From contig JBBRLX010000007.1 of assembly GCA_038231135.1 (NCBI GenBank), positions 65,475 through 129,474 on the forward strand: a DNA stretch of 64,000 nucleotides. The letters are read 5' to 3'. The translations under genes were made by a program, and so were the position numbers. Origin of the DNA: Candidatus Eiseniibacteriota bacterium (GTDB lineage: Bacteria; Eisenbacteria; RBG-16-71-46). The notes under the pieces were generated by a model. The model was not told where the DNA came from. It saw nothing but the letters and a program-made list of their open reading frames with translations, and searched no databases. Of the stretch, positions 1 to 64,000 are shown piece after piece. Every line of letters starts with the position of its first letter. The stretch's first letter is position 1.

Positions 1-1816
1 CGGTCGCGATGCCGGGTGCGGCGGCCGGCTCCTTCACCACGCCCGCGCACATCACGATCGGCGACGGCGGAATCGCCCGCGTGCCGGTCTGGTTGTAGAG
101 GCTGACGTTCCCGCTCACGAACGGCAACGCCGCGCCCGGCGCGGCGAGGCCGCCGAGCGCCTCCGCGGCCACCGCCAGACCTTCGAGCGTCGCCTCGAAT
201 TCACCCATCACCAGCGGATCCTCGGGGCTGCCGGAATTGAGACAGTCGGTGAGCGCCCACGGCCGGCCGCCGGTGCACGCCACCTTGCGCGCCGCCTCGG
301 CCACCGCGTGACGGGCGCCCAGCTCGGGATCGGCGTCGCACCACCATGGATTGCCGCCGACGGCGAGCGCGACGCCAAGATTGCGGCCGGGCGCGGGCAC
401 GAACAGCGCGGCGTCGCCTTCGCCCGGCCTCAGCCAGGTACGGCCCTGCACTTCGCTGTCGTAGTGGCGGAACAGGTAGTCGCGCGCACCGCCGTTCACT
501 GACCCCAGCAGCGCGAGCAGCGCGCCCCTTGGATCGGGATGCGGGCGCCGCAGCTTGCGCGGCGCCGCCGGCACGCGGCGCCGGGACGGACGCGCGATGC
601 GGCGTCCGGCGGTGATCGCGTCCACGTCGCAGTCCACCACCACGACGTCGCGCCAGGTCACGCGGAACCGGCGCGCGGTGGTGGCGCGTCCGATCACGCG
701 CGCGCCGGCGCCGGGATGCACGTCGCCCAGCGCGAACTCGCGCTCGTAGATGCCGCACAGCTCGGCTGCGAACGCCTCCGGCACCACCCAGCAGTAGCGC
801 TCCTGGGTCTCCGCGCACAGCAGCACCTCGGGCGGCAGCTCGCGCGCGACCCGGTGGAGATCGTCGAGCACGAGTTCGGCGCCGCGCCCGCCGGCGGCCG
901 CCAGCTCGCTCACCGCGCACGCCACGCCGCCCGCGCCCAGATCCTTGAGCCCCGCGCGCACGCCGCGCGCGCGCACCCGGGCGAACGCCTCCTCGTTCGC
1001 GACGTTGAGCACGCGCGCCAGGAACGGGTCCGGCAGCTGGACTGCGCCGCGCCGGTCGCCGTCGTGATCGAGCGTCCCGGACGCGAACGCCGCGCCCCCG
1101 AACCCGCTGTCGTCGGTCGGCTTGCCCACCAGCACGAACACCCACGGCCCGGCGCCGTCCGGCACGCGGCTGCGCAGCACGCCGTCGCGCGGCGCGATGC
1201 CCACCGCCATCACGTTGACGAGCACGGCGCCGTCGAACCGCTCGTCGAAGCACGTGTCGCCGCCCAGGTTCGGGACGCCGAGCGGGTTGCCGTAGCCGGC
1301 GATGCCCTCGACGACGCCGCGGATCACGTCGCGCACGTGGACCGCGGCGGCGGGATCGCCGAACCGCAGCGCGTCGAGCACGCCCGCGACCGTGGCGCCC
1401 ATGCACACCACGTCGCGCACGATGCCGCCGACGCCGGTCGCGGCGCCCTCGACCGGCAGCACCTGGCTCGGGTGATTGTGGCTCTCGTGCGCCAGCACCA
1501 GCGCCAGGTCCTGGCACGGCACGGGCAGCGCCACCACCCCGGCGTCCTCGCCCGGCCCGATCAGCACCTGGGGCGCCGCGGACGGCAGCCGCCGCAGCAG
1601 CGCGCGCGTCGACTTGTAGGAGCAGTGCTCGCTCCACAGGATGCCGAACAGCACCGCCTCGGCCTCGAGCGGCGCGCGGCCGAGCAGCGCCGGCAGCAGC
1701 GTCACCTCCTCGGCGTCGAGCGCGATGCCGCGGGCCGCGAGCGCCCGCGACACCGCCCCCGGGTCACGCGCCTGTTCCAGCGTGTAGGCCCTGGTCGCCG
1801 CGCCGAGCAGCGTCAT
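1..1816 (-). CDS. purL: Phosphoribosylformylglycinamidine synthase subunit PurL. The N-terminus is in the window and the C-terminus runs past the left edge.
   Basis: Hand translation of the minus strand from the ATG at 1816 gives MTLLGAATRAYTLEQARDPGAVSRALAARGIALDAEEVTLLPALLGRAPLEAEAVLFGILWSEHCSYKS, which includes the PurL signature WSEHCSYKS. The frame has no stop before position 1, which explains why it is missing from the ORF track. Confidence 0.8.
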   Translation of the reverse strand, partial: MTLLGAATRAYTLEQARDPGAVSRALAARGIALDAEEVTLLPALLGRAPLEAEAVLFGILWSEHCSYKSTRALLRRLPSAAPQVLIGPGEDAGVVALPVPCQDLALVLAHESHNHPSQVLPVEGAATGVGGIVRDVVCMGATVAGVLDALRFGDPAAAVHVRDVIRGVVEGIAGYGNPLGVPNLGGDTCFDERFDGAVLVNVMAVGIAPRDGVLRSRVPDGAGPWVFVLVGKPTDDSGFGGAAFASGTLDHDGDRRGAVQLPDPFLARVLNVANEEAFARVRARGVRAGLKDLGAGGVACAVSELAAAGGRGAELVLDDLHRVARELPPEVLLCAETQERYCWVVPEAFAAELCGIYEREFALGDVHPGAGARVIGRATTARRFRVTWRDVVVVDCDVDAITAGRRIARPSRRRVPAAPRKLRRPHPDPRGALLALLGSVNGGARDYLFRHYDSEVQGRTWLRPGEGDAALFVPAPGRNLGVALAVGGNPWWCDADPELGARHAVAEAARKVACTGGRPWALTDCLNSGSPEDPLVMGEFEATLEGLAVAAEALGGLAAPGAALPFVSGNVSLYNQTGTRAIPPSPIVMCAGVVKEPAAAPGIAT

Positions 1817-1853
1817 GGTTGACGCGTAAGGCGGCCGCTCGCCGTGCGTCGGC

Positions 1854-3125
1854 TCACGCCGGCGCGTGGGCGCGCGCGAACAGCGAGTCCACGCCGCGCA
1901 GATAGGGTTCGAGCGTGAAGCACTCGGCCAGCCGGTCCGGCGTGAGCGCCTGGCGCACCTGCGGGTCGCGCTCGAGCGCCGCGCGGAACTCCTCGCCGCC
2001 GTCGAGCGCCGCGAGCGCCAGGCGCTGGACGATCCCGTAGGCGTGGTCGCGCGCGAGGCCGGCGTCGACCAGTGCCAGCAGCACGCGCTGCGAATGGACG
2101 AGTCCGCCGCCGGCCTCGAGATTGCGCCGCATCGCGTCGGGCCGCACGCGCAGCCCCTCGAGCACCCACGCGGTCTCCGCCGCCATGAAGTCCAGCACCT
2201 GGAACGCGTCGGGCAGGATCACGCGCTCGACCGACGAATGGCTGATGTCGCGCTCGTGCCACAGCGCCTGATTCTCGAACGCGGCCTGGGCGTAGCCGCG
2301 CACCAGCCGCGCCAGCCCGCAGATCCGCTCGCTGCGGATCGGATTGCGCTTGTGCGGCATCGCCGACGAGCCTTTCTGGCGCTCGGCGAACGGTTCCTCG
2401 GCCTCCCGCACCTCGGTGCGCTGCAGGTGCCGGACCTCGAGCGCGATGCGCTCGAGCGTCCCCGCCGTCACCGCGAGCGCGGCCAGCAATGCCGCGTGGC
2501 GGTCGCGCTGCACCACCTGCGTCGCCACCGGCTCGGGCGTGAGCCCCAGCGCCGCGAGTGCGGCGGTCTCGAGCGCGGCGTCGATGTGAACGAGCGTGCC
2601 CACGGCGCCCGAGAACTTCCCCACCGCGCAGTCCGCGAGCGCCGCGCGCACGCGGCGCACGCCGCGCCCCAGCTCTTCGCTCCATACCAGGCACTTGATG
2701 CCGAACGTGATCGGCTCGGCGTGGACGCCGTGTGTGCGGCCGGCCATCGGCACGTCGCGATGCCGCTGGGCGAGCGCCCACGCCGCGCGCCACACGCGCT
2801 CGAGTTCCGCCGTGAGCATGGCGCCCGCGGCGCCGATCTGGAGCGCGAGCGCCGTGTCCACCAGATCCGACGACGTCATGCCGGCGTGCAGGTGGCGCGC
2901 GTCCTCGCCCGCCGACTCCGCGATCATGGTCAGGAACGCGATGACGTCATGCTGCACCTCGGCTTCGATCGCGAGCATGCGCTCGGCGTCGATGTGCGCC
3001 CGCTCGCGCACGCGCGCCGCGGTGCCGGCCGGCACCAGGCCCCGCGCCTCGCGCGCGGCCGTGACGGCCAGCTCCACGTCGAGCCAGCCCTCGAGCCGCG
3101 ATGCGTCGGACCAGATGCCGCGCAT
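1854..3125 (-). CDS. purB: Adenylosuccinate lyase
   Basis: This is the C-terminal 424 aa of track ORF 1854..3779, starting at MRGIWSDASRLEGW, which matches PurB along its whole length. The ATG at 3125 was checked in the sequence. The N-terminal Arg-rich part of the track ORF is run-on. Confidence 0.9.
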   Translation of the reverse strand: MRGIWSDASRLEGWLDVELAVTAAREARGLVPAGTAARVRERAHIDAERMLAIEAEVQHDVIAFLTMIAESAGEDARHLHAGMTSSDLVDTALALQIGAAGAMLTAELERVWRAAWALAQRHRDVPMAGRTHGVHAEPITFGIKCLVWSEELGRGVRRVRAALADCAVGKFSGAVGTLVHIDAALETAALAALGLTPEPVATQVVQRDRHAALLAALAVTAGTLERIALEVRHLQRTEVREAEEPFAERQKGSSAMPHKRNPIRSERICGLARLVRGYAQAAFENQALWHERDISHSSVERVILPDAFQVLDFMAAETAWVLEGLRVRPDAMRRNLEAGGGLVHSQRVLLALVDAGLARDHAYGIVQRLALAALDGGEEFRAALERDPQVRQALTPDRLAECFTLEPYLRGVDSLFARAHAPA

Positions 3126-3148
3126 CCCGGGCCGGCTCAGGCGTTCGA

Positions 3149-4300
3149 TCACGGTTCGCCCCGCGGCGCCTCGACCAGTGTCAGCGTCACTTCGAGCTCC
3201 TTGCCCGCGCGCTCGAGCGTGAACTTGAGCCGGTCGCCCACCGACGCGCCGTAGATGCTCTTCTGCGCGTCGTCCACGGTGTCGATCGTCACGCCGTTCA
3301 CCCGCCGCAGGCGGTCGCCGACCCGGACCCCGGCCGCGGCGGCGGGACCGTTGGGGTCGACGCGCGTGACGACGAGGCCGTGGATGTCCGCGAACCCGAG
3401 CCGCTGGGCGAGATACGGTGTGAGCGGCTGCACCTGCATGCCGGGCCACGCCGACCGCACCCGGCCGTAGGTGCGGATCTCGTCGAGCAGCCGGCGCGCC
3501 AGGTTGATGGGGATCGCGAACCCGATCCCGAGCGAGCCGCCGCCCTTCGTGAAGATGAACGTGTTGACGCCGATCACCTCGCCGTCGCCGTTCACCAGCG
3601 GCCCGCCGCTGTTGCCGGGATTGATCGCCGCGTCGGTCTGGATCATGTTCTTGTAGACGCCGGATTCGGTGGCCTCGGACTTGACGTCCCGGTGCATCGC
3701 GCTGACCACGCCGGCCGTCACGGTGGGCTGGGTGTCGTTGAGCAGGTAACCGAACGGATTGCCGATCGCGATCGCCCACTCGCCCACCACCAGCTGATCG
3801 CTGTTGCCGAGCGGCGCCACCGGCAGCCTGGTGCCCGACACCTTGATCACCGCCAGGTCGTAGGTGGAGCTCGCGCCCAGCAGCTTCGCCGGCAGCTGGC
3901 GGCCGTCGTTCAGGGTGACGGCGATCTGCTCCGCGTTGTGGATCACGTGCTCGTTCGTGAGCACCGTGCCCGCGGCATCGATGATCACGCCGGAGCCGAG
4001 CCCGCTGATGCGTTCCTTGTATTCGGTGGGCGGATAGAACCGGTCCCAGAACTCGTCGCGGAACGCGCCGCCGAACGGATCGGTGCGCACCACGCGCGTC
4101 GCCACGACGCTCACCGACACCACCGCCGGGCTGACGCGCTCCGCCGCGGTGACGATCGACGTGCGGCGGCTGGCCGGCAGCGACTCGGCGGCGTCCACGG
4201 TCCCGTGCCGGCCCGTCCGTTGCAGCACCCCGAGCGTCCCCGCCACCCCGACCAGCAGCCCGAGCACGAGCCCCGCGGTCCAGCCGCGTCCCCTGCTCAT
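3149..4300 (-). CDS. htrA: HtrA/DegP-family periplasmic serine protease, with a trypsin-like domain and a PDZ domain
   Basis: The product has a signal/TM segment (MSRGRGWTAGLVLGLLVGVAG), an HVIHNAEQ motif, the GNSGGPL catalytic motif and a C-terminal PDZ domain. The ATG at 4300 was verified, and it overlaps the truA stop by 4 nt (ATGA). Confidence 0.85.
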   Translation of the reverse strand: MSRGRGWTAGLVLGLLVGVAGTLGVLQRTGRHGTVDAAESLPASRRTSIVTAAERVSPAVVSVSVVATRVVRTDPFGGAFRDEFWDRFYPPTEYKERISGLGSGVIIDAAGTVLTNEHVIHNAEQIAVTLNDGRQLPAKLLGASSTYDLAVIKVSGTRLPVAPLGNSDQLVVGEWAIAIGNPFGYLLNDTQPTVTAGVVSAMHRDVKSEATESGVYKNMIQTDAAINPGNSGGPLVNGDGEVIGVNTFIFTKGGGSLGIGFAIPINLARRLLDEIRTYGRVRSAWPGMQVQPLTPYLAQRLGFADIHGLVVTRVDPNGPAAAAGVRVGDRLRRVNGVTIDTVDDAQKSIYGASVGDRLKFTLERAGKELEVTLTLVEAPRGEP

Positions 4301-5046
4301 GATGCCGCCTCCGCGTCGTAGCTCACGTGCTCGAGCGACAGCCCGCGCGCGGGCGCCGTGCGGGCCGCCGCGGCGCGGTCGCGCGCCGCCAGCACCGCGA
4401 GCATCGCCGCGCCCGGATCGCGGGTCCGGGCGGCGTCGACCACGGTGCCCACGATGTTGCGCACCATGTGATAGAGAAAGTGATCCGCGGCGATGTCGAG
4501 GCGCGGGCCCGAGTCCGACCCGGACCATGCGGCGAGATCGATGCGGCACACGGGATCGGCGGGCGAGCTGCCGGTGGCGCGGAACGACGAGCAGTCGTGG
4601 CAGCCGAGCAGCGGACGGGTCGCGGCGGCGAGCCGGTCGAGGTCGGGGGTGTGCCGCGGCCACCATGCAAACCGTCCCAGCAGCACGTCGTCGTGATCGA
4701 GCAGCCGGTACTGGTAGCGGCGCGCCCGCGCCGAGTGGCGCGCGTGGAATCCCGCGTGGGCCTCGGCGGCCGCCCGCACCCGCACGTCCGCCGGCAGCGC
4801 CCGGTCGAGCAGCGGGCGCAGCGCCTGCGCCGGCAGCGCGGTCGCGCTGTCGAACGACGCCACCTGGCCCCGCGCATGCACGCCGGCGTCGGTGCGTCCC
4901 GCCGCGTGCAGCGCCGCGACCGGTCCGCCCAGCACCCGGGCGAGCGCCTCCATCAGCGTGCCCTGCACCGTGCGCAGCCCGGGCTGCGACTGCCAGCCAT
5001 GGAACCCCGTGCCGTCATAGGCCACGAGCAGGCGGAACACCCGCAT
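4297..5046 (-). CDS. truA: tRNA pseudouridine(38-40) synthase TruA
   Basis: The product contains LVAYDGTGFHGWQSQ, GRTDAGVHA and the rest of the TruA fold motifs. Confidence 0.9.
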   Translation of the reverse strand: MRVFRLLVAYDGTGFHGWQSQPGLRTVQGTLMEALARVLGGPVAALHAAGRTDAGVHARGQVASFDSATALPAQALRPLLDRALPADVRVRAAAEAHAGFHARHSARARRYQYRLLDHDDVLLGRFAWWPRHTPDLDRLAAATRPLLGCHDCSSFRATGSSPADPVCRIDLAAWSGSDSGPRLDIAADHFLYHMVRNIVGTVVDAARTRDPGAAMLAVLAARDRAAAARTAPARGLSLEHVSYDAEAAS

Positions 5047-5047
5047 G

Positions 5048-5902
5048 TCACGCCCGCCACAGCGCCGCGACTCCCACCACGAGCCAGCCCAGCAGCGCCG
5101 CGGCCCTGCCGCCTCCCGGCGCCGCCACCGGGCGCAGCCGGTAATGGCGCGCCTCGAGCCCGGTCGCGACCCGCTCCGCGGTCTCGATCGCGGCGACCAC
5201 CGCCGGCACCGCGACCGCGCGCCGCGCCGCCAGCGTCTCGCGCCAGCCCCGGGGGGCCCGGCCGGCGCGCAGCGCCTGGAGCCTGGCGATGCGCCGGCAC
5301 TCGGCGGCGAGCAGCGGCGCGAACCGCAGGGCGAGTCCGATCATCGCGCGCGCCTCGCGCACCGGCACGCCGGCGCGCTCGAGCGGCGCGACCCGCACCG
5401 CCAGCTCGTCGGCCGCACGCTCCGCCGGCCACGCGGCGCGCAGCGCGTGAACCGCGAGCGCCGCGCCCGCGAGCCGCAGCGTGAGCAGCAGTCCCGCGGC
5501 GAGGCCGGGCAGCGTGGCCGGCGCGCCGAACACCCGCGGCAGCTCGAACGCCGGGGCCTGGCCCAACAGCGGCACGCGCAGCGGCGTCCCGCGGATCAGG
5601 TAGAGGTTGAGCACGATCGCGAGCCCGCCGCCCCAGGCGAGCGCCGTCCACCACGGCCGGCGCGGCACGCCCGCGCCCGCCAGCGCCGCGCCCACAGCAC
5701 CCACGCCGATCGCCAGCGCCGCGGTTTCGAACCGCCCGGCGATCATCGCGGCGGCGAGCGCTCCCAGCAGCACCGAACCCAGGCCTGAGTTGCGGTCGTG
5801 ACCGACCCGCTCATGAGTCGCGGGGTTCGCGGGGGTCGCGGGCTTCGTGGCGGCCGTCACGGCCCCGCCGATCGCCTCCGGCACCAGCGCATCGACGCTC
5901 AC
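5048..5902 (-). CDS. ecfT: Energy-coupling-factor transporter transmembrane subunit EcfT (CbiQ family)
   Basis: The product is a multi-TM protein ending in LRFAPLLAAECRRIARLQALRAG ... AAIETAERVATGLEARHY, which matches the EcfT motif alRFiP..e..i..AQ.aRG ... AMeaRgY. The gene order ecfT-truA is conserved in many bacteria. The proposed GTG start at 5902 overlaps the asd TGA stop (GTGA). The N-terminal 340 aa of track ORF 5048..6919 is run-on through the asd antisense frame. Confidence 0.6.
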   Translation of the reverse strand: MSVDALVPEAIGGAVTAATKPATPANPATHERVGHDRNSGLGSVLLGALAAAMIAGRFETAALAIGVGAVGAALAGAGVPRRPWWTALAWGGGLAIVLNLYLIRGTPLRVPLLGQAPAFELPRVFGAPATLPGLAAGLLLTLRLAGAALAVHALRAAWPAERAADELAVRVAPLERAGVPVREARAMIGLALRFAPLLAAECRRIARLQALRAGRAPRGWRETLAARRAVAVPAVVAAIETAERVATGLEARHYRLRPVAAPGGGRAAALLGWLVVGVAALWRA

Positions 5903-6915
5903 GCCGCCGCCACCCGCTCGCGGCACCACGCCTCGGCGATCTGGATGGAGTTGAGTGCGGCGCCCTTGCGCAGGTTGTCGGAGCACACGAAGAACACGAG
6001 GCCCCGCGGGTCCGTGAGATCGCGGCGCGCGCGGCCGACCAGCACCGGATCGCGACCGGCCACCCGCAGCGGCGTCGGGTATTCGAGCGCCAGGGGATCG
6101 TCGACCACCTCGATCCCCGGAAACGCGCGCCACAACTCGCGCGCCTGGGCCGGCTCGATCGCGCGATCGAACGTGGCCGTCACCGCGGCGGCGTGGCCCA
6201 CGCGCACCGGCACGCGCACCGCTGTCGCGGTCACCTTGAGATCCGGCAGTCCGAGGATCTTGCGCGACTCCCACACGATCTTCATCTCCTCGCGGGTGTA
6301 GCCGTTGTCCTCGAACCGGTCGATGTGCGGGACCACGTTCCAGCCCAGGGGCGCGAGCCCGCCCGCCCGCGCCGGCGGCGCGCCGTCGAGGCCGTCGCGG
6401 ATGCCGCGCTCGAGGTCCGCGAGCGCCTCGCTGCCGGCGCCCGACACCGACTGGTACGTCGCGACCACCAGCCGCTCGAGCGCGGCCGCCGGCCGCAGGG
6501 CGGCGAGCGGCAGCACGATCGCGATCGTCGAGCAGTTGGGATTCGCGATCAGCGTGGGCCTCGACTCCAGCAGCCGCCCGTTGATCTCGGGCACGATGAG
6601 CGGCACGGCGTCGTCGTAGCGGAACGCGCTGCTGTTGTCGATCACGACGGCGCCCGCGGCGCGCGCGACCGGCGCCCACTGGCGGCTGACGTCGTTCGCC
6701 GACGCGAACAACGCGAGGTCGATGTCCCGGAACGCGGCGGGTCCCACCGGCTCGACGGGCAGTTCGGCGCCGCGGAACGGCAGCGTGCGCGACGCCCCGC
6801 GATCGCTCGCGATCAACCGCAGGGCGCCGAGCGGGAACGCGCGCTCTTCGAGCAGCGCGAGCGTGGTGCGGCCGACGAGGCCGGTGGCGCCGAGGATGGC
6901 GACGCGACGGGTCAC
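5899..6915 (-). CDS. asd: Aspartate-semialdehyde dehydrogenase
   Basis: The product starts with the NAD-binding motif MTRRVAILGATGLVGR, has the active-site region NPNCSTI, and has an Asd C-terminal domain. Confidence 0.9.
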   Translation of the reverse strand: MTRRVAILGATGLVGRTTLALLEERAFPLGALRLIASDRGASRTLPFRGAELPVEPVGPAAFRDIDLALFASANDVSRQWAPVARAAGAVVIDNSSAFRYDDAVPLIVPEINGRLLESRPTLIANPNCSTIAIVLPLAALRPAAALERLVVATYQSVSGAGSEALADLERGIRDGLDGAPPARAGGLAPLGWNVVPHIDRFEDNGYTREEMKIVWESRKILGLPDLKVTATAVRVPVRVGHAAAVTATFDRAIEPAQARELWRAFPGIEVVDDPLALEYPTPLRVAGRDPVLVGRARRDLTDPRGLVFFVCSDNLRKGAALNSIQIAEAWCRERVAAA

Positions 6916-7012
6916 ACATCCCCCGTGGACAGGATCACCATGAGGAAACTCCGCGCGAAGGTGCCGGATGAACTGCGACGGCGTTCATGGTAGTCAGCCG
7001 TTTCGAACGCTG

Positions 7013-8503
7013 TCAACGCGCAGGCCGCGGCGGGCGGCGACGGAAACCCGCGAGCGCGATCAGCGCCGTCACCACCACCGCCAGCACGCCCGGCCAGTCG
7101 CCGAATCGAGTGTACAGCGTCGGGATGCCGGGCACGCCGAGCCGGCCCACCAGCACGCCCGGCCGCCACACCGGCAGCCGCCGCGTGACGCGCCCGTTCG
7201 CGTCGATCAGCTCCGTCAGCCCGGTGTTCGCGCAGCGCGCCAGCGGGACGTGGTTCTCGGCCGCACGGAACACCGCCATCGCGGCGTGCTGGTACAGCGC
7301 GGAACTGTTGCCGAACCATTCGTCGTTCGTGATGTTCACGAGCCAGCGCGCGCCGTGGCGCACGTCGTCGCGGGCCAGGTCCGGGAAGATCGACTCGAAG
7401 CAGATCAGCGTGCCGAACGGTCCGGGCGCGGCGTCGAACAGCACGCGTGCGCGGCCCGGCGTCCACTCGGCCTGGCCGAATTGCAGCTTGCCGAGCGCGG
7501 GCACCACCGACTGGAACGGCATCCGCTCGCCGAACGGCACCAGGTGCCGCTTGGCGTAGATCCTGCCCGTGGCGCCGTCGGGCTCGAACATGCCGGCGGC
7601 GTTGTAATAGCGCACGCCGCCGCCCGGCTCGAGCTCGTAGTCGGGGAATCCCGAAAACACCTGCACGCGGGCGGCGCCCGCGAGCGCCACCACCTGCAGC
7701 GCCTGATCGACCTGGAGCCGGAGATACGTGCCGGTCGCGGTCTCGGGCCAGATCACGATCGACGGCCGCGTGCTATCGGCCGCGGCGGCGCGCGTGAGCG
7801 CGAGGAACCGGTCGAGGATCTCCTTCGTGTGATGCCCGGACCATTTCATCTCGCCCGGCACGTTGCCCTGCACGAGCGCGACCGCCGGACCCAGGGTCCG
7901 CGGCGCGGCATCGAGCACGCGCTGCCCCCAGAACCACGGCAGCAGCACCGCCAGCACGGCGCCCGCCAGGGCCCGCGCCCGGCCGCCGCCACGCCACGCC
8001 TGCCAGATCAGCACGTTCAAGCCCAGCACCCACAGCGTCACCAGCGTGATGCCGCCCACGCTCGCGAGCTGGACGATCGGCGCGTACGCGTGCTGCGTGT
8101 AGCCGGGCTGGAACCACGGGAACCCCATCTCGCCCGCGGCGCGGAATTCCTCGACCACGAGGAACGCGAACGGCAGCACGAGCGCGAGCGGCGCCCGGGC
8201 GCGGCGCGCCAGCCATCCGGACAGCCAGGTGGCGAGGCCCGCGAACAGCGCCAGGTAGGCGGCGGCGAGCACCCACGCCGGATACTTGAGCCACGGCGTC
8301 GTCATCGCCACGTCGGCCAGCAGCGCGATCCAGTGCGTGCCGATCAGGAAGAACACCAGGCCGAACACGTAGCCGAGCCGGAACCACGCGCCGGGGCCCT
8401 GACCCGTGCGGACGCGCCGCTCGAGCGCCGCGAACAGCGGCACGAATCCGAACCACGCGAGCACGCCGAACGGGCCGGGCAGGAACGCGGCGCCCAGCAG
8501 CAC
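7013..8503 (-). CDS. lnt: Apolipoprotein N-acyltransferase
   Basis: The product has an N-terminal multi-TM domain followed by a CN-hydrolase domain (VIWPETA ... ICFESIFP ... ITNDEWFG), which is the Lnt architecture. Confidence 0.85.
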   Translation of the reverse strand: MLLGAAFLPGPFGVLAWFGFVPLFAALERRVRTGQGPGAWFRLGYVFGLVFFLIGTHWIALLADVAMTTPWLKYPAWVLAAAYLALFAGLATWLSGWLARRARAPLALVLPFAFLVVEEFRAAGEMGFPWFQPGYTQHAYAPIVQLASVGGITLVTLWVLGLNVLIWQAWRGGGRARALAGAVLAVLLPWFWGQRVLDAAPRTLGPAVALVQGNVPGEMKWSGHHTKEILDRFLALTRAAAADSTRPSIVIWPETATGTYLRLQVDQALQVVALAGAARVQVFSGFPDYELEPGGGVRYYNAAGMFEPDGATGRIYAKRHLVPFGERMPFQSVVPALGKLQFGQAEWTPGRARVLFDAAPGPFGTLICFESIFPDLARDDVRHGARWLVNITNDEWFGNSSALYQHAAMAVFRAAENHVPLARCANTGLTELIDANGRVTRRLPVWRPGVLVGRLGVPGIPTLYTRFGDWPGVLAVVVTALIALAGFRRRPPRPAR

Positions 8504-8537
8504 GCCGGACGCCGCGGCCCCGATCAGATCCCGCCGC

Positions 8538-9551
8538 TCAGCCGAGCCGCACTTCCTTTCCCTGATCCGCCGACCGGTAGATGGCGTCGATCGATTCCAT
8601 CACCGGCAGGATCTCCTCGCCCGTCCCCATGGGCTTGGTGCCGCGGCGGAGCGCCTCCGAGAAATGCAGCACCTGCGTCTCCAGCGCCTGCTTGTACTGG
8701 TAGCGCGACGTGTCGAGCGTGGGCGTCACGTTGACGAGCGAGCCGTGCATGCCCTTGTGCACGCGGAACGGATTCAGCAGTGCCGCGCCCCCGGCGCCGA
8801 ACAGGTTCAGGTACGCGAAGTCCTTCTCCATCAGCAGGCCCCACGTCAACTCGAGCGTGAGCGTGGTGCCGTTGTCGAGCCGCAGCAACGCCGTGGCGCT
8901 GTCCTCGACCTCGTCCTTGCGCAGCCGGTGGACGCTGGCACTCACCGACACCACCGCAGGATTGCCGAGCACCCACAGCGACAGATCGAGCATCTGGAAG
9001 CCGAGGTCGAGCACCACCCCGCCGCCCGATTCGCGCTTCTGCCGGCGCCACTCGTCGGAGTCCCATTCGGTGCGCTGCCGCAGCCAGCCGGCCTTCGCGA
9101 AGAAGATGTCGCCCAGATCGCCCTTCTCCACGAACTTCTTGAGCAGCTGGGCGTCGGGGCGGAACCGGTGCTGCACGGCGCACAGCAGCAGGCGGTCGGC
9201 CTTCTTCGCGGCCTTGACCATGTTCGCCGCCTCTTCGGCGCGGCGCGCGAACGGCCGCTCGCACAGCACGTGCTTGCCGGCCTCGAGCGCCGCGATCGCC
9301 ATCGGCGCGTGCAGGTAGTTCGGCGTGCAGATGTCGATCGCGTCGATGTCCTCGGCCGCCAGCAGGTCGTCGAACCGGTCGAACGCGTGCTCGATGCCGA
9401 ACTTCTGCGCCACGCGCGCGGCCTTCTCGGGATCGCGGTCGCACAGCCCGACCAGCTCGAGGCCTTCGGTCTTCTTGAGCGCCGGTATGTGATTGATCTG
9501 CGCGGCCGCACCCACGCCCACGAGTCCGATTCGCACGTTCTTTCGCGCCAC
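8538..9551 (-). CDS. Gfo/Idh/MocA-family NAD(P)-dependent oxidoreductase
   Basis: The product starts with a Rossmann fold (VRIGLVGVGAAAQINHIP) and ends with a GFO_IDH_MocA C-terminal domain. The proposed start is the GTG at 9551, with GAGGG about 9 nt upstream. The upstream part of track ORF 8538..9926 is Arg-rich run-on. Confidence 0.8.
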   Translation of the reverse strand: MARKNVRIGLVGVGAAAQINHIPALKKTEGLELVGLCDRDPEKAARVAQKFGIEHAFDRFDDLLAAEDIDAIDICTPNYLHAPMAIAALEAGKHVLCERPFARRAEEAANMVKAAKKADRLLLCAVQHRFRPDAQLLKKFVEKGDLGDIFFAKAGWLRQRTEWDSDEWRRQKRESGGGVVLDLGFQMLDLSLWVLGNPAVVSVSASVHRLRKDEVEDSATALLRLDNGTTLTLELTWGLLMEKDFAYLNLFGAGGAALLNPFRVHKGMHGSLVNVTPTLDTSRYQYKQALETQVLHFSEALRRGTKPMGTGEEILPVMESIDAIYRSADQGKEVRLG

Positions 9552-9604
9552 TGGGGAGGCCCTCACGGGTGGAGCCGGCACATTACGGAGCGGGTTCCGG
9601 AGCG

Positions 9605-10618
<1,014 letters not shown>

Positions 10619-10657
10619 CCCGGCCTCCTCCCTGCCACCCGTGGCGGAGCGATCCCC

Positions 10658-11677
10658 TCACCCCTGCCATGCCACCCCCCGCGTGCCGGCCTCGAGCGTG
10701 CCGATCACGTACACCGTTTCCCCGGCGTCGCGCAGCGACCGCTCGACATCGGCGGCGCGGTCGGGACCGCACACGGCGATCATGCCGATGCCGAGATTGA
10801 ACGCCTGCCGCGCATCGTCCTCGGGCACCGCCCCCGCCTGGACGAGCCAGCGGAACAGCGCCGGGCGCGGCCACGCCTGCGATCGGATCACCGCGCGCAC
10901 GCCGGGCGGCAGCACGCGCGCCAGGTTGTCGCCGATGCCGCCGCCGGTCACGTGGGCGAGCGCGTGCAGGTCCGAGCGCTCGAGCACCGGCACGAGCGCC
11001 GGCCCGTACCAGCGATGCGGCGCGAGCAGCGCATTGCCGATCGAGACTCCCGCGCCCCCGGGCAGCGGGTCCTCGAGTGCATGCCGCGTGCCCTCGACGA
11101 TGCGGCGCGCCAGCGAGAAGCCGTTGGTGTGGAGCCCGTCGGACGCGAGGCCCAGCACGACGTCGCCGGGTGCCGCCGCCCCGCCGTCGAGCACGCGGTC
11201 GACGGCCACGGTTCCGAGCATGCAGCCGGCGACGTCCACCACCCCCGGCAGATACGTGTCCGGCAGCTCCGCGGTCTCGCCGCCGAGCAGCACCGCGTCC
11301 ACTTCGCGGCAGGCCCGCGCCAGCCCGTCGACCACCGCGCCCACCACCGCGGGATCCAGTTGCGCCTGCGCGATGTAGTCGAGGAACGCGAACGGCCGCG
11401 CGCCATGGACGAGCAGGTCGTTGGCGCCGTGCCGCACCAGGTCCTGGGCGGCGTCGCCGACGCGCCCCTGGGCCAGCGCCACGTGCAGCTTGGTGCCGAC
11501 GCCGTCGAGTGTCGCGGCGATCAGCCGCGACCCGCCCCCCGGCACGTCCAGCACGCCGGCGAATCCGCCGGGCAGGTCGCGCACCCCCCTGGTCCACGTG
11601 GAGCGCGCGGCGCCGACGATCGACTGCTTGAGCGGGGCCGCGCGCTCGACGTCGACCCCGGCGTCGCGATAGCGCAT
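10658..11677 (-). CDS. purM: Phosphoribosylformylglycinamidine cyclo-ligase (AIR synthetase)
   Basis: The product starts MRYRDAGVDVE, contains the motif GGFAGV ... GVGTK, and has the PurM N- and C-terminal domains. Confidence 0.9.
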   Translation of the reverse strand: MRYRDAGVDVERAAPLKQSIVGAARSTWTRGVRDLPGGFAGVLDVPGGGSRLIAATLDGVGTKLHVALAQGRVGDAAQDLVRHGANDLLVHGARPFAFLDYIAQAQLDPAVVGAVVDGLARACREVDAVLLGGETAELPDTYLPGVVDVAGCMLGTVAVDRVLDGGAAAPGDVVLGLASDGLHTNGFSLARRIVEGTRHALEDPLPGGAGVSIGNALLAPHRWYGPALVPVLERSDLHALAHVTGGGIGDNLARVLPPGVRAVIRSQAWPRPALFRWLVQAGAVPEDDARQAFNLGIGMIAVCGPDRAADVERSLRDAGETVYVIGTLEAGTRGVAWQG

Positions 11678-12999
11678 CAGCGGTGGATCCGCAGCGGGCG
11701 GACGCGAAGCTGCTGCAGGTCCTCACTGCTGGGACTGGGCACGAGCGGGAAGCGGCCGGCGACATGGAGCCGGAGCAGGCAGCGCACCACCTCGGGGTCG
11801 AACTGCGTGCCGGCGCCACGCTCCAGCTCGTCGAGCGCCTCGGACAGCTCGAGCGCGCGCCGGTACGGACGGTCGGAGGTCATGGCGTCGAACGCGTCCG
11901 AGACGTTGAGGATGCGCGCGCCGACCGGGACGTCCTCGGCGCGGAGCCCGTAGGGATAGCCCTTGCCGTCCGGACGTTCGTGGTGGGCGCGGATGATCTC
12001 GGACGACTTGTGCAGCGCGCGCACGCGCTTCACGATCTCGGCACCGGCGCCGGGGTGGCCGCGCAGCGTGCGCTGCTCCTCGTGCGACAGCGCGCCCGCC
12101 TTCTGGAGGATCACCTGGTGCTGCGGGCCGATCTTGCCGAGGTCGTGGACCAGCGCCGCGTACTCGATCTCCTCGACCTCGCCCTCGCGCAGCCCGAGTC
12201 CGCGCGCCAGCACCACGGCGTACTGGGCCACGCGCATGGAATGGTGGCGGGTGTAGGGATCCACTTCCTCGAGCACCTCGGTGAGCGTGCGCACGAAGTC
12301 CTTGAGATCCGAGCGGATCTCGACGTACTGGCGGAACGCGTGGCGGGCGACCCAGAACGGCACCGCGAACAGCACGAGCCCCCAGCGGCCCGAGCTGAAC
12401 CAGGTGACGGTCGCGAGCGCGCCGAGCACGATGAACGAGCCATGGTGGAAGATGCCGTTCAGGTAGTTGCGCTCGAACACCCGCCCCGGACTCGGACCGT
12501 GGGCGATGCCGACGATCATCGACGCCAGCGTCGAATTGACCACGAAGTAGCTGACTCCCATCGCGAGCAGCGGCACGACCTGGCGGGACAGCGTGAACCC
12601 GGCGGCGCTGCCGCCGGCCGCACGCCACGCGAACCCCGCCGACAGCTGGGTGAGCACCGCGATCGCCATGTTGTGGGCCACGCGCACCGGCGACCGGCGC
12701 CGCACCAGCGCCTGGCCGGTGAACGTGCTCGCGAGGTCGACGAGCGCGGTCCACGCCGGCCCTAGGATGACGAGACACGGCAGATCGACGACGGCGCTGG
12801 CGGTGGCGTAGCCGCCGCCCGGCAACTCGACCGGCGTCAGCTCGTTGAGCAGCATGAGCAGGCCGGCGATCACGAGCACGGCGAGCGGCGGGCGGCCATC
12901 CCACGGCGCGAACCACAGCGCCGCGCCGGCCGCGAGCACGACGCAGGTGTAGTAGGTGTAGAAGAGCCAGGGGCGCCGTGCGGCGAGCGTCTCGCTCAT
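11677..12999 (-). CDS. Membrane-anchored HD-GYP-domain c-di-GMP phosphodiesterase
   Basis: The N-terminal ~220 aa contains 6-7 predicted TM helices. The C-terminal part is an HD domain (HSMRVAQYAVVLA ... HDLGK) with the HD-GYP signature HHERPDGKGYPYGL. Its stop overlaps the purM start by 1 nt. Confidence 0.8.
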   Translation of the reverse strand: MSETLAARRPWLFYTYYTCVVLAAGAALWFAPWDGRPPLAVLVIAGLLMLLNELTPVELPGGGYATASAVVDLPCLVILGPAWTALVDLASTFTGQALVRRRSPVRVAHNMAIAVLTQLSAGFAWRAAGGSAAGFTLSRQVVPLLAMGVSYFVVNSTLASMIVGIAHGPSPGRVFERNYLNGIFHHGSFIVLGALATVTWFSSGRWGLVLFAVPFWVARHAFRQYVEIRSDLKDFVRTLTEVLEEVDPYTRHHSMRVAQYAVVLARGLGLREGEVEEIEYAALVHDLGKIGPQHQVILQKAGALSHEEQRTLRGHPGAGAEIVKRVRALHKSSEIIRAHHERPDGKGYPYGLRAEDVPVGARILNVSDAFDAMTSDRPYRRALELSEALDELERGAGTQFDPEVVRCLLRLHVAGRFPLVPSPSSEDLQQLRVRPLRIHR

Positions 13000-13286
13000 G
13001 AACTCCGGCTCGGGATGGTGGGCTGTGGGATTGACACGAGACCGACATCCGGTCGGAGGGCCGGTGTCGCTACGTCAAGAGTACTGCTCGTTGCGTATCT
13101 TCGAAACCAGGTAGCCTAACCCTACCAGCCGCCCTTACCGAAGATATTGATCAGCTCCAGGATGAAGTCCACGAAACCCCACCTCCTTCAAGACAATTGC
13201 GTTGCGACCAGGGAGGAACGTATTCCTTACGAACGTTGGGTGGGATCCGCTTCGCTTTTCCGGATTTGATCGCTTCGCTTCGCCTC

Positions 13287-14102
13287 CTATGAAGATGTCG
13301 GTCTCAATACGTATTCGGTGGGTTCCTTGCCGGGCAACCCACCCACAATCCGATTCAGCGCGGACAACGTGGCCAGCACCACGGCTTCCTGGGCATCTTG
13401 CTCCACCGCACAGGATCCGGCCAGCCTTTTCTGGGCCCGGTGGCCGAGCAACTCGACCACCACCAGCGCCACCTCGCCCCGGCCCACAGGCAGGATCTGT
13501 ACCGAGTCGAGGCTGAACGCCACCTCGCCGTCCAGGAACTCGAGCACGGTGGCGACCGTGGCCTGGGCCACGAGCTTGAGCGCACCATCGCGCGTGCCCC
13601 AGCCGGACGCGCTGCCCATGCGGGGCACGCCCTTCCAGCGCAGTTCCACTTGCGCCTGGGCGCGCCGGCCGGACACGTACAGGTTGACGCTCGAGAACCG
13701 GATCCGCTCGTCGGACTCCGCGTCGTCGGACTCCGCGTCGTGGGACTCCGCGTCGTGGGTCGTGGGCTCCTCGGTCACCTCGGGACGAATGTCCGTCTCA
13801 TCCGTGGGACCGTTGTGCGGCGGCGCTGGAATCCCCTCGGGCGCCGGAACCGGCTCGGGGCCCGAGACACGGTCGGTGAACGCCACCGACACCACGCGAA
13901 AGTCGATCGGCCGCTGGAACCGCGTCAGCAGCAGCGTCTGGATGTCCCGCACGATCTGCTTCGCGGGGCGGCGGGACGACGAAACGACGTGGATTTCAGT
14001 GATGTCATCGCCCGCGGTCTGGATGTGGACGCCGTCGATGTCGCGCAGCGAGCGAATCGCGGTTTCCGCGAGCGGGATCCAGGTGGAGTGTGTGGTATCC
14101 AA
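13287..14102 (-). CDS. Hypothetical protein made of two related ~85-aa domains joined by an acidic linker with tandem repeats; the gene is low in GC
   Basis: The ORF is 271 aa with GC3 noticeably lower than its neighbours. The linker reads HDAESHDAESDDAESDE, encoded by 3 x 15-bp tandem repeats. The N- and C-terminal domains share a pattern of a hydrophobic beta-strand followed by an amphipathic helix ending in R(F/I). I do not recognise the family. Confidence 0.55.
   Translation of the reverse strand: MDTTHSTWIPLAETAIRSLRDIDGVHIQTAGDDITEIHVVSSSRRPAKQIVRDIQTLLLTRFQRPIDFRVVSVAFTDRVSGPEPVPAPEGIPAPPHNGPTDETDIRPEVTEEPTTHDAESHDAESDDAESDERIRFSSVNLYVSGRRAQAQVELRWKGVPRMGSASGWGTRDGALKLVAQATVATVLEFLDGEVAFSLDSVQILPVGRGEVALVVVELLGHRAQKRLAGSCAVEQDAQEAVVLATLSALNRIVGGLPGKEPTEYVLRPTSS
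13711..13755. repeat. 3 x 15-bp perfect or near-perfect tandem repeat inside the hypothetical gene; it encodes the (H/D)DAES repeats
   Basis: The plus strand at 13711-13755 reads tcggactccgcgtcg / tcggactccgcgtcg / tgggactccgcgtcg. Confidence 0.8.
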
Positions 14103-14112
14103 TGGGCAGCCG

Positions 14113-14151
14113 GTCTCCAGGGGGGGGAGTTTTGGAGACGCGATTTTAGCA
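14113..14151 (-). promoter_or_regulatory. A 7-bp-stem hairpin (GTCTCCA / TGGAGAC) next to an extended -10-like TGCTAAAAT, between the PfkB kinase stop and the start of the hypothetical gene
   Basis: The plus strand reads ggtctcca-ggggggggagttt-tggagacg, then attttagca, which is TGCTAAAAT on the minus strand. This could be a weak terminator for the kinase gene, or a promoter and 5'-UTR structure for 13287..14102. There is no U-tract. Confidence 0.25.
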
Positions 14152-14178
14152 CACGCCGAAAACCCGACTCCTAGGAAT

Positions 14179-15123
14179 TCACCCGAGAACCGTGGGGTCC
14201 AGCTCGAAGTCCACCATCCGGTGCAGCACGGTCATGCGTTCGCCGATTTCCGCACGGTTGGTTTCCAAAAGTCTCATGGGACTGAACCCCTCGATGGCGA
14301 TCGACGCCATCACCGATCCCGCGACCAGCGCCTGGCGCACGACACCGGGCTCGGCACTGCCCGCGCGTGCCACCCAGCCCAGGAACCCGCCGGCGAACGA
14401 GTCGCCCGCCCCGGTGGGATCGTTGAGCGACGCTACAGGATATGCGGGAGTGATGAACCGGTCGTCCCGCGACTGGTACAGCGCGCCATGCTCGCCCTTC
14501 TTGATGATGACCGCCCGGGCGCCGTGTTCGAGCAGCCGGTCGGCGGCGCGGATCAACTGCGTCTCGCCGGACAGCGCCCGCGCCTCCTCCTCGTTGAGCA
14601 GCGCGATGTCGACTTCGCGCAGCACCTCGAACACCCGGTCGGGCTTGCGCGCGATCCAGTAGTTCATGGTGTCCGACAGCGTGAGCCGCGCGCCCTTCGA
14701 CTGGCGCAGCACCTCGAGCTGCAGTTCGGGATCGATGTTCGCGAGGAACACGAACGGCGTGGAGCGATGCGTGGCATCGAGCCGCGGATGGAACGTCGAG
14801 AACACGTTGAGCTGGGTCTCGAGCGTATGCGCGTGCCCGAGCTCGGCGGAATATTCCCCGCGCCAGCGAAACGTGCTGCCGGGAGCGGTCTCGAGGCCGC
14901 TCAGATCGATGCCGCGCGATTCGAACCGGGCCCGGTGCTCGGCGGGAAAGTCCTCCCCCACCACCGCGATCATGCTCACGGCCGCGAAATGGCTCGCCGA
15001 CAGCGAGAAGTACGATGCCGAACCCCCCAGCGCCTCGACCGCCTCGCCGAACGGCGTGCGCACCGAGTCGAGCGCCACCGAGCCCACGACCAGGATCGAG
15101 GGTGGCCGCGATTCGGGCGTCAC
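14179..15123 (-). CDS. PfkB-family carbohydrate/nucleoside kinase (ribokinase-like)
   Basis: The product contains SILVVGSVALD and the ribokinase-family signature DPTGAGDSFAGGF. The GTG start at 15123 overlaps the argS TGA stop (GTGA). The upstream part of track ORF 14179..15474 is run-on. Confidence 0.8.
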   Translation of the reverse strand: MTPESRPPSILVVGSVALDSVRTPFGEAVEALGGSASYFSLSASHFAAVSMIAVVGEDFPAEHRARFESRGIDLSGLETAPGSTFRWRGEYSAELGHAHTLETQLNVFSTFHPRLDATHRSTPFVFLANIDPELQLEVLRQSKGARLTLSDTMNYWIARKPDRVFEVLREVDIALLNEEEARALSGETQLIRAADRLLEHGARAVIIKKGEHGALYQSRDDRFITPAYPVASLNDPTGAGDSFAGGFLGWVARAGSAEPGVVRQALVAGSVMASIAIEGFSPMRLLETNRAEIGERMTVLHRMVDFELDPTVLG

Positions 15124-16856
15124 GATGCCAGCTCCGCCGGCCGTTCCATGCGCTCGGGCGCGGTCACGCCCAGCAGCGCCAGGCCGTTGGCGATCACGAT
15201 GCGCGTCGCGTCGACGAGCTGGAGCCGCGCGCGCGACAGCTCGGCATCGTCCCCCACCACGCGGCACTGGTGATAGAACCGATGGAACTCGGCGGCGGTC
15301 TCCATCAGGAACAGCGGGATGCGCTGCGGCTCGCGCGCGAATGCGGCGCCGCGCACGACCTCGGGAAACGTCGACAGCATGCGCGCCAGCGCCCGCTCGC
15401 CGTCCGCCGTCCACGGCCGCTCGGCGGTCGCCGGCTCGAGGCCGCGCTCGCGCGCGTAGCGCAGGATCGAGCACACCCGCGCGTGGGCGTACTGCACGTA
15501 GTAGGCCGGGTTCTCGTCGTTCTGCTGCTTCGCCAGATCGAGGTCGAAGTCCAGGTGCGTGCTGGTGCCGCGCATCAGGAAGAAGAACTTCGCGCAGTCG
15601 GCCCCCACCTCGTCCATGAGGTCGCGCAGCGAGACGAACTCGCCGGCGCGCTTGCTCATCTTGACCGGCTGGCCGCCGGCCATGAGGTTCACCTGCTGGA
15701 CGATCATCACCTTCAGGAAATCGGCCTCGAGCCCCAGCGCCTCAAGCGCGGCGGCGAGCGGCAGGATGTGGCCGTGATGGTCGGGGCCCCACAGATCGAT
15801 CGCGTGCCGGAACCCGCGCCGGCGCTTGTCGCGATGATAGGCGACATCGGGCAACAGGTAGGTCGGCGCGCCATTGCCCTTGACGATCACGCGGTCCTTG
15901 TCGTCGCCGAACCGGCTGGTGCGGAGCCACGTCGCCTCGCCTGAATCCTCGGGCTCGACGCCGCGATCGCCCGCCGATTTGTCGACTTCGGGCTTCACCG
16001 CCCGGTACGTCATGTCGCGACCGATCAGCTCCTCGAGCGTGCGGGCCACGTCGCCCGACGCGTGCAGCTGCGATTCGCGGAACCAGTTCGCGAACTCGGC
16101 CCCGTAGTCGTCGAGATCGCGGCGCTGCCACGCCACCATGCGGTCGAGCGCCTGCTCGCGGAACCAGCCCAGGTCGCCCCGCGCGAGCGCCGCGCGAGCG
16201 GGCGCCTCGGGCAGCTGCCGCGCCAGGTCCGCCAGGTATTCGCCGTGGTAGCCGTTGGCAGGGAACTCCGCCGCCGTGCCCACCCGCTCCGCGAACCGCG
16301 CGGCGACGGACGCGCCCAGCAGATCCACCTGGTTGCCGGCGTCGTTGATGTAGAACTCGCCCTCGGCGTCGTGGCCGGTCGCGCGCAACAGCCGCACCAG
16401 CGTGGCGCCCACCGCGGCGGCGCGCGCGCTGACCACGTTGAGCGGCCCGGTGGGGTTGGCGCTCACGTATTCGATCTGGATGCGCAGGCCGTGCGCGTGA
16501 TCGTGACAGCCGAACTCCGCACCCAGAGCCCGGATCCGGTTCGGCAGCCCGGCCAGGAACTCCGGCGAATAACGGAAGTTGACGAACCCGGGGCCCGCGA
16601 CCGTGACCTCCGCGAACCGCTCAGGGTCGGGCGGGAACGCCGCCGCAATGCGCTCGGCCAGCGCCCTGGGCGGCTGCTTCAGTTCGCGCGCCAGCGGCAT
16701 CGCCAGATTGGACGTCCAGTCGCCGTGCGTGGCGTCGCGCGGCACGGCCAGCTCGATCCTGCGCTCGCGCTCCTCGCTCCACAGGCCGAGCGAACGCAGT
16801 GCCGCGGCGAGCCCGTCAGTCAGCGGTTTCCAGACCAAGATCCACGCTCCGTGCAT
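15120..16856 (-). CDS. argS: Arginine--tRNA ligase
   Basis: The product has an ArgS N-terminal domain, class-I catalytic core motifs (SANPTGPL, KMSKR as QPVKMSKRAG) and a DALR anticodon-binding domain at the C-terminus. The true start may be slightly downstream of 16856, because the track ORF overlaps rsfS by 41 nt. Confidence 0.85.
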   Translation of the reverse strand: MHGAWILVWKPLTDGLAAALRSLGLWSEERERRIELAVPRDATHGDWTSNLAMPLARELKQPPRALAERIAAAFPPDPERFAEVTVAGPGFVNFRYSPEFLAGLPNRIRALGAEFGCHDHAHGLRIQIEYVSANPTGPLNVVSARAAAVGATLVRLLRATGHDAEGEFYINDAGNQVDLLGASVAARFAERVGTAAEFPANGYHGEYLADLARQLPEAPARAALARGDLGWFREQALDRMVAWQRRDLDDYGAEFANWFRESQLHASGDVARTLEELIGRDMTYRAVKPEVDKSAGDRGVEPEDSGEATWLRTSRFGDDKDRVIVKGNGAPTYLLPDVAYHRDKRRRGFRHAIDLWGPDHHGHILPLAAALEALGLEADFLKVMIVQQVNLMAGGQPVKMSKRAGEFVSLRDLMDEVGADCAKFFFLMRGTSTHLDFDLDLAKQQNDENPAYYVQYAHARVCSILRYARERGLEPATAERPWTADGERALARMLSTFPEVVRGAAFAREPQRIPLFLMETAAEFHRFYHQCRVVGDDAELSRARLQLVDATRIVIANGLALLGVTAPERMERPAELAS

Positions 16857-17199
16857 CGCCCCACAGGCGATCCAGCATGTAGTACTCGCGCGTCTTCTCG
16901 TGGAACACGTGCACGACGATCTCCACGTAATCGAGCAGCACCCAGCGCCGCCCGGCGAGACCCTCCACGTGCCACGGCCGCGCCCCGCGCTCCCGCAGCG
17001 AATCCTCGACGTGCTCGGCGATCGCCTTGACCTGCACCTCGCTCGATCCCGAACAGATGAAGAAGTAGTCGCACACGCCGTCGAGTTCGCGCAGGTCGAG
17101 CGCCAGCGGCTCGTGCGCCTTCTTCGCCACCGCCGCCTGCGCCGCGCTGCGCAGCAGTTCGAGCGTGGTGAGCTGTGCCTTGGTCCTGGGCCGGGTCAT
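16816..17199 (-). CDS. rsfS: Ribosomal silencing factor RsfS (Iojap family)
   Basis: From MTRPRTKAQLTTLELLRSAAQ onward the product contains DYFFICSGSSEVQVKAIAEHVEDSL and matches RsfS. The ATG at 17199 was verified. The upstream 66 aa of the track ORF is run-on. Confidence 0.85.
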   Translation of the reverse strand: MTRPRTKAQLTTLELLRSAAQAAVAKKAHEPLALDLRELDGVCDYFFICSGSSEVQVKAIAEHVEDSLRERGARPWHVEGLAGRRWVLLDYVEIVVHVFHEKTREYYMLDRLWGDARSVDLGLETAD

Positions 17200-17230
17200 G
17201 GGCGACGACTCCGGATGCGCCGTGACGCGC

Positions 17231-18235
17231 TCAACGGGTGCGCCGTACGGCGTATTCGATCGCGTGGTCGAGCGCGCGATGCGCGGCACGTGCGCCGGCC
17301 CGGCCGTTCGCCGCGGCCAGCTGGCCGTTCGCGAGCGTGCGGGCGCGCGCCGCGAACTCGTCGGCGCGGCGGCGGGCGTAGTCGAAGCCGCCCGCACGCT
17401 CCATGCGCTGCCGCAGGTCGTTCCACTGGCCCTTCGTCCACCGCGTACGCGACGCCAGCTTCACGAGCTGCCGGCGCTCGGCGCCGCCGGCGTTACGGAG
17501 CGCCGCGATCAGCGGCAGCGTCACCTTGCCCTCGGCGAGATCGGCACCCACCGGCTTGCCCGTGACCTCGGGATCGCCATGCCAGTCGAACAGGTCGTCC
17601 ACGATCTGGAACGCGGTGCCGATCGCCTCGCCGAACGCCTTGAACCGCGCCCGCGCGCGCCGGTCCCTGCCACCGCCGTTCATGCTGCCGCCGATCTCGG
17701 TGGCGGCGCCGATCAGCGAGCTGGTCTTGGCGCGCACCACCTCGAGGTACTGGTCCTCGGTCACGTCGAGGTCGCGCGCGTACTGCAGCTCCAGCGCCTC
17801 GCCGCACGACATGTCGGCCACCACGCGCGCCAGCACCTCCATCGCGATCTTCAAGTCGTGCTTCACGAGAATCGCCATCGACTGGGCGTACAGGTAGTCG
17901 CCCATGATGATCGCCATCTCGTCCGACCACAGGCCGTTCACCGTGGGATGGCCGCGCCGCAGCTCGCTCTGGTCGACCGAGTCGTCGTGGATCAGCGCTG
18001 CCGCGTGCACCATCTCGATCACGGTCGCGCACCGCACCGCGTCGCGGTCGAGATGGCCGTTCAGCTTCGCCACCAGCAGCAGCAGCGTGGGCCGGAACTT
18101 CTTCCCGCGCGTCGCGAGCACGTGGCCGCCGACCTGGTTCAGGATCGGAATCGGCGTCTGGAACGATTCCCGCAGCAACTGCTCGACCTGCATGAGCTGG
18201 CGCCGTACGGGTTTCTGGACCGCGGTCATCGACAT
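17231..18235 (-). CDS. Polyprenyl diphosphate synthase (trans-IPP synthase, IspB-like)
   Basis: The product has two DDxxD motifs (LIHDDSVD and QIVDDLFD) within a polyprenyl-synthetase fold. The start is taken at MSMTAVQ. Confidence 0.85.
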   Translation of the reverse strand: MSMTAVQKPVRRQLMQVEQLLRESFQTPIPILNQVGGHVLATRGKKFRPTLLLLVAKLNGHLDRDAVRCATVIEMVHAAALIHDDSVDQSELRRGHPTVNGLWSDEMAIIMGDYLYAQSMAILVKHDLKIAMEVLARVVADMSCGEALELQYARDLDVTEDQYLEVVRAKTSSLIGAATEIGGSMNGGGRDRRARARFKAFGEAIGTAFQIVDDLFDWHGDPEVTGKPVGADLAEGKVTLPLIAALRNAGGAERRQLVKLASRTRWTKGQWNDLRQRMERAGGFDYARRRADEFAARARTLANGQLAAANGRAGARAAHRALDHAIEYAVRRTR

Positions 18236-18385
18236 GGAATGGGCTTTCCAGACGGAGAGGAGGGGTTGCCGAGCACACGAAAGCGAAGCGATGGAGGATA
18301 CGGGGGGCATGCGAAAAGTGTCAAACTGTTAGGCGTTTCGACCACGTTTCGCCGCGGCGCGATCCACGCAGGCTGCCCGCCCGGT

Positions 18386-19840
18386 CTAAGGCCCTCCCCC
18401 GAGTTCCGCGAGCAGCCGCTCGCGGGTGTTGAGCGCCGGATCGTCGAGCACGCGCTCGAGCAGCCGCTCGAGCGTGGCGCCCACCTCGGGCCCCGGCGGG
18501 ATCCCGCGCACCCGCATGACATCTGCGCCGCCGATCGCGAGATCCCGCACGTCGAGCGCGTCGTGCTCGGCGAGCTGCCGTTCGATGCGCGCGCGCAGCT
18601 CCTCGAGGTAATGCGGGAACCCGGGCTTGAGGCCGTTGCCGCGATGATCAGCGAGCCTCAGATCGAACAGCTCCGCCACCGCGTCGACGCCGACGCGGCG
18701 GAGCCAGCGCCGCACCGCTGCGTCGGTCCACTCGGAGCTGTAGCCGAACATGTGCTCGCGCACCAGGTGCACGATCGCGCGGCGGTCGTCGAGCGGCGTG
18801 CGGAGCCGCTCGAGCACCCGGTCCGCGATCGCCGCGCCCGCGAGCTCGTGACCGTAGAACGTCGCGTCACCCCGGCGCAGCTCACGCGTCCCCGGCTTGC
18901 CGAGATCGTGCAGCAGCGCCGCCCAGCGCACGCGCGGCTTCGCGGCCGGGGCGGCGTCCACGGTGCGCAGGGTGTGCTCGTAGACGTCCCACGCGTGATG
19001 GCGGTTCTGCAGGACGCCGTAGGCGCCCGCCAGCTCGGGCAGCCACAGCTCGAGCAGCCCGGCCTCGCGCAGCAACTCGAGCCCCACCGACGGCGACGGC
19101 GCGACGAGCATGCGCCGGAACTCCGCTCCCACGCGCTCCCATGCGATGAGCGGCGCGCGATCCGCCACCGCGGCGAGCGCCGCGCGTGTCCGGGGTTCGG
19201 GTGCCATGCCGAGCACGGCGGCGAGCCGCGCGACGCGCAGCGGGCGCAGCGCGTCCTCGCGGAACCGCGCGACCGGATCGCCGACCGCGCGCAGCACGCC
19301 CTGCGCCAAGTCCTGGGCGCCGCCGTGGGGATCGAGCAGCTCGCCCGCCGCCGGATCCCACGCCAGGGCGTTCACGGTGAGATCCCGCCGGCCCAGGTCC
19401 TCGATGGGATCGAGCGTGAACTCGACCCCGTCGGGGTGCCGCGCGTCGGTGTAGCCGAGCTCGCGGCGCAGGGTCGTGCACTCGATCGCGACCCCGTCCG
19501 AGAGGATCAGCACGGTGCCATGGCGGAGCCCGATCGGCTCGACGCGCTCGAACCGGCGCGTCACCTCCGCGGGCTCGAGGTCGGTGGCCACGTCGAGCGT
19601 CGTGTCGCCGTCGCGCCCCAGCACCACGTCGCGCACCGTGCCGCCGACGAACCACGCCCGGCCGCCGCCGGCGCGCAGCCGCGCCAGCGCGGCCAGTGCC
19701 GGGGCCGGCCAGCGGTGCTCGCGGAGCCGCGTCGCGGCCGCGGCCCGCAGCGTCACGAGGTCGGTCGTCCTGGCGCCCCGCCTCCCGGCCTGCCCGAGCC
19801 GCTCACGAACCGCCTTCCACCAGCCGATAACCCGGGTCAC
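18386..19840 (-). CDS. cca: CCA-adding enzyme / tRNA nucleotidyltransferase with an HD domain
   Basis: The product has the class-II nucleotidyltransferase head motif (GGTVRD ... DGDTTLDVATD), an RNA-binding neck, and an HD domain (HHAWDVYEHTL ... LLHDLGK). The proposed GTG start at 19840 has GGGGGGAG upstream. The first 110 aa of the track ORF are run-on. Confidence 0.75.
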   Translation of the reverse strand: MTRVIGWWKAVRERLGQAGRRGARTTDLVTLRAAAATRLREHRWPAPALAALARLRAGGGRAWFVGGTVRDVVLGRDGDTTLDVATDLEPAEVTRRFERVEPIGLRHGTVLILSDGVAIECTTLRRELGYTDARHPDGVEFTLDPIEDLGRRDLTVNALAWDPAAGELLDPHGGAQDLAQGVLRAVGDPVARFREDALRPLRVARLAAVLGMAPEPRTRAALAAVADRAPLIAWERVGAEFRRMLVAPSPSVGLELLREAGLLELWLPELAGAYGVLQNRHHAWDVYEHTLRTVDAAPAAKPRVRWAALLHDLGKPGTRELRRGDATFYGHELAGAAIADRVLERLRTPLDDRRAIVHLVREHMFGYSSEWTDAAVRRWLRRVGVDAVAELFDLRLADHRGNGLKPGFPHYLEELRARIERQLAEHDALDVRDLAIGGADVMRVRGIPPGPEVGATLERLLERVLDDPALNTRERLLAELGGGP

Positions 19841-19870
19841 AGGCAGTGTCTCCCCCCTGGAGGTGCCGCG

Positions 19871-20260
19871 ATGACGATTCGAAGCCTGGGCCTCGCGCTC
19901 GCGCTCAGTTGCGGTGTCGTGACCACGGTCGCTGCGGCCGAAGCGCCGCCCGCCGTGTCCGCCCCTGCGCCGCTGCCCGCATCCCGCGCTCCCGGGTTCC
20001 CCGAGCCGCGCGTACGCGCATGGCAGCTGGGACTTGCGCGTCCCGATCGGCTGCAGCACGCGGCGTTCTCCTACACCGCCGGGCTCATGGTCGGTCTGAC
20101 GTCCGAATCCCCCGCCGCCGCCGCGGCCGGCGCATTCACGCTGGGCGTCGCGAAGGAGCTGTGGGACCTGCACCGCAGCGGTTTCGACGTGATGGATCTG
20201 GTCGCCGACGCGGTCGGAGCGGCCGGGGCCGCCGCCACCACGCGCCGCCTCACGCGCTGA
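19871..20260 (+). CDS. Small exported hypothetical protein. It is the only plus-strand gene I can support in the window.
   Basis: The ATG is preceded by GGAGG at -8. The product has a signal peptide (MTIRSLGLALALSCGVVTTVAAAEA) and high GC3. It is divergent from cca with only ~30 nt between the two starts, so one of the starts may be misplaced. Confidence 0.45.
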   Translation: MTIRSLGLALALSCGVVTTVAAAEAPPAVSAPAPLPASRAPGFPEPRVRAWQLGLARPDRLQHAAFSYTAGLMVGLTSESPAAAAAGAFTLGVAKELWDLHRSGFDVMDLVADAVGAAGAAATTRRLTR

Positions 20261-20268
20261 TCAGCGCG
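20253..20268. terminator. A 16-bp perfect palindrome, CGCGCTGATCAGCGCG, that contains the abutting stop codons of the two convergent genes (TGA|TCA)
   Basis: The plus strand reads cgcgcTGATCAgcgcg. The stops of 19871..20260(+) and 20261..20707(-) lie back-to-back inside the palindrome, which could act as a bidirectional stem-loop. Confidence 0.3.
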
Positions 20269-20707
20269 CGGGATGGGCAGCCGGCGGGGGCGTCTTGCCA
20301 CCGCCGCTCGACGGATCGCCGTTATTGGAGTTGCGGCTCACGCTCAAACCCCCGACGATCACCGCCAGCGCGACGCCGCCGCCGATGAGCCCGGTGCGGT
20401 ACCAGTCGAGGCCGCGACCCTCGAGGTGGTCGACGTCGTCGAGCGCCATGCGGACCGTGGCGAATTCGTCGACCGCCCCCTCCACGTCGCGCCGCCGGTA
20501 GCCGAGCAGCGAGTCGCCCTGGACCTTGGCCACATCGAACTCGTAGACCAGTCCATCGTGTGTGACCACGCGCACATCCTTGCGCTCGGGCTGCGCCCCG
20601 AACTCGGACCTCGGTATCTCGCGCAGCGACGTACACCCCGAACCCGACAACCACAGCGCGGACACGACGAACCACACGGTCCGGGAACCGATCCTCGACA
20701 AGGGCAC
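20261..20707 (-). CDS. Putative exported protein or lipoprotein
   Basis: The product has an N-terminal signal sequence (MPLSRIGSRTVWFVVSALWLSGSGC) with a Cys at a lipobox-like position, and a C-terminal hydrophobic segment followed by a Gly/Pro-rich tail. Confidence 0.5.
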   Translation of the reverse strand: MPLSRIGSRTVWFVVSALWLSGSGCTSLREIPRSEFGAQPERKDVRVVTHDGLVYEFDVAKVQGDSLLGYRRRDVEGAVDEFATVRMALDDVDHLEGRGLDWYRTGLIGGGVALAVIVGGLSVSRNSNNGDPSSGGGKTPPPAAHPAR

Positions 20708-20808
20708 ACTCCTCCACCGGTCACGTTCGTTCAGGCACTTACCCGCCCGGCTCGAACCAGCATATCAGAGGGAGCGGCCCGGCGCCGTCACGGGACACGA
20801 AGGGCCCG

Positions 20809-21144
20809 TCAGCCCCAGTAGAGGATGCGCCCGCACGACTCGCACAGCGTGAGCGCGCCGGACGGATTCGTGACCGAGGTGGGCAGCCGGATATGGCAGC
20901 CCTGGCAGGACCGCTCCTTGACCGGGCACACGCCACGGCCATAGCGACCGCGCGCTCGTTCGTACAGGTAGCGCCAGCGCCGGTCGACCCCCAGCAGCGC
21001 CCGCTCCCGCTCGCGCGTCACCGCGGCCCGCGGCTCGATCGCGAGACCCAGCCGCCGCAGCCGCGGCGCCGTGCCCGGATCGGCGAGTTCGTCCTCCAGC
21101 AGGTGGAGGTCGTGCAGCCGCAGCAGGTCCAGGCCCTCGCTCAC
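20809..21144 (-). CDS. Short C4-type zinc-ribbon domain protein
   Basis: The C-terminus is a CxxC...CxxC zinc ribbon (CPVKERSCQGCHIRLPTSVTNPSGALTLCESCGRILYW). The GTG start at 21144 overlaps the ptsN-like TGA stop (GTGA). The upstream part of track ORF 20809..21456 is Arg-rich run-on. Confidence 0.6.
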   Translation of the reverse strand: MSEGLDLLRLHDLHLLEDELADPGTAPRLRRLGLAIEPRAAVTRERERALLGVDRRWRYLYERARGRYGRGVCPVKERSCQGCHIRLPTSVTNPSGALTLCESCGRILYWG

Positions 21145-21608
21145 GCGTCGAACTCGCGCAGCAGCGCGGCCATGGCCGGCGCGTCCCTGGCCTCGAGCAG
21201 CTTCTGGCGCTGCTTCTGGAGCCGCACGAACGCGATCGCGCGGCCGATGAACTCGTGGTGCGCCTCGATCGTGTGATCGGCGGGCGACAGCACCAGCACC
21301 ACGAGCTGGACGGCGATGCCGTCCGCGGCCTTCCAGTCGATGCCGCGCGGCGAACGCGCGATGACGAGGCGGGGGTCGATCACCGCGATCGAGCGGGCGT
21401 TGGGCACCGCCACACCCTTCCCGACGGCGGTCGCGCCGAGACGCTCGCGCAGGCACAACGTGTGATGGAGCAGCGCGGGATCCCGGACCGCCCCCGCGAG
21501 ATGCGCGCGGGCGGCCAGCTCCTCCAACACCGTGTCTCTCTTGCGCGGGCTCAGGTCAGGGATGCAGAGCGAGAGGTCGTGAACCGAAGCGCCGATCGAA
21601 ATGGTCAT
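21141..21608 (-). CDS. PTS EIIA type-2 (PtsN / EIIA-Ntr-like) protein whose phospho-His is replaced by Asn
   Basis: The product aligns to E. coli PtsN across REKMGSTGIGNGIAIPHGK and RERLGATAVGKGVAVPNAR and onward to the LVPAD region. The ATG at 21608 (MTISIGAS) was verified. Confidence 0.8.
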   Translation of the reverse strand: MTISIGASVHDLSLCIPDLSPRKRDTVLEELAARAHLAGAVRDPALLHHTLCLRERLGATAVGKGVAVPNARSIAVIDPRLVIARSPRGIDWKAADGIAVQLVVLVLSPADHTIEAHHEFIGRAIAFVRLQKQRQKLLEARDAPAMAALLREFDA

Positions 21609-21633
21609 CGGACGTTCCCCCGAAGGGGTCACC

Positions 21634-22224
21634 CTAGCAGACCGGCACTCCGCGTTCCACGGATTCCGGCGGCGTGCGCACACCACGATGCGAGGTCCAC
21701 CACGCGGCGACGTATCGCGCCAGGATCAGCCCGACGGCCGCGCCCACCACCACGTCCGAGAACCAGTGGCGGTCGAGATAGATGCGGGAACCCGCCATGC
21801 AAACGGCAAGTATCCACATCGGCACCGCGAACCGGCGGGAGCGCCGCGCGAGCACCGCGGCGATCGCGAACACGTTGGCGGAGTGGCTCGACGGATAGGA
21901 CGCGTTGCTGCGCTTGTGGTCGCCGTCGGGCCGGGTGCGGAACGTCAGCCGCTTCACGGCCTCCACCACGGCGTTCACCGGCAGCAGCGTGGCGACACTG
22001 AGCTGGGCGGTTTCGACCCCGGCCGGTCCGCCGAACACGCAGAACGCCAGCAGCACGCCCAGCGTCACGTCCGGACGCCCGAGGCGGTTCGACAGCAGCT
22101 GCGCCGGCCCTTCGAGCCACGGCTGGCGTGCGTGCTGGACTGCGTCGCGCACCGGCACGTCGAGCCATCCCGCGGCGGGGCCGAGCGCCGCGAGCCCCAG
22201 CAGCAGCAGCAGCGTCCGGATCAC
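21634..22224 (-). CDS. PAP2-family (type 2 phosphatidic acid phosphatase) membrane phosphatase
   Basis: The product has the PAP2 motifs KRLTFRTRPDG, SYPSSHSANVFA and SRIYLDRHWFSDVV. The GTG start at 22224 overlaps the batD TGA stop (GTGA). Confidence 0.8.
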   Translation of the reverse strand: MIRTLLLLLGLAALGPAAGWLDVPVRDAVQHARQPWLEGPAQLLSNRLGRPDVTLGVLLAFCVFGGPAGVETAQLSVATLLPVNAVVEAVKRLTFRTRPDGDHKRSNASYPSSHSANVFAIAAVLARRSRRFAVPMWILAVCMAGSRIYLDRHWFSDVVVGAAVGLILARYVAAWWTSHRGVRTPPESVERGVPVC

Positions 22225-24560
22225 AGCGATGCCACGCGCCGCAGCACATCGGGCGGCAGCCAGCCCTCGACCCCGGGGCCGACCCACACCTGCTCGCGGC
22301 CGCCGCGCGCCCCGCGGTCGCGGACCACGCGCCCGGGCTCGAGGTCGATGTCGCTGCCGCCGAGCCGCACTTCGCGCATCACCACCGCCTCGTTGCGGCC
22401 GGCGACGAGCGCATCGCGCACCGGCACCGCGGCGGCGCATGCCAGCAGCAGCACGGCGCACACGGCGGCGGCGGCGCGCCGCAGCCACAGCCAGCCGCCC
22501 GCGAGACCCGCGGCCAGCGCCAGCATCACCCACTCCACGCGCCGCACGGGCACGGCCGGCGGCGTGGCGCCCGCGAGCCCGCCGGCCTCGCGCACGCGCT
22601 GCTTCACCCATTCCAGCACCGGGTCGCGGGCGTCGTCGCGCTCGCCGCGCAGCACCCACAGCGATGCCGCCGCCACGTCCTCGTCCTCGAGCCGGCACCA
22701 CGCGAGCCGGGCCGCGAGCCCGGGACTGCGCACACCCTGGTGCCACAACTCGCGCCACCCGCGCTCGGCGCCGGCGAGGTCCGAGGCCCGCGCGCGCTGG
22801 GCCGCCGCGGCGGCCGCCGGGCGCAACGCCAGGGCGCGAAGGTCCGCACCCGGCCAGCCGCCGGGCAGCGCCCACACCGCGCACCCGGCGGCCACGATCG
22901 CCAGCGCGGCGCCGGCCGCGGGCCTCAGCCATGCCGGCGGCGCTGAGCCGCCGGGAGCGGTCGCCAGCGCCTGGAGCAGCTTCACCCGCACCGGCTCGGG
23001 ATTCACGCGCGCCCCGCCATACCGCGCCGCAGCGACCTCGGCGCGGAGCCCGGCCACATCGGTGCCGCGCGCCGCGAGCCATTCGCACGCGCGATCCGCC
23101 GCCAGCCACAGCGAATCGCCGGTGGCCGCGCGCAGCGCCGCCACGAGCCGGTCGACCGCGTCGCGGTCCTGGGCCCCGCTCCGCCGCTCGGCCGGGCGCA
23201 ACAGCATGATCGCCCAGGCCAGGCACGCGCCGGCCACGGCCGCCCGCCACGGCTCGGCCGGGCGCGCGCCGGGGTCGAGCGGGTGCTCGTCGAACACCTC
23301 GGGCCGCATCGCCGACGACTGCGCCGCATTCGGCGCCGCGGCCGCGGTGACCTCGACCGTCAGCGGCGCCAGCTCCGCCACGCGATAGCCACCCGTCCGG
23401 GGATCGAACCATGCGAACGGGGGCGGTACCAGCGTCAGCGTGCCCACCGAACGCGGCAGCACCGTCCAGCGGAACGACCGCCGGCCCGGCGCGACGGTGC
23501 CCGGCGCGCCGAGGCTGTCGTCGACGGTGCTGCCGAACACCTCGAAGCCGGGCGGCTGGAACTCCGGAGTCTTGATGAGCGGCAGATTGCCGGACCCGCG
23601 CACGTCGAGGCGCACCGTGACCGGCTGATCCTGCGGCGTGCGGGCACGATCCACGCTGAAGCGCTGAACCAGCGTGCCGACGGCACCGCCGAATCCCGCG
23701 GGCGCACTGGCCGGCAGCGGCCGCACGTGGACCGCGACCGGCGGGCTCTGGATTTCGAGCTGGCGCCGCGAGCTGCCGCCGAACCAGCCGAACGGATCGA
23801 ACGGCGTGCCGCCCGCCTCCACCACGAGCATCGCCGACGCCGCGCCCACCGTCTGGTTGCCTGCGGCGAGCGGATAGAGCCGCGTGCGCGTCTCGGTGAC
23901 GAGCACCCGTGCGCCGCTCTGGACGCCGTAGTACGACTCGGGCTCGCTGGGCCGCTCCGCCCAGAACCCGGGCGTGGGCGGCGGCGAATAGCGTGGGTCC
24001 TCGGCGAGCGGCGTCCGCTGCACCAGCCGCACCCGCAGCAACGCGGGCTGGCCGACCCACGGATCCCTGGGGTTGACCTCCACGAGCAACGCCGCCGGCG
24101 CATTGGCTCCGCGCGCCGTCTCGGGCATGACGTTCGGCTGCCCGCCGCCTGCGCCCGGCCCCGGCGCCTGGCCCGCGAGTGCCGTGATCGTGAACGCCGG
24201 ACACAGGTACGCCTGATCGCCCACGCGCACCTGGATCGGGCCCACCGTATAGGTGCCGGCCACGTGCGGGACCAGTTCGTAGCGAAACGCCACCTCGCTC
24301 GAACTCTTGCCGTTGACCCAGGAGAAACTCTGCGAACGCCCGCTCGACGTGACGTCGAGGTTGGCGGGCGGCTCGAACGCCGGTTCCGCGACGCCGCCCC
24401 CCGCGCCGTGCACCGTCACCTCGAGCGTGGCCGACTCGCCGAGCGGCACGGTGTGGCGCGACACCTGCGCCTCGACCGTGACCTGCGCCGCGGCCGGGTG
24501 CGCGAGAAACACGACGCCGAGGCTCGCCGCCGCGAGCATGGCGACGAGCGTGCGGCGCAC
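22221..24560 (-). CDS. batD: BatD-family aerotolerance protein, with a signal peptide, a BatD domain and a long TM-containing C-terminal extension
   Basis: The signal peptide is RRTLVAMLAAASLGVVFLAHPAAAQ, and the gene sits in the last position of a moxR-DUF58-batA-batB gene order. The start is taken at GTG 24560, with an alternative ATG at 24539. The ~240 aa of track ORF 22221..25283 upstream of that start are run-on. Confidence 0.65.
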   Translation of the reverse strand: MRRTLVAMLAAASLGVVFLAHPAAAQVTVEAQVSRHTVPLGESATLEVTVHGAGGGVAEPAFEPPANLDVTSSGRSQSFSWVNGKSSSEVAFRYELVPHVAGTYTVGPIQVRVGDQAYLCPAFTITALAGQAPGPGAGGGQPNVMPETARGANAPAALLVEVNPRDPWVGQPALLRVRLVQRTPLAEDPRYSPPPTPGFWAERPSEPESYYGVQSGARVLVTETRTRLYPLAAGNQTVGAASAMLVVEAGGTPFDPFGWFGGSSRRQLEIQSPPVAVHVRPLPASAPAGFGGAVGTLVQRFSVDRARTPQDQPVTVRLDVRGSGNLPLIKTPEFQPPGFEVFGSTVDDSLGAPGTVAPGRRSFRWTVLPRSVGTLTLVPPPFAWFDPRTGGYRVAELAPLTVEVTAAAAPNAAQSSAMRPEVFDEHPLDPGARPAEPWRAAVAGACLAWAIMLLRPAERRSGAQDRDAVDRLVAALRAATGDSLWLAADRACEWLAARGTDVAGLRAEVAAARYGGARVNPEPVRVKLLQALATAPGGSAPPAWLRPAAGAALAIVAAGCAVWALPGGWPGADLRALALRPAAAAAAQRARASDLAGAERGWRELWHQGVRSPGLAARLAWCRLEDEDVAAASLWVLRGERDDARDPVLEWVKQRVREAGGLAGATPPAVPVRRVEWVMLALAAGLAGGWLWLRRAAAAVCAVLLLACAAAVPVRDALVAGRNEAVVMREVRLGGSDIDLEPGRVVRDRGARGGREQVWVGPGVEGWLPPDVLRRVASL

Positions 24561-24660
24561 GTGCGCGCGCGTGCGGCGCGGCGGCAGCTGAGACGACGCC
24601 ACGCGCGGCGTCGTGGGCGCGCGCGTCGTGCGCGGGCGGGTGCCCGTCACCCGCAGGGCC

Positions 24661-26448
24661 TCACCAGTCACGGCCACGGCGTTCCTTGAGCACGCGTACC
24701 TTGTGCTGGCGCTGCTGATCCATGCGCTGCATCTCCTGCAGCGCGTCGAGGATCTGTTCGGCCTGCGCGCGTCCCATGCCCTGGCGCGGCTGCGGCGCGC
24801 CCTCTGGCTGGGGCTCAGGACTCGGCGCGGGCGCCTGGCCGGGATTCGACTGCGGACTGGGCTGCGGGTTCTGCTGCGGTTGCGACGGCGAGGTCTGTGA
24901 CGGCGACGGCTGCGGCTGCGGGTTCTTCCGGGGCTGCTGCGATTGTGACTGCTCCCGCCGGCGCGCCAGCACTTCATAGTTCCAGCGCGCGTCGGCGTCC
25001 TCGGGATTGCGCTCGAGCGTGCGGCGCAGCGCACCCAGGGCGGGCTCGTATTGCTTCGCGTCGCCGAGCAGCGTGCCCAGGTTGTAGCCGGCCTCGTGAC
25101 CGGTGCGGTCCCCGCTCTGGGACAGGGTTTCCAGCTCGTGAATGCCCTCGGGTCCGTGGCCCGCGAGCGCGCGCGCCGTGGCGCGATTGACCCGCACGCC
25201 GGCGGGCGCATGCGGATCCTTGAGGCGCAGCGTATACAGCGACTCCGCCGCGGCGTAGCGGCCGGCCCGGAACGCCTGGTCACCGCGCGCCCACGCGCTC
25301 TGCGCCCGGACGTCGCGCGGCGCCAGCGCGGTCGCGGCCAGCGCGAGCGCCAGCAGCACCGCCGCCGCCGTCCGGCGGCGCTCGCCGCGGCCGCGCGCGC
25401 GCCGCACCGGAGTGCGGGCCGCGGACGCGGCGGCGAGCGGCGCCGCAGCCGCGCGGCGGCGCCCCGCGCGCGTGCGCTCGATCATGAGCAGCAGCGCGGC
25501 CAGCAGCGCGCACAGCGGGAACCGCCCGATCGGTCGCTCGATCAGCCGGTTGCCGCGCCCCGACTGCGCCACCGCGCCGAGCGACGCCAGCAGGCGCGGC
25601 AGCTCGCCGCCCGGACGCGACGCGGCGAAGTAGCCGCCGCGCGACCGTCGCCCGATCTGGCGCAGCAGGTTCTCGTCGAGCCGGCTGCGCACCGCGCTGC
25701 CGTTCTCGTCGCGCTTGATGTCGACGGCGCGCCCCTGGTCGTCCGTGACCGGCACCACGTCGCCGGCCGGCGTGCCGACGCCGACCGCGAACACCCGCAC
25801 GCCGCTGCCGACCACCTGGTCGAGCGCGCCCGTCGCGCCCTGCTCCAGGTCCTCGCCGTCCGTCCACAGCACGATGACCTGCTCCTCCCGATGCCCGGGC
25901 GGCAGCATCTTGAGCGCGGTGCGCAACCCCTTGCCGAGATCCGTGCCCGGTTCCGCGATCGTGAGGCTCGTGAGTCCTTCGATCGTGAGCCGCGCCGCGG
26001 CGCGGTCCAGCGTGAGCGGGCACAGCCGCACCGCCTCGCCGGCGAACCCGACGACCCCCACGCGGCTGCCGCCCAGCCGGTCGACGACGGCGAGCGCCTC
26101 GCGGCGGGCCTCGTCGATGCGGCTCGGCGGCACGTCGCGCGCGTCCATGCTCGCCGACACGTCCACCACCAGCACCACGTCCGAGCCCGTGGAGCCGCGG
26201 CGCACGGCCTCGCGGCCCCATTCGGGACGCGCCGCGCCGAGGATGAGGAACGCGAGCGCCACGAGCCGCAGCGTCGCGCCGATCGCGCGCTGGCCCGGAC
26301 GCAGCTGCCCGAGCAGCGCGTGCTCCGGACGCCCGCCGACGAGCCGCGCGAGCGCCGCCGCCGCGCGGCGCGCGGCGAACGCCTCGAGCAGCGCCACCAC
26401 CGGCAACGCCAGCAGCGCCATCAGCCAGCGCGGGTCGGCGAATGTCAC
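24661..26448 (-). CDS. batB: BatB-BatC fusion: a VWA domain with TM helices joined to a TPR repeat protein with a Pro/Gln/Ser-rich tail
   Basis: The N-terminus is BatA/BatB-like (VTFADPRWLMALLALPVVALL), followed by a VWA MIDAS motif (VVLVVDVSASM), a TM helix, a second signal/TM segment (TAAAVLLALALAATALA), TPR repeats and a PQ-rich low-complexity C-terminus. There is no stop codon between the BatB-like and BatC-like parts. The GTG start at 26448 has GGAGG 7 nt upstream. Confidence 0.7.
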   Translation of the reverse strand: MTFADPRWLMALLALPVVALLEAFAARRAAAALARLVGGRPEHALLGQLRPGQRAIGATLRLVALAFLILGAARPEWGREAVRRGSTGSDVVLVVDVSASMDARDVPPSRIDEARREALAVVDRLGGSRVGVVGFAGEAVRLCPLTLDRAAARLTIEGLTSLTIAEPGTDLGKGLRTALKMLPPGHREEQVIVLWTDGEDLEQGATGALDQVVGSGVRVFAVGVGTPAGDVVPVTDDQGRAVDIKRDENGSAVRSRLDENLLRQIGRRSRGGYFAASRPGGELPRLLASLGAVAQSGRGNRLIERPIGRFPLCALLAALLLMIERTRAGRRRAAAAPLAAASAARTPVRRARGRGERRRTAAAVLLALALAATALAPRDVRAQSAWARGDQAFRAGRYAAAESLYTLRLKDPHAPAGVRVNRATARALAGHGPEGIHELETLSQSGDRTGHEAGYNLGTLLGDAKQYEPALGALRRTLERNPEDADARWNYEVLARRREQSQSQQPRKNPQPQPSPSQTSPSQPQQNPQPSPQSNPGQAPAPSPEPQPEGAPQPRQGMGRAQAEQILDALQEMQRMDQQRQHKVRVLKERRGRDW

Positions 26449-26479
26449 GGACGGCCTCCGTCGGGATGCGGGACGCGGA

Positions 26480-27454
26480 TCATGGCAGCCGGAACGCGAA
26501 CGTGGTGCTGCCGAGCGCATAGGCGCCCATCAGGATCGCGGCGGCGCCGAGCAGCGCCGGACCCAGGTCGAAGTACTCCTTGTACTCGATCGACCGGATC
26601 GGCGCCCGCTCCAGCCGGTCGATCTGGGCATAGATGTCCGACAGCGCCGCGGGATCGGTGGCGCGGAAGAACTGGCCGCCGGTGCGCCGCGCGATGTCGC
26701 GCAGCGAACCCTCGTCGACGTCCATGCGCACCATCTCGGTGCGCCGGCCGAGCATGGGATCGTCGACCGGCACCGGGACCACGCCGCCGCGGCCCGCCAG
26801 CACGGTGTACACCTTCACCCCCATCGCCTTCGCGAGGTCCGCGGCGGTGAGCGGATCCACCGCGCCCCGATTGCTCTGGCCGTCCGTCAGCAGGATCACG
26901 ATCTTGCTCGGAGTGCGGCTCTCACGCAGCCCGGCGACCGCCGTCGCGAGCCCCATGCCAACGGCCGTGCCGTCCTCGGCCAGCCCGAAATCGAGGTTCT
27001 GCAGCAACTCCTCGAGCGCGTCATGGTCGAGCGTCAGCGGGCACTGGCTGAACGCGGTGCCCGCGAACCCGACGAGTCCGATGCGGTCGTGCTGGCGCTG
27101 GCGGATGAAATCCCGTGCGGTCTGCTTCGCGATAATCAGCCGGTTCGACGGCTGGAAATCCTCGGCGGCCATGCTCGGCGAGATGTCGATCGCGAGCATG
27201 ATGTCGACGCCCTGGGTCTCGACCTCGCTCTGGCGCAGCCCCTGCTGCGGCCGCGCCGCCGCGAGCAGCGCCAGCGTCATCGCGGCCCACGGCAGCAGGT
27301 CGAGCCCGCGCACCACCAGGCCCGCCAGTCCGCCCCGGATGCCGTCGGTGCGCACCCACAGCACCGAGGCGCGGCCGCCCTGCCGCCGTCCCCACAGCGC
27401 GGCGACCGGCACCAGCAGCAGCAGCGGCAGCAGCCACGGCATCTCCCAGCGCAT
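26480..27454 (-). CDS. batA: BatA: a VWA-domain aerotolerance protein with N- and C-terminal TM helices
   Basis: The product starts MRWEMPWLLPLLLLVPVAALW, has a VWA MIDAS motif (IMLAIDISPSM) and a C-terminal TM helix. The ATG start is at 27454 by track frame arithmetic. Confidence 0.8.
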   Translation of the reverse strand: MRWEMPWLLPLLLLVPVAALWGRRQGGRASVLWVRTDGIRGGLAGLVVRGLDLLPWAAMTLALLAAARPQQGLRQSEVETQGVDIMLAIDISPSMAAEDFQPSNRLIIAKQTARDFIRQRQHDRIGLVGFAGTAFSQCPLTLDHDALEELLQNLDFGLAEDGTAVGMGLATAVAGLRESRTPSKIVILLTDGQSNRGAVDPLTAADLAKAMGVKVYTVLAGRGGVVPVPVDDPMLGRRTEMVRMDVDEGSLRDIARRTGGQFFRATDPAALSDIYAQIDRLERAPIRSIEYKEYFDLGPALLGAAAILMGAYALGSTTFAFRLP

Positions 27455-28467
27455 CACGCCGCCCTTCCGACCGGCGACTCGGCCAGTTGCCGCACCAGCC
27501 GCTCGACCGCGGCTTCGGCGCGGACCGCCTCGTCCGGCGTGGAACGGCCGCGCGCGAACTTGATCCGGTCCCACATCCGCAGCAACCCGCCCAGCACCTC
27601 GAGCTCCGCCGGGGCGAGGCGGCTGGCGCCGAGTGCCCCGAGCAGCTCCGGGGTGGTGTGGCCGGGCCGCGGCACGTGCGTCACCGCCTCGAGGTAGCGG
27701 CGCAGGATGCGCGTCAGCTCGAACGCGTGCACGTCGAACTCGCCGTGGGCCGGCAGCTGCCGCGCGCGCAGCACCGCGAGCTCCGCCAGCGCGCGCGCGG
27801 CCGGGTCGAGCACGATCTCGGCGGGCGCCGTCGCGGGAACACGCCGTCGCGCGCGCAGCCAGCGCACCAGCCCCACGATGGCCAGCAGCACCGCGAGGCC
27901 GAGCAGCACCCAGCGCCACGGCACCCGTTCGTACCACGGCGCGGCGATCGGTCCGCGCGCCGGCTTGAGCTCGGCGTTGCTGTCGGCCGCTGCGAGCACC
28001 GGCACCACCATCAGCGTCACGCCCGGCAGCCGGCGGATGGCGCCGCTGCGGCTCTGGAACCTGAGGCCCGGCAGCGTCACGGCGCCGAGCCGGAACGACT
28101 GCAGCGGTAGTTCGACGAACAGCGTCTCGCCGGCGCCGCGCGTCGCGGGCGCACGCCACGCCCGCGGCGCGCCCCAGGTCAGCAGCGAGTCCGGTTCGGG
28201 CGGCAGCCATTGCACCCCGGATGCGGCGCCCGGATACATCGCCATGCCGCGATAGAGCACGCGGTCCCCGAGCCGGGTTCGAGCCGGCGCCGCGGCGCTG
28301 CGCACCCGCACCGGGACCGGATCCATGAGGGACGTCTGCCCGCGCACGGCGCCGGCCACCAGCAGCGTCGCGAACCCCAGCAGCGGGAGCACACGCACGC
28401 AGCGGACGAGGCGGTCGCGCCCGGCGCGCGCCCCGCCCGGCCCTGCGTCCGGCGCGGGGACCGTCAT
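27454..28467 (-). CDS. Hypothetical membrane protein of the MoxR/Bat operon
   Basis: The ORF is 337 aa with an N-terminal signal/TM segment and an internal TM helix (WRWVLLGLAVLLAIVGLVRWL). It lies between DUF58 and batA, as in described bat loci. Its ATG overlaps the DUF58 stop (ATGA). Confidence 0.6.
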   Translation of the reverse strand: MTVPAPDAGPGGARAGRDRLVRCVRVLPLLGFATLLVAGAVRGQTSLMDPVPVRVRSAAAPARTRLGDRVLYRGMAMYPGAASGVQWLPPEPDSLLTWGAPRAWRAPATRGAGETLFVELPLQSFRLGAVTLPGLRFQSRSGAIRRLPGVTLMVVPVLAAADSNAELKPARGPIAAPWYERVPWRWVLLGLAVLLAIVGLVRWLRARRRVPATAPAEIVLDPAARALAELAVLRARQLPAHGEFDVHAFELTRILRRYLEAVTHVPRPGHTTPELLGALGASRLAPAELEVLGGLLRMWDRIKFARGRSTPDEAVRAEAAVERLVRQLAESPVGRAA

Positions 28468-29344
28468 CGCGCGCCCCGCCGGCCGCGCGCCGAGAAATAC
28501 CGGATCAGCACCGGCAGGTACGACCGATCGGTGCGGATCTCGATCACCGGACAGCGCGCCTCGGCCAGCGCCTGCTCGGTGCGCGCGCGCCGGGCGCGCG
28601 CCTCGCGCTGATACCGGTCCCGCACGCCGCGGCTCGAGGTGTTCACCAGCCGCCGCACGCCGGTCTCGAGATCCTCGAGCTCGACCCAGCCCACCGCCGG
28701 CAGCGCCTCGTCGCGCGGATCGCGCAGCGCGACGGCGGTCAGCTCGTGCCGGCGTCCGAGCACCCGCAGGCTGCGGCCGTCGAGCGGATCCTCGAAGTCC
28801 GAGATCCAGAACACCAGGCTGCGGCGGTGCGTGGTGCGCAGCAGGAACGTCGCGGCTTCGGACAGCCGCGTGTCGCCGGGCGGCGGCGCGATGCCGAGCA
28901 CGTCGCGCAGCATCCGCAGCAGGTGCGTGCGGCCGCGCCCGGGCGGCACGAAGTGCTCGACCTCGTGCCCCACCAGCACCAGTCCCACGCGGTCGTTGTT
29001 GCTGATCGCCGCGAACCCGAGGATCGCGCACAGCTCGGCCGCCAGCTCGCGCTTCTCGGCGCCGGCGGTGCCGAACCGCATCGAGCGCGACACGTCGACG
29101 ACCAGCATCACCGTGAGCTCGCGCTCCTCGACGAACCGCTTGACGTACGGCTGGCCGAGGCGGGCCGTGACGTTCCAGTCGATGTCGCGCACCTCGTCGC
29201 CGGGTACGTAGGCGCGAACCTCCTCGAACTCGATGCCGCGGCCCTTGAACACACTCACCGAGCGGCCGGCGAACAGGTCCTCGACCAGGTGCCGGCTGCG
29301 GATTTCGAGCCGCCGCACCTTGCGCAGCAGTTCCGAGGTCTGCA

Positions 29345-29345
<1 letters not shown>
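28464..29345 (-). CDS. DUF58-domain protein (MoxR-associated VWA-like protein)
   Basis: The product matches the DUF58 family across LEIRSRHLVEDLFAGRSVSVFKGRGIEFEEVRAYVPGDEVRDIDW. Its start is coupled to the moxR stop (TGATG). Confidence 0.85.
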
Positions 29346-30334
<989 letters not shown>

Positions 30335-30573
30335 CGCGATCTCCCCTGATGAGATACGAAGCGCCACCGGACCGGCCGGAGGCGCAAGGGGGCGCAGTAT
30401 AACCAGTTCGGGTGACGTGTCCCATCAACGGAACGTCAAGATCGAGACCCCGGTTCACGAACGCGGCCCCTCCCGCGTTGGATGCGGCGACGGCGGGAGC
30501 CGTGGACGGCCCCATCGCAGTCGTCAGGCGGCGCCGCCCGGGTCAGCCAGCGACCGTGGTTCCCATCCCACCG

Positions 30574-31086
30574 TCAGGCGGCACGAGCGAACCGTGGCAG
30601 CTCGGCGTCGGAGCCCGGATCCGTGGCCTCGCGGGCACCGAGCACCTGCCATTCCGTGGCCGTGGGCGTGGCCACCGCGGCCCGAGCCCTCCCCTCGGCG
30701 TGGCGCGCCTGGATCTGCCAGGTGCCGAGCAGCGCGTGCGCGTCGACGAGCTCGAACGGCGGCGCCGGGGACTCGATCGCGTCGAGTTGCATCAACCGAT
30801 GCTCGATGTCGAGACAGTATTCCGCTTCGCGGCGCGTCTCGGCGCCCGACAGCACGCGCGCCATGAGCTGGTGGGTGCGCACGCGGGCGATCGCCTCGAC
30901 TTCGATCTCGCGGCGATAACGCACCAGCGCCGCCTCGAACATGGCGTCGGCCGCCGCGAACCGGCGCTCGTGGAGCGCGCGCAGTCCGGCGCGATGGAAC
31001 CGCGCCCCGGCGCACAGGACGCCCGCCATGGACAGGAACAGCCGTTCGAGGTCGAGCACGGGGGGTGCTCCTGGGGGTCGGGCCAT
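30574..31086 (-). CDS. Hypothetical protein
   Basis: The ORF is 170 aa from MARPPGAPPVLDLERLF and has very high GC3 in this frame. I see no recognisable motif. The upstream part of track ORF 30574..31377 is probably run-on. Confidence 0.35.
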   Translation of the reverse strand: MARPPGAPPVLDLERLFLSMAGVLCAGARFHRAGLRALHERRFAAADAMFEAALVRYRREIEVEAIARVRTHQLMARVLSGAETRREAEYCLDIEHRLMQLDAIESPAPPFELVDAHALLGTWQIQARHAEGRARAAVATPTATEWQVLGAREATDPGSDAELPRFARAA

Positions 31087-31350
31087 GCGGCCGGGCGGGT
31101 GGCGGCGTGGGTGCCGACCGGTCCGGGCCGCGAGAGGGTGCGCCATGCACAGTGCACATCCGGGGCCACACAGGTCCGGTCCATGACAAGTCCGCAAACC
31201 ATTGCCCCGCTGCCCCTCGGCGCGGGTCATCCGACCCACGGAAACCCAACTCCCAGAACCACCGTGCGCAATCCAACGCGCCTCCCCGTGGAATGCACGA
31301 GGGTCTGAACCCGTGCCAACCCCCGGAGGTAGGTGCCATTCGTCCGGCAG

Positions 31351-31400
31351 TGACGAGCGACGCGGCCAACGCAGCAATCGACGATTTTCAGCGGTCTGCG
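31351..31400. repeat. Copy 1 of a ~50-nt dispersed repeat, overlapping the last 4 codons and the 3' flank of glyA
   Basis: The plus strand reads ga(c)gagcgacgcggccaacgCGCAGCAATCGACGATTTTCAGCGGTCTGCG. The 31-nt core is 28/31 identical to the copy at 42838..42868. The core has CGCAG...CTGCG inverted ends and an ATCG-N-CGAT palindrome. Confidence 0.6.
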
Positions 31401-32629
31401 AACAATGGATAACCGCTGGCGAGTTCCAGCACCTCCTGATCGACCCCTTTCGCCAGCTCGAGGTCGTCCGGACGGTCGAGGATGCGCGCGATCCAGTCCG
31501 CGATCTTCCGCATCTCGTCGATGCCGAACCCGCGCGTGGTGAGCGCCGGCGTGCCGATGCGGATGCCGCTCGTCACCCACGGCTTCTGGGGATCGTTCGG
31601 CACGGCGTTCTTGTTCACGGTGATGCGCGAGCGGTGCAGCGCCTCCTCGGCGACCTTGCCGGTGATGCCGCGGCGCCTGAGATCGACCAGCATCAGGTGA
31701 TTGTCGGTGCCGTCCGACACCAGGTCGAAGCCGCGCTCCATCAGGAAGCCGGCCAGCGCCCGGGCATTGTCGACGACGCGCTGCTGGTAGCCCTTGAACC
31801 CGTCGCCGAGCGCCTCGCCGAAACACACCGCCTTCGCGGCGATGATGTGCATCAGCGGCCCCCCCTGCAGTCCGGGGAACACCGCCTTGTCCAGCTTCTC
31901 CGCCCACTCGGCGCGCGCCATCACCACGCCCCCGCGCGGACCGCGCAGCGTCTTGTGCGTGGTGGTGGTGACGAGGTCCGCGTGCGGCACCGGGCTCGGG
32001 TGGAGTCCCGCGGCGACGAGTCCGGCGATATGCGCCATGTCGACCACCAGCACGGCTCCCACCTCCCGGGCGATCGCCCCGAACCGCTCGAAGTCGATCA
32101 CCCGCGGATACGCGCTGGCGCCGGCGACGATCAGCCGCGGCCGGTGCTCGCGCGCGAGCCGCTCGACCGCGTCGTAGTCGATGCGGCCGTCCTCGGGCCG
32201 CACGCCGTACTGCACCGGCTTCCACAGCTTGCCGGTCACCGACACCGGATGGCCGTGCGTGAGATGCCCGCCGTGGGCGAGGCTCATCCCGAGCAGCGTC
32301 TGGCCCGGCTCCGACGCCGCCAGGTACGCGGCCAGGTTCGCCGACGCGCCCGAGTGCGGCTGCACGTTCGCATGATCGCAGCCGAACAACTGCTTCAGCC
32401 GCTCGATCGCGAGCTCCTCGGCGACATCGACGAACTCGCAGCCGCCGTAGTAGCGCTTGTGCGGCAGGCCTTCGGCATACTTGTTCGTGAGCACCGAGCC
32501 CTGCGCCTCCAGCACCGCGTCGCTCACGAAATTCTCCGACGCGATCAGCTCGAGCGTGGTCCGCTGCCGCTGCTGCTCGGCGGCGATCGCGGCGTAGATC
32601 GCCGGGTCCTGCGTGGCGAGTGCGGACAT
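31388..32629 (-). CDS. glyA: Serine hydroxymethyltransferase
   Basis: The start is taken at [22 protein letters not shown], and the product includes the PLP-binding region ([14 protein letters not shown]). The end of the gene, ...[10 protein letters not shown], was verified against the sequence. Confidence 0.9.
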
Positions 32630-32642
32630 GGTCTCCTTCACG

Positions 32643-33104
32643 TCATGGCCGGGCGTCATGCGCGGCCTCGTAGTCGTGGATCTTGCGCAGGCGCGCCACG
32701 TGCCGGCCGCCCTCGAACGGGGTGTCGAGCCAGATGCGCAGCCAGCGCGCACACGCCTCGTGATCGGGATTCGTGCGGCCGCCGAGCGCCAGCACGTTGG
32801 AGTCGTTGTGCAGCCGGGTGAGACGCGCGGTGTCGTCGCTCGTCACCACCGACGCGCGGATGCCCGCCACCTTGTTCGCCACGATGCTCTCGCCGATACC
32901 GCTGCCGCCGAGCACGATGCCGCGGTCGGCATCGCCGCGGCTCACCATCTCGGCGACCGGAAAGCAGAAATCGGGATAGTCGACGGGCGGCGCCGCGGCC
33001 ATCGTGCCGAAGTCCGTCACCTCGTGGCCGAGCCGCTCGAGTTCGAGTTTGAGCCGCTCCTTGAGCGCGAACCCGGCGTGGTCGCCGCCGATCGCCACCT
33101 TCAT
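32643..33104 (-). CDS. rpiB: Ribose-5-phosphate isomerase B (RpiB/LacAB family)
   Basis: The product starts [16 protein letters not shown] and contains [17 protein letters not shown] and VLALGGR, matching RpiB. Confidence 0.85.
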
Positions 33105-33111
33105 GCGCGGG

Positions 33112-34077
33112 TCAGGCGCCGCGCGGCGCGGCCGCGACGGGCGTGCCGGACTTCTGCGGCACCCGGGCGAGCCAGCCGTGACGATCCGCGATGTCGCCGC
33201 GCACGATGCCGAAGAATGCCTCCTGCAGCACCTTCGTCACCGGCCCGCGCTTGCCGTCGCCGACGGTCAGCCGGTCGACGGACGTGATCGGCGACACCTC
33301 GACCGCGGTCCCGGCGTAGAACAGCTCCTCGGCGGCGTACAGCAGTTCACGCGGCATCGGTTCCTCGCGCACCGTGTAGCCGAGCTCGCGGGCGATGCGG
33401 ATCACCGAGTCGCGGGTGATGCCGGCGAGGATGCTGTTGTGCAGCGGGGGCGTCATCAGCTCGCCCTTCACCACCGCGAACACGTTCTGGCCGCTGCCCT
33501 CGCTCACGTAGCCCGTGACGTCGAGCGCGATCGCCTCCTCGTAGCCGTCGAGCTTCGCCTCCATCTTCATGAGCTGGGAGTTCATGTAGTTGGCCGACGA
33601 CTTGGCCATCGCGGGCAGCGTGTTCGGCGCCATGCGCTGCCACGTGCTGACCTTGACCGCCACGCCGTTCGTGAGCGCGTCGTCGCCCAGGTACTTGCCC
33701 CACGGGAACGCCGCCACTGCGACCTCGACCGGACTGCCGAACGGATTCACGCCGAGGTTCTCGTAGCCGCGATAGATCAGCGGCCGGATGTAGCACTCGC
33801 TGAGCCCGTTCACCGCCACCACCTCGAGGCACGCGTCGCGGATCTGTTCGCGCGTGAACTTCGCCTCCATGCGGTAGATGCGGGCCGACAGCATCAGCCG
33901 GTCCATGTGCTCCTCGAGCCGGAAGATCGCGGGGCCGCCCCTGGTGTTGTAGCAGCGGATGCCCTCGAACACGCTCGACGCGTAGTGCACCACGTGCGAC
34001 AGGATGTGGATCTTGGCGTCGTCCCACGCCACCCACGTCCCGTTCATCCAGATCTTGCCGGCCTTCTGCAATGCCAT
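33112..34077 (-). CDS. ilvE: Branched-chain amino acid aminotransferase (class IV)
   Basis: The product contains WMNGTWVAWDDAKIHILSHVVHYASSVFEGIRCY ... EGSGQNVF ... GITRDSVI, matching IlvE. Confidence 0.85.
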   Translation of the reverse strand: MALQKAGKIWMNGTWVAWDDAKIHILSHVVHYASSVFEGIRCYNTRGGPAIFRLEEHMDRLMLSARIYRMEAKFTREQIRDACLEVVAVNGLSECYIRPLIYRGYENLGVNPFGSPVEVAVAAFPWGKYLGDDALTNGVAVKVSTWQRMAPNTLPAMAKSSANYMNSQLMKMEAKLDGYEEAIALDVTGYVSEGSGQNVFAVVKGELMTPPLHNSILAGITRDSVIRIARELGYTVREEPMPRELLYAAEELFYAGTAVEVSPITSVDRLTVGDGKRGPVTKVLQEAFFGIVRGDIADRHGWLARVPQKSGTPVAAAPRGA

Positions 34078-34103
34078 GGTTCACCTCGCCTGTGGTGGGT
34101 GGA

Positions 34104-34586
34104 TCACATCGACTGGCTGCGCAGCGCCTCGACGAGGTGCGGCGCGACGCGCCGTACGTGGTGGCGGATCCGTCGCCAGGCTTCCTCGTACGCTTCCTGC
34201 GATCCACCGAACGGGTCCGACACTTGGAGCTCCGGTGCGCCGGGCGCGGGCCACTCGCTCAGCAGGTGGCTCCGCCCGGGCGCGGCACCCAGTGCGCGCA
34301 CGGCCGTAAGATGCGCCGGCTCCATCACCAGCACCACGTCCGCCGCCCGCACCAGCTCGGGCGTGAGCTGCCGCGAACGATGCTCACTAAGATCGATGCC
34401 GTGCGCGGCCGCGACCGCCACCGACGGCGGCGAGGCCGGGTCGCCGGTGCGCGCGCCGGTGCCGGCCGAACGCACCTCGAACCGGGACACGTCCGGACCC
34501 AAAGCGTCGAGCAGCGCCGCCACCGCCAGCGGGCTCCGGCAGGTGTTTCCGGTGCAGACGAACAGGACACGCCATTTCGGTTCCAT
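34104..34586 (-). CDS. Low-molecular-weight protein tyrosine phosphatase (or arsenate-reductase-like)
   Basis: The product has the CX5R P-loop CTGNTCRSP near the N-terminus (MEPKWRVLFVCTGNTCRSP) and a DPF motif. The ATG at 34586 was verified. The upstream 319 aa of track ORF 34104..35543 is run-on. Confidence 0.8.
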   Translation of the reverse strand: MEPKWRVLFVCTGNTCRSPLAVAALLDALGPDVSRFEVRSAGTGARTGDPASPPSVAVAAAHGIDLSEHRSRQLTPELVRAADVVLVMEPAHLTAVRALGAAPGRSHLLSEWPAPGAPELQVSDPFGGSQEAYEEAWRRIRHHVRRVAPHLVEALRSQSM

Positions 34587-34618
34587 GGAATCAGGATAGG
34601 GAGCGCCGCCGAAACCCG

Positions 34619-35278
34619 TCAACCGGTGCGCTCCGCCGTCAGATCCTCGTAGTCGCCGAGCTCGGCGGTGACGTCGACCGCGCCGCGGCGCAGCAGCCGC
34701 GGGCGCGCGTCGCTGACGTCGACCAGTGTCGACGCCAGTCCGCCCGGGCGGGGCCCGCCGTCGAGCACCAGATCGATCTGGTTGCCGAAGATGCGCACCA
34801 CGTCCTCCGCCGTCTCCGCCGGCGGCTGGCCCGACAGGTTGGCACTGCTCGACACCACGGGCCCTCCGATCACTCCGAGCAGCCGCTGGCACAGGTCGTC
34901 CGCCGGGCAGCGCAACGCCACCGTGCCCCCGGCGCCACGAACCTTGATCGGCACGATCGGCGCCGCCCGAAGGATCAGCGACAGCGGTCCCGGCCAGAAC
35001 CGCGACACGAGCCGTGACGCCACCGCGTTCACCTCGCTCGCCAGGCCGTGCACCTGCCGCGGCTCGGGAATCAGCGAGATCACGGCGAGCGACGGATCGC
35101 GGCGCTTGATGCGCGCGACCATCAGGACCGCCTCGACGTCGAACAGCGAACACCCGAGCCCGTACAGCGTGTCCGTCGGGAACGCGATCACGCCGCCCCG
35201 CAGCACCACCTCCGCCGCGGCGCGCAGCACGCGACCATCGGGTTGATCGGCATTCCAGCGCAGCAGCTCCACCGTCAT
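34619..35278 (-). CDS. tsaC: L-threonylcarbamoyladenylate synthase (TsaC/YrdC family)
   Basis: The product contains GGVIAFPTDTLYGLGC ... SSSANLSGQPP, matching the YrdC fold. The ATG at 35278 was verified and overlaps the purE stop (ATGA). Confidence 0.8.
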   Translation of the reverse strand: MTVELLRWNADQPDGRVLRAAAEVVLRGGVIAFPTDTLYGLGCSLFDVEAVLMVARIKRRDPSLAVISLIPEPRQVHGLASEVNAVASRLVSRFWPGPLSLILRAAPIVPIKVRGAGGTVALRCPADDLCQRLLGVIGGPVVSSSANLSGQPPAETAEDVVRIFGNQIDLVLDGGPRPGGLASTLVDVSDARPRLLRRGAVDVTAELGDYEDLTAERTG

Positions 35279-35754
35279 CTCCTCCCGGCGAGCCGCGCGC
35301 GATGGCGCTCGAGCCGGTTCGCCAGCGCCGCGTCCGACAGCGCCAGCACGCGCAGCGCGAGATGCGCGGCGTTGCGCGCGCCCCACGCGCCGATTCCCAG
35401 CGTGCCCACCGGCACTCCCGGTGGCATCTGGACGGTCGCCAGCAGCGCATCCATGCCGAGCAGCGGCGAGCTCGCGAGCGGCACGCCGAACACCGGCAGC
35501 GCGCTGTGGGCCGCCATGGCGCCGGCCAGATGCGCCGCGCCACCCGCGCCGGCGATGATCACGCGCAGCCCGCGCCGCTGCGCGCCGCGCGCCCAGCGCG
35601 CCGCCGCGTCGGGCGCGCGATGCGCGGAGCGCACCGCGATCTCGCTCGCCACACCGAATTCCGTCAGCACCTTCGCCGCCTCCTCCATCACCGCGCGGTC
35701 GGACTCGCTGCCCATCACGATCCCCACCCGCGCACCCGATTTCGCCGTCGCCAT
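35275..35754 (-). CDS. purE: N5-carboxyaminoimidazole ribonucleotide mutase
   Basis: The product contains VGIVMGSESD ... VIIAGAGGAAHLAGMAA, matching PurE. The start is taken at MATAKSGARVGIV. Confidence 0.85.
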   Translation of the reverse strand: MATAKSGARVGIVMGSESDRAVMEEAAKVLTEFGVASEIAVRSAHRAPDAAARWARGAQRRGLRVIIAGAGGAAHLAGAMAAHSALPVFGVPLASSPLLGMDALLATVQMPPGVPVGTLGIGAWGARNAAHLALRVLALSDAALANRLERHRARLAGRR

Positions 35755-35768
35755 CGACACTCCCCGGT

Positions 35769-37118
35769 TCAGCTCCGCGCCACATCCGTGGCGAGCGCTC
35801 CCGGCGGGGGCCCGCCGACCGCCGCGGCACGGCCGATGTCGCCGCGACAGCGCCACCCACGACCACCGAGCCGCGCCACCGCGCCATACGCCCGCTCGCG
35901 CGCCTCCGCCACCGAGTCGCCCACCGCGGTCACGAACGCCGCCCGGCCGCCCCGCAACAACCAGCGGTCCGCGGGCACCCCCGGCAACGCCGCAGCTCCG
36001 CGAACGATGCCGGCGCCCTGCACCGAGATTCCCCCCTGTTCATTGGACGCCGCTTCGAGCCGATCGATCCAGCTGCGGGACGCCGCGGCGCCGGGATGGG
36101 CTTCGGCAACGAGCGCAACCGACACCGCCGCACCCGGGCGGCGTCCGGCGCCCTCGAGGTCGAGCTCGCCCCGGGCGGCACCGGCCAGCAGCTCGGCGAA
36201 GTTGCCGGCGACGAGCGGCAGGATCGCCTGGGTCTCCGGATCGCCGAACCGCGCATTGAACTCCACGACCCTGACGCCGGCCCTGCCGATCATCAGTCCG
36301 CAATAGAGTGTCCCACGATACGGGGTGCCGCGCGCGGCCATCTCGCGCAACAGCGGGGCCACGATGCGTTGCGAGACCTCGCGCTCGATGCCGGCGTCCA
36401 CGGCGGACGCCGGCGCCACGGCTCCCATCCCGCCCGTGTTGGGACCGCGGTCGCCGTCGAACGCGCGCTTGTAGTCCCGCGCCGCCGGCAGCAGCACATG
36501 GCGTTCGCCGTCGCACACCGCCATCACCGAGGCCTCCTCGCCGTCGAGGAACTGCTCGATCACGACGCGGTTGCCGCCGTCGCCGGCAGGACCGCCCAGG
36601 CAGTCGGCGGCGAACGCGCGGGCCGCCGCGCCGTCGGCGGTGACCACCACGCCCTTGCCGCCCGCGAGACCATCGGCCTTCACCACATAAGGGGGCCCGA
36701 ACCGGTCCAGCGCCCGCTCCGCCCGGGCGGTGGTATCGCAGACCTCGGCATCCGCGGTCGCGATGCCGGCCGCCCGCATCACGTCCTTGGCGAACGCCTT
36801 GCTGGATTCGAGCCGCGCGGCGGCGCGGACGGGGCCGTACACCGTCTGGCCGAGCGCCCGCAGCGTGTCCACCAGCCCGGCGGCAAGCGGCGCCTCGGGT
36901 CCCACGACGACCAGATCGGCGCGCTGCCGGGCGGCGAGCGCCGCCCAGCCGGCGGGTCCGGCCCCATCCTGCGCGTCGGGCTTGGGAATCCAGTGCTCCC
37001 GCGCCATGAACTCGTTGCCCGGCGCCACCGCCACGCGCCAGCCGGGATCGAGCGCGAGCCGCGACGCCAGCGCGTGCTCCCGCCCGCCCGTGCCCAGCAC
37101 CAGCACGAGCGGCGTCAC
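35769..37118 (-). CDS. purD: Phosphoribosylamine--glycine ligase
   Basis: The product contains VLVLGTGGREHALA and an ATP-grasp domain, and matches PurD along its length (449 aa). The GTG start at 37118 overlaps the gatB TGA stop (GTGA). The N-terminal 319 aa of the track ORF is run-on. Confidence 0.85.
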   Translation of the reverse strand: MTPLVLVLGTGGREHALASRLALDPGWRVAVAPGNEFMAREHWIPKPDAQDGAGPAGWAALAARQRADLVVVGPEAPLAAGLVDTLRALGQTVYGPVRAAARLESSKAFAKDVMRAAGIATADAEVCDTTARAERALDRFGPPYVVKADGLAGGKGVVVTADGAAARAFAADCLGGPAGDGGNRVVIEQFLDGEEASVMAVCDGERHVLLPAARDYKRAFDGDRGPNTGGMGAVAPASAVDAGIEREVSQRIVAPLLREMAARGTPYRGTLYCGLMIGRAGVRVVEFNARFGDPETQAILPLVAGNFAELLAGAARGELDLEGAGRRPGAAVSVALVAEAHPGAAASRSWIDRLEAASNEQGGISVQGAGIVRGAAALPGVPADRWLLRGGRAAFVTAVGDSVAEARERAYGAVARLGGRGWRCRGDIGRAAAVGGPPPGALATDVARS

Positions 37119-38575
37119 CGGCGCTCCCCCGCGGCGAGCAGCTCGAGCGCCGCGCGCAACAGTTCCTGCACCGTCTGCGGCACCGCCTGCCCTCCGCTCT
37201 TCTTCATCACCTGCCCGACGAGGAACCCGAGCGTCGCGGTCTTGCCGGCGAGGTACTGCTGCACCGGACCCGGATGCTCGGCGATCACCTCGCGCACCAG
37301 CGGCTCGAGCGCTCCCGCCGACGACTGCACCTGGACGCCATGGCGACGGAGCAGCTCCGGCACGTCGCCGTCCTCGTCCGCCATCCACGCGAACGCCTGC
37401 TTCGCGAGCGGCCCCGGCAGCTCGCGCGACGCGATCCGGTCGAGGAACCCGGCGAGCCGCGCCGGCGGCACCCGGGCGACCCAGGTTTCGAGCGGCCACG
37501 CGCGCTCCTTCAGCACGCGCAGCACCTCGGTCATGATCCAGTTGCTCGCGAGCTTGGGTTCGCGCACCGCGCTCGCCTCGAAATAGTCGGCCAGCTCGCG
37601 GTGTTCGCGCAGCACGCCCGCATCGTACGCCGGCAGTCCGTACTGCTCGATCAGCCGCCGCTCGCGCACCCACGGCAGCTCCGGCAGCCGCGCCCCTGCC
37701 TCCGCGATCCACGCGGGGTCCACGACCAGCACCGGCAGGTCGGGCTCGGGAAAATAGCGGTAGTCGTGGGCGTGTTCCTTCGACCGCATCACCTGGAGTC
37801 GATCCTGGTCGGCGTCGTAGAGCAGCGTCGCCTGTTCGACGCGCTCGCCGCGCTCGAGCACGCCGCGCTGACGCTCGATCTCGGCCGCGATGCCCTTCTC
37901 GACGCCTTTGATCGAGTTCAGGTTCTTGAGTTCCGTCTTGGTGCCGAACGGGGTCGTGCCCGCGAGCCGCAGGCTGACGTTCGCATCGCAGCGCAGCTGG
38001 CCCTTCTCCATGTCGCCATCCGAGATGCCGAGCCAGCGCACCAGCCGCCGCAGCTCGCCGAGGAACGCTCCGCACTCGGCGGGCCCCCTGAACACGGGCT
38101 GGGTCACGAGCTCGAGCAGCGGCACGCCGGCGCGATTGAAATCGACCCGCGACACCCGCCGATCACCGTGACGCTCGGGATGGAACGACTTGCCGGTGTC
38201 CTCCTCGATGTGAATGCGCGTGAGCGCGAACGCCCGGGCCTCGCCGTCCACCACCACCGGCAGCGCGCCCCCCTCGCACAGCGGCAGGTCGTACTGGCTG
38301 ATCTGATAGTTCTTCGGCATGTCGGGATAGAAGTAGTTCTTGCGCGCGAACACGCTGTGCCCGCGAATCTCGGAGCCCAGCGCCAGCCCCAGCCGCAGCA
38401 CGCCGTCGATCGCCGCCCGATTCGCCCGCGGCAGCGCGCCCGGCAGTCCCAGGCACACGGGACAGGTGTTCGCATTCGGCTCCGCCCCGAACTCGGCCGG
38501 GCACCCGCAGAACATCTTCGTCACCGTCCGCAGCTGGATGTGGCACTCGAGGCCGATTACCGCTTCGTAGGCCAT
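37115..38575 (-). CDS. gatB: Asp-tRNA(Asn)/Glu-tRNA(Gln) amidotransferase subunit B
   Basis: The product starts MAYEAVIGLECHIQL and contains CPVCLGLPGALP and the GatB/YqeY C-terminal domain. The ATG at 38575 was verified in the sequence. The N-terminal ~224 aa of the track ORF is run-on. Confidence 0.9.
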   Translation of the reverse strand: MAYEAVIGLECHIQLRTVTKMFCGCPAEFGAEPNANTCPVCLGLPGALPRANRAAIDGVLRLGLALGSEIRGHSVFARKNYFYPDMPKNYQISQYDLPLCEGGALPVVVDGEARAFALTRIHIEEDTGKSFHPERHGDRRVSRVDFNRAGVPLLELVTQPVFRGPAECGAFLGELRRLVRWLGISDGDMEKGQLRCDANVSLRLAGTTPFGTKTELKNLNSIKGVEKGIAAEIERQRGVLERGERVEQATLLYDADQDRLQVMRSKEHAHDYRYFPEPDLPVLVVDPAWIAEAGARLPELPWVRERRLIEQYGLPAYDAGVLREHRELADYFEASAVREPKLASNWIMTEVLRVLKERAWPLETWVARVPPARLAGFLDRIASRELPGPLAKQAFAWMADEDGDVPELLRRHGVQVQSSAGALEPLVREVIAEHPGPVQQYLAGKTATLGFLVGQVMKKSGGQAVPQTVQELLRAALELLAAGERR

Positions 38576-40059
38576 GCGAACTCCGTCTCGTGGTCGCGGC
38601 CGAGCCGCGTGAGGTCGCCGCGCACCTCGAGCGCGCGGCCGGCGCGCAGCAGCACCGGCTCCGAGTCCATGGGCCCGAGCAGCTGCACCGCGCGCGGCAG
38701 GCCGTTCGCCGCCGGATCGAGCGGCACCGACAGGCCCGGGATGCCGGCGAGGTTCGCGCCGATGGTGAACACGTCGCTCAGGTACATCGCGAGCGGATCG
38801 GCGGTCTTCTCGCCGAGCCGGAACGGCAGCGTCGGCGACGCCGGCATCAGCATCAGGTCGCAGCGGCCGAACGCCTCGTCGTATTCGTGGCGGATGCGCG
38901 TGCGGGCGCGCTGCGCGGTGAGGTAGTAGGCGTCGTAGTAGCCCGCCGACAGCGCGTAGGTGCCGAGCAGGATCCGCCGCTGCACCTCGGGGCCGAAGCC
39001 CGCGCTGCGCGTGCGCGTGTAGAGCGCGAGCACGTCGGGCGCATCGGCATGCCGGAACCCGTAGCGCACGCCGTCGAACCGGGCGAGGTTCGAGCTGGCC
39101 TCCGCGGTGGCCACCAGATAGTACGTGGCGACGGCGTACTCGCCCGGCAGGAACTCGAGCGGCACCCGCACCCCGCCCGCGCGCTCCAGCGCGGCCGCCG
39201 CCTGATCGAGTCCTGCCACCACTTCGGGGTCGCAGCCGGCCTGCCACAGATTGGCGGGCCAGCCGAACCGGAGCCCGCGCACGCCCTGGTCCCAGCCGCC
39301 GACGTCGGGAGCCGGCGACCGCCGCGTCGTGGCGTCGAACGGATCGGGCCCGGCGAGGGCGGCATAGGTGAGCGCGACGTCGCCGGCGTGGCGCGCGAAG
39401 ATGCCGACCTGGTCGAGCGACGAGCCGAACGCCACGAGTCCGTAGCGCGACAGCCGCCCGTAGGTCGGCTTGAGGCCGAACACGCCGCAGAACGCCGCCG
39501 GCTGGCGCACCGAGCCGCCGGTGTCCGATCCGAGCCCGATCGGCGCGAGGCCGTACGCCACGCCCGCCGCGGGTCCGCCGCTCGAGCCGCCGGGCACGCG
39601 CGTCAGGTCGAACGGGTTCCGGGTCGGGCCGTAGCAGCTGAATTCCGTGGACGAGCCCATCGCGAACTCGTCCATGTTCGCCTTGCCCGTGACCACGGCG
39701 CCCGCCGCGCGCAGCCGGGTGATCACGGTGGCGTCATAGGGCGAGCGCCACCCCGCGAGGATCCGCGACCCGCACGTGGTGGGATAGTCGGTCGTGCACA
39801 GGTTGTCCTTGACGAGCACCGGCACGCCGGCCAGTGGTCCGTTCGGGACCGCGCGCGCCGCGGCCGCCGCGCCCGCGCGGCGCGCCGCGGGATCGGCGTG
39901 CACCACCGCGTGCACGTCCGCCTCCCACGCGGCCGCCGGCTCCTGCCACCCCGCTTCGACCGCGGCGGCGGGGCTCGTCCCCGCGCGCACCCGCGCCGCG
40001 AGCGCTGCGGCCGACAGCCGCCACAGCGGCACGCCATTGCCGGAGTCCGTTCGCGTCAT
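38557..40059 (-). CDS. gatA: Glutamyl-tRNA(Gln) amidotransferase subunit A (amidase signature family)
   Basis: The product has the amidase signature GGSSGGPAAGVAYGLAPIGLGSDTGGSVRQPA and matches GatA along its length (500 aa). Confidence 0.9.
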   Translation of the reverse strand: MTRTDSGNGVPLWRLSAAALAARVRAGTSPAAAVEAGWQEPAAAWEADVHAVVHADPAARRAGAAAAARAVPNGPLAGVPVLVKDNLCTTDYPTTCGSRILAGWRSPYDATVITRLRAAGAVVTGKANMDEFAMGSSTEFSCYGPTRNPFDLTRVPGGSSGGPAAGVAYGLAPIGLGSDTGGSVRQPAAFCGVFGLKPTYGRLSRYGLVAFGSSLDQVGIFARHAGDVALTYAALAGPDPFDATTRRSPAPDVGGWDQGVRGLRFGWPANLWQAGCDPEVVAGLDQAAAALERAGGVRVPLEFLPGEYAVATYYLVATAEASSNLARFDGVRYGFRHADAPDVLALYTRTRSAGFGPEVQRRILLGTYALSAGYYDAYYLTAQRARTRIRHEYDEAFGRCDLMLMPASPTLPFRLGEKTADPLAMYLSDVFTIGANLAGIPGLSVPLDPAANGLPRAVQLLGPMDSEPVLLRAGRALEVRGDLTRLGRDHETEFAWPTKR

Positions 40060-40349
40060 GGAGTCACGTTCTCGACGATCGGCGGCACGAGGAAGAACGG
40101 CCCGTCGGTCTCGGGCGCCCCCGCCAGCGCGGCGTCGGCGCCAAGCACCCGGCCGTCGGGAGCGTCGTCGCGCAGCGGCGCGTCGGCCGGCGCGAACACC
40201 ATCGGATCGCAGCCCGTGAGATCCAGCCGCTCGAGCGCCGCCACGAACTCGAGCACGCTCGACAGCTCCGCCGCCATGCGTGCGATGCCCGCCTCCGGCA
40301 GCTCGAGCCGGGCGAGCGTGGCGATGCGACGCACTTCGTCACGATCCAA
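40056..40349 (-). CDS. gatC: Glutamyl-tRNA(Gln) amidotransferase subunit C
   Basis: The product is 97 aa and contains RIATLARLELPEAGIARMAAELSSVLEFV. It sits in a gatC-gatA-gatB order with a 4-nt overlap into gatA. Confidence 0.85.
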   Translation of the reverse strand: MDRDEVRRIATLARLELPEAGIARMAAELSSVLEFVAALERLDLTGCDPMVFAPADAPLRDDAPDGRVLGADAALAGAPETDGPFFLVPPIVENVTP

Positions 40350-42663
40350 GCACGGCCTCCCCGGTCAGGAACCGGCCCAGCACCTTCTTCACGCGGGTGC
40401 CGAACCGCACGGTGTACTTGATCTCACCGCCGGCCTCCTCGGCCGCCACCACCACCCCGTCGCCGAACTGCTCGTGGCGCACACGCTGGCCGACGCGCCG
40501 GTCGGCCCGCGCGGCGGCCGACACGCGCAACGGCGTGCCCGGTGTGATCGTGTCGAGATCGTCGTACTCCCCCGCCTCGGCCGGCGCCGCGTCCTCGTCC
40601 CAGCGGCTCTTGTTCTCGCCCCAGCGCTCGCGCATATTCGGGCTCCAGCCGGGCCGCGTCTGGGCGGCATGGCGGGCCGCCGCCGACGGCCGCGGCGCGT
40701 CGAACCGCCGCCGGTCCTCGCGCACCAGCAGCGCTGCGGGGATTTCGTCCACGAATCGCGACACCTGGCCGCCGCGCGCGCCGTCGAACCGGCGGCGGAA
40801 CGCCGCGGCCGTCAGCAACAGCTCGTCCTGCGCGCGCGTGAGCGCCACGTAGAACAGCCGGCGCTCCTCCTCGAGCTGGTCCGCGCGCTCGAGCGACGAG
40901 GCATGAGGCATCAGTCCCTCCTCGAGGCCGATGATCACGACCGCCGGGAACTCGAGACCCTTCGCGTTATGGCCGGTCAGCAGCAGCACGCGGTCGCCGT
41001 TCTCGCCCGCGCGATCGGCGTCGGTGACGAGCGCCGCCTCGGCGAGGAATCCCGGCACCGTGGCGCCGGCTACGCCCGTGAACGTGCCGGCCGCCACCAG
41101 CAGCTCCTCGACGTTCGCCCGGCGTTCGGCCGCGTCCTCGCCGTCCCCCAGCGAATCGAGATAGCGGGTGTGCTCGAGCACTCGCGCCAGCACCCGGTCG
41201 ACCGGGGCGTCGAGCAGCGTGCCCAGTTCGTCGAGCAGCTGGAGCAGCTCGGTCGCGCCCCGCCGCGCCGCGGGGGCGATGCCCTGCTCCGCCACCAGCG
41301 CCCGCAACGCGGACGGCGCGGGCGCGCCGTTCGCCAGGACCCGCTGCTCGACCGCCGCGCGCACCACGCTGCCGAGCCCGCGGCGCGGCGTGTTCCAGAT
41401 CCGCCAGAACGCCGCGGCATCGGCGGGATTCGCCGCCACCCTCAGGTAGGCGATCAGGTCCTTCACCTCGCGCCGCTGGTAGAACGACACGCCGCCCACG
41501 AGTTCGTACGGGATCAGCGAGTGGCGCAGCTCGGTCTCGAGCGCCCGCGACTGCGCGTTCGTGCGGTACAGCACCGCGCAATCCGCGAGTTTCCCGCCGC
41601 GCGCCACGCGCGCGACCAGGAACTCGCGCACCCGGCGCGCCTCGTCCACCTCGTCCGCCGCCAGCACGAACCGCAGCGGCACGCCGGGGCCGCGCTCGCT
41701 CCACAGCGTCTTGCCCTTGCGCGCGCGGTTGTTCGAGATCACGGCGTTCGCCGCGTCGAGGATGCTCGTCGTCGAACGGTAGTTCTGCTCCAGCCGCACC
41801 ACGGCGGCGCCGGCGAACGTGGTCTCGAAGTCGAGCACGTTCCTCAGATCCGCGCCGCGCCAGCCGTAGATCGACTGGTCGTCGTCGCCGACCACGAACA
41901 CCGTGCCGCGATCGCCCACCAGCGCCTGGATCATGCGGAACTGGGCGTGGTTCGTGTCCTGGTATTCGTCGACCAGCACGTGCGAGAACCGCGCGCGGTA
42001 ACGGTCCCCCACGTCGGGATGGGTGCGGAACAACTCGACGGTGCGGGCGATCAGGTCGTCGAAGTCGAACGCGCCGCAGCGGCGCAGCTCCTGGTCGTAC
42101 AGCGTGTAGGCTTCCGCGGTGCGGCGATCCTGCGGCGAGAACGCCGTGCGCGCGAAGTCCTCGGGACCCACGAGCGAGTTCTTCGCGTCGCTGATCGCCG
42201 CCAGCACCGCTCCCGCCCGCCAGGTGCCGTCGGGCCAGCCGAGCCGCCGGGCGATATCCTTGATCAGCGACTCCTGGTCCTCACGATCGTAGATCGCGAA
42301 CGCCGCCGGCACGCCGAGCACGCGCGCCTCGCGCCGCAGGATGCGCACCGCCGTGGCATGGAACGTCCCGACCCACAGCTCCCTGGACACGTCGCCGACG
42401 AGGCTCGCGATCCGGGCGCGCATCTCGCGCGCCGCGCGGTTCGTGAACGTGAACGCCAGGATCGCCGATGGCGCCACGCCGCGATCCAGCAGCCACGCCA
42501 CGCGCGCCGTGAGCACGCGGGTCTTACCGCTCCCCGCCCCCGCGATCACGAGCACCGCCCGCGCCTCGTGCTCGACCGCCGCACGCTGGGCGCTGTTGAG
42601 ACTGTCCAAAAGCTGCAAGGGTACCTCGGGTAGTCGCAGGGGTTCCAAAGGGTTCCCCTGCAA
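40339..42663 (-). CDS. uvrD: ATP-dependent DNA helicase (UvrD/PcrA family, SF1)
   Basis: The product has a Walker A motif (AGAGSGKTRVLTARVA), motifs II-VI (VDEYQDTN ... VGDDDQSIYGWRGA ... GTFH) and a C-terminal Tudor-like domain (GQRVRHEQFGDGVVV). Confidence 0.9.
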   Translation of the reverse strand: MQGNPLEPLRLPEVPLQLLDSLNSAQRAAVEHEARAVLVIAGAGSGKTRVLTARVAWLLDRGVAPSAILAFTFTNRAAREMRARIASLVGDVSRELWVGTFHATAVRILRREARVLGVPAAFAIYDREDQESLIKDIARRLGWPDGTWRAGAVLAAISDAKNSLVGPEDFARTAFSPQDRRTAEAYTLYDQELRRCGAFDFDDLIARTVELFRTHPDVGDRYRARFSHVLVDEYQDTNHAQFRMIQALVGDRGTVFVVGDDDQSIYGWRGADLRNVLDFETTFAGAAVVRLEQNYRSTTSILDAANAVISNNRARKGKTLWSERGPGVPLRFVLAADEVDEARRVREFLVARVARGGKLADCAVLYRTNAQSRALETELRHSLIPYELVGGVSFYQRREVKDLIAYLRVAANPADAAAFWRIWNTPRRGLGSVVRAAVEQRVLANGAPAPSALRALVAEQGIAPAARRGATELLQLLDELGTLLDAPVDRVLARVLEHTRYLDSLGDGEDAAERRANVEELLVAAGTFTGVAGATVPGFLAEAALVTDADRAGENGDRVLLLTGHNAKGLEFPAVVIIGLEEGLMPHASSLERADQLEEERRLFYVALTRAQDELLLTAAAFRRRFDGARGGQVSRFVDEIPAALLVREDRRRFDAPRPSAAARHAAQTRPGWSPNMRERWGENKSRWDEDAAPAEAGEYDDLDTITPGTPLRVSAAARADRRVGQRVRHEQFGDGVVVAAEEAGGEIKYTVRFGTRVKKVLGRFLTGEAVLGS

Positions 42664-42818
42664 TCTAGCGGAATCCCGGGGTTACTTCCATGCAGTGGAG
42701 CTCACCGCGTCGCGGGTCCCGGAGCTTTCGGCCGCAGGTCCCTTTAGGCCGCTGAAAACGGTCGAGTGCAAGGCGGCAAGGAGCGACGAGCGCAGGCGTA
42801 TCGTCAGACACTCCGGGG

Positions 42819-42868
42819 CGAGGAGCGACGCAGCCGCCGCAGCAATCGACGATTCTCAGCAGCCTGCG
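42819..42868. repeat. Copy 2 of the ~50-nt dispersed repeat, directly 3' of the stop of the Omp85-chimera gene
   Basis: The plus strand reads gaggagcgacgcagccgccgCGCAGCAATCGACGATTCTCAGCAGCCTGCG, followed by the CTA stop. Confidence 0.6.
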
Positions 42869-45800
42869 CTAGAACTCCGGACCTACGGACACGTGCCAGC
42901 GGGGGCGGCTGGTGCCGGCCAGGTTGGTGTTCCACCCCGCGTCGACCTTGAGGATCAGGAAGTAGAGCGCCGTGCGGATGCCGGCGCCGAAGCCGAGCTT
43001 CAGGTCGTCGAGACGGCGGCGGCCGTCCTCCACGCTCGACAGCCGCACGCGGTCGGCGGCGTCCCACACGAATCCCGCGTCCGAGAACAGCGCGCCGCGG
43101 AGGTTGAACACTCCGACCGGGATCGGTCCCAGGATGCCGAGCTGCTCGATGAACGGGAATCGCAGTTCGGCATTGACGATCGCCACGCGCGAACCGAGCA
43201 GGTCGAAATCGGGATAGCCGCGCAGCGTCGAATACCCGCCGACCCGGAACGTCTGCCGGTCGGGGCCGTCGCTGCGGCCGGTGAGTACGCGGGTGGCGAA
43301 CGTATAACCCCGCGTGAGGTCCCAGTAGCGCCGCGCGTCGAACGTGACGGTCTGGTACTGCAGCGCGTCGTGGAGCACCGCGAACGCCGGCGCGTAGGTC
43401 AGGTTCCAGCGCTGACCGTTCACGGGGCCGTAGTAGCCGAACAGCGCATTGTCGCCGATCAGCGACAGCGACGGCGACGTGACGGCGCGGTACTGCCGGG
43501 TGGACTTGAAGAAGTTCCCGGCGTCGTCCTCGGCGAAGAACTGCCGGTCGACGAACATCTGGGTGAGGTTGAGCTCCGCGCGCCGGAACCGGTCGAACGG
43601 ATACGACGCCGTGACGAGGCCGCCGAACGTTCGCTCCGAGAACAGCCGCGTGCCGTCGAGCTGTTCGCCGAGCGTCGTCACCTGCGACGAGAAGTAGTCC
43701 TTGAAATGGAACAGCCCGGCGCCGAAGTCGACCCGCCGCTTGAGATAACTGTAGACCACGAGCGCGTTCGTCTCGCTGATCGAGCTCGAGAACAGGTCGG
43801 TCGCGACGTACAGGCTGTGGTCGCCGAGGAAGTCGCTGAACGCGAACTGGGTGCTGCCGACGAAGCCGAACCCGCTGCCGGCGTAGAACCCGCCCCCGGC
43901 GTAGTCCGGCGCCAGCCGCACGTGGTAGCGCGACGGTCGCTGCGCCAGCACCGAGTCCGGCAGCGCAAACGGGCCGCCGTGCTCGACGAGCGCGATGCGC
44001 GGCACGATCGCGGCCACGGTGTCCATCGGCACCGGCAGCCGGGTCTCGCCGGCGAACCGGTCGTCGATGGCGCCCCGGCCGGAGCGCCTGGTCCCGGCGG
44101 GCGGCCCGAGCCCGCCGGTCGCGGGGAACGCGAGCGTCGAATCCTCGTGCGTCACGGTCACGCTGTCGGGCAGCGTGCGCGCGAGCGCCGCCACTCGCGG
44201 CGGCGGCGCGGCCGAGTCGGCGGGCGCGCTCCGCGCGGTCGCCGAATCGAGCACCGCTCCCGGCGAGCGCCGGCGCAGCCGCTCGAACACCGCGTCGAGC
44301 GACAGCGGCTCCCTGACCGCGAACACGTCGAACCCGCCGCGGTTGAACGCCGCGAACACCAGCCGGTCGTTCTGCCGCGACCACGACAGGCTCTGCACGC
44401 CGCCGAGCACGTCGGTGAGCTGCACGTACGAGCGCTCGGCGACGTCGTACAGATAGACATTGGACGTGCCGTCACGGTCGCTGATGAACGCGAGCCGCCG
44501 GCCGTCGGGAGACCACGCGGGCGCGTGGTCGTTGCCGGAGGTGTCGAGCGTGCGGGTGATCGCGCCCGATGCCAGATCCAGGCTGTAGAGCGCGTAGCTG
44601 CCGAAGCCGCCCGCGCGGGCCGCCGGTTCGAGCACGACGGGCGCGAGCCGGTCGGAGGCGAACGTCAGCGTGCGGCCGTCGGGCGTCCACGCCGGCTCCT
44701 TCTCGTCCCAGGTGTCGTTCGTGAGCCGCGTGGCCGCACCCGTCGCGGCGTCCACCAGCCACAGGTCCGACCGGCCGTCCTTCACCCCGGCCACCGCGAT
44801 CGAGTCGCCGTGCGGCGCCCACGCCGGGTAGTACAACGCCTCGCACGGGAGCTGGATGCGCTTGAGCGTGCTGCCGTTGCGCGCCGACACCACGTACAGC
44901 ACGTCGCTGCCGCCGCTCTTCGCGGTGAGCGCGAGCCTCGAGCCATCGGGCGACCAGGTGATCGAGCTGCGGTACGACGGGATCGCCTCGTACTGGTAGT
45001 TGCGCTCGCCGCGGATCACGCGGTGCAGCACCTTGCCGTCGAACGCGGACATCACGTAGATGTCGGTGTACTGGCGGCGGTCCGAGAACCACGCGATGCG
45101 GTCGCCCTGCGGCGAGATCGCCGGCGCGGTGTTGAGCGTGCTCTGATCACGCCGGTGATCGGTGAGCCGCCGAGCGAACTCCTCGGGCGACTGCTTGTGC
45201 GCCACGGTCGGCCAGTAGCGCTTGCGCAGCCAGTTGCGCCACTGTTCGTCGAACTTCGGCACCGACAGTCCGACGCTGGCCTGGAACGCGCGCTCGAAGC
45301 CGTGGTTCTGCCGGATGCGCTTGAGGATATCGCGCAGCCGGTCCTCCCCGTAGCGCTCGACGAGATAGCCGAGCGCCGACTGCCCCTGCTTGTAGACGAT
45401 GTAGCCGCCCGAGTACATGAGCGGCGGCAGGTAGCCCTCGATGATGCCGTCGCGCAGGAACATCTCGGCGTTCGGTTCCATGCCGAGCGACAGGTACTCC
45501 GCCATGCCCTCGGCGAACCACAGCGGCACCGAATAGAAGCTCTGCCGCGCGATCAGCGCCGCCGCCGACCCGCCGTACAGCATGTCGAACATGATGGCAT
45601 GCGTGAGTTCGTGCACCACCACGTGGCGCAGGTCCTCGTAGGAGCCGGTGAACGGCAGCACCACCCGGTTGCGCAGCACCTCGGTGAACCCGCCGGTGCC
45701 GGCGTCGATCAGCTCGGGCGTGACGTTGGTCTGGGAGAACTCGTTGTGGGAGCCATACAGAATGATGGGGACGCGGCGCGACAGCACATGGCCCATGCGC

Positions 45801-46027
45801 ACCGACAGCACGGCGTGCGTCTTCTCGGCAAGGTCGAGCACCCGCATCGCGAGCGAGTCCTCGCCGGCGTAGAAATACACGTCGAAGTGGTCGGATTCGA
45901 TCGAGCGCCAGTCGTGGACGCTGTACTGGACCTTGTTCTGGCCGAAGTACTGGGCGTGAGCGGTCCCGGCGGGAACGAGGGCGAGCAGCGCGAGCAGTGC
46001 GCCCACGGCAATGTGCAGACGATGCAA
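42869..46027 (-). CDS. Outer-membrane Omp85-family (bacterial surface antigen D15) beta-barrel protein with an N-terminal zinc-metallopeptidase-like domain and a TolB-like PD40 beta-propeller; it has no POTRA domains
   Basis: It has a signal peptide (the proposed TTG start gives MHRLHIAVGALLALLALVPAGTAHA, with GGGGTGAG upstream). The N-terminal domain has an HEXXH motif (VVVHELTHAIMFD) and FAEGMAEY. The central region has PD40-type repeats (WSPDGSRLAL, WAPHGDSIAV, WTPDGRTLTF, WSPDGRRLAFISDRDG). The C-terminal ~330 aa aligns to the BamA barrel (RGY ... VNAELRFP ... ALFSDAGFVWD ... GFGAGIRT ... WHVSVGPEF, ending in an aromatic residue). Confidence 0.7.
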   Translation of the reverse strand: MHRLHIAVGALLALLALVPAGTAHAQYFGQNKVQYSVHDWRSIESDHFDVYFYAGEDSLAMRVLDLAEKTHAVLSVRMGHVLSRRVPIILYGSHNEFSQTNVTPELIDAGTGGFTEVLRNRVVLPFTGSYEDLRHVVVHELTHAIMFDMLYGGSAAALIARQSFYSVPLWFAEGMAEYLSLGMEPNAEMFLRDGIIEGYLPPLMYSGGYIVYKQGQSALGYLVERYGEDRLRDILKRIRQNHGFERAFQASVGLSVPKFDEQWRNWLRKRYWPTVAHKQSPEEFARRLTDHRRDQSTLNTAPAISPQGDRIAWFSDRRQYTDIYVMSAFDGKVLHRVIRGERNYQYEAIPSYRSSITWSPDGSRLALTAKSGGSDVLYVVSARNGSTLKRIQLPCEALYYPAWAPHGDSIAVAGVKDGRSDLWLVDAATGAATRLTNDTWDEKEPAWTPDGRTLTFASDRLAPVVLEPAARAGGFGSYALYSLDLASGAITRTLDTSGNDHAPAWSPDGRRLAFISDRDGTSNVYLYDVAERSYVQLTDVLGGVQSLSWSRQNDRLVFAAFNRGGFDVFAVREPLSLDAVFERLRRRSPGAVLDSATARSAPADSAAPPPRVAALARTLPDSVTVTHEDSTLAFPATGGLGPPAGTRRSGRGAIDDRFAGETRLPVPMDTVAAIVPRIALVEHGGPFALPDSVLAQRPSRYHVRLAPDYAGGGFYAGSGFGFVGSTQFAFSDFLGDHSLYVATDLFSSSISETNALVVYSYLKRRVDFGAGLFHFKDYFSSQVTTLGEQLDGTRLFSERTFGGLVTASYPFDRFRRAELNLTQMFVDRQFFAEDDAGNFFKSTRQYRAVTSPSLSLIGDNALFGYYGPVNGQRWNLTYAPAFAVLHDALQYQTVTFDARRYWDLTRGYTFATRVLTGRSDGPDRQTFRVGGYSTLRGYPDFDLLGSRVAIVNAELRFPFIEQLGILGPIPVGVFNLRGALFSDAGFVWDAADRVRLSSVEDGRRRLDDLKLGFGAGIRTALYFLILKVDAGWNTNLAGTSRPRWHVSVGPEF

Positions 46028-46190
46028 GAACTCACCCCTCTTGAGCCCCGGATTCGGGTTCGCCCGGCCGAAGCGCCCACACGATGATACCCCGGAACCG
46101 TCCCGGATTCCCAAACCTGCATCGGCAGTTCCGCCGGCCCCCGTGAGGTCATGAATTGCCCCGGCCGGCACTCCTAACCGGCCTGCCGCC

Positions 46191-49100
46191 TCAGTATTCC
46201 CACCGAGCCTTGAGGTTCACGTTGAAGTCCGGCGGCGACGTGCTGGAGACGTTGGCGGTGCCGGGCCGGTGCTGGGTGATCTCGGTGGTCAGATAGATGA
46301 ACCGGCTCAGCCGGTACTCGGCCTCGAGATCGCGCTCGAGGAACGTCGAGGTGCCGGGCCCGGTCGGGGTCCGCTCGAGCCCCGGCAGGTGCTGCCGGTA
46401 GCGCAGCGCGATCTGGGGGGAGACCTGGGTGCCGGCGGTGAGGATCACGCCGCCCTCCCCGCCGAACAGCCCGCCCCGGTCGCGGTCGATCTGCCACTCG
46501 TTGATGTAGCCGCGGAACGCGCGCGACATCTCCGACGAGAACGTGCGGTTGATCGCGCGCGTGATGTAGTTGTCGAGCGGGTCGCCGAGCGGCACGCCGG
46601 CGGCGCCGGCGGTGAGCCGGCTGAGCGTCAGGTTCTGGAGGATCTCCGCCTGCCCCCAGGCCGCCTCGTCGCTGCTGAGCACGATCTTGGGCTCGTTCGC
46701 GCGGCCGGTGATGTGCACCGTCACCTGCGACTGATGGGTCTGGCCGTTCTCGTACACCGGCACCTGGGTCACCGCCGTCGCGTCCAGCGTCGGGTTCACG
46801 CCGGACACGTTGTCGAACGTCAGGTCAACGTTCTGCACGTCGAACCGGTTGCTGAGGAAGTAGTACTTGCCGCGCAGCGCGTGCATCTCGCCGTAGAGCA
46901 CCAGCGCCTCGGGCCGCTGCTCGACGTCGAGATTCAGGTTGAACTCGATGTCGCCGTCGGGCGGCTGCCAGTGCACGTTGTTGTTCGCGGACAGGTGGAC
47001 GTTGTAGGTCCAGAACAACGGTGCCGCGGTCTGCGCCACCAGATCCTGCTCGCTGACGTTCGCGAAGTCGTACAGGATCACGGCGCGACGCAGCGTGGCG
47101 TTGCCGGTCACGTACGGCAGCCGCTGCCCGCGCACCACCGGGCCGTCGGTGATCTGGAACGCGCCGTCGAACAGCGCGGCGTACAGACCCGGCTCCGTGG
47201 TCGCGATCTCGGTGACGCCGAGCTTGAACTGGTAGCCCTTGAGCCCGCCGTTCGCGAGCTCCACGGTTCCGCTCCCGGTGACGCGGCCGCGATCGCCCTG
47301 CCGCGCCGTCAGAGTGTCCACGGTGATCTTCGCTTCGTCGAGCCGAACGCTCGCGGTGACGTTCTGGAACAGCTCGTCACGGCCGGTCATGCGCACGACG
47401 CCGTCGCTCACCTTGAGCGTGCCGTCCAGGTCCGGGTGCCGCGGTGTGCCCGTCACGCTGGCCCGCAGCTCGAACTTCCCCGCGGCGGTGCCGATCTGCG
47501 GCACCACCAGCCGCGCCATCGACAGGTCGCCGTTCGGGATGTCGATGCGCCACGCCATCGGCGACTCCGGCACCTCGACCGGGCGCCCCATCGCGAGCAC
47601 GAGCGGCATCGCGCCGGACGCCGTCGATTCGCGGCCGCCGCGCTGCATGTGCAGCTCCGGCACCGTGAGCTGCCCGGCGGCGTAGCGGGCATGACCGCGC
47701 ACGTCCTCGATGTCGATCGCCTGCCACGTCAGCTTGCTCGCGTCGAATGTGGCGTCGAGCACCGGCCGCACCGGACTGCCCTCGATGCCGATCCGCCCGC
47801 TCACCGTGCCGCCCCAGTCGTGCGCGGCGGGCACCAGCTGCCGCAGCCGGTCGAGCGGCAGCGCGGCTCCGGTCAGCTCACCGTTCCAGTCCCCCGCGCC
47901 TTCGATCCAGCGCAGGACGCCGGCCGCGGTCAGCGTGTCGGGCCAGGCGTGCGCCAGATGGTCGAACGCCAGCGAACCCGTCACGCTGCCGGCGGCGATC
48001 CGGAACGCGCCGTTGCGCACCAGCACCGCCCCCGGCCGGCCTTCGAGCTCGAACCGCAGCGAGTCGGCGGCGTGACCATCCCAGCCGGGACGGGACACCG
48101 CCGCCGCCATGTTCCAGTGGGGATCGCCGGCGGCCCCGCGCACCTCGAGCGTGGCGTCGGCGGCCCCCGCCAGGTGGACCTCGGGGGGCATGCCGAGCCG
48201 CGACAGATCGAGCCGCTCGGCCCGCGCCTGCCAGTCATAGCTGCCGCCCGGCACCGCCCAGCGGCCGGTGATGGTGACCGTGGCCAGGCTGTCACGCGCG
48301 ACCAGGCGGTCGAACGTGACGCCGCGCGCGTCACCGGCGAGCGTCACCGGCGCCTCCGCCCGCCAGTCGAACTGCGAGCTGCGCAGCCGCGCGCGATCCA
48401 GCGCCAGCTGCCATGCGCCGGCGTTCCAGTTCGACCGCCCGGCCATCGTCACCAGCGTGTCGCCCGCGAACGCCGACAGATCCTCGAGCGCGATCGTCTG
48501 GTTGCCGAGCAGGAACGGCGTCGCGACGCTGTCGAAGTGGAGGCCGAGGAACGTGACGTTGCCGAGCCGCGCGCGGGCGGCGAGGTCGGGGGCGGGCAAC
48601 AGCGCCCCCGACGCGTCGTCGAGCGCCCAGCGCGCCGCCTGCATCCCGAGCCAGCTCGTGCCGGTGCCGGTGAGGTTGCCGGTGACGAGCAGCGCCCCCG
48701 CCTTGCCCTCCACGGTGCCCTCGCCGTGGCCGAGCATTCCCTTGATGCCGCTGGCGCGGCCGTCGGGCCACTCCTCGAGCGGCAGGTTGTCGACGCGGTA
48801 GCTGCCGGTCCAGCCCTGCTTCGTGGTCATGGCCCGCAGCAGCATCGTGCCGCCGCGCCGCACCACGTTTACGGCGAAGCTGTCGGGGGCCGCGTTCGGG
48901 AACTCGACGTTCACCGTGCCGCCGTCCACGCGCCAGCCCTGCAGCTCGGAGGTGGTCAGCGTCGCGACGAGATTCGCGGTCTGCGCATGGCTGTGGGTAT
49001 CGACGGCGTAGCGGAACGTGCCGGCCACGACGCCCTTCGGCCAGCCGGTGATGCCGATCGCGCCCCAGCGGCTGGGATCGGCGGTCTCGACCGCGCCGCC

Positions 49101-50285
49101 GATGTTCCAGCCGGCCCTGGACCATTGGAGATCGCCCGCGAGATTGCCCGCCGCCGACACCAGGTGCAGCGGCTCGAGCTTCACCACCCCGTGATCCCAC
49201 CGCGCCACCCCGGAGGCCTGGGCCGGCAGGTCCTTCCACGTTGCGGAGCTCGTGAACTGCGCCGTCCACACCCGCGAGCCTGAGGCGGTGATCGAGCCGC
49301 GCGCCTCGCCCGGCACGTCGAGCGTGTGGTTGTCGGTGACCTCGGACAGCCAGCGCCACGACAGCCGCGCGACCTCCAGATCCACGTGCCGGATCCGCGT
49401 GGAGTCGGCATCGAGCCATTCGGCGACGCCCTTGAGCTCGAGATCGTCGGTATGCAGGCGGTCGAGCCGGATGCGGACGGTGTCGCCCTTCTCGACCGAG
49501 CCCTTGAGCTCGAGGTGCCGGGTCCGGAACGGACCCTGGGCCCAGCGCAGGTGGCGCACGACGCCGCGGGTGCTGGCGCCGATCGACACGCCGGCGTCCA
49601 GGTCCATGTCGCTCACCGGGTCGATCGCGGCGGCGATCGCCACCGAACCGTGCAGCACGCGCAGGTTGACGTCGAGCGCCGTGCTGCCGCCGGTGGCGCT
49701 GCCGCTCGAGCGCCACACCGGCGCCCGCAACCGCCCGTCCTTGCCCTTCGAGATCCGGATCACCGGCGACTCGATGACCACGTCGATCGTACGCCGGTCG
49801 CGACGCAGCCATTGCAGCGGCGAGTAGTTGAGCTGGATCCACGGCGCCTCGAGCAGCGCCGGCGTCTCGCCGTCGGTGAAGTACACCCGGGGCTTGATCA
49901 GCCGCACCCGGTCGAACGGATTGCCGCTGATGTCGTGGATCTCGACCTGCACGTCGCTGCGCTGCGCGAGTGCGCCGTTGATCACCAGCGTGAGCTCCTT
50001 CGCCACCAGCTCGGTGCGCCGCGCGAAGTACAGCAAGGCACTGACGATCGCGATCACCACCAGCCCCACCAGGATCAGCGCGACGAGCCCGATCAGCTTG
50101 CGCACCGTCCAGCGCACCTGCTTGGGCACATGCTCGACCACTTCCTCGACCGCGTGCCCCAGCTCCGCGACCTCGTGACGCAACTCCTCGACAATCCCCT
50201 GCGGCTCAGGCGGCGGCTCCGGCGCACCTCCGCCGGATCCCAATTCCGGGTCGCGCGGAACGAGCGGATCTTCCGGCGGAGTCAT
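46191..50285 (-). CDS. tamB: Translocation and assembly module protein TamB (AsmA-like / DUF490 family)
   Basis: The ORF is 1364 aa with an N-terminal TM anchor (LIGLVALILVGLVVIAIVSALLYF), a long beta-rich body and a DUF490-like C-terminus (GEMHALRGKYYFLSNRFDVQNVDLTF ... NLKARWEY). Confidence 0.8.
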   Translation of the reverse strand: MTPPEDPLVPRDPELGSGGGAPEPPPEPQGIVEELRHEVAELGHAVEEVVEHVPKQVRWTVRKLIGLVALILVGLVVIAIVSALLYFARRTELVAKELTLVINGALAQRSDVQVEIHDISGNPFDRVRLIKPRVYFTDGETPALLEAPWIQLNYSPLQWLRRDRRTIDVVIESPVIRISKGKDGRLRAPVWRSSGSATGGSTALDVNLRVLHGSVAIAAAIDPVSDMDLDAGVSIGASTRGVVRHLRWAQGPFRTRHLELKGSVEKGDTVRIRLDRLHTDDLELKGVAEWLDADSTRIRHVDLEVARLSWRWLSEVTDNHTLDVPGEARGSITASGSRVWTAQFTSSATWKDLPAQASGVARWDHGVVKLEPLHLVSAAGNLAGDLQWSRAGWNIGGAVETADPSRWGAIGITGWPKGVVAGTFRYAVDTHSHAQTANLVATLTTSELQGWRVDGGTVNVEFPNAAPDSFAVNVVRRGGTMLLRAMTTKQGWTGSYRVDNLPLEEWPDGRASGIKGMLGHGEGTVEGKAGALLVTGNLTGTGTSWLGMQAARWALDDASGALLPAPDLAARARLGNVTFLGLHFDSVATPFLLGNQTIALEDLSAFAGDTLVTMAGRSNWNAGAWQLALDRARLRSSQFDWRAEAPVTLAGDARGVTFDRLVARDSLATVTITGRWAVPGGSYDWQARAERLDLSRLGMPPEVHLAGAADATLEVRGAAGDPHWNMAAAVSRPGWDGHAADSLRFELEGRPGAVLVRNGAFRIAAGSVTGSLAFDHLAHAWPDTLTAAGVLRWIEGAGDWNGELTGAALPLDRLRQLVPAAHDWGGTVSGRIGIEGSPVRPVLDATFDASKLTWQAIDIEDVRGHARYAAGQLTVPELHMQRGGRESTASGAMPLVLAMGRPVEVPESPMAWRIDIPNGDLSMARLVVPQIGTAAGKFELRASVTGTPRHPDLDGTLKVSDGVVRMTGRDELFQNVTASVRLDEAKITVDTLTARQGDRGRVTGSGTVELANGGLKGYQFKLGVTEIATTEPGLYAALFDGAFQITDGPVVRGQRLPYVTGNATLRRAVILYDFANVSEQDLVAQTAAPLFWTYNVHLSANNNVHWQPPDGDIEFNLNLDVEQRPEALVLYGEMHALRGKYYFLSNRFDVQNVDLTFDNVSGVNPTLDATAVTQVPVYENGQTHQSQVTVHITGRANEPKIVLSSDEAAWGQAEILQNLTLSRLTAGAAGVPLGDPLDNYITRAINRTFSSEMSRAFRGYINEWQIDRDRGGLFGGEGGVILTAGTQVSPQIALRYRQHLPGLERTPTGPGTSTFLERDLEAEYRLSRFIYLTTEITQHRPGTANVSSTSPPDFNVNLKARWEY

Positions 50286-50353
50286 GAGCCGATCACCAGC
50301 CCGCGCAGCCGCGGCGCGGGAGCGCAGCCGACGAAACAGGCAACCACGTGCCG

Positions 50354-50504
50354 CGATGGCGTGCGGGGTGAGGTTCCGGAGGCGGGGACCGAGCGCAGCG
50401 CGCGAGTGCAGGGATGCGCGGAGCGCTGCGCGAGTAGCGAGGACCCGCCAGGAGGGCGGGTCCGAAGCGTCCCCGCCGTAGGAACCTCACCCCGCACGCC
50501 ATCG
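50354..50504. repeat. A 151-bp element with 35-bp terminal inverted repeats (32/35 matching) enclosing an 81-bp spacer that has inner hairpins, in the bamA-tamB intergenic region
   Basis: The left arm is cgatggcgtgcggggtgaggttccggaggcgggga (50354-50388). The right arm is tccccgccgtaggaacctcaccccgcacgccatcg (50470-50504), which is its reverse complement with 3 mismatches. An inner 8-bp-stem hairpin, gacccgcc-aggag-ggcgggtc, lies at 50442-50462. A 14-bp palindrome, TCACCGCGCGGTGA, lies at 50548-50561. The two short opposite-strand MACGVRF ORFs in the track mirror this repeat. Confidence 0.7.
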
Positions 50505-50577
50505 CAGCGAAGAACCCGTCCCCGCCGGGGGAATCTCACCCCGGTCGTCACCGCGCGGTGAAGGCGCAGAACACGCA

Positions 50578-52485
50578 TCAGAACGCCGGCCCAATCGCAA
50601 ACTGAAAAATTCCCCGCTGCCGCTTCCCCGTCTCGTCCGGCCGCGCCCACCAGGTGAAATCCACCCGCAGCGGCCCGAACGGCAGCTGCAGCCGCGGTCC
50701 GAAGCCGAACACGAACCGCACGTCGTTCGGCGTCATGCGGCTCGAGCTGATCTCGGGCACGAACCGGCCGCGCTTCACGGCGTCGAACCCCGTCCATACG
50801 TTGCCAGCGTCCACGTACAGCTCGAGCCCGAGCGGCCCCAGCACGTCGACGCGCAGTTCCACGTTGCCCTGCAGCAGCACGAGGCCGCCGTTCGCCGGCA
50901 GCTCGCGTTCGTCGTAGCCACGCAGCGAGTTTACGCCACCGATCTTGAACCGGTCGAACACCGGCACGCGCGCCACCCCGGGATCGGTGGTGGAGTCGCT
51001 GGAGAACAACACGTCCTTGCCGAACGGCCGGATGACGCCGCCGCGGGCGTGGGTCGCGAGCAGCCAGCCCGGACGCAGCGGCGTATACCACGACGATTCG
51101 AGGTGCTGCTTGGTGAAGCTCGACGTGCCCTGCAACGGGCCGCCCGCGACCTCGGACGTGAACGCCTGGTACGACCCCCGCGTCATGAGCACCGGATGAT
51201 CGCGCGTGTCGCGGGCGACCTCGAGCTGCAGCCGGTGCGTGGTATAGGACGGCTCGAGCAGCGAATCGCCGACCGTGGGGTCCGTCACCACCTGGCTCTG
51301 CGTCACCCACGCGTTGTCCTGGGTGAGCGCCAGCGTGGCGTAGCGGCCGAGCTGGCGCGACACCTGGAAGCTGACGCCGCGCGACTGGCTCTCGATCAGC
51401 CGGGGGGGGCTGGTGGGGCGGTCGTGCTGGTTCACGTAGTACAGCGTGAGCAGCCCGCGGGTACGCGTGGCGAACAGCCACGGCTCGAGCAACGTGGTCT
51501 CGATCCGGCTCAGGAGGAACCGCGCCTGGCCATCGAGCGCGAGCCGGCCGTCCACCGTGCCCTGGCGGCCGCTGCCGAGCAGGCTGCGGTGGCCCCATTC
51601 GCCGGTCGCCAGCACCCGTTCGCTGGTGCCGCTGCCGATGCCGGCGTCCACCCAGCGATGGCGGCGCTCGTGGAGGCCCAGGTCGAACTCCACGCGGGCC
51701 GCGGTCGAATCCATGAGCGGCGTCATCTGCACCTGGTCGAACATGCCGGTCTCGTACAGGTGCTCGACCGATTGCTGCACGCGGGTGGAGCGGTACACCG
51801 CGTCCGGCTTGATCAAGAGCTCGCGCCGCACGAAGTGCTCGTTGACCGACAGCTTGTCCAGGTCCGGGATGCGGACCTCGCCGAACCGGAACCGCTGGCC
51901 CTCGGTCACGTCGTAGCGCACGTTCATCGAGAAGTCGTGGCGCTCGGTGACGGCGTGGACCGAGGGGAAGTACCCGCGGTCCTTGTACGCCTCGGCGATC
52001 TTCGCGGTGTCGGCCACCAGGAAGTACGGGTTGAACGCCTTGTGCCGTTTCGCGAACAACAGGCGGCGCAGTGCGTCGCCCTGGATCGCCGTCACGCCCG
52101 TGAGGTCGATGCGGCCGATGTGGGTCTGGCGGCCCTCGATGATCTTGAACCGCACGATCACGGTGCCGGCATCGTGCCCGGGCACGAGCTCGTAGCCGGC
52201 GGCGACGTCGAGGTAGCCGTGCTGGTGGTAGACGTCCTCGATCGCCTGGACGTCGGCGCCGAGAAAGTCCATCCGCAGCACCGGCATCTGGCGCGACAGG
52301 ATGTGCCCGCTCGCCCGCGTCTTGAGCGCCTTCTTGAGGTCCTTCGCGTTCACGTGCCTGCGGCCTTCGAACCGAACCCCCGCGACGCTGGTGAGTTCGT
52401 TCGGCAGGCTGGTGGCGGCGCGCGCCAGGGGTGCGGGACCGAGCAGCATCACCACGAACGCAAACCGGGCCAGTGCCGTACGCAC
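50578..52485 (-). CDS. bamA: Omp85-family outer-membrane protein assembly factor (BamA/TamA-like) with POTRA domains
   Basis: The product has a signal peptide (ALARFAFVVMLLGPAPLARA), POTRA-like repeats, and an Omp85 barrel (FKIGGVNSLRGYDERELPANGG ... VELRVDV ... GNVWTGF ... IFQFAIGPAF). It sits in an rseP-bamA order, with tamB immediately downstream. The start is uncertain; I chose the GTG at 52485 because it avoids overlap with rseP. The track ORF start at 52698 would overlap rseP. Confidence 0.7.
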   Translation of the reverse strand: MRTALARFAFVVMLLGPAPLARAATSLPNELTSVAGVRFEGRRHVNAKDLKKALKTRASGHILSRQMPVLRMDFLGADVQAIEDVYHQHGYLDVAAGYELVPGHDAGTVIVRFKIIEGRQTHIGRIDLTGVTAIQGDALRRLLFAKRHKAFNPYFLVADTAKIAEAYKDRGYFPSVHAVTERHDFSMNVRYDVTEGQRFRFGEVRIPDLDKLSVNEHFVRRELLIKPDAVYRSTRVQQSVEHLYETGMFDQVQMTPLMDSTAARVEFDLGLHERRHRWVDAGIGSGTSERVLATGEWGHRSLLGSGRQGTVDGRLALDGQARFLLSRIETTLLEPWLFATRTRGLLTLYYVNQHDRPTSPPRLIESQSRGVSFQVSRQLGRYATLALTQDNAWVTQSQVVTDPTVGDSLLEPSYTTHRLQLEVARDTRDHPVLMTRGSYQAFTSEVAGGPLQGTSSFTKQHLESSWYTPLRPGWLLATHARGGVIRPFGKDVLFSSDSTTDPGVARVPVFDRFKIGGVNSLRGYDERELPANGGLVLLQGNVELRVDVLGPLGLELYVDAGNVWTGFDAVKRGRFVPEISSSRMTPNDVRFVFGFGPRLQLPFGPLRVDFTWWARPDETGKRQRGIFQFAIGPAF

Positions 52486-52604
52486 GGGCCCCAGTCTGCC
52501 GGCGACGAGCGTCCGCTTCCGGATTCGCGCCCTCGCCCATTCCAGTGAATCGTGTTGCGACGCTCCGGGTCCGCTATGGCGGAGTCGGGGCAACCGTGTT
52601 CTCC

Positions 52605-54002
52605 TCAGGGAGCGGAGGCAGGGGAGCGATGGGGGGCGGCGGAAGTCGCCGACGTCGACGTGCGACCGAGTGCGCGCTGGCGCTGCACCACGCGCCACGG
52701 ATCATTGGCCAGAATCAACACCAGCAGCGAGCCCATCATCACGAGACCCACCTGCTGGAACCGGGTGTAGGCCAGGGCGGAAATCTTCTGGCGGCGGATC
52801 GCCTCGATCACCGCGAGCAGGATGTGGCCGCCGTCGAGCACTGGCAGCGGCATCAGGTTGAACGCCATGATCGCGATGTTGATCATCGCGAGGAACTGCA
52901 GGAAGAAATCGGGACCGCGCTTCGCCTGTTCGCTCGCCACCTGGGCGATGAACAACGGTCCCCCGACGTACTCCCGGTAGTAGAGCGGGCGCGACACGGT
53001 GAGCCACATGCCGGCGTAGACGTTGCGGATCACTTCGCCGGTCGCGTGCCAGCCCATGTCGATCGACTCCAGGATGCCGGAGCGCTCGATGAACTTGCCC
53101 TGCCGCGGGGCTTCGATGCCAATCCGCGCGTTGTCGCTCTGCGCGCCCGTGTTCATCGGCACGATATCGACGTTAAACGTGCGTCCACCACGATCGACCG
53201 TCAAGTGCACGGTGCGATCGACATTGCCCCTCAAGGACAGCGGCAGATCGTCCCAGGTCGTGATTCGTTTGCCGTTCACCGCCAGAATGCGATCACCCTC
53301 CTTGATGCCCACCTTGTACGCCGGCATACCCGTTATGACGGCGCCGACGATCGGCAACGTTGGAGGCAGTCGAAAATTCGAGAACACGGGCTCGCGCCGG
53401 TCCGCCGGCACCGTGATCGTCAGGTGGCTGCTCAGGACGCCCACATCGGGCCGCTCGATGGCCAGCACGACCGCACGATCCTTCGGAACCCGGGAATATG
53501 CGTAGAACATCTGCTCCCAGGTCGACACCGGACTGCCGTTCAACGCCACCAGCCGATCCCCAGTACGAAAGCCGGCCTGATACGCGACGCTGGTGTCCGG
53601 CGTGGCCCCGAGCAAGTTCGGGTAGTCGGGACGGGATATCCCGATCATGCCGATCGTGCACAGGATGATCAGCGCGGTGAGGAGATTGCAGGCGGGGCCC
53701 GCGGCCGCGATCAGGATGCGGCCGTACCAGGGGTGCGACAGGAACTCCTCGTCCGAGTTCGGCATGTCGCCTTCGGGGCTCGGGCTGTCGCCCGCCATCG
53801 CGACGTAGCCGCCGAACGGGATCCACGCCAGGCGATACTCGGTGCCGCCCCGGGTGAACGAGAACATCGCGGGGCCGAATCCGAGCGAAAACCGGATCAC
53901 CCGGACACCCCGCCATTTGGCCATCAGGAAATGGCCGAGCTCATGGACAAATATGACCAATCCGAGCACCAGAATGCCCGGCAACACGAGATTCCAAGAC
54001 AC
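52605..54002 (-). CDS. rseP: RIP (site-2) zinc metalloprotease RseP, M50 family with PDZ domains
   Basis: The product has an HEXXH motif in TM1 (FVHELGHFLMA), PDZ domains and an LDG motif (LMPLPVLDGGHIL). The proposed GTG start at 54002 has AAGGA 7 nt upstream. The track 'M' at 54032 is a TTG codon. Confidence 0.8.
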   Translation of the reverse strand: MSWNLVLPGILVLGLVIFVHELGHFLMAKWRGVRVIRFSLGFGPAMFSFTRGGTEYRLAWIPFGGYVAMAGDSPSPEGDMPNSDEEFLSHPWYGRILIAAAGPACNLLTALIILCTIGMIGISRPDYPNLLGATPDTSVAYQAGFRTGDRLVALNGSPVSTWEQMFYAYSRVPKDRAVVLAIERPDVGVLSSHLTITVPADRREPVFSNFRLPPTLPIVGAVITGMPAYKVGIKEGDRILAVNGKRITTWDDLPLSLRGNVDRTVHLTVDRGGRTFNVDIVPMNTGAQSDNARIGIEAPRQGKFIERSGILESIDMGWHATGEVIRNVYAGMWLTVSRPLYYREYVGGPLFIAQVASEQAKRGPDFFLQFLAMINIAIMAFNLMPLPVLDGGHILLAVIEAIRRQKISALAYTRFQQVGLVMMGSLLVLILANDPWRVVQRQRALGRTSTSATSAAPHRSPASAP

Positions 54003-54222
54003 GGTCAAATCCTTATGGGCTAAGGTGTTCAACGCAGGCTACTGCCCGGGTTCCGAGCGGTCAAGCAGCGCCTCGAAGGGAATCGATACGGCAATAGTCC
54101 AATGACTAGGCAAGAGCCGGACCGCCGGCCGTAACCGCCCCGGTGAGTCGTACACCGTGACCCCGGCGGCATTCGCCTGCACCGGGTTGGATTCCCCCAA
54201 CCGGCGATTCGGCTCGCACGAT

Positions 54223-55347
54223 TCACGAACGCCGGTGCGATTGCACGACTTCCTGATATGCCGCGAGCGTGCGGATCGCCATGTTCTCGGCGGAAAACCG
54301 TGCGGCCGTGCGGCGCGCGGCCCCGGCCATGGCGAGGCGCAGCGGCGTCTCCCCCACCAGCCGCGTGATCGCCGCCGCCATCGCGTCTGCGACGACCGGG
54401 TCGGGGCCCTTTGGCACCAGCACTCCCGAGACCTGATCGTCCACCACCTCCGGCAGGCCACCCACACGCGTCGCCACCACCGGCACGCCGAGCGCCTCCG
54501 CTTCGACCGCGGCGCCGCAGAACCCCTCGTTGCGCGACGGCACCAGCAACAGCGCGCACCCGGCGACGAGCGCCGCGACGTCGTCGCGCGCTCCGAGCAG
54601 GATCACCCGTCCACCGAGCCCGCGCCGCGCGATCGCGGCCTCGAGCGGAGCGCGCAGCGGCCCGTCGCCCAGCCATACGAATCGCGCCTCCGCGGCGCGG
54701 CCGCCGGCCGCGCGCAGGCGCTCCGCGACGTCGAGCAGCAGCGCGTGGTGCTTCTCCGCCGTGAGCGCCGCGACGGTGGCGAGCAGCGGAGTCCCCGCCG
54801 GCACGCCGAGCCGGGCATGCAGGGACTCGCCGGGACGGCCGGCCGCGGCGCGCAGCGCCGCGAGATCGACGCCGCTCGGCACCACGATCGCGCGGCCGGC
54901 CGGCACCCCGGCACGGAGCAATTGCGCGCGCGCCGCCTCGCTCACGCACAGCCAGCGCGCCACCGGCAACCGGTACTTGAGTCGCGACCACGGGCTGTTG
55001 CCCACCGGGAACGCCACGCGGCGGCTCGCCACCACCGCGCGGATGCCGGCGATCCACGCTGCCGCCGCGCCGACCGCGTGCGCGCGCGCGCTGTGCAGGT
55101 GCACGACGTCGGGGCGCTCCGCCCGCAGCGCCGTGACCGCCGCCGCGAATGCGGCCACGTCGAGATCGCCGCGCGCGGACCACGCGCGCACCGGGACGCC
55201 CTGCGCCGCGAGCCGGTCGAACAAGGGACCGTGCGGCGCGAGCACCACGTTCGTCACGCCGTGCGCCGCGAGCCCGGGCACCAGCCACGCGATCTGCTGC
55301 TGGCCGCCGCGCCAGTCCCGCCCGGTATCCAGGTGCGCCACCTTCAT
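54223..55347 (-). CDS. Glycosyltransferase family 4 (GT-B, GT1/GT4 clan)
   Basis: The product has a GT4 N-terminal domain (MKVAHLDTGRDWRGGQQQ) and a C-terminal EX7E-type motif region (SRNEGFCGAAVEAEALGVPVVATRVGG). Confidence 0.8.
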   Translation of the reverse strand: MKVAHLDTGRDWRGGQQQIAWLVPGLAAHGVTNVVLAPHGPLFDRLAAQGVPVRAWSARGDLDVAAFAAAVTALRAERPDVVHLHSARAHAVGAAAAWIAGIRAVVASRRVAFPVGNSPWSRLKYRLPVARWLCVSEAARAQLLRAGVPAGRAIVVPSGVDLAALRAAAGRPGESLHARLGVPAGTPLLATVAALTAEKHHALLLDVAERLRAAGGRAAEARFVWLGDGPLRAPLEAAIARRGLGGRVILLGARDDVAALVAGCALLLVPSRNEGFCGAAVEAEALGVPVVATRVGGLPEVVDDQVSGVLVPKGPDPVVADAMAAAITRLVGETPLRLAMAGAARRTAARFSAENMAIRTLAAYQEVVQSHRRS

Positions 55348-56417
55348 CGCGCGCCCCGGAACTGCTCGAGGATCTCGGCCAGCGCGGCGCCGATTCGTTC
55401 GGGGGTCGCCACCTCGAGCGCGCGCGCGCGGCCGCGCTCGCCGAGCCGCTCGCGGGCCGCCCGGTCACGCACCAGTTGCGCGAGCACGGTCGCGAGCGCG
55501 GTCGCGTCGCCTGGCGGCACCGTGGCCAGGTGGATGCGCGGCGTGAACACCTCGCGCACCGCGGGGCTGTCGCCGGTCACGACCGCGCGGCCGGCGGCGA
55601 GACCCTGGTAGACCTTGTGCGGGATCACGCGCCCCGCCTTGGCGGTGGTGCCGAACGCGCCCAGCACCACGTGGGCGCCGGCGAACGCCGCCGGCGCCTC
55701 CGCATAGGGCCGTGGTCCATGGAACGTCACGCGCAAGAGCCCGAGCCGCGCAGCCTGTGCCCGCATCGCGTCGAATTCGATCCCGTTCCCGACCAGCTCG
55801 ATCCCATAGTCCGGCAGCGACCCCGCATCGCGCTCGAGTTCCGCCGCGGCCGCGATGACGTGCGCCACGCCGTGGAGCGGCAGGAACCCTCCCACGTACA
55901 GGATCCGCACCGGCCCCGCCGCGGGCGGCGGTCCGATGTCGAAGAATGCCCGCTCCGCCCCGACCAGCACGCGGCGCACGCGGGCGCGATCGGCGCCCAG
56001 CGATTCGAACAGCGCGCCGTGCTCCCAGGTGTCGCACAGCACCAGGTCCGCCGCGCGCAGCGCGGCCCGGTCGATGCCGCGATTCCAGCGCGCCTGCCAT
56101 GAGCCCCCGGCATGGATCGCCCAGTCCCCCACCAGCGTGTCCCAACGCGACACCAGCGGATCGAACGCCACGAGCCGCGGGCCCGCGAGCGCGCGCGCCA
56201 GCGGCACGTCCTTGTGACGGAACTCGGGCACGAACATCACGTCCGCGCCGCCGCCCACCCGCGCGAACCGCGCGGCGAGCGCCGGCCAGCGCCGGAACGC
56301 GCGATGCTCGCGCACGCGGCACTCGACGACGTCGACGCCGGCGGACGCGAGGCCGGCGCGCAGGATGCGGTTACGCGGATACCCGGGATCGTAGGCGCCG
56401 AAGAATGCGACCCGCAT
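55344..56417 (-). CDS. Glycosyltransferase (GT-B fold)
   Basis: The ORF is 357 aa from MRVAFFGAYDPGYPRN, and the product contains VGGFLPLHGV ... PHKVYQGLAAGRAVV. The ATG at 56417 was verified and overlaps the GT4 start (ATGA). Confidence 0.65.
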   Translation of the reverse strand: MRVAFFGAYDPGYPRNRILRAGLASAGVDVVECRVREHRAFRRWPALAARFARVGGGADVMFVPEFRHKDVPLARALAGPRLVAFDPLVSRWDTLVGDWAIHAGGSWQARWNRGIDRAALRAADLVLCDTWEHGALFESLGADRARVRRVLVGAERAFFDIGPPPAAGPVRILYVGGFLPLHGVAHVIAAAAELERDAGSLPDYGIELVGNGIEFDAMRAQAARLGLLRVTFHGPRPYAEAPAAFAGAHVVLGAFGTTAKAGRVIPHKVYQGLAAGRAVVTGDSPAVREVFTPRIHLATVPPGDATALATVLAQLVRDRAARERLGERGRARALEVATPERIGAALAEILEQFRGAR

Positions 56418-56422
56418 CGGAC

Positions 56423-57328
56423 TCACGCCGGCGGTGCGGTGTCGTGCGGTGGCGCGGGCGGCATGCTGCCGGAGCCTGGCGCCGGCGGTGCTTTGTCGTG
56501 CGGTGGCGCGGGCGGCCTGCTGCCGGGCGGTGACGCCTTTGGCGGGGCGCCCGCCGGGTCGGCCCACAACTCCGCGTACTTGAGGAACACCTGCGCGGCC
56601 GCGAGCGCGCACAGCACCGCGCCATGGCCGCCGTCGAGCACGCCCAGCTGCAACACGTACATGCGCAGGAACCGCAGCGGCGGCCGCGCCACCACGTCGA
56701 GCGCCGACGCCCGGCGCCCGCGCCGACGCGCGGCCTCTGCCCCGGCCCGCGCGTAGGGCACCAGCTTGTCGCGGCAATCGAACCAGTGGGCATAGCTGTG
56801 ATGGGCGAGCGACACCGGCAGCGCCGCGATCCCGCCGGACACGTGCACCGCCTCATGCACCGGGGCGTCGTCGAACCGCGCGCGCTCACGCCGGAACAGC
56901 CGCAGCACGCGCTCGCCGCGCCAGCCGCAGAACCGGATGCGCCGGCCGAGGAAGAACCCGTGGCGCGCGAGCGTGTACCCCGCGACCGCATTCGCATCGG
57001 TGGCGGAGGCCCCATCGGCTGCGGCAATCGCGGCGCCGAGGACCGCGGCCGCATCTGCGGGCAGGCGTTCGTCGGTGTCGATCCACAGCACCCACGGCTC
57101 ACGGCACCGGGCCAGCGCGAACGCGCGCTGGGCGCCGAAGCCGTCGAGCGGCCGCTCGAACACCCGGGCGCCATGGCGCTCCGCTTCGGCGCGGGTCGCG
57201 GGGTCGCTCGCCGTGTCCACCACCACCACCACGTCGCGCGCGAACGCGAGCGCGGGCAGCAATTCCGCGAGGTCGCGGTCCGCGTCACGCGCGAGCAGCA
57301 GGACCGAGATCGGGAGCGTGCCGGGCAT
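56423..57328 (-). CDS. Glycosyltransferase family 2 with a Pro-rich, tandem-repeat C-terminal tail
   Basis: The product has a GT2 N-terminus (ISVLLLARDADRDLAELL ... VVVVDTASDP) and a DxD-like motif (WIDTDERL). The C-terminus has 2 x 18-aa repeats, PPAPPHD(K/T)APPA... Confidence 0.75.
   Translation of the reverse strand: MPGTLPISVLLLARDADRDLAELLPALAFARDVVVVVDTASDPATRAEAERHGARVFERPLDGFGAQRAFALARCREPWVLWIDTDERLPADAAAVLGAAIAAADGASATDANAVAGYTLARHGFFLGRRIRFCGWRGERVLRLFRRERARFDDAPVHEAVHVSGGIAALPVSLAHHSYAHWFDCRDKLVPYARAGAEAARRRGRRASALDVVARPPLRFLRMYVLQLGVLDGGHGAVLCALAAAQVFLKYAELWADPAGAPPKASPPGSRPPAPPHDKAPPAPGSGSMPPAPPHDTAPPA
56427..56534. repeat. 2 x 54-bp tandem direct repeat that encodes the Pro-rich C-terminal tail of the GT2 protein
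   Basis: Unit 1 is gccggcggtgcggtgtcgtgcggtggcgcgggcggcatgctgccggagcctggc. Unit 2 is gccggcggtgctttgtcgtgcggtggcgcgggcggcctgctgccgggcggtgac. Confidence 0.75.
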
Positions 57329-58322
57329 GGCGTTCGATGTGGTCGAGGACGAGCTCGAACGCCCGGTCGGGCGCGAGCGAGGGCAGACAGTTCCAGTGCG
57401 GACACACCGTGCGATCGCAGCCGCGGCACGGCAGCTCCGTCCACCACCGGCCGTGCTCCGGTCCGGGCGGATTCCAGGTGTCGGGGTGGGTGGGACCGAA
57501 CCAGGCGAATGTGGGCACGCCGAGCGCCGCCGCGACGTGACGCGGGCCGCTGTCGGTGCCGATCACGGCCGCGAGCCGCTCGATCACCCCCGCGAGCTGC
57601 GGCACGTCGCACGGCGGCAGCACGCGTACGCCGGGCGCCAGTGCCGTGAGCGCGGCGATGACCGGCTCCTCGCCCGGCCCGGTGAGCGCCAGCACTTCGC
57701 GTCCGGCAGCCTCGAGGCGGCACGCGAGCGCGGCGGCGTGCGACACCGGCCAGGTCTTGGTGCCCCACGAGCCCGCGGGCACCAGGCCCACCGCGCGCGC
57801 CGGATCCGCGATGCCGGCCCGGGCGAGCAGGCGCGTGGCCGCAGCGCGCGAACCGTCGCTCACCGCGACGCGCGCGTCGAGCCCGTCGGGCACGCCGCCC
57901 ACCGCGACCGCGAGCCGCACGTGCACGGCGGCCGCGTACTCGCGCTCGCCCGAGGCCGGCGCGACGCTGCGCGGCACGCGGATCGTGTACGCGTTGCGCC
58001 GGCCCCTGAGGTCGTAGCCCGCGCGCACCGGCGCGCCGCTCGCGCGCGCGAGCAGCGCCGAGCGCGGATTGCCGAAGAAGTCCACCGCCACATCGTACCG
58101 CGTGTGCGACAGCTCGAGCGCGAGCCGAGTGGTGTCACGGGTGGTGCGCCCCATGGGGATCACGCGGGCCACGCCCGGCAGCCCGTGGAGCAGCCCCGCG
58201 TAGGGGCGCTCCGTCACGACATCGATCGCGGCCCCGGGCAGGCCGCGCGCCAGCGCCCGCAGCGCCGGCGTGGTGAGCACCACGTCGCCGAGCGTACGCG
58301 GACGGATCGCGAGCAGCTTCAT
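57285..58322 (-). CDS. Glycosyltransferase family 9 (LPS heptosyltransferase-like)
   Basis: The product contains MKLLAIRPRTLGDVVLTTPALRAL and a C-terminal GT9 region (TDSGPRHVAAALGVPTFAWFGPT), which is the WaaC/WaaF-type architecture. Confidence 0.8.
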   Translation of the reverse strand: MKLLAIRPRTLGDVVLTTPALRALARGLPGAAIDVVTERPYAGLLHGLPGVARVIPMGRTTRDTTRLALELSHTRYDVAVDFFGNPRSALLARASGAPVRAGYDLRGRRNAYTIRVPRSVAPASGEREYAAAVHVRLAVAVGGVPDGLDARVAVSDGSRAAATRLLARAGIADPARAVGLVPAGSWGTKTWPVSHAAALACRLEAAGREVLALTGPGEEPVIAALTALAPGVRVLPPCDVPQLAGVIERLAAVIGTDSGPRHVAAALGVPTFAWFGPTHPDTWNPPGPEHGRWWTELPCRGCDRTVCPHWNCLPSLAPDRAFELVLDHIERHARHAPDLGPAARA

Positions 58323-58750
58323 CCGCCGCGCGCGTGTCGTGCGCGCACCCGCTCATAGAGGCCACCCGCGCCGGGCGTGGTCGCCGCCGGCGCGTCCGCC
58401 GCGATGTCCAGGTCGGGCGCGAGCGAGCGCAGGATCGTGGCGGGGGTGCGATCGTGGAACACCACCACCAGATCCACCGCGCGCAGCGCAGCGATCACGC
58501 GCGCCCGCATGACCTCGTCCATCACGGGCCGGCCCGGACCCGCGAGCGCCGCGGCGGCCGCGTCGCCCATCACGGCGGCGACGAGCCGGGTGCCCCGGGC
58601 GCGGGCCGCCGCCAGCGCGCGCGCGTGGTCCACACCGGGCAGGTCGAACATGCCGTGCGCAAACACCACCACATCGCCGGCCGTCCGCCAGCGGCGGACG
58701 CGCTCCACCGCGTCCGGCAGCGACACGAGCTTGTCGGCGGCCCGCCGCAT
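58319..58750 (-). CDS. Cytidylyltransferase-like protein (RfaE/HldE domain-II-like heptose-1-phosphate adenylyltransferase); it looks divergent
   Basis: The ORF is 143 aa from MRRAADKLVSL, and the product contains VVVFAHGMFDL ... GPGRPVMDEVMRARVIAALRAVDLVVVFHD. The canonical HxGH motif is not obvious. The upstream 113 aa of the track ORF is run-on. Confidence 0.5.
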   Translation of the reverse strand: MRRAADKLVSLPDAVERVRRWRTAGDVVVFAHGMFDLPGVDHARALAAARARGTRLVAAVMGDAAAAALAGPGRPVMDEVMRARVIAALRAVDLVVVFHDRTPATILRSLAPDLDIAADAPAATTPGAGGLYERVRARHARGG

Positions 58751-58790
58751 CACCCGCGGCTCCGCGGCACGTCGCGGCGTGGCGCGCGCA

Positions 58791-59972
58791 CTACGCGCGG
58801 GCCCCGGTGCGCCGGGCGAGCTCGCGCGCCCACGCGTCCACCCGGCGGAGCTGCTCCAGCGATTCCACCGGTTCGACCGTGTGGGCGTCGAGCACGCCGC
58901 GCACGATGTCCGGCACCTGGCCCAGCGCGATCGCACCGTCGAGGAACGCGGCCACCGCCACTTCGTCGGCGGCGTTCGCCACGCACGGCGCCGTGCCGCC
59001 GGCACGGCCGGCGTCGACCGCGACGTCGAACGCCGGATAGCGGCCCGGCGCAATCGGCGTGAACTCGAGCCCCGCGAGCGCCGTGGCATCGAGCGCCGGG
59101 CCGGGATCGTCCCAGCGCTCGGGCCACGAACACGCGAGCCGGATCGGAATCGCCATGTCGGGCCGCGCGGCGGCGAGCACGGTCGAACCGTCGATGAACA
59201 TGACGAGCGCGTGCACGCGCGCCTCGGGATGGAGCACGGCGTCGAGCCGCTCCCACGGCACGCCGAACAGCACGTGCGCCTCGATCAGCTCGAGTCCCTT
59301 GTTGAACAGCAGCGCGGAATCGACGGTGATGCGCGGACCCATGCTCCACACCGGGTGCCGCAGCACCTCGTCGCGCGTGGCCTGCCGCCAGTCGGGATGC
59401 CGGCGCAGCGCGCCGCCCGAAGCGGTGAGCGTCATGCGCGCCACCTCGGCCGCCGGCCGGCCGCCCAGGCACTGCATGGCCGCGCCGTGCTCGCTGTCGA
59501 CCGGCAGCAGCTCGCCGCCGCCGCGCAGCAGCGCCGCCCGCACCAGCGGGCCGCCGACCACCAGCGTCTCCTTGTTTGCGAGCGCCAGCCGGGCGCCGCG
59601 CTCGAGCGTCGCGAGCGACGCCTCGAGCCCCGCGGCGCCGACGATGCCATTCACCACGATCCCTGTGTCCGGGAGGCCGGCGAGCCACGCCGCGGACCCG
59701 GGCCCGACCCGCACCGCGGCGCCCGGCGCCGCGGCCGCGAGCCGGGCGCGCGCCACCGCGGCATCGGCGGCGCGTTCGAGCGCCAGCGCCCGCGGCGCGT
59801 GCTCGCGCGCCAGCGCGCACAGGCCATCCAGGTCCTGGCCCGCGGCCAGCGCCGCGACGGCGAGCCGCCCGTTGGACGACCGCGCCACGTCCAGCGCCTG
59901 GCGGCCGATCGAGCCGGTGGCCCCGAGCACCGCGAGCCGGCGCGGGCCACCCGCGCCCGAGTCCGTGCTCAT
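58791..59972 (-). CDS. dxr: 1-deoxy-D-xylulose 5-phosphate reductoisomerase
   Basis: The product contains LAVLGATGSIGRQALDV ... LANKETLV ... NKGLELIEA, matching Dxr. Confidence 0.9.
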   Translation of the reverse strand: MSTDSGAGGPRRLAVLGATGSIGRQALDVARSSNGRLAVAALAAGQDLDGLCALAREHAPRALALERAADAAVARARLAAAAPGAAVRVGPGSAAWLAGLPDTGIVVNGIVGAAGLEASLATLERGARLALANKETLVVGGPLVRAALLRGGGELLPVDSEHGAAMQCLGGRPAAEVARMTLTASGGALRRHPDWRQATRDEVLRHPVWSMGPRITVDSALLFNKGLELIEAHVLFGVPWERLDAVLHPEARVHALVMFIDGSTVLAAARPDMAIPIRLACSWPERWDDPGPALDATALAGLEFTPIAPGRYPAFDVAVDAGRAGGTAPCVANAADEVAVAAFLDGAIALGQVPDIVRGVLDAHTVEPVESLEQLRRVDAWARELARRTGARA

Positions 59973-60847
59973 GGCGCCTGGAAGATCACGTACTTCAGGT
60001 AGTAGAACACGATCGGCGCGCCGAAGTAGAGACTATCGAACCGGTCGAGCACGCCGCCATGGCCGGGAATCAGGTCGGAACTGTCGCTGTGGCTGGCGTC
60101 CCGCTTGAGCAGCGACTCCACGAGATCGCCGACCTGCGCGAACACGCCGACCAGCACGCCGAGCGCCGCGGCGTCCCACAGGTGCAGGAACGGCGCGAAC
60201 CAGTACTTCGCCACGAACGCGGCGAGCAGCGCGCACGTGAAGCCGCCGACCGAGCCCTCGACTGTCTTGCGCGGCGAGATCGCCCGCCACAGCGGCGTCC
60301 TGCCGAACAGCCGGCCGAACGCGTAGGCGCCGGTGTCGCAGCTCCAGGTGAGGAAGAACGCCAGCAGCACGAACGCGGCGCCCAGGCTGTAGTCGGTGCC
60401 GGCCCGCCACGGCAACTCGCGCAGGAACACCAGGTGCGCCGACAGCCAGCCCACGTACAGCACGCCGAATCCGGTGGCGGCGATGCTCTCGGCGCTGCGG
60501 AACTGGGGCTGGCTGAGCGCGAACCCGAGCAGGCACAGCACGCCGCAGGTGACGAGCAGGTCGCGGGGCACCAGGTCGGGGCGGTAGGCGCTCACCAGCA
60601 GCAGCAGCGCCGACACGGTACCCACCGTGCGCTGCGGGCTCAGCCCCTTCGCGCGCGCCATGCGGTAGAACTCGGTGATGCCGAGGAGTGTCTGCAGCAT
60701 CACGAACGCGAGGAACGCCACGCCGCCCGCGCGGGCGAGCAGCACCAGCAGCGGCACGAACAGGATTCCGCTCGCGAACCGCAGCCTTAGCGACCACCGC
60801 TTCGCGCCGGGCGCGGCCGGCGCCTCCGCCGCCGTGGCGGGGCTCAC
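59969..60847 (-). CDS. cdsA: Phosphatidate cytidylyltransferase
   Basis: The product is a multi-TM protein ending in the CdsA signature SLLKRDASHSDSSDLIPGHGGVLDRFDS. The GTG start at 60847 overlaps the frr TGA stop (GTGA). The upstream part of the track ORF is run-on. Confidence 0.85.
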   Translation of the reverse strand: MSPATAAEAPAAPGAKRWSLRLRFASGILFVPLLVLLARAGGVAFLAFVMLQTLLGITEFYRMARAKGLSPQRTVGTVSALLLLVSAYRPDLVPRDLLVTCGVLCLLGFALSQPQFRSAESIAATGFGVLYVGWLSAHLVFLRELPWRAGTDYSLGAAFVLLAFFLTWSCDTGAYAFGRLFGRTPLWRAISPRKTVEGSVGGFTCALLAAFVAKYWFAPFLHLWDAAALGVLVGVFAQVGDLVESLLKRDASHSDSSDLIPGHGGVLDRFDSLYFGAPIVFYYLKYVIFQAP

Positions 60848-61401
60848 ACTTCCATCACCTCGGCGGTCTTCTTCTTCAGCAGCTCGTCGACCTGGCCCAC
60901 ATAGCGGTCGGTGAGCTTCTGCACCTCGAGGGTCAGCCGCTTCGCGTCGTCCTCGGACAACACGTGCTTGTCCTCCTCGGCCTTGATCTCCTTGTTCACC
61001 TCGTGCCGGACCTGCCGCAGGTGGACACGCCCGTCCTCGGCGAGCCGTGCGATCAGCTTCACCATGTCGCGGCGGCGCTCCTCCGTGAGCGACGGGATCG
61101 GCACCCGCACCAGCGTGCCGTCGTCGGTGGGGTTCACGCCCAGCTCCGAGGCCTGGATCGCCTTCATGATCGCCTTCACCAGCGACTTGTCCCACGGCTG
61201 CACCACGAGCAGCCGCGCCTCGGGTGCACTCACGCTGCCCACCTGGTTCAACGGCACCATGGTGCCGTAGGCGTCCACGCGCACCGCGTCGAGCAGCGCC
61301 GGCGACGCCTTGCCCGACCGGATGCCGCTGAACTCGCGGCGCGTCGACTCGAGCACCTTTTTCATCCGCTCCTCGGACTTGACGACGTGTTGATCGGTCA
61401 T
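60844..61401 (-). CDS. frr: Ribosome recycling factor
   Basis: The ORF is 185 aa from MTDQHVVKSEERMKKVLE and contains VRVPIPSLTEERRRDMVK. The ATG at 61401 was verified. Confidence 0.9.
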   Translation of the reverse strand: MTDQHVVKSEERMKKVLESTRREFSGIRSGKASPALLDAVRVDAYGTMVPLNQVGSVSAPEARLLVVQPWDKSLVKAIMKAIQASELGVNPTDDGTLVRVPIPSLTEERRRDMVKLIARLAEDGRVHLRQVRHEVNKEIKAEEDKHVLSEDDAKRLTLEVQKLTDRYVGQVDELLKKKTAEVMEV

Positions 61402-61406
61402 TCCCG

Positions 61407-62123
<717 letters not shown>

Positions 62124-62726
62124 CTAGTCCTGACCCAGCCGGAACCGCACGAACCGCCGGACCTGCACGTTCTCGCCGGTCTTCGTGCCGGCCTGGGTGA
62201 TCAGGTCCTGGATCTTGAGCTTGTCGTCGCGGATGTACGGCTGCTCGAGCAGGCACACCTCGGAATAGAACTTGTTGAGCTTGCCCTCGACGATCTTGTC
62301 GATCATGTTCGCGGGCTTGCCCTCGTTCGCGAGTTGCGCCGCGAAGATCGCGCGCTCGCCGGCGATGCGCTCGGCCGGCACCTCCTCGCGCCGCAGGAAC
62401 TCGGCGCCGGCCGCGGCGGCCTGCATCGCCACGTTGCGCACCAGCTCGCGGAACTCGTCGGTGCGGGCGACGAAGTCGGTCTCGCAGTTCACCTCGATGA
62501 GCACGCCCACGCGATTACCCGGGTGGATGTACGCCTCGACCAGCCCCTCGCTCGCGGCACGGTCGGCGCGCTTCTCGGCGCGCGCGGCGCCGGCCTTGCG
62601 CAGGATGTCGACGGCCTTCGCGACGTCGCCGGCGGACTCGCCCAGCGCCTTCTTGCACTCCATCATGCCGGCGCCGGTCTGCTCGCGCAGCTGGCGCACC
62701 TGATCGGCGGTGATCACCATCGTCAT
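62124..62726 (-). CDS. tsf: Translation elongation factor Ts
   Basis: The product contains VRQLREQTGAGMMECKKAL, which is the EF-Ts N-terminal UBA-like domain. There is GAGGAG 7-8 nt upstream of the ATG. Confidence 0.9.
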   Translation of the reverse strand: MTMVITADQVRQLREQTGAGMMECKKALGESAGDVAKAVDILRKAGAARAEKRADRAASEGLVEAYIHPGNRVGVLIEVNCETDFVARTDEFRELVRNVAMQAAAAGAEFLRREEVPAERIAGERAIFAAQLANEGKPANMIDKIVEGKLNKFYSEVCLLEQPYIRDDKLKIQDLITQAGTKTGENVQVRRFVRFRLGQD

Positions 62727-62745
62727 GGCTGCTCCTCGGTTCGTT

Positions 62746-62781
62746 GCGACGCCCGCCCGGGGTCACGCGGGCGGGCGTCGC
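62746..62781 (-). promoter_or_regulatory. A 14-bp perfect GC-rich stem-loop in the rpsB-tsf intercistronic region
   Basis: The sequence reads gcgacgcccgcccg-gggtcacg-cgggcgggcgtcgc. It lies ~20 nt upstream of the tsf RBS and has no U-tract. Position-wise it is analogous to the partial terminator/attenuator in the E. coli rpsB-tsf operon. Confidence 0.4.
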
Positions 62782-62820
62782 GGTGGATCCTGCAAATGGG
62801 TGAGTGGCGGGAGACGCCGG

Positions 62821-63591
<771 letters not shown>

Positions 63592-63717
63592 TGCGTTCCT
63601 CCTCAGGGGTTTTTCCGCCGCGCCGCCCCGGTCTCGAGACGCATGACCCACCGAAACCAGGCAACGGATCGGCGGGAACCCCAGCGTACGGGGACGGGCG
63701 TGGAGCTGAACTCGATG

Positions 63718-64000
63718 CTACCGCTTGCTGAACTGGAACCGCTTGCGGGCGCCAGGCTGTCCGTACTTCTTGCGTTCCTTCATGCGCGAATCGCGAGTGA
63801 GCAGGCCCTCGCGGCCCATCACCCCACGTAGCGACTCGTCCTCCCGCACCAGCGCCCGCGCCAGCGCCTGGCGCAGCGCGCCCGCCTGGCCGGTGGTGCC
63901 ACCGCCGTGCAGCCGCGCGATCACGTCGTACTTGCCCACGAGATTCGCCACCGTGAGCGCGTGGAACGCCGACTGCACCAGCGTCTCGCGCTTGAGGTAT
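63718..64000 (-). CDS. rpsI: 30S ribosomal protein S9 (C-terminal part; the N-terminus runs past the right edge of the window)
   Basis: The product ends in ...GGGTTGQAGALRQALARAL ... KKYGQPGARKRFQFSKR, which is the S9 C-terminal signature. Confidence 0.8.
   Translation of the reverse strand, partial: YLKRETLVQSAFHALTVANLVGKYDVIARLHGGGTTGQAGALRQALARALVREDESLRGVMGREGLLTRDSRMKERKKYGQPGARKRFQFSKR

Follow-up and report, generated by a model that had tools for sequence, protein, structure and literature searches.

The open reading frame at 13287-14102 (minus strand) of the 64,000-nucleotide stretch of Candidatus Eiseniibacteriota DNA that was analysed (hereafter the window) encodes a widely conserved two-domain protein, which is neither foreign nor an orphan. 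This gene, which we call X, opens a conserved module that consists of its own promoter, X itself, a structured leader RNA, a micro-ORF and the gene for a MASE9-type HD-GYP phosphodiesterase. Because its position in the module is conserved in several phyla, X is a candidate regulator of a c-di-GMP signalling module, as judged from sequence and gene order. A preliminary description of the locus had read X as a low-GC, internally duplicated gene with a tandem repeat and regulatory signals of its own; its observations were partly confirmed and its interpretation was partly supported.

Protein product, composition and neighbourhood of gene X

X starts with TTG and encodes a conserved hypothetical protein of 271 amino acids, as had been described, with zero predicted membrane helices. 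The protein consists of an N domain (residues 8-75; 13878-14081), a disordered linker (residues 76-132; 13707-13877), a LeuA-allosteric-like C domain (residues 133-253; 13344-13706) and a conserved tail (residues 254-271), all encoded on the minus strand. The N domain has an a-b-b-a-b fold. The C domain has the fold of the allosteric (dimerisation) domain of LeuA/CimA, and its (beta-beta-beta-alpha)x2 arrangement superposes on solved LeuA-type regulatory domains. The Pfam model of the LeuA/CimA (LiCMS) C-terminal domain, PF08502, matched X at residues 130-252 (model positions 18-130 of 131; 20.9 bits, E=3.5e-4), below its gathering threshold of 24.9 bits, and distant X homologues scored 11.7-18.6 bits, also sub-threshold. 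Neither an HMGL-like catalytic domain nor any other Pfam or NCBIfam domain was found in the 271 residues, a profile search of PDB sequences with X returned no match at E<=1, and source annotations of the homologues were all 'hypothetical'. Thus, the earlier statement that X matches no known family holds for curated families above threshold in Pfam and NCBIfam, the sub-threshold LeuA match being the only one. X differs from LeuA and CimA in that it lacks the HMGL-like barrel and its C domain is fused instead to the unrelated a-b-b-a-b domain; further, the context of LeuA/CimA is branched-chain amino-acid synthesis, whereas that of X is c-di-GMP signalling.

The two domains had been taken for related copies of about 85 residues. 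Profile-profile comparison (hhalign) of the N domain with the C domain, whole or either half, gave probabilities of 0.1-0.2%; no similarity between the halves of the protein was detected, and their folds differ too. A faint repeat was found only between the two halves of the C domain itself (E=0.016). The tandem repeat lies in the disordered acidic linker, where three 15-bp units encode HDAES, HDAES and DDAES (13713-13757, minus strand, by TRF and direct reading; TRF itself reported 13699-13756, period 15, 4.0 copies, 93% matches, score 95). Units 1 and 2 are identical and unit 3 differs by one base, so that the repeat described as perfect is nearly so, and it lies 2 bp away from where it had been placed. 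The pLDDT over this stretch is about 50. The linker is 5-7 residues long in Bacillota-type homologues versus 15-90 in Eisenbacteria, and the closest relative (P0002; 75% identity) has an EPEPEPEP linker with no HDAES units. The identical X protein occurs in just two assemblies, both with three units. Fast evolution, which had been suggested for the gene, is thus a property of the linker, which is hypervariable in length and sequence; both folded domains are well conserved. Since a 15-bp unit preserves the reading frame, the repeat cannot serve as an on/off switch. We conclude that it arose by lineage-specific expansion within a disordered linker and is of little interest in its own right.

The region 13000-14180 does have a low GC content, 0.643 versus a window mean of 0.722, which is the 0.7th percentile of windows of the same size. 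The X ORF alone has a GC content of 0.675 (10th percentile) and a GC3 of 0.857, close to the neighbouring PfkB gene (0.679 and 0.873); three stretches cause the dip, namely the spacer of 287 nt downstream of X (0.564), its 5' UTR (0.592) and its final 18 codons (GC3 of 0.556). The low GC thus resides in non-coding RNA that is conserved and in codons on which RNA structure places a constraint, and the lower GC that had been noted is true of the region more than of the ORF. The regional GC, the near-perfect repeat and the hypervariable linker are what would favour the earlier reading of X as a horizontally acquired or generally fast-evolving orphan with duplicated halves and a contingency-type repeat. 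We give this reading almost no credence, since the synteny and conservation of X extend across the phylum and further, the GC3 of X resembles that of pfkB, its halves are unrelated, and neither the source of the low GC nor a frame-preserving repeat unit fits it. Horizontal transfer in particular was rejected on synteny and on the typical GC3; all Eisenbacteria loci have X flanked by pfkB and the HD-GYP gene.

Across 43 X sequences, 46 alignment columns are invariant. Protein identity is 46-64% within Eisenbacteria, and X is detectable in other phyla at 25-38% identity; the family comprises at least 2,580 clusters at 50% identity, all labelled 'hypothetical'. The order rsfS-argS-pfkB-X-HDGYP-purM-sigma54 activator was constant in every Eisenbacteria contig examined, and the neighbours named earlier were borne out in the window as an HD-GYP protein (HHERPDGKGYP; Pfam HD_5/HD) and a PfkB kinase (E=1e-24). 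Among 77 informative loci, 64 have an HD-GYP homologue directly 3' of X, with the leader RNA and the micro-ORF in between, and the pairing occurs in at least five phyla (Eisenbacteria, Bacillota, Gemmatimonadota, Armatimonadota and Sumerlaeota). In 13 of 77, X has no adjoining leader, micro-ORF or HD-GYP gene (X-purM, X-spoVS). Three unrelated contexts were found 5' of X, namely pfkB, hpf with or without a gene of 366 codons, and pheT; the product of the 366-codon gene, which lies between hpf and X in Bacillota, had no Pfam match. With hpf (Bacillota), rsfS and argS (Eisenbacteria), pheST, secA and prfB as neighbours, X could be regarded as a translation- or ribosome-associated factor whose link to HD-GYP is mere conserved gene order. 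This is very improbable in our judgement: the folds of X are generic a/b units, the leader/micro-ORF/HD-GYP block is the sole neighbour that is constant across the three contexts, and a search that starts from the RNA recovers X (see below).

Upstream of X, the extended -10-like element that had been pointed out is present on the minus strand (TGCTAAAAT, 14143-14151). All 30 of 30 Eisenbacteria loci have a TG(n)TAnnnT motif, mostly TGTGCTAnnnT, 44-101 nt 5' of the X start; by chance, about 0.15 per locus would be expected. The view that X has regulatory signals of its own is upheld by this conservation, and TGCTAAAAT is the probable promoter of X. A consensus scan of 12900-14300 found no sites for a sigma-70 -35/-10 pair or for terminators. 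The 5'-UTR hairpin was also confirmed (14113-14139, minus strand), with a 7-bp stem (GTCTCCA/TGGAGAC), a C-rich loop and an SD-like GGAG in its 3' arm. The sequence of the hairpin itself is not conserved; C-rich tracts 5' of the SD recur, by eye, in related loci, and we infer a functional role for the hairpin.

A structured leader RNA between X and the HD-GYP gene

The leader starts at, or within, the final codons of X and carries 3-5 AGCGR motifs, and these repeats start 3-100 nt past the X stop codon or overlap it. In the window (all on the minus strand), repeat blocks GCGAAGCGAAGCGA (13270-13283) and AGCGAAGCGGA (13246-13256) span 13246-13283, and the leader core, found with a covariance model (13166-13257), holds an AGCGR doublet, the anti-SD strand CCCACC(C) (13238-13244), the SD of the micro-ORF (AAGGAGG, 13182-13188), the pairing strand GGTGGGGTTTCG and the GTG start. 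AGCGRAGCG occurred within 410 nt after the X stop in 55 of 78 loci; there were 75 matches in 31.5 kb after X versus 30 in 1,154 kb elsewhere, an approximately 90-fold enrichment.

RNAalifold found no structure in MAFFT alignments of the leaders because the helices were misaligned in them. We built a covariance model from a clean seed of five Clostridia-type leaders and then iterated it. In 715 kb searched on both strands, the five-seed model matched only at the expected place and strand, Eisenbacteria included; the second-round model gave 52 matches, all at the expected place and the window among them (27.7 bits, E=0.014 with model R2). In the alignments, which were fitted to the model, 91.8% of cells in helices P1 and P2 were paired (68% when shuffled, 35-47% when slid), 15 of 16 pairs had double changes, and the covariation score was 0.444 (0.155 shuffled, 0.07-0.09 slid). 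The covarying helix buries the Shine-Dalgarno sequence and start codon of the micro-ORF. From these covarying helices and the fixed genomic position, we conclude at the sequence level that the leader is a structured cis-regulatory RNA. When the SD duplex was tested by mixing and matching partners, 23 of 64 loci had the cognate partner within the top 10%, which gives moderate support to a sequestering helix that is strong and specific in only some lineages. Further, a reciprocal search of metagenomes with the RNA pattern alone yielded 12 elements verified with the covariance model, all followed by an HD-GYP gene, and X lay immediately 5' in 10 of the 11 that had upstream sequence. The exception, L154, has the RNA, the micro-ORF and the HD-GYP gene with no X upstream.

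The leader might be a self-sufficient small-molecule riboswitch (for example, related to cyclic dinucleotides), with X as a co-transcribed metabolite-binding protein that acts independently of the RNA. Helices that occlude the SD and start codon, the occurrence of the RNA without X in L154 and the conserved unpaired nucleotides (AGCGRAGCG, a UAGCGRA loop, and AGAG after P2) agree with this, as do the mutually exclusive pairings GCGGUU:AACCGU and GUUAUCC:GGAUAAC that we noted by eye in some Bacillota leaders. However, Rfam 15, including both c-di-GMP classes (-I and -II), gave no relevant match at E<=1 in 12000-15000 of the window, and none at gathering score in 17 loci that carry the leader element. 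The AGCGR motifs also differ between leaders in how many there are, how they are spaced and where they lie with respect to the anti-SD strand. Some lineages have them in tandem, Thermincola-type leaders have them 15 nt apart, and Eisenbacteria have additional doublets upstream. Many Eisenbacteria, and the window too, lack the P2 loop motif, an absence that is unusual for an aptamer core. We regard a self-sufficient riboswitch as unlikely; judged from the alignments, short repeats whose position with respect to the anti-SD strand changes from lineage to lineage would fit better as protein-binding sites than as a fixed aptamer core.

Both the leader and the micro-ORF lie within a long-range helix, P0, which is followed by a U-tract. 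The 5' arm of P0 (TGAGACCGACATCT, 13293-13306, minus strand) overlaps the last X codons (L-R-P-T-S) and pairs with a conserved block that forms the 3' arm (GGATGTCGGTCTCG, 13037-13050, minus strand) through 12 Watson-Crick and two G-U pairs. At the 5' arm, the rare codons TTG-AGA-CCG-ACA were found in 21-26 of 37 loci; among synonymous codons in seven window genes, AGA accounts for 0.4%, ACA for 1.7% and TTG for 4.5%. The longest helix measured 13.5 bp versus 10.5 bp in shuffled controls. As this excess is only modest, P0 was based not on helix length but on positional consistency, on arms that change together between lineages and on the rare-codon signature. We conclude from this signature that the overlap with the 5' arm imposes rare codons on the end of X.

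The micro-ORF and the phosphodiesterase

The micro-ORF of the window (13122-13172, minus strand) has a GTG start, 16 codons (VDFILELINIFGKGGW) and a TAG stop. A micro-ORF with a strong SD is kept in nearly all loci that have an HD-GYP gene downstream; it ranges from 16 to 30 codons, and its entropy by codon position is 0.72/0.29/0.95. In Bacillota-type micropeptides (24-30 aa), a basic N-terminus is followed by a hydrophobic helix and then a short tail that is aromatic or basic (..KW, ..KWG, ..RW), and some contain a lipobox-like L-[ST]-C-G. Those of Eisenbacteria, including the window, are 16-19 aa long, with an acidic N-terminus, no signal-like segment and a ...GKAGW end. Six micropeptides searched against NCBIfam gave nothing relevant.

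The downstream gene (11677-12999, minus strand) encodes a membrane HD-GYP phosphodiesterase of 440 aa, whose orthologues have a MASE9-type N-terminus, with Pfam matches to HD_5/HD and a weak match to MASE9. The HHExxDGxGYP motif is present in most genes downstream of X and is shared by the window protein with the MASE9-HD-GYP enzymes TM1467 of T. maritima and HdgA of S. venezuelae. A paralogous Eisenbacteria subgroup (L043-L049) keeps HDIGK and lacks GYP. According to the MASE9 sections of the preprint by Galperin & Chou (10.1101/2021.11.05.467447), no ligand is known for MASE9, and binding probably takes place inside the membrane; those sections make no mention of a partner protein, leader RNA or micro-ORF.

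The conserved pairing of X with the HD-GYP gene across phyla would also be expected if X acted at the protein level and did not bind RNA, either as a cytoplasmic subunit of the MASE9-HD-GYP enzyme or as a receptor of the micropeptide. In the receptor version, the conserved C-terminal Trp of the micropeptide, with a free carboxylate and thus amino-acid-like, might fill the Leu/Ile pocket of the LeuA/CimA fold. The amino-acid-binding type of this fold and the tails of the micropeptides are consistent with such a partner. So is charge: the two folded domains carry mean net charges of +1.8 and +1.6 in Eisenbacteria and about 0 family-wide, near-neutral values that would suit a binder of protein or ligand and give no general nucleic-acid-binding signature. 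This explanation leaves the leader start at or inside the X stop codon and the repeated AGCGR motifs unaccounted for, and the 13 loci keep X with neither peptide nor enzyme adjoining. We consider it possible but doubtful.

A proposed mechanism and its relation to known systems

Our best-supported proposal, unproven and held tentatively, is by analogy: X may be a ligand-sensing regulator that acts on its own downstream leader in a HutP-like manner. X would be a trans-acting sensor whose LeuA-like domain is predicted to dimerise and to bind a small ligand. It would then bind the AGCGR repeats in the RNA just 3' of its own gene, with the logic of HutP and the hut leader, and binding would shift the balance between the sequestering helices (P1 and P0) and an open form. 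This balance would control both micropeptide translation and read-through to the HD-GYP gene, and the probable target of the micropeptide is the membrane sensor domain of the phosphodiesterase. In favour of the proposal are the conserved gene order, the covarying leader at its constant place, the enrichment of AGCGRAGCG after X, the rare codons at the 5' arm of P0, the recovery of X in the search with the RNA pattern and the shifting repeats. Against it stand the near-neutral charge of the folded domains, the L154 locus, the limited specificity of the sequestering helix and the sub-threshold LeuA match. In the 13 loci that lack the adjoining module, which also count against it, X must function with no target next to it.

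HutP is a ligand-activated RNA-binding antiterminator that acts on the leader of the hut operon in Bacillus subtilis. The X gene likewise lies directly 5' of a candidate target RNA with several copies of a short motif, its leader has a helix that blocks downstream expression, and the activity proposed here by analogy would need an amino-acid-type ligand. Unlike HutP, X has no sequence or fold similarity to that protein, the motif is AGCGR rather than UAG, and the leader mainly occludes the SD and start codon, with a long-range helix of approximately 200-290 nt in place of a compact terminator.

Translational control of the CsrA/RsmA type relies on several copies of a GGA motif, of which one sits in a hairpin loop and another at the SD. 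The leader resembles such targets in its short purine-rich repeats, of which one is in a loop (UAGCGGA) and others are by the strand that pairs with the SD, and the AGCGGA version of its motif includes GGA. However, the core motif is AGCGR, GCGAA variants lack GGA, the motifs lie on the anti-SD side and not on the SD, and X is unrelated to CsrA.

Small membrane or pheromone-type peptides are known as regulators of the MgrB-PhoQ type and as SHP/ComS precursors. The basic N-terminus, hydrophobic helix and aromatic/basic tail of the Bacillota micropeptides are similar to these, unlike the micropeptide of Eisenbacteria, which is only 16-19 aa long and has an acidic N-terminus and no signal-like segment. 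In the literature covered on MASE9/HD-GYP, LeuA_dimer and riboswitch candidates, a limited coverage that is no proof of novelty, the X family, the RNA and the micro-ORF are undescribed.

Taken as a whole, X, the AGCGR leader, the micropeptide and the MASE9-HD-GYP enzyme may form an undescribed multi-phylum module, in which a stand-alone LeuA-type sensor would bind an RNA that overlaps the end of its own coding sequence and gate translation of a micropeptide that tunes the phosphodiesterase. In this full form, the proposal is possible but doubtful. MASE9-HD-GYP phosphodiesterases are widespread, and a protein, a structured RNA and a micropeptide are now concrete candidates for their input. The family of at least 2,580 'hypothetical' clusters gains a domain assignment and a functional context, the leader RNA has no counterpart in Rfam 15 although it can be recognised in lineages from Clostridia to Eisenbacteria, and the 5' arm of P0, which constrains the last codons of a protein gene, is a clear case of dual coding and structural constraint. 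If the mechanism is true, the leader would belong to a new class of RNAs that respond to a protein, and the module would feed into c-di-GMP turnover by a new route.

Gene X and its conserved neighbourhood

Gene X, encoding a 271-aa hypothetical protein, was present where the preliminary description had placed it (13287-14102); it is on the minus strand and has a TTG start. The gene and its flanks had been called low in GC. The stretch at 13000-14180 had a GC content of 0.643 compared with 0.722 for the window (0.7th percentile among windows of the same size), but the ORF itself (GC 0.675, GC3 0.857) was close in composition to the neighbouring pfkB (0.679 and 0.873). The dip was concentrated in the 5' UTR (0.592), in the spacer of 287 nt that follows X (0.564) and in the final 18 codons of X (GC3 0.556). 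Elsewhere in the window, GC fell to this level only at about 52500-54000 (minimum 0.632, over 1,181 nt beginning near 52850). Tandem Repeats Finder detected an array with a period of 15 bp (13699-13756; 4.0 copies, 93% matches), and direct reading of the minus strand gave three in-frame units, HDAES, HDAES and DDAES, followed by DE (13713-13757). Three units had been described, but as perfect repeats; two were identical and the third differed by one base. The linker containing them was of low complexity and hypervariable (15-90 aa in Eisenbacteria, 5-7 aa in Bacillota-type homologues). The closest relative (75% identity overall) possessed EPEPEPEP in place of HDAES; the repeat is thus a lineage-specific expansion within a spacer. 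The repeat and the GC dip are in themselves ordinary; the informative aspect of X is its genomic context.

Modelling with AlphaFold2 from 43 homologues (mean pLDDT 82) gave an a-b-b-a-b domain at residues 8-75, a disordered stretch at residues 76-132 (pLDDT about 50) and a (bbba)x2 domain at residues 133-253. The two halves of X, previously read as related domains, were unrelated (hhalign probability 0.1-0.2%), and a faint likeness was seen only within the C domain, between its own two halves (E=0.016). The C domain matched nearly the whole Pfam LeuA_dimer model at E=3.5e-4 (20.9 bits, below the threshold of 24.9). A word-indexed search with a cut-off of E<=1e-3 yielded 809 homologues; the top ones were full length and 50-75% identical, and the few named ones were Candidatus Eisenbacteria. 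In a profile search of 50%-identity representatives, 2,580 clusters passed E<=1e-3 and 1,191 passed E<=1e-10. X is a member of a large uncharacterised family carrying a LeuA-type regulatory domain.

Four contigs (55-100% identity) shared the gene order PAP2, PTS-EIIA, CCA-adding enzyme, polyprenyl synthase, RsfS, ArgS, PfkB, X, HD-GYP, PurM and sigma-54 activator, and about 35 more Eisenbacteria loci kept it. Horizontal acquisition, as suggested earlier, was therefore rejected, and it is very improbable that the preliminary reading as a whole is correct. X is a real, conserved and non-foreign gene. One contig titled Candidatus Limnocylindria (L015) had the full Eisenbacteria-type synteny and an X 55% identical, and may therefore be mis-binned or mislabelled.

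Upstream of X on the minus strand, the extended -10-like element TGCTAAAAT was found at 14143-14151. The pattern TG(n)TAnnnT, mostly TGTGCTAnnnT, recurred 44-101 nt 5' of X in 30/30 Eisenbacteria loci, and the promoter-like element is therefore probably real; a consensus scan detected no matching -35. The described hairpin, GTCTCCA/TGGAGAC, was likewise present (14113-14139, minus strand). Its sequence was not conserved; C-rich tracts before the Shine-Dalgarno (SD) sequence recurred, so that occlusion of the SD of X itself is possible.

Genes following X and the micro-ORF

A genome scan for X yielded 80 loci, which by record title belonged to Eisenbacteria, Gemmatimonadota, Zixibacteria, Armatimonadota, Sumerlaeota and many Bacillota (Thermincola, Dethiobacter, Symbiobacterium, Thermovenabulum, Pseudoflavonifractor, Formimonas and Phosphitispora). 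When all loci were annotated using tblastn, a homologue of the HD-GYP phosphodiesterase gene was directly 3' of X in 64 of the 77 informative loci, and in distant homologues from other phyla (25-38% identity) it was the next gene after a gap of 200-490 nt. DUF5317 often followed the HD-GYP gene in the latter, as observed in Bacillota and Armatimonadota and not in Eisenbacteria. In the remaining 13/77 loci X lacked a directly following HD-GYP homologue (X-purM, X-spoVS and others). Leader, micro-ORF and HD-GYP gene were all absent at L055-L057, L059, L064, L077, L078 and L081, and at L080 and L083, where the next gene was purM, via a conserved promoter-like spacer, or spoVS.

Three different contexts were seen upstream of X: pfkB; hpf, either alone or together with a 366-aa gene; and pheT. 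A role for X as a translation-associated factor is improbable. The 366-aa gene, which is conserved and separates hpf from X in many loci of the Bacillota type (L011, 894-1994; L058, L063, L068, L071, L076, L079, L082), had no match in a Pfam search. Tandem copies of X (3148-3756 and 3959-4609) preceded the leader/micro-ORF/HD-GYP block in a Thermincola MAG (L069), and several Thermincola-type loci had two tandem HD-GYP genes. In a paralogous Eisenbacteria subgroup (L043-L049), HDIGK was present in the HD-GYP homologue after X and the GYP motif was not found; these may represent a catalytically degenerate branch.

Between X and the HD-GYP gene of the window, a micro-ORF of 16 codons, VDFILELINIFGKGGW, was found on the minus strand (13122-13172), with GTG at 13172 after the strong SD AAGGAGG and TAG at 13122-13124. 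Equivalents were present in nearly every locus having the HD-GYP gene; the homologues (16-30 aa, at least five phyla) were always between X and that gene, except at one locus lacking X (L154). The Eisenbacteria form was M-D/E-x-(hydrophobic)-FFGKAGW, and the paralogous subgroup had a distinct 20-aa micropeptide, MWELLLDLLSVIFEGKSGWM. Those of Bacillota and others (24-30 aa) combined a basic N-terminus and a hydrophobic helix with tails of the ...LLAGGAxFKW type, and a lipobox-like L-[ST]-C-G was present in some. In Eisenbacteria, entropy by codon position was 0.72/0.29/0.95, and the residues G-K-A-G were constant with variable third positions. Such a pattern marks a translated ORF and supports translation of the micro-ORF. 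The micropeptide had no match among NCBIfam models.

The leader RNA and its long-range helix

In 55/78 loci, AGCGRAGCG was present in the first 410 nt 3' of the X stop codon, with 75 matches in the 31.5 kb after X and 30 in 1,154 kb elsewhere (~90-fold enrichment). A covariance model seeded on five Clostridia-type leaders contained two helices. In P1, of 10 bp, bases 3' of the AGCGR doublet pair with the SD-to-start region; P2 is a hairpin of 6 bp, often with UAGCGRA as its loop. When both strands of 715 kb were searched, all 30 plus-strand matches (E down to 1.4e-5) were between X and the micro-ORF, Eisenbacteria included, with one weak reverse-strand echo at the same site (E=0.51, L085). A second-round model (R2) gave 52 matches, 52 at the expected place, including the core of the window's leader (13166-13257 within 13037-13306, minus strand; 27.7 bits, E=0.014). 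Covariation was strong in the R2 alignment, which was itself fitted to the model: 91.8% of cells were paired (68% shuffled, 35-47% with the partner slid), both sides changed in 15/16 pairs and the covariation score was 0.444 (0.155 shuffled, 0.07-0.09 slid). Lineages differed in SD sequestration: some showed it strongly and with specificity for the partner, others weakly. The leader is recognisable by covariance model from Clostridia to Eisenbacteria; it had no match in Rfam 15.

The leader and micro-ORF were enclosed by a further helix, P0, of 12 Watson-Crick and 2 G-U pairs between TGAGACCGACATCT in the last codons of X (13293-13306) and GGATGTCGGTCTCG (13037-13050), both on the minus strand. 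By our own count from the helix table, an equivalent of 10-20 bp spanning about 190-290 nt was present in roughly 45/65 loci. The arms changed between lineages yet remained complementary (GGGACCGGCA / TGTCGGTCCC; CTGGACCGGCGGT / ACCGCCGGTCCAG; AGTCAAAACATCATAAA / TTTATGATGTTTTGACT). The case for P0 is built on position and these co-changing arms, the excess in length over shuffled controls being modest (13.5 vs 10.5 bp). In Bacillota, an A-run and a U-run bordered P0, and the helix would resemble the stem of a terminator whose loop is very large.

In Eisenbacteria, the 5' arm is inside the X coding sequence. The conserved tail ...EYVLRPTS was encoded with TTG-AGA-CCG-ACA in 21-26/37 loci, and the synonymous-codon shares in seven window genes were 0.4% for AGA, 1.7% for ACA and 4.5% for TTG. 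These rare codons are kept across Eisenbacteria because they form the 5' arm of P0, which accounts for the low GC3 of the tail. Their use shows RNA-level selection within X, and the conserved ...LRPTS reflects, at least partly, an RNA-level constraint.

Reciprocal search and proposed regulation

We scanned metagenomes with the RNA-only pattern AGCGRAGCGR...TAGCGRA...AGAG and filtered the 80 listed matches with R2, which verified 12. An HD-GYP homologue was 3' of all 12, and X was immediately upstream in 10 of the 11 with upstream sequence. X occurred in one of the 68 non-verified matches, a true locus overlooked by R2 (L095). Thus, tested in both directions, X is genomically coupled to a conserved structured leader, to the micro-ORF and to an HD-GYP phosphodiesterase of the MASE9 type. 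No description of X, the leader or the micro-ORF was found in Pfam, NCBIfam, Rfam 15 or the searchable literature; the module appears previously undescribed, and an earlier account elsewhere is possible. The MASE9-defining paper gives the MASE9 ligand as unknown (10.1101/2021.11.05.467447).

The exceptional locus L154 had the RNA element (6020-6165), the HD-GYP gene and a micro-ORF, MKKVLSIIMSLAMALLASGALHKVG. In place of X, a glycosidase-like gene and a gene for an unrelated Cys-rich protein of 83 aa were upstream of the leader. The leader might be a self-sufficient riboswitch and the role of X unrelated, which we consider unlikely. Both folded domains of X were near neutral in charge, and X could instead be a protein partner or a peptide receptor, a possible though doubtful role. 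This neutral charge, the loci with X only and L154 all stand against the reading that we tentatively prefer, in which X acts on the leader itself.

HutP binds the hut leader. By analogy, and as a proposal from the genes, X would sense a ligand via its LeuA-like domain and bind the AGCGR repeats just 3' of its own stop codon. Binding would control P1 and P0, and thereby translation of the micropeptide and expression of the HD-GYP phosphodiesterase.

Follow-up and report, generated by a model that had tools for sequence, protein, structure and literature searches.

REP sequences are 20 to 40 nt long, carry a GTAG-type head, occur in hundreds of copies that are often clustered as BIMEs, and are linked to RAYT transposases. 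Like the ERIC/IRU sequences of enterobacteria, they are imperfect palindromes that follow stop codons, and both groups have been proposed to stabilize mRNA 3' ends or to act as terminators. The Correia/NEMIS elements of Neisseria are bacterial MITEs located in 3' UTRs. For high-GC bacteria, locus-specific hairpin terminators of the "I-shaped" type, which lack a U-tail, have been described. QMITE2 of Coxiella measures 150 to 190 bp and lies for the most part in 3' UTRs (PMC5896051).

The imperfect palindrome described here resembles QMITE2 and Correia/NEMIS in several respects. Its size falls in the range of ~100 to 190 bp, its long terminal inverted repeats (~26 to 27 nt) allow the whole unit to fold as a hairpin, it encodes no protein, and it is intergenic, right behind ORFs whose ends it can overlap. 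It is also present in some and absent from other related strains. The terminal inverted repeats around a noncoding unit of less than ~500 bp by which MITEs are recognized were found as 27-nt arms in the copy of a related genome (locus L041) and as arms matching at 17 of 22 positions, plus G-U pairs, in the window (the whole stretch of 64,000 nucleotides that was analyzed). In contrast to QMITE2 and Correia/NEMIS, the element has no definable target-site duplication, no IS with matching ends is known as its parent, its known copies are two in 64 kb and one in another genome, and DNA-level complementarity between the arms of the window copy is limited to ~77%. A TIR search of plasmid records returned no sequence similarity to known elements. 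With REP/BIME and ERIC/IRU, it has in common that it is an imperfect palindrome after stop codons between codirectional genes and that it is present or absent in related genomes. However, its length of ~120 nt, the lack of a GTAG head at either end, its single occurrence per site, and its low density set it apart from REP/BIME, and no Y1 transposase was detected in the scanned ORFs of the window. As in I-shaped terminators, a long GC-rich stem-loop without a T-run directly follows the stop codon, here in a genome of 72% GC, whereas homology of more than 100 nt that includes loop and interior would not be expected of such terminators between unrelated loci and genomes.

The names of homologues assign the window to Candidatus Eisenbacteria, and the population is contained in the metagenomes SRR19962014 and SRR19962015. 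Almost all confidently coding ORFs of the window, which has a GC content of 72%, are located on the minus strand. A repeat of ~50 nt had been pointed out in an earlier note at the 3' ends of two of these genes, and both stretches were recovered at the positions given there. Using blastn within the window, 31352-31400 aligned to 42820-42868 with 42 of 49 positions identical (85.7%; E, ~1e-10), above the threshold of ~70% that had been set for the pair. The 23-mer CGCAGCAATCGACGATTYTCAGC occurs exactly twice in the window and was not seen in any of 100 shuffles. Both copies adjoin or overlap the 3' ends of minus-strand genes, glyA in one case and an Omp85/PD40/peptidase chimera in the other. The difference in stop-codon geometry that had been remarked on was confirmed: the TGA of glyA falls within the first copy, and the TAG of the 1,100-aa chimera ORF (42869-42871, minus strand) directly abuts the second. 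Since coding is on the minus strand nearly throughout, any intergenic element here lies at the 3' end of some gene; the nontrivial part of the placement is the direct contact with stop codons. The argument that the repeat is not maintained by coding also held, given that six of the seven differences are nonsynonymous in the only open shared frame. A coding hypothesis was thus discarded, the frames being open only through GC content. Coordinates of the features are given in Table 1.

Table 1. Positions in the window of the two element copies and of the genes next to them
Feature	Coordinates	Strand	Remarks
Intact palindromic element copy, ~120-nt hairpin	42746..42868	-	Starts immediately after the chimera TAG
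5' arm of intact copy	42834..42868	-	Paired in MFE and centroid structures; within the second copy of the earlier note (42819-42868)
3' arm of intact copy	42746..42779	-	Core GGCCGCTGAAAACGGTCGAGTGC at 42747-42769 on the + strand
Conserved 5' segment of glyA-side copy	31352..31400	-	Holds the last glyA codons and TGA (31388-31390)
Decayed remainder of glyA-side copy	31250..31351	-	Weak interior homology CCCTCGTGCATTCCAC; boundary uncertain
glyA (serine hydroxymethyltransferase)	31388..32629	-	Pfam SHMT, E 3e-164; ends ...YPLFADR, stop
Hypothetical gene (~151 aa) downstream of glyA	30574..31029	-	Syntenic with 131-161-aa genes in relatives
Peptidase_MA / PD40 beta-propeller / Omp85 chimera	42869..46027	-	Pfam; C-terminus ...VGPEF, stop
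uvrD/pcrA helicase, downstream of intact copy	40339..42618	-	Pfam UvrD, E 2e-84; codon table

The reported repeat is the 5' arm, together with the adjacent interior, of an imperfect palindrome of ~120 to 125 nt. Its counterpart on the Omp85 side, a third, inverted arm at 42747-42769, had been overlooked in the earlier note. The two arms match each other's reverse complement at 17 of 22 positions (~77% DNA-level complementarity), and three further positions are G-U compatible on the minus-strand (sense) RNA; as the arms share no exact 6-mer, an exact-seed repeat finder misses the pair. Folded as minus-strand RNA, the Omp85-side copy reached an MFE of -65 kcal/mol (z, -3.5), which none of 200 shuffles equaled. 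In this hairpin, the repeat segment pairs with the distal 3' arm ~70 nt away. The hairpin that had been suspected exists at the Omp85 locus, but the local CGCAG/CTGCG ends and ATCG-N-CGAT, from which it had been deduced, do not form it: neither is conserved in the related genome, and a 1-nt loop cannot fold. The copy scored 144.8 bits with a covariance model, R1, a value that is not independent because R1 was built from two sequences, this copy among them.

Within the same copy, a 14-nt internal direct repeat, GGCRAGGAGCGACG, flanks a small apical hairpin (42776-42789 and 42818-42831, + strand). Its sense-RNA sequence, CGUCGCUCCUYGCC, is rich in C and U and resembles an anti-Shine-Dalgarno sequence; a similar pair can be recognized in the L041 copy. 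Folding as a general property of spacers was considered and rejected, as the L035 spacer and the L038 filler folded no better than shuffles.

The view of the repeat as a palindromic element that is probably mobile or duplicated was supported by a homologous copy in another genome. L041 is a locus from the related MAG GCA_031364845.1, whose GlyA is 85% identical to that of the window, and it carries a full hairpin at its own glyA stop codon (z, -5.3) with two 27-nt arms, which show 89% complementarity and are separated by 73 nt. This copy is 74% identical to the Omp85-side copy of the window over 123 nt (E, 2e-12) and, over 53 nt at the 5' end, 75% identical to the glyA-side copy, whose TGA falls in the same register. 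When the two full copies are compared, four stem pairs are changed on both sides and still paired (AATCGTCGA/TCGACCGTT versus AAACCCGA/TCGGGCTT, for example), and standard pairs fill 62 of 62 cells; this covariation is only suggestive, coming from two full sequences and a structure modeled on the same two. The CGCAG...CTGCG ends and the 11-nt palindrome AATCGnCGATT are indeed present in both window copies, and within the window the palindrome occurs only there. They were not kept in L041, where the palindrome position reads AAACCCGATT (AAAC-CCGATT).

To judge the degree of conservation, the element was set against neutral sequence. The glyA genes of the window and L041 agree at 65% of their 4-fold sites on what is essentially a two-letter G/C alphabet, i.e., near saturation, and other spacer sequence is not alignable between them. 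Against these saturated sites, an identity of 74% in the element points either to constraint or to a more recent common ancestry through mobility or exchange. Recombination or horizontal transfer of the glyA 3' end between the two lineages was examined by sliding-window identity, which gave no signal. The L041 copy folds better as antisense than as sense RNA (-75.3 versus -66.8 kcal/mol), and only on the antisense strand can the mismatches between its arms form G-U pairs. With G-U pairs on the sense strand in the window and on the antisense strand in L041, the asymmetry is inconsistent, which argues for a DNA-level palindrome over strand-specific selection on RNA.

The glyA-side copy of the window keeps the 5' ~50 nt of the element, and its remainder has decayed. 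In the alignment, it remains weakly homologous to the interior of the other copies past the 49 nt. Of the hairpin, an outer stem of 13 bp (31250-31265 with 31389-31402) is retained in the centroid structure; there is no intact partner arm, and the fold is equal to that of shuffles (z, about 0.0 to 0.13). The end of the encoded protein is unusual as well. For 119 of the 120 listed GlyA homologues, at least six residues follow the conserved PLF(A), most often WEPV(A/L)R. The single exception is the window's own protein, in which only DR follows PLFA (PLFADR), so that the shortened tail is unique among the 120 listed. We infer that the last GlyA codons and the stop are supplied by the 5' arm of the element. 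A displaced native glyA tail was sought downstream of the window copy (TTCTGGGAG), and the candidate was set aside as ambiguous, the same bases being readable as a decayed 3' arm. In the database, the glyA gene call starts at 32659 (423 aa).

The hypothetical gene that follows glyA has no Pfam family, and the gene 3' of it is MoxR. All relatives have a conserved box of the sigma-54 type (TGGCACCGAAGCTGCA or TGGCACCGATCGTGCA) upstream of this small gene (L037, ~7385-7402; L038, ~7484-7501; L041, ~7499-7516; L042, ~1956-1973; and the spacers between glyA and the hypothetical gene of L044 to L047). It was not found at the corresponding place in the window, where the spacer is longer (358 nt). A sigma-54 activator gene is located at 9605-10657 of the window.

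At the other site, the coding sequence is unaltered. The Omp85 chimera is 100% identical to the database protein P0001 over 1,052 aa, its C-terminus is unchanged, and the same C-terminal codons are used in relatives. The start of uvrD was placed at TTG 42618, judging from a GAGG motif 5 nt upstream. Close upstream of uvrD lies a conserved CGCTAGATTGC box (window, 42664-42674, minus strand; L035, ~4528-4540; L043, ~13250-13262), which is probably the -10 region of the uvrD promoter or a regulatory site and is distinct from the palindrome. The synteny of the Omp85 chimera, uvrD, gatCAB, purD, and purE is kept in related MAGs and metagenome contigs; further on, the order rpiB, glyA, small hypothetical gene, and MoxR is conserved.

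Orthologous loci were compared for the presence of the element. L037 and L042 are ~90% identical to L041 in glyA DNA, and in these two a shared TCGTGCAC block follows the glyA stop after 4 to 10 nt, versus 115 nt in L041. The element is absent from the glyA stop in L037, L042, and L044 to L047. In the spacer between the Omp85 chimera and uvrD, it is present in the window and absent in L035 and L043. The comparison of orthologous glyA 3' ends called for in the earlier note thus gave one filled and several empty sites. Filled and empty orthologous sites, as at both positions here, are the insertion polymorphism typical of MITEs, with the reservation that some of the empty sites may stem from deletion. 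L042 keeps the GCGGGCCGCTGA end with TCTC behind it, possibly the scar of a deletion. When filled L041 was compared with empty L037 and L042, no clear direct repeat could be recognized at the target site. The flanks are GC rich and near-palindromic, those of L041 look like inverted rather than direct copies, and direct and inverted readings are not separable in such sequence. At the Omp85 site, the right flank is not alignable to the empty sites of L035 and L043. Another related locus, L038, contains an unrelated filler of 103 nt (7255-7357; z, 0.3) between the glyA stop and a conserved TCGTGCA block. As this filler occupies the position of the L041 element, the glyA 3' site looks like a hotspot of sequence turnover.

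Known copies of the element are the two in the 64-kb window and the one in 27 kb of GCA_031364845.1. R1 with its filters switched off and sensitive blastn were applied to the window and to ~150 kb of related loci, and both recovered only the known copies; a stretch at 58543-58578, considered as a third copy, was dismissed as GC-rich coding noise. Scans of public genomes and metagenomes with the pattern GCAMTCGACSRTTYTCAGCRG returned 16 and 17 singletons, respectively, from unrelated taxa, at a chance expectation of ~9 for the genome set (computed from 37 bits of pattern information). None of these matches showed similarity past the pattern, which is narrow and excludes the L041 variant. A looser pattern covering both variants would read, for example, GCTGARAA-N3-4-CGATTGCTGCG or TTGCACTCGRSC-N0-1-TTYTCAGCG. 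Scans of viral contigs with two patterns covering the L041 variant gave no matches. Among 25 window ORFs scanned against Pfam, there was no transposase, RAYT, or integrase. With respect to a cognate autonomous IS, no arm-like sequence was found elsewhere in the window and no similar TIR in plasmid records. A contig break inside the element in Logan data (L034) was considered as a hint of repetition and discarded, since the Logan contigs of that sample are simply fragmented.

Rfam gave nothing at gathering score in the whole window and nothing at an E value of 1 or less at either locus. At neither site did the minus strand contain a consensus for U-tract terminators; in the scanned regions, this consensus was matched only by a 5-bp stem on the plus strand, inside the Omp85 ORF. 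Accordingly, the sequences after the 3' arms, CCTAAAGGGACC in the window and CCATTCGTGC in L041, lack the U-tract of intrinsic terminators. No relevant sigma-70-type promoter consensus was found in the scanned regions.

Two observations were made elsewhere in the window. The BamA-like Omp85 gene (stop, 50578) and TamB (start, 50285) are separated by a 292-nt spacer (50286-50577), and in L036 and L043 these genes overlap or lie 9 nt apart. The spacer contains a 159-nt hairpin with 40-nt arms (50350-50389 and 50469-50508) that are 90% complementary. It also contains a second, unrelated short repeat, GTCCCCGCCnnnGGAAYCTCACCCCG, at 50364-50389 (minus strand), 50469-50494 (plus strand), and 50518-50543 (plus strand), where chance would give 0. 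The arrangement looks REP/BIME-like, and this second family at 50364-50543 is closer to REP/BIME than is the 120-nt element. Its presence in the spacer indicates that palindromic repeats do colonize spacers in this genome. In the second case, ARAGORN predicted a 94-nt "tRNA-???" with a 4-base anticodon at 25444-25537 (minus strand), inside a VWA-domain ORF (24661-26529). This prediction is probably a false positive.

We interpret the palindrome, with a probability of roughly 0.5, as a low-copy, MITE- or REP-like, nonautonomous repeat that occupies stop-codon-adjacent positions in an Eisenbacteria-like lineage and possibly forms a 3' stem-loop. According to this interpretation, the element would have been inserted or copied as DNA into the spacers behind glyA and the Omp85 chimera, and at glyA its 5' arm would now supply the final residues and the TGA of a protein with a shortened tail. 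The Omp85-side copy would have arisen in the lineage of the window from the element pool of the same genome. Copying within the genome would explain the lineage-specific bases (AATCGTCGATT) that are common to both window copies. These common bases, together with the interior that the Omp85-side copy shares with L041, form the pattern expected if the glyA copy decayed after such copying. If it is cotranscribed with the upstream gene, the element would yield a long stem-loop starting at the stop codon, which could serve as a terminator without a U-tail or as a 3'-end stabilizer, by analogy with what has been proposed for REP, ERIC, and Correia-type repeats. It may also be simply selfish or neutral. 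Three copies at two kinds of site count against a multicopy family being demonstrated, and the absence of further copies, of a definable target-site duplication, and of a transposase counts against the MITE/REP-like interpretation.

The main alternative, possible if rather doubtful, is that a long stem-loop embedding the glyA stop codon arose or became fixed at the glyA 3' end in an ancestor, that several lineages lost it when the palindrome was deleted, and that a single copying event in the lineage of the window brought it into the Omp85-uvrD spacer, with no family and no transposition machinery involved. The identical register of the window and L041 glyA copies relative to the TGA would fit a vertically inherited, locus-specific hairpin as well as mobility. 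In addition, L042, which lacks the element, has native terminal glyA codons (GCGGGCCGCTGA) that are matched at 10 of 12 positions by the 5' end of the Omp85-side copy (GCAGGCTGCTGA); this copy could have been templated from the glyA locus. The scar-like end of L042 and the lack of additional copies in any DNA examined are in line with such a history. However, three or four independent losses would be required on a star-like tree, and an identity of 74 to 75% despite saturated neutral sites needs purifying selection or recent exchange. A function under selection would be one that sister lineages dispense with, and the ectopic copy sits exactly at another stop codon.

It is unlikely that the element is primarily a functional cis-acting RNA, i.e., a stem-loop embedding the stop codon that acts as a terminator, attenuator, stability element, or 3'-UTR-derived sRNA and was copied because it is useful. 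Such a role would agree with the highly significant folds (z of -3.5 in the window and -5.3 in L041), with the compensatory changes and the three arm differences of the window copy that form G-U pairs on the sense strand, and with conservation above the neutral expectation. Both copies also lie between codirectional genes, the downstream gene having its own conserved promoter-like box. Yet Rfam holds no match, neither site has a U-tract terminator, and the strand asymmetry is inconsistent, with L041 folding better as antisense. At both sites, sister lineages do without the element, the glyA copy of the window has lost its structure, and the covariation comes from two full sequences with a structure derived from both.

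Less probable still is a "stop-codon cassette," a mobile or copyable hairpin that lands by preference on ORF ends or is retained there, supplies the last residues and the stop, as at glyA in one and the same register in two genomes, and has been selected as a translation-coupled 3' terminator or stabilizer in Eisenbacteria, whose 72% GC genomes are poor in U-tracts; this would explain why the element is conserved above neutral DNA between genomes.

The protein-binding role proposed in the earlier note, considered here with AATCGnCGATT as the operator of a dimeric regulator such as an SOS-type repressor, is largely refuted and highly improbable: the restriction of the 11-nt palindrome to the two copies within the window and the position of uvrD downstream of one of them, which had also prompted us to consider and reject an SOS/LexA operator, are outweighed by the loss of the palindrome in L041 (AAACCCGATT), by the lack of it upstream of uvrD in relatives, where the common CGCTAGATTGC box lies beside the start, by the distance of the site from uvrD (~220 to 250 nt upstream) and from the other downstream gene (~350 nt upstream), and by a similarity far longer than an operator-sized site.

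Literature searches on small palindromic repeats in Eisenbacteria returned nothing, and if the MITE/REP-like interpretation is correct, the element would be the first small palindromic repeat known to us from uncultured members of this group. It opens no new mechanism, since the comparable REP, ERIC, Correia, and QMITE2 elements are well known, and it would matter more only if it were a selected terminator module that embeds the stop codon. The case also shows how what is noticed as a short "dispersed repeat" can turn out to be one arm of a larger hairpin. Under the same interpretation, the element would be a marker of genome plasticity, and the rewritten C-terminus of GlyA would call for caution in annotation.

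What the first reader, a model, noticed from the sequence alone, without database searches (positions are those of the whole stretch)
42869..46027. An Omp85 beta-barrel joined to a metallopeptidase-like domain and a TolB-type propeller instead of POTRA domains
The C-terminal ~330 aa aligns block by block with the BamA/Omp85 barrel (VNAELRFP, ALFSDAGFVWD, GFGAGIRT...WHVSVGPEF, with an aromatic residue at the end). The N-terminal ~700 aa have no POTRA repeats. In their place are a signal peptide, a domain with an HEXXH motif (VVVHELTHAIMFD, then FAEGMAEY, resembling the predicted Peptidase_MA-like fold), and at least four PD40/TolB-like WxPDG repeats. Omp85 proteins normally receive substrates through POTRA domains. 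A periplasmic protease-like domain and a beta-propeller on an Omp85 barrel suggest a different substrate-recognition or processing mechanism. The gene lies directly downstream of tamB and a POTRA-type Omp85, so the locus holds two different Omp85 paralogs bracketing TamB.
Basis: partly seen in the sequence, partly recalled or inferred. Interest (0 to 1): 0.8.

Follow-up and report, generated by a model that had tools for sequence, protein, structure and literature searches.

The report
Omp85 barrel with protease and propeller
This is a real single gene for an outer-membrane barrel protein that carries a zinc-protease-like domain and a TolB-type propeller instead of the usual POTRA domains; the architecture was catalogued in 2014 as the 'WD40-like Omp85' subfamily, is widespread in one large bacterial group, and has no experimentally known function.

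Summary
The gene lies on the minus strand at 42869-46027 (1052 aa). It is one uninterrupted ORF with a TTG start, a Shine-Dalgarno-like sequence and a signal peptide. Pfam places Peptidase_MA_2 (74-268), PD40 repeats and Omp85 (763-1052) above their gathering cut-offs. An AlphaFold2 model (pLDDT 84, pTM 0.81) shows four parts: a gluzincin domain, a six-bladed TolB-type propeller, a disordered linker, and a 16-strand BamA/TamA-type barrel. No POTRA domain is present. The fusion is not an artefact, because full-length relatives occur in at least 558 species genomes. The 80 best loci span many phyla of the FCB group (Fibrobacterota-Chlorobiota-Bacteroidota). H139, H143 and E173 are invariant, and E140 is conserved in at least 90% of diverse members. 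The Omp85 lid-lock residues are also invariant or nearly so. The architecture is not new: Heinz & Lithgow (2014) defined it as the 'WD40-like' Omp85 subfamily, and a 2025 paper calls similar proteins 'OMP-TolB-like'. No function has been shown. tamB linkage is lineage-specific, found in about a third of loci. Other lineages place the gene next to murA, lpxH-like, mlaF-like or housekeeping genes. My best inference is a periplasm-facing, outer-membrane-tethered zinc peptidase acting in envelope maintenance. Verdict: a new member of a known, uncharacterised kind, of moderate interest.

The parts
42869..46027 (-). Complete CDS, 1052 aa plus stop: the WD40-like/TolB-like Omp85 protein
   Evidence: Single ORF. 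Exact product P0001 is in public databases. Coordinates verified.
45953..46027 (-). TTG start and Sec signal peptide (residues 1-25, ...TAHA|Q)
   Evidence: Sequence read. A Shine-Dalgarno-like AAGAGGGG lies upstream. The cleavage site is inferred from the AxA pattern, not predicted by a tool.
45923..45946 (-). Near-invariant motif FG[KQR]NK[VI]QY at the mature N-terminus (residues 28-35); role unexplained
   Evidence: Present in 156 of 170 family members, about 2 residues after the predicted cleavage site. Invariant in alignment A2. Low-confidence coil in both models.
45158..45910 (-). Gluzincin (clan MA) metallopeptidase-like domain, residues ~40-290
   Evidence: Pfam Peptidase_MA_2, 44.2 bits. 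The N-domain model (pLDDT 80) matches M9 collagenase and M1 aminopeptidase catalytic domains, with TM-score up to 0.61 and probability 1.00.
45599..45613 (-). HELTH = HEXXH zinc-binding/catalytic motif (H139, E140, H143)
   Evidence: H139 and H143 are invariant and E140 is conserved in at least 90% of 42 members at 29-60% identity. HExxH is present in 129 of 133 diverse full-length members.
45494..45526 (-). PLWFAEGMAEY helix with the putative third zinc ligand E173
   Evidence: W170, E173, G174 and E177 are invariant. The helix aligns with the W-x-EG-x-AEY segment of M9 collagenases, at marginal E-values of 0.13-0.19.
44303..45175 (-). Six-bladed TolB-type (PD40) beta-propeller, residues ~285-575
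43958..44230 (-). Ala/Pro/Gly-rich disordered linker, residues ~600-690
   Evidence: pLDDT is about 30 for residues 618-685. Linker length varies from 13 to 210 aa across 134 members. Composition is given.
42872..43927 (-). 16-strand Omp85-type beta-barrel, residues ~701-1052, ending in Phe
43211..43231 (-). Loop-6 STLRGYP, the Omp85 (V/L)RG(F/Y) lid-lock motif
   Evidence: R936 and G937 are invariant. The segment aligns with GGVNSLRGY of the upstream POTRA-Omp85.
43064..43093 (-). Strand-13 ALFSDAGFVW, the Omp85 FxDxG motif
   Evidence: D983 is invariant in all alignments. F981 is invariant in A3 and conserved in at least 90% elsewhere. G985 is conserved in at least 90%. The segment aligns with YVDAGNVW of the upstream Omp85.
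46191..50285 (-). tamB (1364 aa), directly upstream with 163 bp of intergenic DNA
   Evidence: PF04357 TamB, 107 bits. No terminator-like site on the gene's own (-) strand, and none in the tamB-target intergenic region.
50578..52698 (-). POTRA-containing Omp85 (BamA-like; ORF up to 706 aa, true start probably internal)
   Evidence: PF01103 129 bits and POTRA 76 bits in three stretches. BamA model TIGR03303 scores 201 bits, below its 297-bit cut-off.
52605..54032 (-). rseP (site-2 M50 protease with PDZ domains), upstream of the POTRA-Omp85
   Evidence: TIGR00054 RseP scores 267 bits, above its 147.55 cut-off. Peptidase_M50 scores 188 bits.

Best explanation
The gene encodes a member of the catalogued but uncharacterised 'WD40-like' (TolB-like) Omp85 subfamily. 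SHOWN: the mature protein has four parts. They are a gluzincin-fold domain with a conserved HExxH...E zinc site, a six-bladed TolB-type propeller, a variable disordered linker, and a 16-strand BamA/TamA-type barrel. The barrel keeps the loop-6 RG / FxDxG lid-lock residues and a C-terminal aromatic residue. There is no POTRA domain. The family is a widely conserved chromosomal gene of the FCB group. INFERRED: the barrel is inserted by BAM and acts mainly as an outer-membrane anchor and docking module. Both ends of an even-stranded barrel face the periplasm, so the peptidase-propeller module is periplasmic, as was shown experimentally for the enzyme domain of the Omp85 protein PlpD. The module is an active zinc peptidase. 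Its propeller binds or filters unfolded polypeptide substrates, as propellers do in tricorn and S9 peptidases. It works at the inner face of the outer membrane in envelope maintenance, meaning processing or quality control of outer-membrane or periplasmic proteins. That would make it a covalently tethered functional analogue of BAM-associated proteases such as BepA. In this lineage it may be co-expressed with the BamA-like/TamB module.
For: Architecture. A real, conserved single gene: the top 120 homologues are full length at 60-78% identity; 150 cluster representatives score E<1e-131; at least 558 species genomes encode a relative. Catalytic competence: H139, H143 and E173 are invariant and E140 is conserved in at least 90% of members; the fold matches active M9 and M1 enzymes. 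Omp85 hallmarks R936, G937 and D983 are invariant; F981, G985 and the C-terminal F1052 are conserved in at least 90% of members, and the barrel is homologous to that of the neighbouring POTRA-Omp85. Flexible tether: low pLDDT and a linker of 13-210 aa. Envelope theme in neighbourhoods: rseP, POTRA-Omp85 and tamB here and in Eisenbacteria and Krumholzibacteria; hldE/rfaE, tamB and rnr in Ignavibacteria; murA in Zixibacteria; lpxH-like and mlaF-like genes in Marinimicrobia and Calditrichota. Periplasmic precedent: the PlpD patatin domain is periplasmic (PMC11116518). Family identity: PMC4104836 Tables S2 and S3.
Against: No member has been studied experimentally. Topology, zinc binding, activity and substrates are therefore all unproven. 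I could not read the model coordinates, so whether the active site faces the propeller channel is untested. Neighbourhoods also hold plain housekeeping genes (uvrD, gatCAB, rnr, rplI, smc, radA), so the envelope association is only suggestive. Four of 133 diverse members lack HExxH; P0126, for example, has HQLTH. One Eisenbacteria locus has a paralogue with PD40 and Omp85 hits but no peptidase hit. Some copies may therefore work without catalysis. The strongly conserved lid-lock and the invariant N-terminal motif suggest the barrel and N-terminus do more than anchor the protein.
Confidence: 0.55

Rival explanations
1. An OMP-assembly scaffold, the 'BamA plus BamB fusion' idea of Heinz & Lithgow. 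The barrel is itself an active insertase or translocase that cooperates with TamB and BamA. The propeller takes the place of POTRA/BamB as the platform for substrates and partners, and the peptidase trims or clears clients.
For: The lid-lock motifs typical of functional Omp85 insertases are invariant or nearly so. The last barrel strand is short (1043-1048) against a long first strand. tamB is adjacent here and in several lineages. The authors' own speculation is quoted.
Confidence: 0.2
2. An outer-membrane-anchored TolB analogue or relic. The propeller binds Pal/OmpA-like peptidoglycan-associated proteins. The invariant N-terminal peptide is a TolA-box/TonB-box-like epitope that couples the protein to an inner-membrane motor, so the protein acts in outer-membrane tethering or division rather than mainly in proteolysis.
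For: The propeller is closest to TolB by sequence and by fold. The FG[KQR]NK[VI]QY motif sits at the mature N-terminus, where TolB carries its TolA box (the TolB comparison is from my own knowledge), and it is predicted to be unstructured. A 2025 study proposes OMP-TolB-like fusions as relatives of TolB's ancestor (PMC12204202).
Against: The TolB equivalog model scores only 142 bits against a 343-bit cut-off. TolB's N-terminal alpha/beta domain is replaced here by a peptidase with an intact zinc site. No tolQRA/pal or exbBD/tonB genes recur in the 80 neighbourhoods, by unsupervised clustering of neighbouring ORFs. I made no test of binding.
Confidence: 0.15
3. A type-V-like surface protease. 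The barrel exports the N-terminal module, or the protein is otherwise surface-exposed, to degrade external proteins for nutrition or interactions.
For: The closest structural relatives of the N-domain are secreted collagenases. Heinz & Lithgow raised export as one option for enzyme-bearing Omp85 proteins. Bacteroidota BAM has large extracellular parts, including a six-bladed propeller lipoprotein.
Against: The N-terminus of an Omp85 barrel is periplasmic. The only tested enzyme-Omp85 fusion, PlpD, keeps its enzyme in the periplasm. A folded ~570-residue peptidase-propeller module is unlikely to pass a lid-locked barrel. There is no lipobox or surface-export signal, and the signal peptide has an AxA|Q site. 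The gene sits among core housekeeping and envelope genes, not nutrient-uptake loci, apart from two TonB-dependent receptor genes in one Latescibacteria locus.
Confidence: 0.05
4. An assembly or annotation artefact: two adjacent genes fused by a missed stop or frameshift.
For: None found. High-GC DNA does produce long spurious ORFs, including a 1248-aa antisense ORF across this gene.
Against: The ORF is continuous. Hundreds of independent genomes and metagenomes encode the same full-length architecture. The whole chain gives a confident model.
Confidence: 0.01

Closest known systems
'WD40-like' Omp85 subfamily (Heinz & Lithgow 2014, Front Microbiol 5:370, PMC4104836)
   Same: The same three-part architecture. 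PF07676 repeats lie N-terminal to PF01103 with no POTRA (their Table S2). Their Phyre2 hits are to BamA/TamA barrels (4K3B, 4C00), TolB (2IVZ, 2W8B) and gluzincin peptidases (1Z5H F3, 4AR1 collagenase H, and others) (Table S3). My fold searches returned the same template families.
   Different: Nothing substantive. This is an Eisenbacteria member, a phylum not sampled in 2014. The new points here are conservation of the zinc site, the invariant N-terminal motif, the variable tether and the lineage-specific tamB linkage.
'OMP-TolB-like' / 'FhaC-TolB-like' clade (Mol Biol Evol 2025, PMC12204202)
   Same: An outer-membrane barrel fused to a periplasmic six-bladed TolB-like propeller plus an adjacent alpha/beta domain. 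Members are often auto-annotated as TolB or Tol components, as here.
BamA / TamA / TamL (POTRA-bearing Omp85 insertases)
   Same: A 16-strand barrel, the loop-6 RG and strand-13 FxDxG lid-lock, and a C-terminal aromatic residue.
   Different: No POTRA domain. Scores fall far below the equivalog cut-offs: BamA 38 against 297, TamL 27 against 400. The protein carries a peptidase and a propeller on a disordered tether.
PlpD / patatin-like Omp85 (formerly 'type Vd secretion')
   Same: An enzyme domain fused N-terminally to an Omp85 barrel. For PlpD the enzyme was shown to stay in the periplasm (PMC11116518). This is the best experimental precedent for the topology.
   Different: PlpD has a patatin lipase plus one POTRA domain and forms homodimers. 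Here there is a zinc peptidase plus a propeller and no POTRA.
TolB (Tol-Pal system)
   Different: The protein lacks TolB's N-terminal domain, is membrane-anchored by a barrel, scores below the TolB cut-off and has no tol-pal gene context.
Propeller-gated peptidases (tricorn protease with factor F3; S9 prolyl oligopeptidase/DPP-IV) and the BAM-associated protease BepA: functional analogies only, from my own knowledge
   Same: Each combines a peptidase with a beta-propeller or repeat domain that restricts or recruits unfolded substrates. BepA is a periplasmic zinc protease that works at BAM. Homologues carry precomputed Tricorn_N, Tricorn_2nd and DPPIV_N Pfam hits.
   Different: The catalytic families differ (S41/S9 serine peptidases, M48 for BepA). 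None is fused to an Omp85 barrel. I could not test the geometry of active site against propeller.

Membership tests
Omp85 superfamily (PF01103) | Significant match to the Omp85/Bac_surface_Ag barrel model | tested here: met
   PF01103 scores 49.3 bits against a 24-bit cut-off, over residues 763-1052 and model positions 33-325 of 325.
Omp85 superfamily (PF01103) | 16-stranded C-terminal beta-barrel | tested here: met
Omp85 superfamily (PF01103) | Loop-6 (V/I/L)RG(F/Y) and strand-13 FxDxG lid-lock motifs | tested here: met
   LRGY at 935-938 and FSDAG at 981-985. R936, G937 and D983 are invariant; F981 and G985 are conserved in at least 90% of members.
Omp85 superfamily (PF01103) | [quoted passage not shown] | tested here: not met
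   No POTRA hit at E<=1. No beta-alpha-alpha-beta-beta unit lies between propeller and barrel in the model. This is the feature that sets the non-POTRA subfamilies apart.
WD40-like Omp85 subfamily (Heinz & Lithgow 2014) | PD40 (PF07676) repeats N-terminal to PF01103, without POTRA | tested here: met
   compared with their Table S2 domain profiles.
WD40-like Omp85 subfamily (Heinz & Lithgow 2014) | TolB-like propeller plus an aminopeptidase/collagenase-like domain by fold recognition | tested here: met
WD40-like Omp85 subfamily (Heinz & Lithgow 2014) | Sequence clustering with their listed members (e.g. H1XQ58, D0MEQ5) | not tested
Membership rests on identical architecture and on related taxa (Calditrichota, Rhodothermales and Chloroherpeton relatives among the loci).
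Clan MA gluzincin metallopeptidase (Pfam Peptidase_MA_2) | HEXXH motif with a downstream Glu as third zinc ligand | tested here: met
   HELTH at 139-143 and E173 in PLWFAEG. H139, H143 and E173 are invariant, and E140 is conserved in at least 90% of members. Assigning E173 as a ligand is by analogy with M9/M1 enzymes (marginal E-value).
Clan MA gluzincin metallopeptidase (Pfam Peptidase_MA_2) | Thermolysin-like catalytic fold | tested here: met
   PF13485 scores 44.2 bits against a 32.4-bit cut-off. Foldseek probability is 1.00 to 8jt1, 4ar8, 7z5u, ERAP1 and IRAP, with TM-score (normalised to the query) 0.5-0.61.
Clan MA gluzincin metallopeptidase (Pfam Peptidase_MA_2) | Zinc-dependent peptidase activity | not testable with these tools
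   Requires biochemistry.
TolB (TIGR02800) | Full-length equivalog match, N-terminal TolA-binding domain, and tol-pal operon context | tested here: not met
   142.5 bits against a 343-bit cut-off, matching the propeller only. The N-domain is a peptidase. The neighbours are tamB, a POTRA-Omp85, rseP and uvrD.
BamA (TIGR03303) / TamA / TamL | Equivalog-level match with POTRA domains | tested here: not met
   BamA scores 38 against 297 and TamL 27 against 400. No POTRA is present.
Patatin-like Omp85 (PlpD, 'type Vd') | Patatin domain plus one POTRA domain before the barrel | tested here: not met
   No patatin or POTRA hit.

The most novel reading that the evidence does not exclude
The family is an energy-coupled or partner-coupled outer-membrane protease, a 'proto-TolB'. 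The invariant, unstructured FG[KQR]NK[VI]QY peptide at the mature N-terminus would be a beta-augmentation epitope, like the TolA box of TolB or the TonB box of TonB-dependent transporters. It would dock onto an inner-membrane-anchored transducer or onto TamB. This would link proton-motive-force-driven or bridge-like machinery to proteolysis and protein handling at an Omp85 barrel. Such a protein would be a living intermediate in the origin of the Tol-Pal system and a new working mode for the Omp85 superfamily.
Probability: 0.1. Interest if true: 0.8.

Novelty: new member of a known kind. Interest (0 to 1): 0.35.

Why it matters
Every characterised Omp85 protein assembles or translocates other proteins through POTRA domains. 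The WD40-like subfamily replaces POTRA with an apparently active zinc peptidase and a TolB-type propeller. It is present in at least 558 species genomes, and the 80 best loci span many FCB phyla. The 2024 PlpD study (PMC11116518) singles it out as an uncharacterised, 'intriguing target'. Working out its function would show what an Omp85 barrel does when it is not fed by POTRA domains. It could also reveal a tethered envelope quality-control protease in phyla that lack the proteobacterial BAM accessory set, and it bears on the proposed origin of TolB. For this genome scan the practical message is narrower. The finding is real and correctly read, but it is not a discovery of a new architecture. 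It adds an Eisenbacteria member, plus family-wide observations on the zinc site, the N-terminal motif, the tether and gene context.

Tried and rejected
1. + strand reading of the given coordinates: a stop-free shadow frame, rejected.
2. ORF 50282-52540(-) as the POTRA-Omp85: no Pfam or NCBIfam hits, so it is a shadow frame. The real gene is 50578-52698(-).
3. Single-sequence phmmer of the N-domain and of the barrel against the PDB: only chance-level hits. A profile of the N-domain gave only marginal collagenase hits. Fold searches were needed.
4. Literature searches for 'Omp85 + PD40 + peptidase' and 'Peptidase_MA_2' found nothing relevant. No experimental study of the subfamily was found.
5. 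The 42-sequence alignment A1 was too diverse for the search for related loci. It was replaced by the 23-sequence alignment A2.
6. A MAFFT-based iterative neighbour search timed out. It was replaced by phmmer/hmmsearch iteration.
7. The sigma-70 promoter and terminator scan of 42400-46400 found no promoter and one terminator-like site on the wrong strand. This is uninformative for an FCB-type organism.
8. The AFDB50 fold library was unavailable, so UniProt names and organisms of full-length structural neighbours were not obtained.
9. Model coordinates are not exposed, so I could not measure the geometry of active site against propeller or of N-module against barrel.
10. Rfam scan of the window at gathering threshold: no hits.
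11. A motif search for further PD40 proteins in the window found none.
12. The assembly-artefact hypothesis was rejected.

Full report
OBSERVATION. The coordinates are right, but the gene is on the minus strand. The + strand translation of 42869-46027 has no stops yet reads as R/A/G-rich nonsense, a shadow frame typical of DNA at about 72% GC. The minus strand gives one uninterrupted ORF. The ORF could start at GTG 46171, but TTG 46027 is the better start. It has a Shine-Dalgarno-like AAGAGGGGTGAG just upstream and is followed at once by a Sec signal peptide (MHRLHIAVGALLALLALVPAGTAHA|QYFGQNKVQY). The identical 1052-aa product is already on record from a 138.8-kb contig as P0001.

DOMAINS. Three Pfam families score above their gathering cut-offs:
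- PD40: 105 bits (cut-off 20.9).
- Omp85 PF01103: 49.3 bits (cut-off 24), residues 763-1052.
- Peptidase_MA_2: 44.2 bits (cut-off 32.4), residues 74-268.

NCBIfam gives only partial, sub-threshold matches to TolB, BamA, an Omp85 family model and TamL. No POTRA match appears even at E<=1.

STRUCTURE MODELS. A full-length AlphaFold2 model was built on 76 homologues at 33-79% identity. It is confident, with mean pLDDT 84.3 and pTM 0.81. From N- to C-terminus it shows:
- an alpha/beta domain at about 40-290, with the HExxH motif on a long helix;
- 24 strands forming a six-bladed propeller at about 285-575;
- two short helices;
- a disordered Ala/Pro/Gly-rich linker at 618-685 (pLDDT about 30);
- a barrel with 16 main strands at 705-1048.

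FOLD SEARCHES.
- N-domain: a separate model (pLDDT 80) matches the catalytic domains of M9 collagenases (TM-score 0.61) and M1 aminopeptidases, including ERAP1, IRAP and tricorn-interacting factor F3, all at probability 1.00.

By sequence alone, only the propeller finds solved relatives. A profile of the N-domain aligns only marginally with collagenases, at the W-x-EG-x-AEY helix.

NOT AN ARTEFACT, AND WIDESPREAD.
- The word-indexed search returned 120 full-length relatives at 60-78% identity. Sources name them only 'Tol biopolymer transport system component', 'BamA/TamA family outer membrane protein', 'PD40 domain-containing protein' or 'hypothetical', mostly from Candidatus Eisenbacteria MAGs.
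- The exhaustive search of 50%-identity cluster representatives gave 150 listed hits, all below E=1e-131. Most are 900-1190 aa.
- The 80 best loci come from Eisenbacteria, Zixibacteria, Ignavibacteria, Krumholzibacteria, Latescibacteria, Marinimicrobia, Calditrichota, Fibrobacterota, Gemmatimonadota, Bacteroidota (including Rhodothermales, Cytophagia and Chitinophagales), Chloroherpeton relatives and Kapaibacteria. This is essentially the FCB group.

The window itself is most likely from an Eisenbacteria genome. Its best genomic relatives, at 62-67% identity, are Eisenbacteria MAGs with the same gene order.

CONSERVATION.
- Zinc site: across 42 members at 29-60% identity, H139, H143, W170, E173, G174 and E177 are invariant, and E140 is conserved in at least 90%. 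HExxH occurs in 129 of 133 diverse full-length members. The site therefore looks functional. Rare copies have lost it; P0126, for example, has HQLTH.
- Barrel: R936 and G937 (loop-6 LRGY) and D983 (strand 13) are invariant. F981, G985 and the C-terminal F1052 are conserved in at least 90% of members. This region aligns with the same motifs of the neighbouring POTRA-Omp85 at 33% identity over 113 aa.
- Linker: its length ranges from 13 to 210 aa, so it is a flexible tether and not a hidden domain.
- Unexpected motif: FG[KQR]NK[VI]QY is nearly invariant (156 of 170 members). It sits about two residues after the predicted signal-peptide cleavage site and is modelled as low-confidence coil.

GENE CONTEXT. 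On the minus strand the window reads glycosyltransferase genes, rseP (52605-54032), POTRA-Omp85 (50578-52698), tamB (46191-50285), the target, uvrD/pcrA, gatA, gatB, purD. BamA-TamB operons without TamA are known in several phyla (PMC4494059). The survey of the 80 loci gave these patterns:
- tamB directly upstream: Eisenbacteria, Krumholzibacteria, UBP1 and one unclassified lineage.
- tamB 2.1-2.4 kb upstream, with RNase R in between and hldE/rfaE genes before it: 17 Ignavibacteria-type loci.
- No tamB within 10 kb: Zixibacteria (murA directly upstream), Gemmatimonadota (rplI, smc), Marinimicrobia and Calditrichota (lpxH-like, mlaF-like), Fibrobacterota, Latescibacteria, Rhodothermales and Chloroherpeton relatives.

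Of 61 loci with at least 4 kb of upstream sequence, about 20-24 have tamB within 3 kb. The linkage is therefore lineage-specific. The wider pattern is a core chromosomal gene that often sits beside envelope-biogenesis genes, but also beside plain housekeeping genes.

WHAT IS KNOWN. Heinz & Lithgow (2014, PMC4104836) divided the Omp85/TpsB superfamily into ten subfamilies. One is 'WD40-like': PF07676 repeats plus PF01103 without POTRA. Its members gave Phyre2 hits to BamA/TamA, TolB and aminopeptidases or collagenase. They speculated that it is a BamA-BamB-like fusion. A 2024 paper summarises the subfamily as having 'divergent WD40 and peptidase domains'. Hanson et al. 2024 list it among uncharacterised, 'intriguing' Omp85 families. 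They also show that the enzyme domain of the patatin-Omp85 protein PlpD stays in the periplasm. A 2025 study describes 'OMP-TolB-like' fusions as possible relatives of TolB's ancestor. I found no experimental work on any member.

INTERPRETATION. What is shown is the identity and architecture, which I hold at about 0.95 confidence for membership in the WD40-like Omp85 subfamily. What is inferred is the mechanism:
- The barrel is assembled by BAM and anchors the protein.
- The N-terminal module faces the periplasm, from even-stranded barrel topology and the PlpD precedent.
- The gluzincin is an active zinc peptidase.
- The TolB-type propeller recruits or filters unfolded polypeptides.
- The flexible tether lets the module patrol the inner face of the outer membrane, in envelope protein processing or quality control.

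I put this mechanism at roughly 0.4-0.5 and the combined statement at 0.55. The rivals are an insertase or scaffold working with TamB/BamA (0.2), an anchored TolB-like tethering or force-coupled protein (0.15), a surface-exposed protease (0.05) and an artefact (0.01). The most novel reading still open is that the invariant N-terminal peptide is a TolA/TonB-box-like docking epitope. That would make this a partner-coupled Omp85 protease and a living TolB precursor (about 0.1).

VERDICT. The finding is a new member of a known but functionally uncharacterised kind. Interest is moderate (0.35). A specialist would recognise the architecture, but its function remains an open question that can be tested.

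Noticed in passing
window 45923-45946 (-), residues 28-35: The motif FG[KQR]NK[VI]QY is nearly invariant at the very N-terminus of the mature protein (156 of 170 family members). It lies outside the Pfam peptidase match and is modelled as low-confidence coil. It may be a docking epitope or a latency segment. Its role is unexplained.
   Followed up: partly
window 45950-45952 (-), residue 26; family-wide: The first mature residue after the predicted AxA cleavage site is Gln here and in 67 of 156 members across several FCB phyla. This recalls the 'Q-rule' (N-terminal pyroglutamate) described for Bacteroidetes signal-peptidase-I substrates (PMC5837995, seen).
   Followed up: no
L022:2849-5704 (+), an Eisenbacteria MAG: A second paralogue of 952 aa, with PD40 and Omp85 hits but no Peptidase_MA_2 hit at E<=1e-5, lies about 3.8 kb upstream of the family member in that locus. 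Some genomes therefore carry tandem copies, one possibly without the peptidase.
   Followed up: partly
protein P0126: This family member is about 46-48% identical to the target. It has HQLTH instead of HExxH and a degenerate N-terminal motif (PGQTGVE), so it looks like a catalytically dead variant.
   Followed up: no
L015, L016, L024, L032, L038, L039, L042, L049, L053, L054, L057, L058, L061 and others, upstream 10 kb: Ignavibacteria-type genomes share a conserved block: hldE/rfaE kinase, rfaE adenylyltransferase, tamB (~1500 aa), RNase R, then the target. LPS-heptose genes and tamB are thus linked to the family, with an RNA-decay gene in between.
   Followed up: partly
window 50578-54032 (-): The order rseP, POTRA-Omp85, tamB is a BamA-type/TamB arrangement without TamA. 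The POTRA-Omp85 scores below the BamA equivalog cut-off (201 against 297 bits). Its longest ORF overlaps the end of rseP by 94 nt, so its true start is probably internal.
   Followed up: partly
window 42341-46087 (+) and 50282-52540 (-): Very long shadow ORFs (1248 aa antisense to the target; 752 aa out of frame over the POTRA-Omp85) have no family hits. They are a reminder that ORF length alone is not evidence of a gene in this ~72% GC DNA.
   Followed up: yes
window 25444-25537 (-): ARAGORN reports a 'tRNA-???' with a four-base anticodon (gctg). Rfam finds no tRNA or any other RNA family in the window at gathering threshold. It is probably a false positive or an unusual tRNA.
   Followed up: partly
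window 54029-55468 (-) and 56371-57768 (-): ORFs of 479 and 465 aa in the glycosyltransferase region upstream of rseP have no Pfam hits, and the first also has no NCBIfam hit. They may be shadow frames or unannotated envelope genes.
   Followed up: no
L025:2533-9655 (+), a Latescibacteria MAG: Two TonB-dependent receptor genes with CarboxypepD_reg and Plug domains lie directly upstream of the family member on the same strand. This is the only locus seen with a nutrient-uptake-type context.
   Followed up: no

Follow-up and report, generated by a model that had tools for sequence, protein, structure and literature searches.

A three-POTRA BamA-type Omp85, TamB and a peptidase-propeller Omp85 encoded downstream of rseP in Candidatus Eisenbacteria

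Downstream of rseP, the window (the whole 64,000-nt stretch of DNA that was analysed) encodes an Omp85 protein with exactly three POTRA domains, a TamB homologue and a second, chimeric Omp85 in which a zinc peptidase domain and a propeller precede the barrel. The POTRA-bearing protein is probably the positional orthologue of BamA, cut to three POTRA domains and working with TamB, the pair being joined by an outer-membrane-anchored protease. Each of the parts comes from a known family; the combination of all three has not been described before.

Locus organization

Gene content and order were as first annotated, with all three genes of the module recovered on the minus strand (Table 1). The minus-strand order is rpsB-tsf-pyrH-frr-cdsA-dxr, a block of LPS-core glycosyltransferases, rseP, the POTRA-Omp85, tamB, the chimeric Omp85 and uvrD-gatCAB. 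The first-pass annotation had described an intact supra-operon from rpsB through rseP to bamA; the genes and their order were upheld, but not the continuity, as the glycosyltransferase block splits dxr from rseP. This block (a cytidylyltransferase-like gene, a GT9 heptosyltransferase, GT2, GT1 and GT4, by Pfam) is carried by many, not all, Eisenbacteria loci, and in two of them (L023 and L036) dxr directly precedes rseP. The rpsB-to-dxr order recurs in relatives; uppS is absent from the frr-cdsA-dxr gene run of this genome. Neither skp nor lpxD was found downstream of the POTRA-Omp85, as had been claimed for this locus; uvrD, gatC and gatA come after the three-gene module, followed by gatB and purD (Pfam), and the uvrD boundary recurs in relatives.

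Table 1. Features of the window, in the orientation of the minus-strand genes
Feature	Position	Strand	Basis or remark
rpsB	62821-63651	-	Pfam
tsf	62124-62726	-	Pfam
pyrH	61407-62120	-	Pfam
frr	60844 to ~61401	-	Pfam
cdsA	59969 to ~60800	-	Pfam
dxr	58791-59972	-	Pfam
Upstream housekeeping genes, rpsB to dxr, together	58791-63651	-	Pfam
LPS-core-type block between dxr and rseP	~54223-58790	-	Pfam; ~4.6 kb
GT9 heptosyltransferase	57285-58322	-	Pfam
GT4	54223-55347	-	Pfam
rseP, site-2 protease family M50 with PDZ domains	52605-54032	-	PF02163, 188 bits, and PDZ
POTRA-Omp85, BamA-type (P0001)	50578-52593	-	Pfam, three POTRA and Omp85
Palindromic insertion in the Omp85-tamB spacer	50350-50555		40-nt inverted-repeat arms and a third arm copy
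tamB, 1364 aa	46191-50285	-	PF04357
Chimeric WD40-like/peptidase Omp85, 1052 aa as called (P0121)	42869-46027	-	Pfam
uvrD, downstream boundary of the module	40339-42663	-	Pfam

The called start of the POTRA-Omp85 lies 11 nt past the rseP stop codon. tamB had been placed directly downstream of the Omp85 gene; it is indeed the next gene, but the two do not abut in this genome, where a spacer of 292 bp holding a 40-nt inverted repeat lies between them. The palindromic insertion (predicted RNA fold of -192.9 kcal/mol, z = -7.7) gave no match in Rfam, was absent from the 86 related loci compared and is specific to this genome. In relatives Omp85 and tamB overlap by as much as 26 nt or lie as much as 18 nt apart (1-18 bp in several), the rseP-Omp85 junction runs from a 20-38 nt overlap up to a 98-nt gap, and the tamB-chimera gap is 11 to 132 nt. 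Promoter or terminator evidence for an operon was not obtained; the spacing suggests that the genes are co-transcribed.

Conservation across Eisenbacteria and relatives

The order rseP-Omp85-tamB was kept in every Eisenbacteria-type locus examined (>60, made up of ~55 species-representative genomes and L001-L003, L083-L085, L089 and L090). The loci include two complete chromosomes, variants in which the Omp85 is a lipoprotein, lower-GC members (59.5% and 66% GC) and deep lineages in which the Omp85 is just 28-36% identical to the window protein. tamB lies beside the Omp85 gene in all relatives, and tamB and the chimera adjoin in nearly all genomes. Two lineages (L023 and L090) retain Omp85-tamB here without the third gene; the chimera is therefore not obligatory in the module. 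Some deep relatives of the window Omp85 carry a lipobox (P0282, P0283 and P0293). Outside the Eisenbacteria-type clade tamB pairs with POTRA-bearing Omp85s, and in Calditrichota and other lineages tamB is followed by a three-POTRA Omp85.

The POTRA-Omp85

The POTRA-Omp85 is 671 aa long as called (maximal ORF 706 aa), with a signal peptide cut between LLGPAPLARA and ATS and no lipobox cysteine in the signal peptide. That the protein is short for a BamA, as first noted, was borne out by its domain content: three POTRAs were counted by Pfam and three (beta-alpha-alpha-beta-beta; residues 33-118, 122-196 and 200-275) in an AlphaFold2 model (pLDDT 89), in which a barrel of 16 strands spans residues 278-632. 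The barrel matched PF01103 with 129 bits, and the loop-6 (V/I/L)RG(Y/F) motif takes the form GGVNSLRGY, R523 and G524 being unchanged throughout 60 sequences. Compared with the five POTRAs of canonical BamA, two are missing. A precedent for a short BamA is that of Fusobacterium in the PDB (9ccg, 675 aa).

The best of all NCBIfam models was that of BamA (TIGR03303), matched over profile positions 150-741, that is, POTRA3-5 and the barrel, with 201.8 bits, under the curated equivalog cut-off of 297 bits. The TamA equivalog (NF047950) gave 52 bits vs a cut-off of 625, and the TamL model (NF052279) 56 bits vs 400. BamA chains were also the best Foldseek matches (E = 1e-37 to 1e-30), and a phmmer search against the PDB aligned the protein to BamA POTRA3-5 (N. 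gonorrhoeae residues 175-457), with no TamA among the matches. A profile of deep-lineage orthologues scored named BamAs at 322-480 bits and TamA-labelled proteins at no more than 230 bits. In neighbour-joining trees, the backbone support of which was 33% or less, the clade of the POTRA-Omp85 lay apart both from TamA and from the Calditrichota-type clade. In the window and in all >60 loci the protein occupies the position of bamA downstream of rseP (the frr-uppS-cdsA-dxr-rseP cluster). The earlier argument from the rseP context is thereby favoured: the protein is read as BamA because this position is held clade-wide, because TIGR03303 is its best match and because it does not cluster with TamA.

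The same protein could instead be a dedicated partner of TamB, a TamA analogue or 'BamA-like' paralogue that has taken the old bamA position while a canonical multi-POTRA BamA encoded elsewhere inserts the outer-membrane proteins. Three POTRAs and a barrel, encoded with tamB, are the architecture of TamA and TamL, and the score under the BamA equivalog cut-off points the same way. Short 'BamA-like' proteins with 1-3 POTRAs were reported always to occur together with a true BamA (Heinz and Lithgow, 2014; PMC4104836), and the BamA that accompanies TamB in Acidobacteria is a duplicated copy (PMC4494059). The lipoprotein versions in related lineages (P0282) recall TamL, and the tamB-Omp85 pairs of Calditrichota and others have the three POTRAs too. 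Against this stand the clade-wide hold on the bamA position, the score of only 52-56 bits given by the TamA and TamL models and the absence of grouping with TamA or the Calditrichota-type clade in the poorly supported trees. A second Eisenbacteria-labelled Omp85 locus was not seen, in a scan that used two over-specific peptide patterns and carries little weight. The sole high-GC canonical bamA-skp-lpx locus that came to light, L088, is from a rare lineage without close relatives, which does not fit the abundant Eisenbacteria; a canonical bamA may still lie elsewhere in Eisenbacteria genomes, for example beside skp-lpx as in L088. On this balance a dedicated partner is the less probable account, though a serious one.

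TamB and the chimeric Omp85

The tamB product matched PF04357 (TamB/DUF490) over residues 991-1339 with 107 bits (cut-off 22.4). A hydrophobic stretch read off the translation at residues ~64-87, LIGLVALILVGLVVIAIVSALLYF, has the properties of an N-terminal signal anchor, and is predicted to hold the protein in the inner membrane.

POTRA domains were not among the Pfam matches of the chimeric Omp85, which were Peptidase_MA_2, PD40 repeats and Omp85. A signal peptide (cut between GTAHA and QYFGQNK) is followed by an MA-clan zinc peptidase domain (PF13485, E = 2.7e-11), a six-bladed TolB-like propeller, a disordered and poorly conserved linker of ~85 residues (about 596-680) and a bona fide Omp85 barrel. 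The HExxH...E zinc site is intact, H130, E131, H134 and E164 being invariant in 48 sequences. A third, non-POTRA Omp85 is therefore present as first annotated, but its chimeric build is not new: a barrel without POTRAs, preceded by a TolB-like PD40/WD40 propeller and an MA-clan aminopeptidase-like domain, defines the 'WD40-like Omp85' subfamily (Heinz and Lithgow, 2014), to which the protein belongs and for which TolB-like and aminopeptidase matches are given in Table S3 of that study (PMC4104836). Judged by sequence identity, no protein of the cluster is better conserved than the chimera, which is ahead of the BamA-type Omp85 and TamB: over 37 genomes the median identity to the corresponding window protein was 66% for the whole chimera and 78% for its peptidase domain, with 46% for Omp85, 45% for TamB, 58% for RseP and 69% for Dxr.

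Two further readings concern this protein. It could be a self-exporting surface protease of type Vd (PlpD-like), with peptidase and propeller passing through or alongside their own barrel; its place beside bamA and tamB would then reflect that it is a client of theirs. The long linker does separate passenger-like domains from the barrel, the Omp85 barrel of PlpD can export an N-terminal enzyme, and export is one of two options raised by Heinz and Lithgow for Omp85-metalloproteases (PMC4104836); TAM itself was found via autotransporter assembly (PMC4494059). PlpD, however, has a POTRA between passenger and barrel, and the chimera has none. In other Omp85 proteins the N-terminal domains face the periplasm, and the 78% identity of the peptidase domain suggests a housekeeping role in the envelope rather than an environment-facing enzyme. 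Export of this kind is accordingly considered unlikely.

Alternatively, the docking site of TamB could be the chimeric barrel, which has no POTRA, in place of or in addition to the POTRA-Omp85. The functional pair would then be tamB and the chimera, and the POTRA-Omp85 would be simply a neighbouring BamA. The short distance between tamB and the chimera in nearly all genomes and the bona fide Omp85 barrel agree with this, but the two lineages without the chimera retain Omp85-tamB, and tamB beyond the clade goes with POTRA-bearing Omp85s. In E. coli, moreover, TamB contacts the POTRA domain of TamA. Docking on the chimera is thus quite improbable.

Relation to known systems

The arrangement had been thought unusual, a view that does not hold: bamA-tamB operons without tamA have been described as widespread across several phyla (Heinz et al., 2015; PMC4494059). 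The parallel drawn with Borrelia burgdorferi, where BamA and TamB interact (Iqbal et al., 2016; PMC5582053), holds in the light of both studies. As in Borrelia and other bamA-tamB operons, a BamA-type Omp85 lies beside tamB with no proteobacterial TamA, and in both systems TamB is proposed to link the inner membrane with the Omp85. Unlike in Borrelia, where BamA has five POTRAs and tamB comes first, here the Omp85 has three and precedes tamB, and the pair follows rseP and has a third Omp85 gene attached.

With proteobacterial TamA-TamB the window protein shares three POTRAs, a 16-strand barrel and a gene directly upstream of tamB. It differs from TamA in its score (52 bits vs 625), in not clustering with TamA-labelled proteins, in that all three POTRAs align to BamA POTRA3-5, and in its genomic position, which is that of bamA. 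The Eisenbacteria are placed, as we take it, in the FCB group as relatives of Bacteroidota. In the latter, TamL and TamL2 are likewise three-POTRA Omp85 partners of TamB and TamB2; the tamL and tamB genes of Flavobacterium are not linked to each other, and tamB2 comes before tamL2 (PMC12045153). Some deep relatives share the lipobox of TamL, whereas the window Omp85 has a signal-peptidase-I site without the lipobox cysteine and reaches 56 bits with the TamL model (cut-off 400).

Cyanobacterial Omp85 and plastid Toc75 are of the BamA lineage and are thought to work with the TamB-like Tic236. Like the window protein, they are BamA-type, have just three POTRAs (PMC4104836) and go with a TamB homologue; unlike it, they come from an unrelated phylum and have neither the rseP linkage nor a protease-Omp85 partner.

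The chimera resembles the WD40-like Omp85 proteins of Caldithrix, Rhodothermus, Chloroherpeton, Cloacimonas and Sorangium (Table S3 of PMC4104836) in that an aminopeptidase-like (MA-clan) domain and a TolB-like PD40 propeller precede a barrel without POTRAs. In the literature found, that subfamily is defined by sequence alone, with no link to a tamB or bamA context and no function; here the gene has a fixed place between tamB and uvrD. Proteases of the BepA/DegP type, which are zinc or serine enzymes, act close to the assembly machinery on envelope proteins that have stalled or misfolded. By functional analogy alone a comparable quality-control role is proposed for the chimera; BepA and DegP differ from it in being soluble or peripheral, in lacking a fusion to an Omp85 barrel and in belonging to other peptidase families.

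Proposed function

The region would constitute an outer-membrane biogenesis operon, common to Candidatus Eisenbacteria and deep relatives, of rseP, a three-POTRA BamA-type Omp85, TamB and usually a peptidase-propeller-Omp85. By its position the POTRA-Omp85 would descend from bamA, the first two POTRA domains having been lost. If the E. coli TamA-TamB and Borrelia BamA-TamB systems are a guide, TamB would use its N-terminal helix as an anchor in the inner membrane, cross the periplasm and dock on the POTRA-Omp85 through its C-terminal DUF490 domain, and the resulting bridge would deliver outer-membrane protein and probably phospholipid too. The POTRA-Omp85 may act as the general insertase of the cell. 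The third protein would be a putative outer-membrane-anchored zinc metalloprotease, the propeller and catalytic domain of which may be suspended in the periplasm by a long, flexible linker, and which may process or remove envelope proteins close to the assembly site.

A stronger version, which we regard as possible but rather doubtful, is that Eisenbacteria and their relatives have no five-POTRA BamA, and that a single, TamB-wired three-POTRA BamA covers the functions of BAM and TAM alike, with the chimera as a third core component. If such a combined machine exists, the orphan WD40-like Omp85 subfamily would gain its first functional assignment.

Gene order and nearest relatives

Features of the window (G+C ~72%) are collected in the table; by codon-position GC over its whole length, the minus strand holds nearly all of the real genes. 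The first-pass annotation had described a conserved supra-operon in which dxr, rseP, an Omp85 gene and tamB follow one another. The genes were confirmed, as was the order of tamB and the Omp85 gene with POTRA domains (P0001, here POTRA-Omp85), but dxr and rseP lie apart by ~4.6 kb of glycosyltransferase genes and a 292-bp spacer separates POTRA-Omp85 from tamB. In the 64 kb searched, skp and lpx genes were absent downstream of the module, and no Omp85 gene was found other than P0001 and the WD40-like/peptidase Omp85 (P0121, here the chimera). A 752-aa ORF overlapping POTRA-Omp85 in another frame was rejected as a gene (no Pfam match, wrong codon-position GC).

The nearest proteins were all from metagenome-assembled genomes labelled Candidatus Eisenbacteria or Eiseniibacteriota, and a 100% identical copy of both P0001 and P0121 was found on a 138,811-bp contig. 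The LPS-core-type block between dxr and rseP was present in many of the Eisenbacteria loci compared (L numbers) and smaller or missing in others: neither L023 nor L036 has a glycosyltransferase gene at this place, L090 has GT4 alone and L084 has a Wzy_C gene. The block appears to be a variable cassette within the conserved supra-operon.

Features of the window and of the encoded chimera (genes of the supra-operon in order from high to low coordinates)
Feature	Position	Strand	Description
rpsI, rpsB, tsf, pyrH, frr, cdsA, dxr		−	first genes in order
LPS-core-type block	54223-58790		cytidylyltransferase-like, GT9 heptosyltransferase, GT2, GT1, GT4; between dxr and rseP
rseP		−	M50 and PDZ domains; after the block
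POTRA-Omp85 (P0001)	50578-52593	−	after rseP
Rejected ORF	50282-52540		752 aa
Omp85-tamB spacer	50286-50577		292 bp
Inverted repeat, arms	50350-50389 / 50469-50508		40 nt each
Third arm copy	50517-50554		within spacer
tamB		−	after POTRA-Omp85
Chimera (P0121)	42869-46027	−	Omp85 with Peptidase_MA_2 and PD40 repeats; after tamB
Chimera, peptidase domain	residues 28-275		mixed alpha/beta and helical (model)
Chimera, propeller	residues 289-562		six-bladed (model)
Chimera, linker	residues ~596-680		disordered (model)
Chimera, Omp85 barrel	residues 697-1043		no POTRA (model)
uvrD, gatC, gatA, gatB, purD		−	after chimera
Bat/MoxR-type operon	22221-30367		
MoxR AAA ATPase	29345-30367		same operon
DUF58	28464-29345		same operon
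Large ORFs	25715-28255		several, without Pfam match
VWA proteins	24661-26520		same operon
BatD-like protein	22221-25283		same operon; 1020 aa

Assignment of POTRA-Omp85

POTRA-Omp85 (671 aa as called) has a signal peptide ending in ...PLARA, before ATS, and the lipobox cysteine is absent from its signal region. The AlphaFold2 model, for which 60 orthologues were used as input, has exactly three POTRA units and a 16-strand barrel (pLDDT 89.4). The first-pass annotation had noted that so short a protein could be TamA-like, with the rseP context arguing for BamA. The best curated family was the BamA equivalog model TIGR03303 (201.8 bits, under the 297-bit cut-off), the match covering profile positions 150-741 only, that is POTRA3-5 and the barrel; the TamL and TamA models scored 56 and 52 bits, respectively. 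In a sequence search of the PDB the matches were BamA chains, whose POTRA3-5 aligned with the three POTRAs, and TamA was not among them. The structure search matched BamA and TamA about equally and was non-discriminating. Against a profile of deep-lineage POTRA-Omp85 orthologues, named BamAs (from Rokubacteria, Desulfosarcina, Roseomonas and Sabulicella) scored 322-480 bits, and TamA-labelled proteins 230 bits at most. In neighbour-joining analysis with bootstrap the Eisenbacteria-type Omp85s formed their own clade or clades (92-100% support), apart from proteobacterial TamA and from a Calditrichota-type three-POTRA clade (96%), on an unresolved tree backbone.

The order frr-uppS-cdsA-dxr-rseP is the classical bamA neighbourhood, as in E. 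coli. Since POTRA-Omp85 stands in this context, it is read as the positional bamA orthologue, minus POTRA1-2.

Conservation of the rseP-Omp85-tamB order

The order rseP-Omp85-tamB was kept in every Eisenbacteria-type locus examined (>60 in all, ~55 of them from species-representative genomes, and including the two complete chromosomes OY970342.1 and OY970178.1). Among these loci are lineages with an Omp85 only 28-36% identical to that of the window and DNA of 59.5-68% G+C. Junctions in the relatives are tight and range from a 20-38 nt overlap to a 98-nt gap (rseP-Omp85) and from a 26-nt overlap to an 18-nt gap (Omp85-tamB).

On the 1.41-Mb JGI contig Ga0679466_0000001 (L090) the rseP-Omp85-tamB position is occupied by a lipobox version of the Omp85 (P0282, 10001-11965), in the order rplM-rpsI-rpsB-tsf-pyrH-frr-uppS-cdsA-dxr-GT4-rseP-Omp85-tamB-uvrD-gatCAB. 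This suggests that a TamL-like lipid anchor arose within the BamA-positional lineage. As lipoprotein and non-lipoprotein positional orthologues occur in sister lineages, TamL-like proteins may arise repeatedly from BamA. Lipoprotein signals were seen at the start of four deep relatives of POTRA-Omp85 (P0274, P0282, P0283 and P0293; e.g. ...VVATGC, before GK), at least one of them in the rseP-Omp85-tamB position.

In Calditrichota, a Caldisericaceae genome and an unlabelled contig, all outside the clade, the order is reversed, tamB preceding a three-POTRA Omp85, like tamB2-tamL2 of Flavobacterium (PMC12045153). An unlabelled 3.95-Mb genome has tamB and then a 917-aa Omp85. In the unlabelled locus L086 (57% GC, 3314-11926), tamB and a three-POTRA Omp85 lie directly downstream of genes for an ECF sigma factor, a zf-HC2 anti-sigma factor and a DegP-like protease, an arrangement that hints at control of a TAM-like pair by envelope stress.

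Search for a second BamA

Genome contigs were scanned with the orthologue alignment and two narrow peptide patterns, and one locus per Eisenbacteria genome was found. A search of representative proteins also listed BamAs of ~900 aa and 740-790 aa, carrying no taxon label. One of the unlabelled contigs (L088; ENA ERZ27252253, k141_3676297, 88 kb, 67.9% GC) has lysS-lolCD-mcsAB-clpC, then a canonical five-POTRA bamA (P0395) followed by skp, a fused lpxC/fabZ, lpxA, lpxI and lpxB, and so illustrates the form that a second bamA would have. Apart from identical copies, JGI metagenomes contained no relative of this BamA at more than 36% identity, so L088 is taken to come from a rarely sampled lineage and not from the abundant, well-sampled Eisenbacteria. 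Neither the L088 neighbours nor 80 further loci had a BLAST match in Eisenbacteria sequence. A literature search found no paper that treats BamA in Eisenbacteria.

The literature has precedents for and against a second BamA. According to PMC4104836, short 'BamA-like' proteins always occur together with a true BamA, and in Acidobacteria TamB is paired with a duplicated BamA (PMC4494059). One BamA with TamB occurs in Fusobacteria, diderm Firmicutes and some Deinococcus-Thermus (PMC4494059), and cyanobacterial BamA has three POTRAs (PMC4104836). A 675-aa Fusobacterium BamA is present in the PDB.

TamB and the Omp85-tamB spacer

TamB (1364 aa) carries a hydrophobic anchor around residues 64-87, and residues 991-1339 form its TamB/DUF490 domain. 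The spacer before its gene compares with 1-18 bp in the relatives. It contains an inverted repeat with arms 90% complementary and a third copy of the arm, with a folding energy as RNA of −192.9 kcal/mol (z = −7.7). The repeat motif was found nowhere else in the window nor in 86 related loci. There was no Rfam match, and promoter and terminator scans gave no match or no excess over shuffles. The spacer resembles a small MITE- or REP-like element inserted into the operon.

The WD40-like/peptidase Omp85

The chimera (1052 aa as called) has a signal peptide ending in ...GTAHA, before QYFGQNK, and its AlphaFold2 model (pLDDT 76) has four parts. An HExxH motif with a downstream Glu (H130, E131, H134 and E164) was invariant in 48 sequences; the peptidase domain had no sequence relative in the PDB. 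The architecture is that of the WD40-like Omp85 subfamily of Heinz and Lithgow, whose Table S3 lists TolB and aminopeptidase matches for members from Caldithrix, Rhodothermus, Chloroherpeton, Cloacimonas and Sorangium (PMC4104836); the group was still described by its domains only in a 2024 paper.

In nearly all Eisenbacteria loci the gene is flanked by tamB and uvrD. The exceptions, L023 (OY970178.1, a complete chromosome) and L090, keep rseP-Omp85-tamB-uvrD with no chimera gene between tamB and uvrD. Of the proteins of the cluster, the chimera is conserved best across 37 genomes: its peptidase domain had a median identity of 78% to that of the window and the full-length chimera one of 66%, with Dxr at 69%, RseP at 58%, Omp85 at 46% and TamB at 45%. 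In L001/L057 (OY970342.1) and L018 the chimera is shorter (989 aa in L001), with ~50% identity vs the 66% median, and its peptidase domain is at ~50% vs 78%; in L001 Peptidase_MA_2 was absent among eight of its nine family matches. A degenerate or replaced peptidase domain is possible in these loci.

Proposed working and significance

Architecture, conservation and linkage are what was observed, and from them we infer the following steps. TamB, anchored in the inner membrane, would reach the outer membrane and dock on the three-POTRA BamA-type protein; such docking has been shown for TamA-TamB and for Borrelia BamA-TamB. The pair would serve insertion of outer-membrane proteins and probably also of lipids. 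Alternatively, the barrel of the chimera could be the docking site of TamB. The chimera would be an outer-membrane-anchored zinc protease, its propeller selecting unfolded polypeptides, and may act within the periplasm on envelope proteins close to where assembly takes place. An alternative to the periplasmic placement is that its N-terminal domains are a surface-exposed passenger exported in the style of PlpD. The linkage to tamB, the invariant zinc site and a peptidase domain more conserved than Dxr point to a putative envelope-assembly role for the chimera.

All components come from known families, and operons of bamA and tamB that lack tamA have been published before. What is new is that a three-POTRA form occupies the rseP-linked bamA position throughout a candidate phylum, and that the same positional orthologue group includes lipoprotein variants; the fixed linkage of an orphan WD40-like/peptidase Omp85 to tamB, and its degree of constraint, also appear to be new.

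An uncultured, soil-abundant phylum keeps what is probably a BamA-lineage protein, with three POTRAs only, at the ancestral bamA locus, in what is predicted to be a single operon with TamB. The arrangement agrees with the proposal that BamA together with TamB formed the original configuration (PMC4494059), and if there is no second BamA it would be a natural case of merged BAM and TAM functions. For the WD40-like/peptidase Omp85 subfamily, without function or context since its naming in 2014, the linkage to tamB is the first gene-context clue. Current models are not overturned; they are extended to a new phylum, and two formerly separate pieces are joined.
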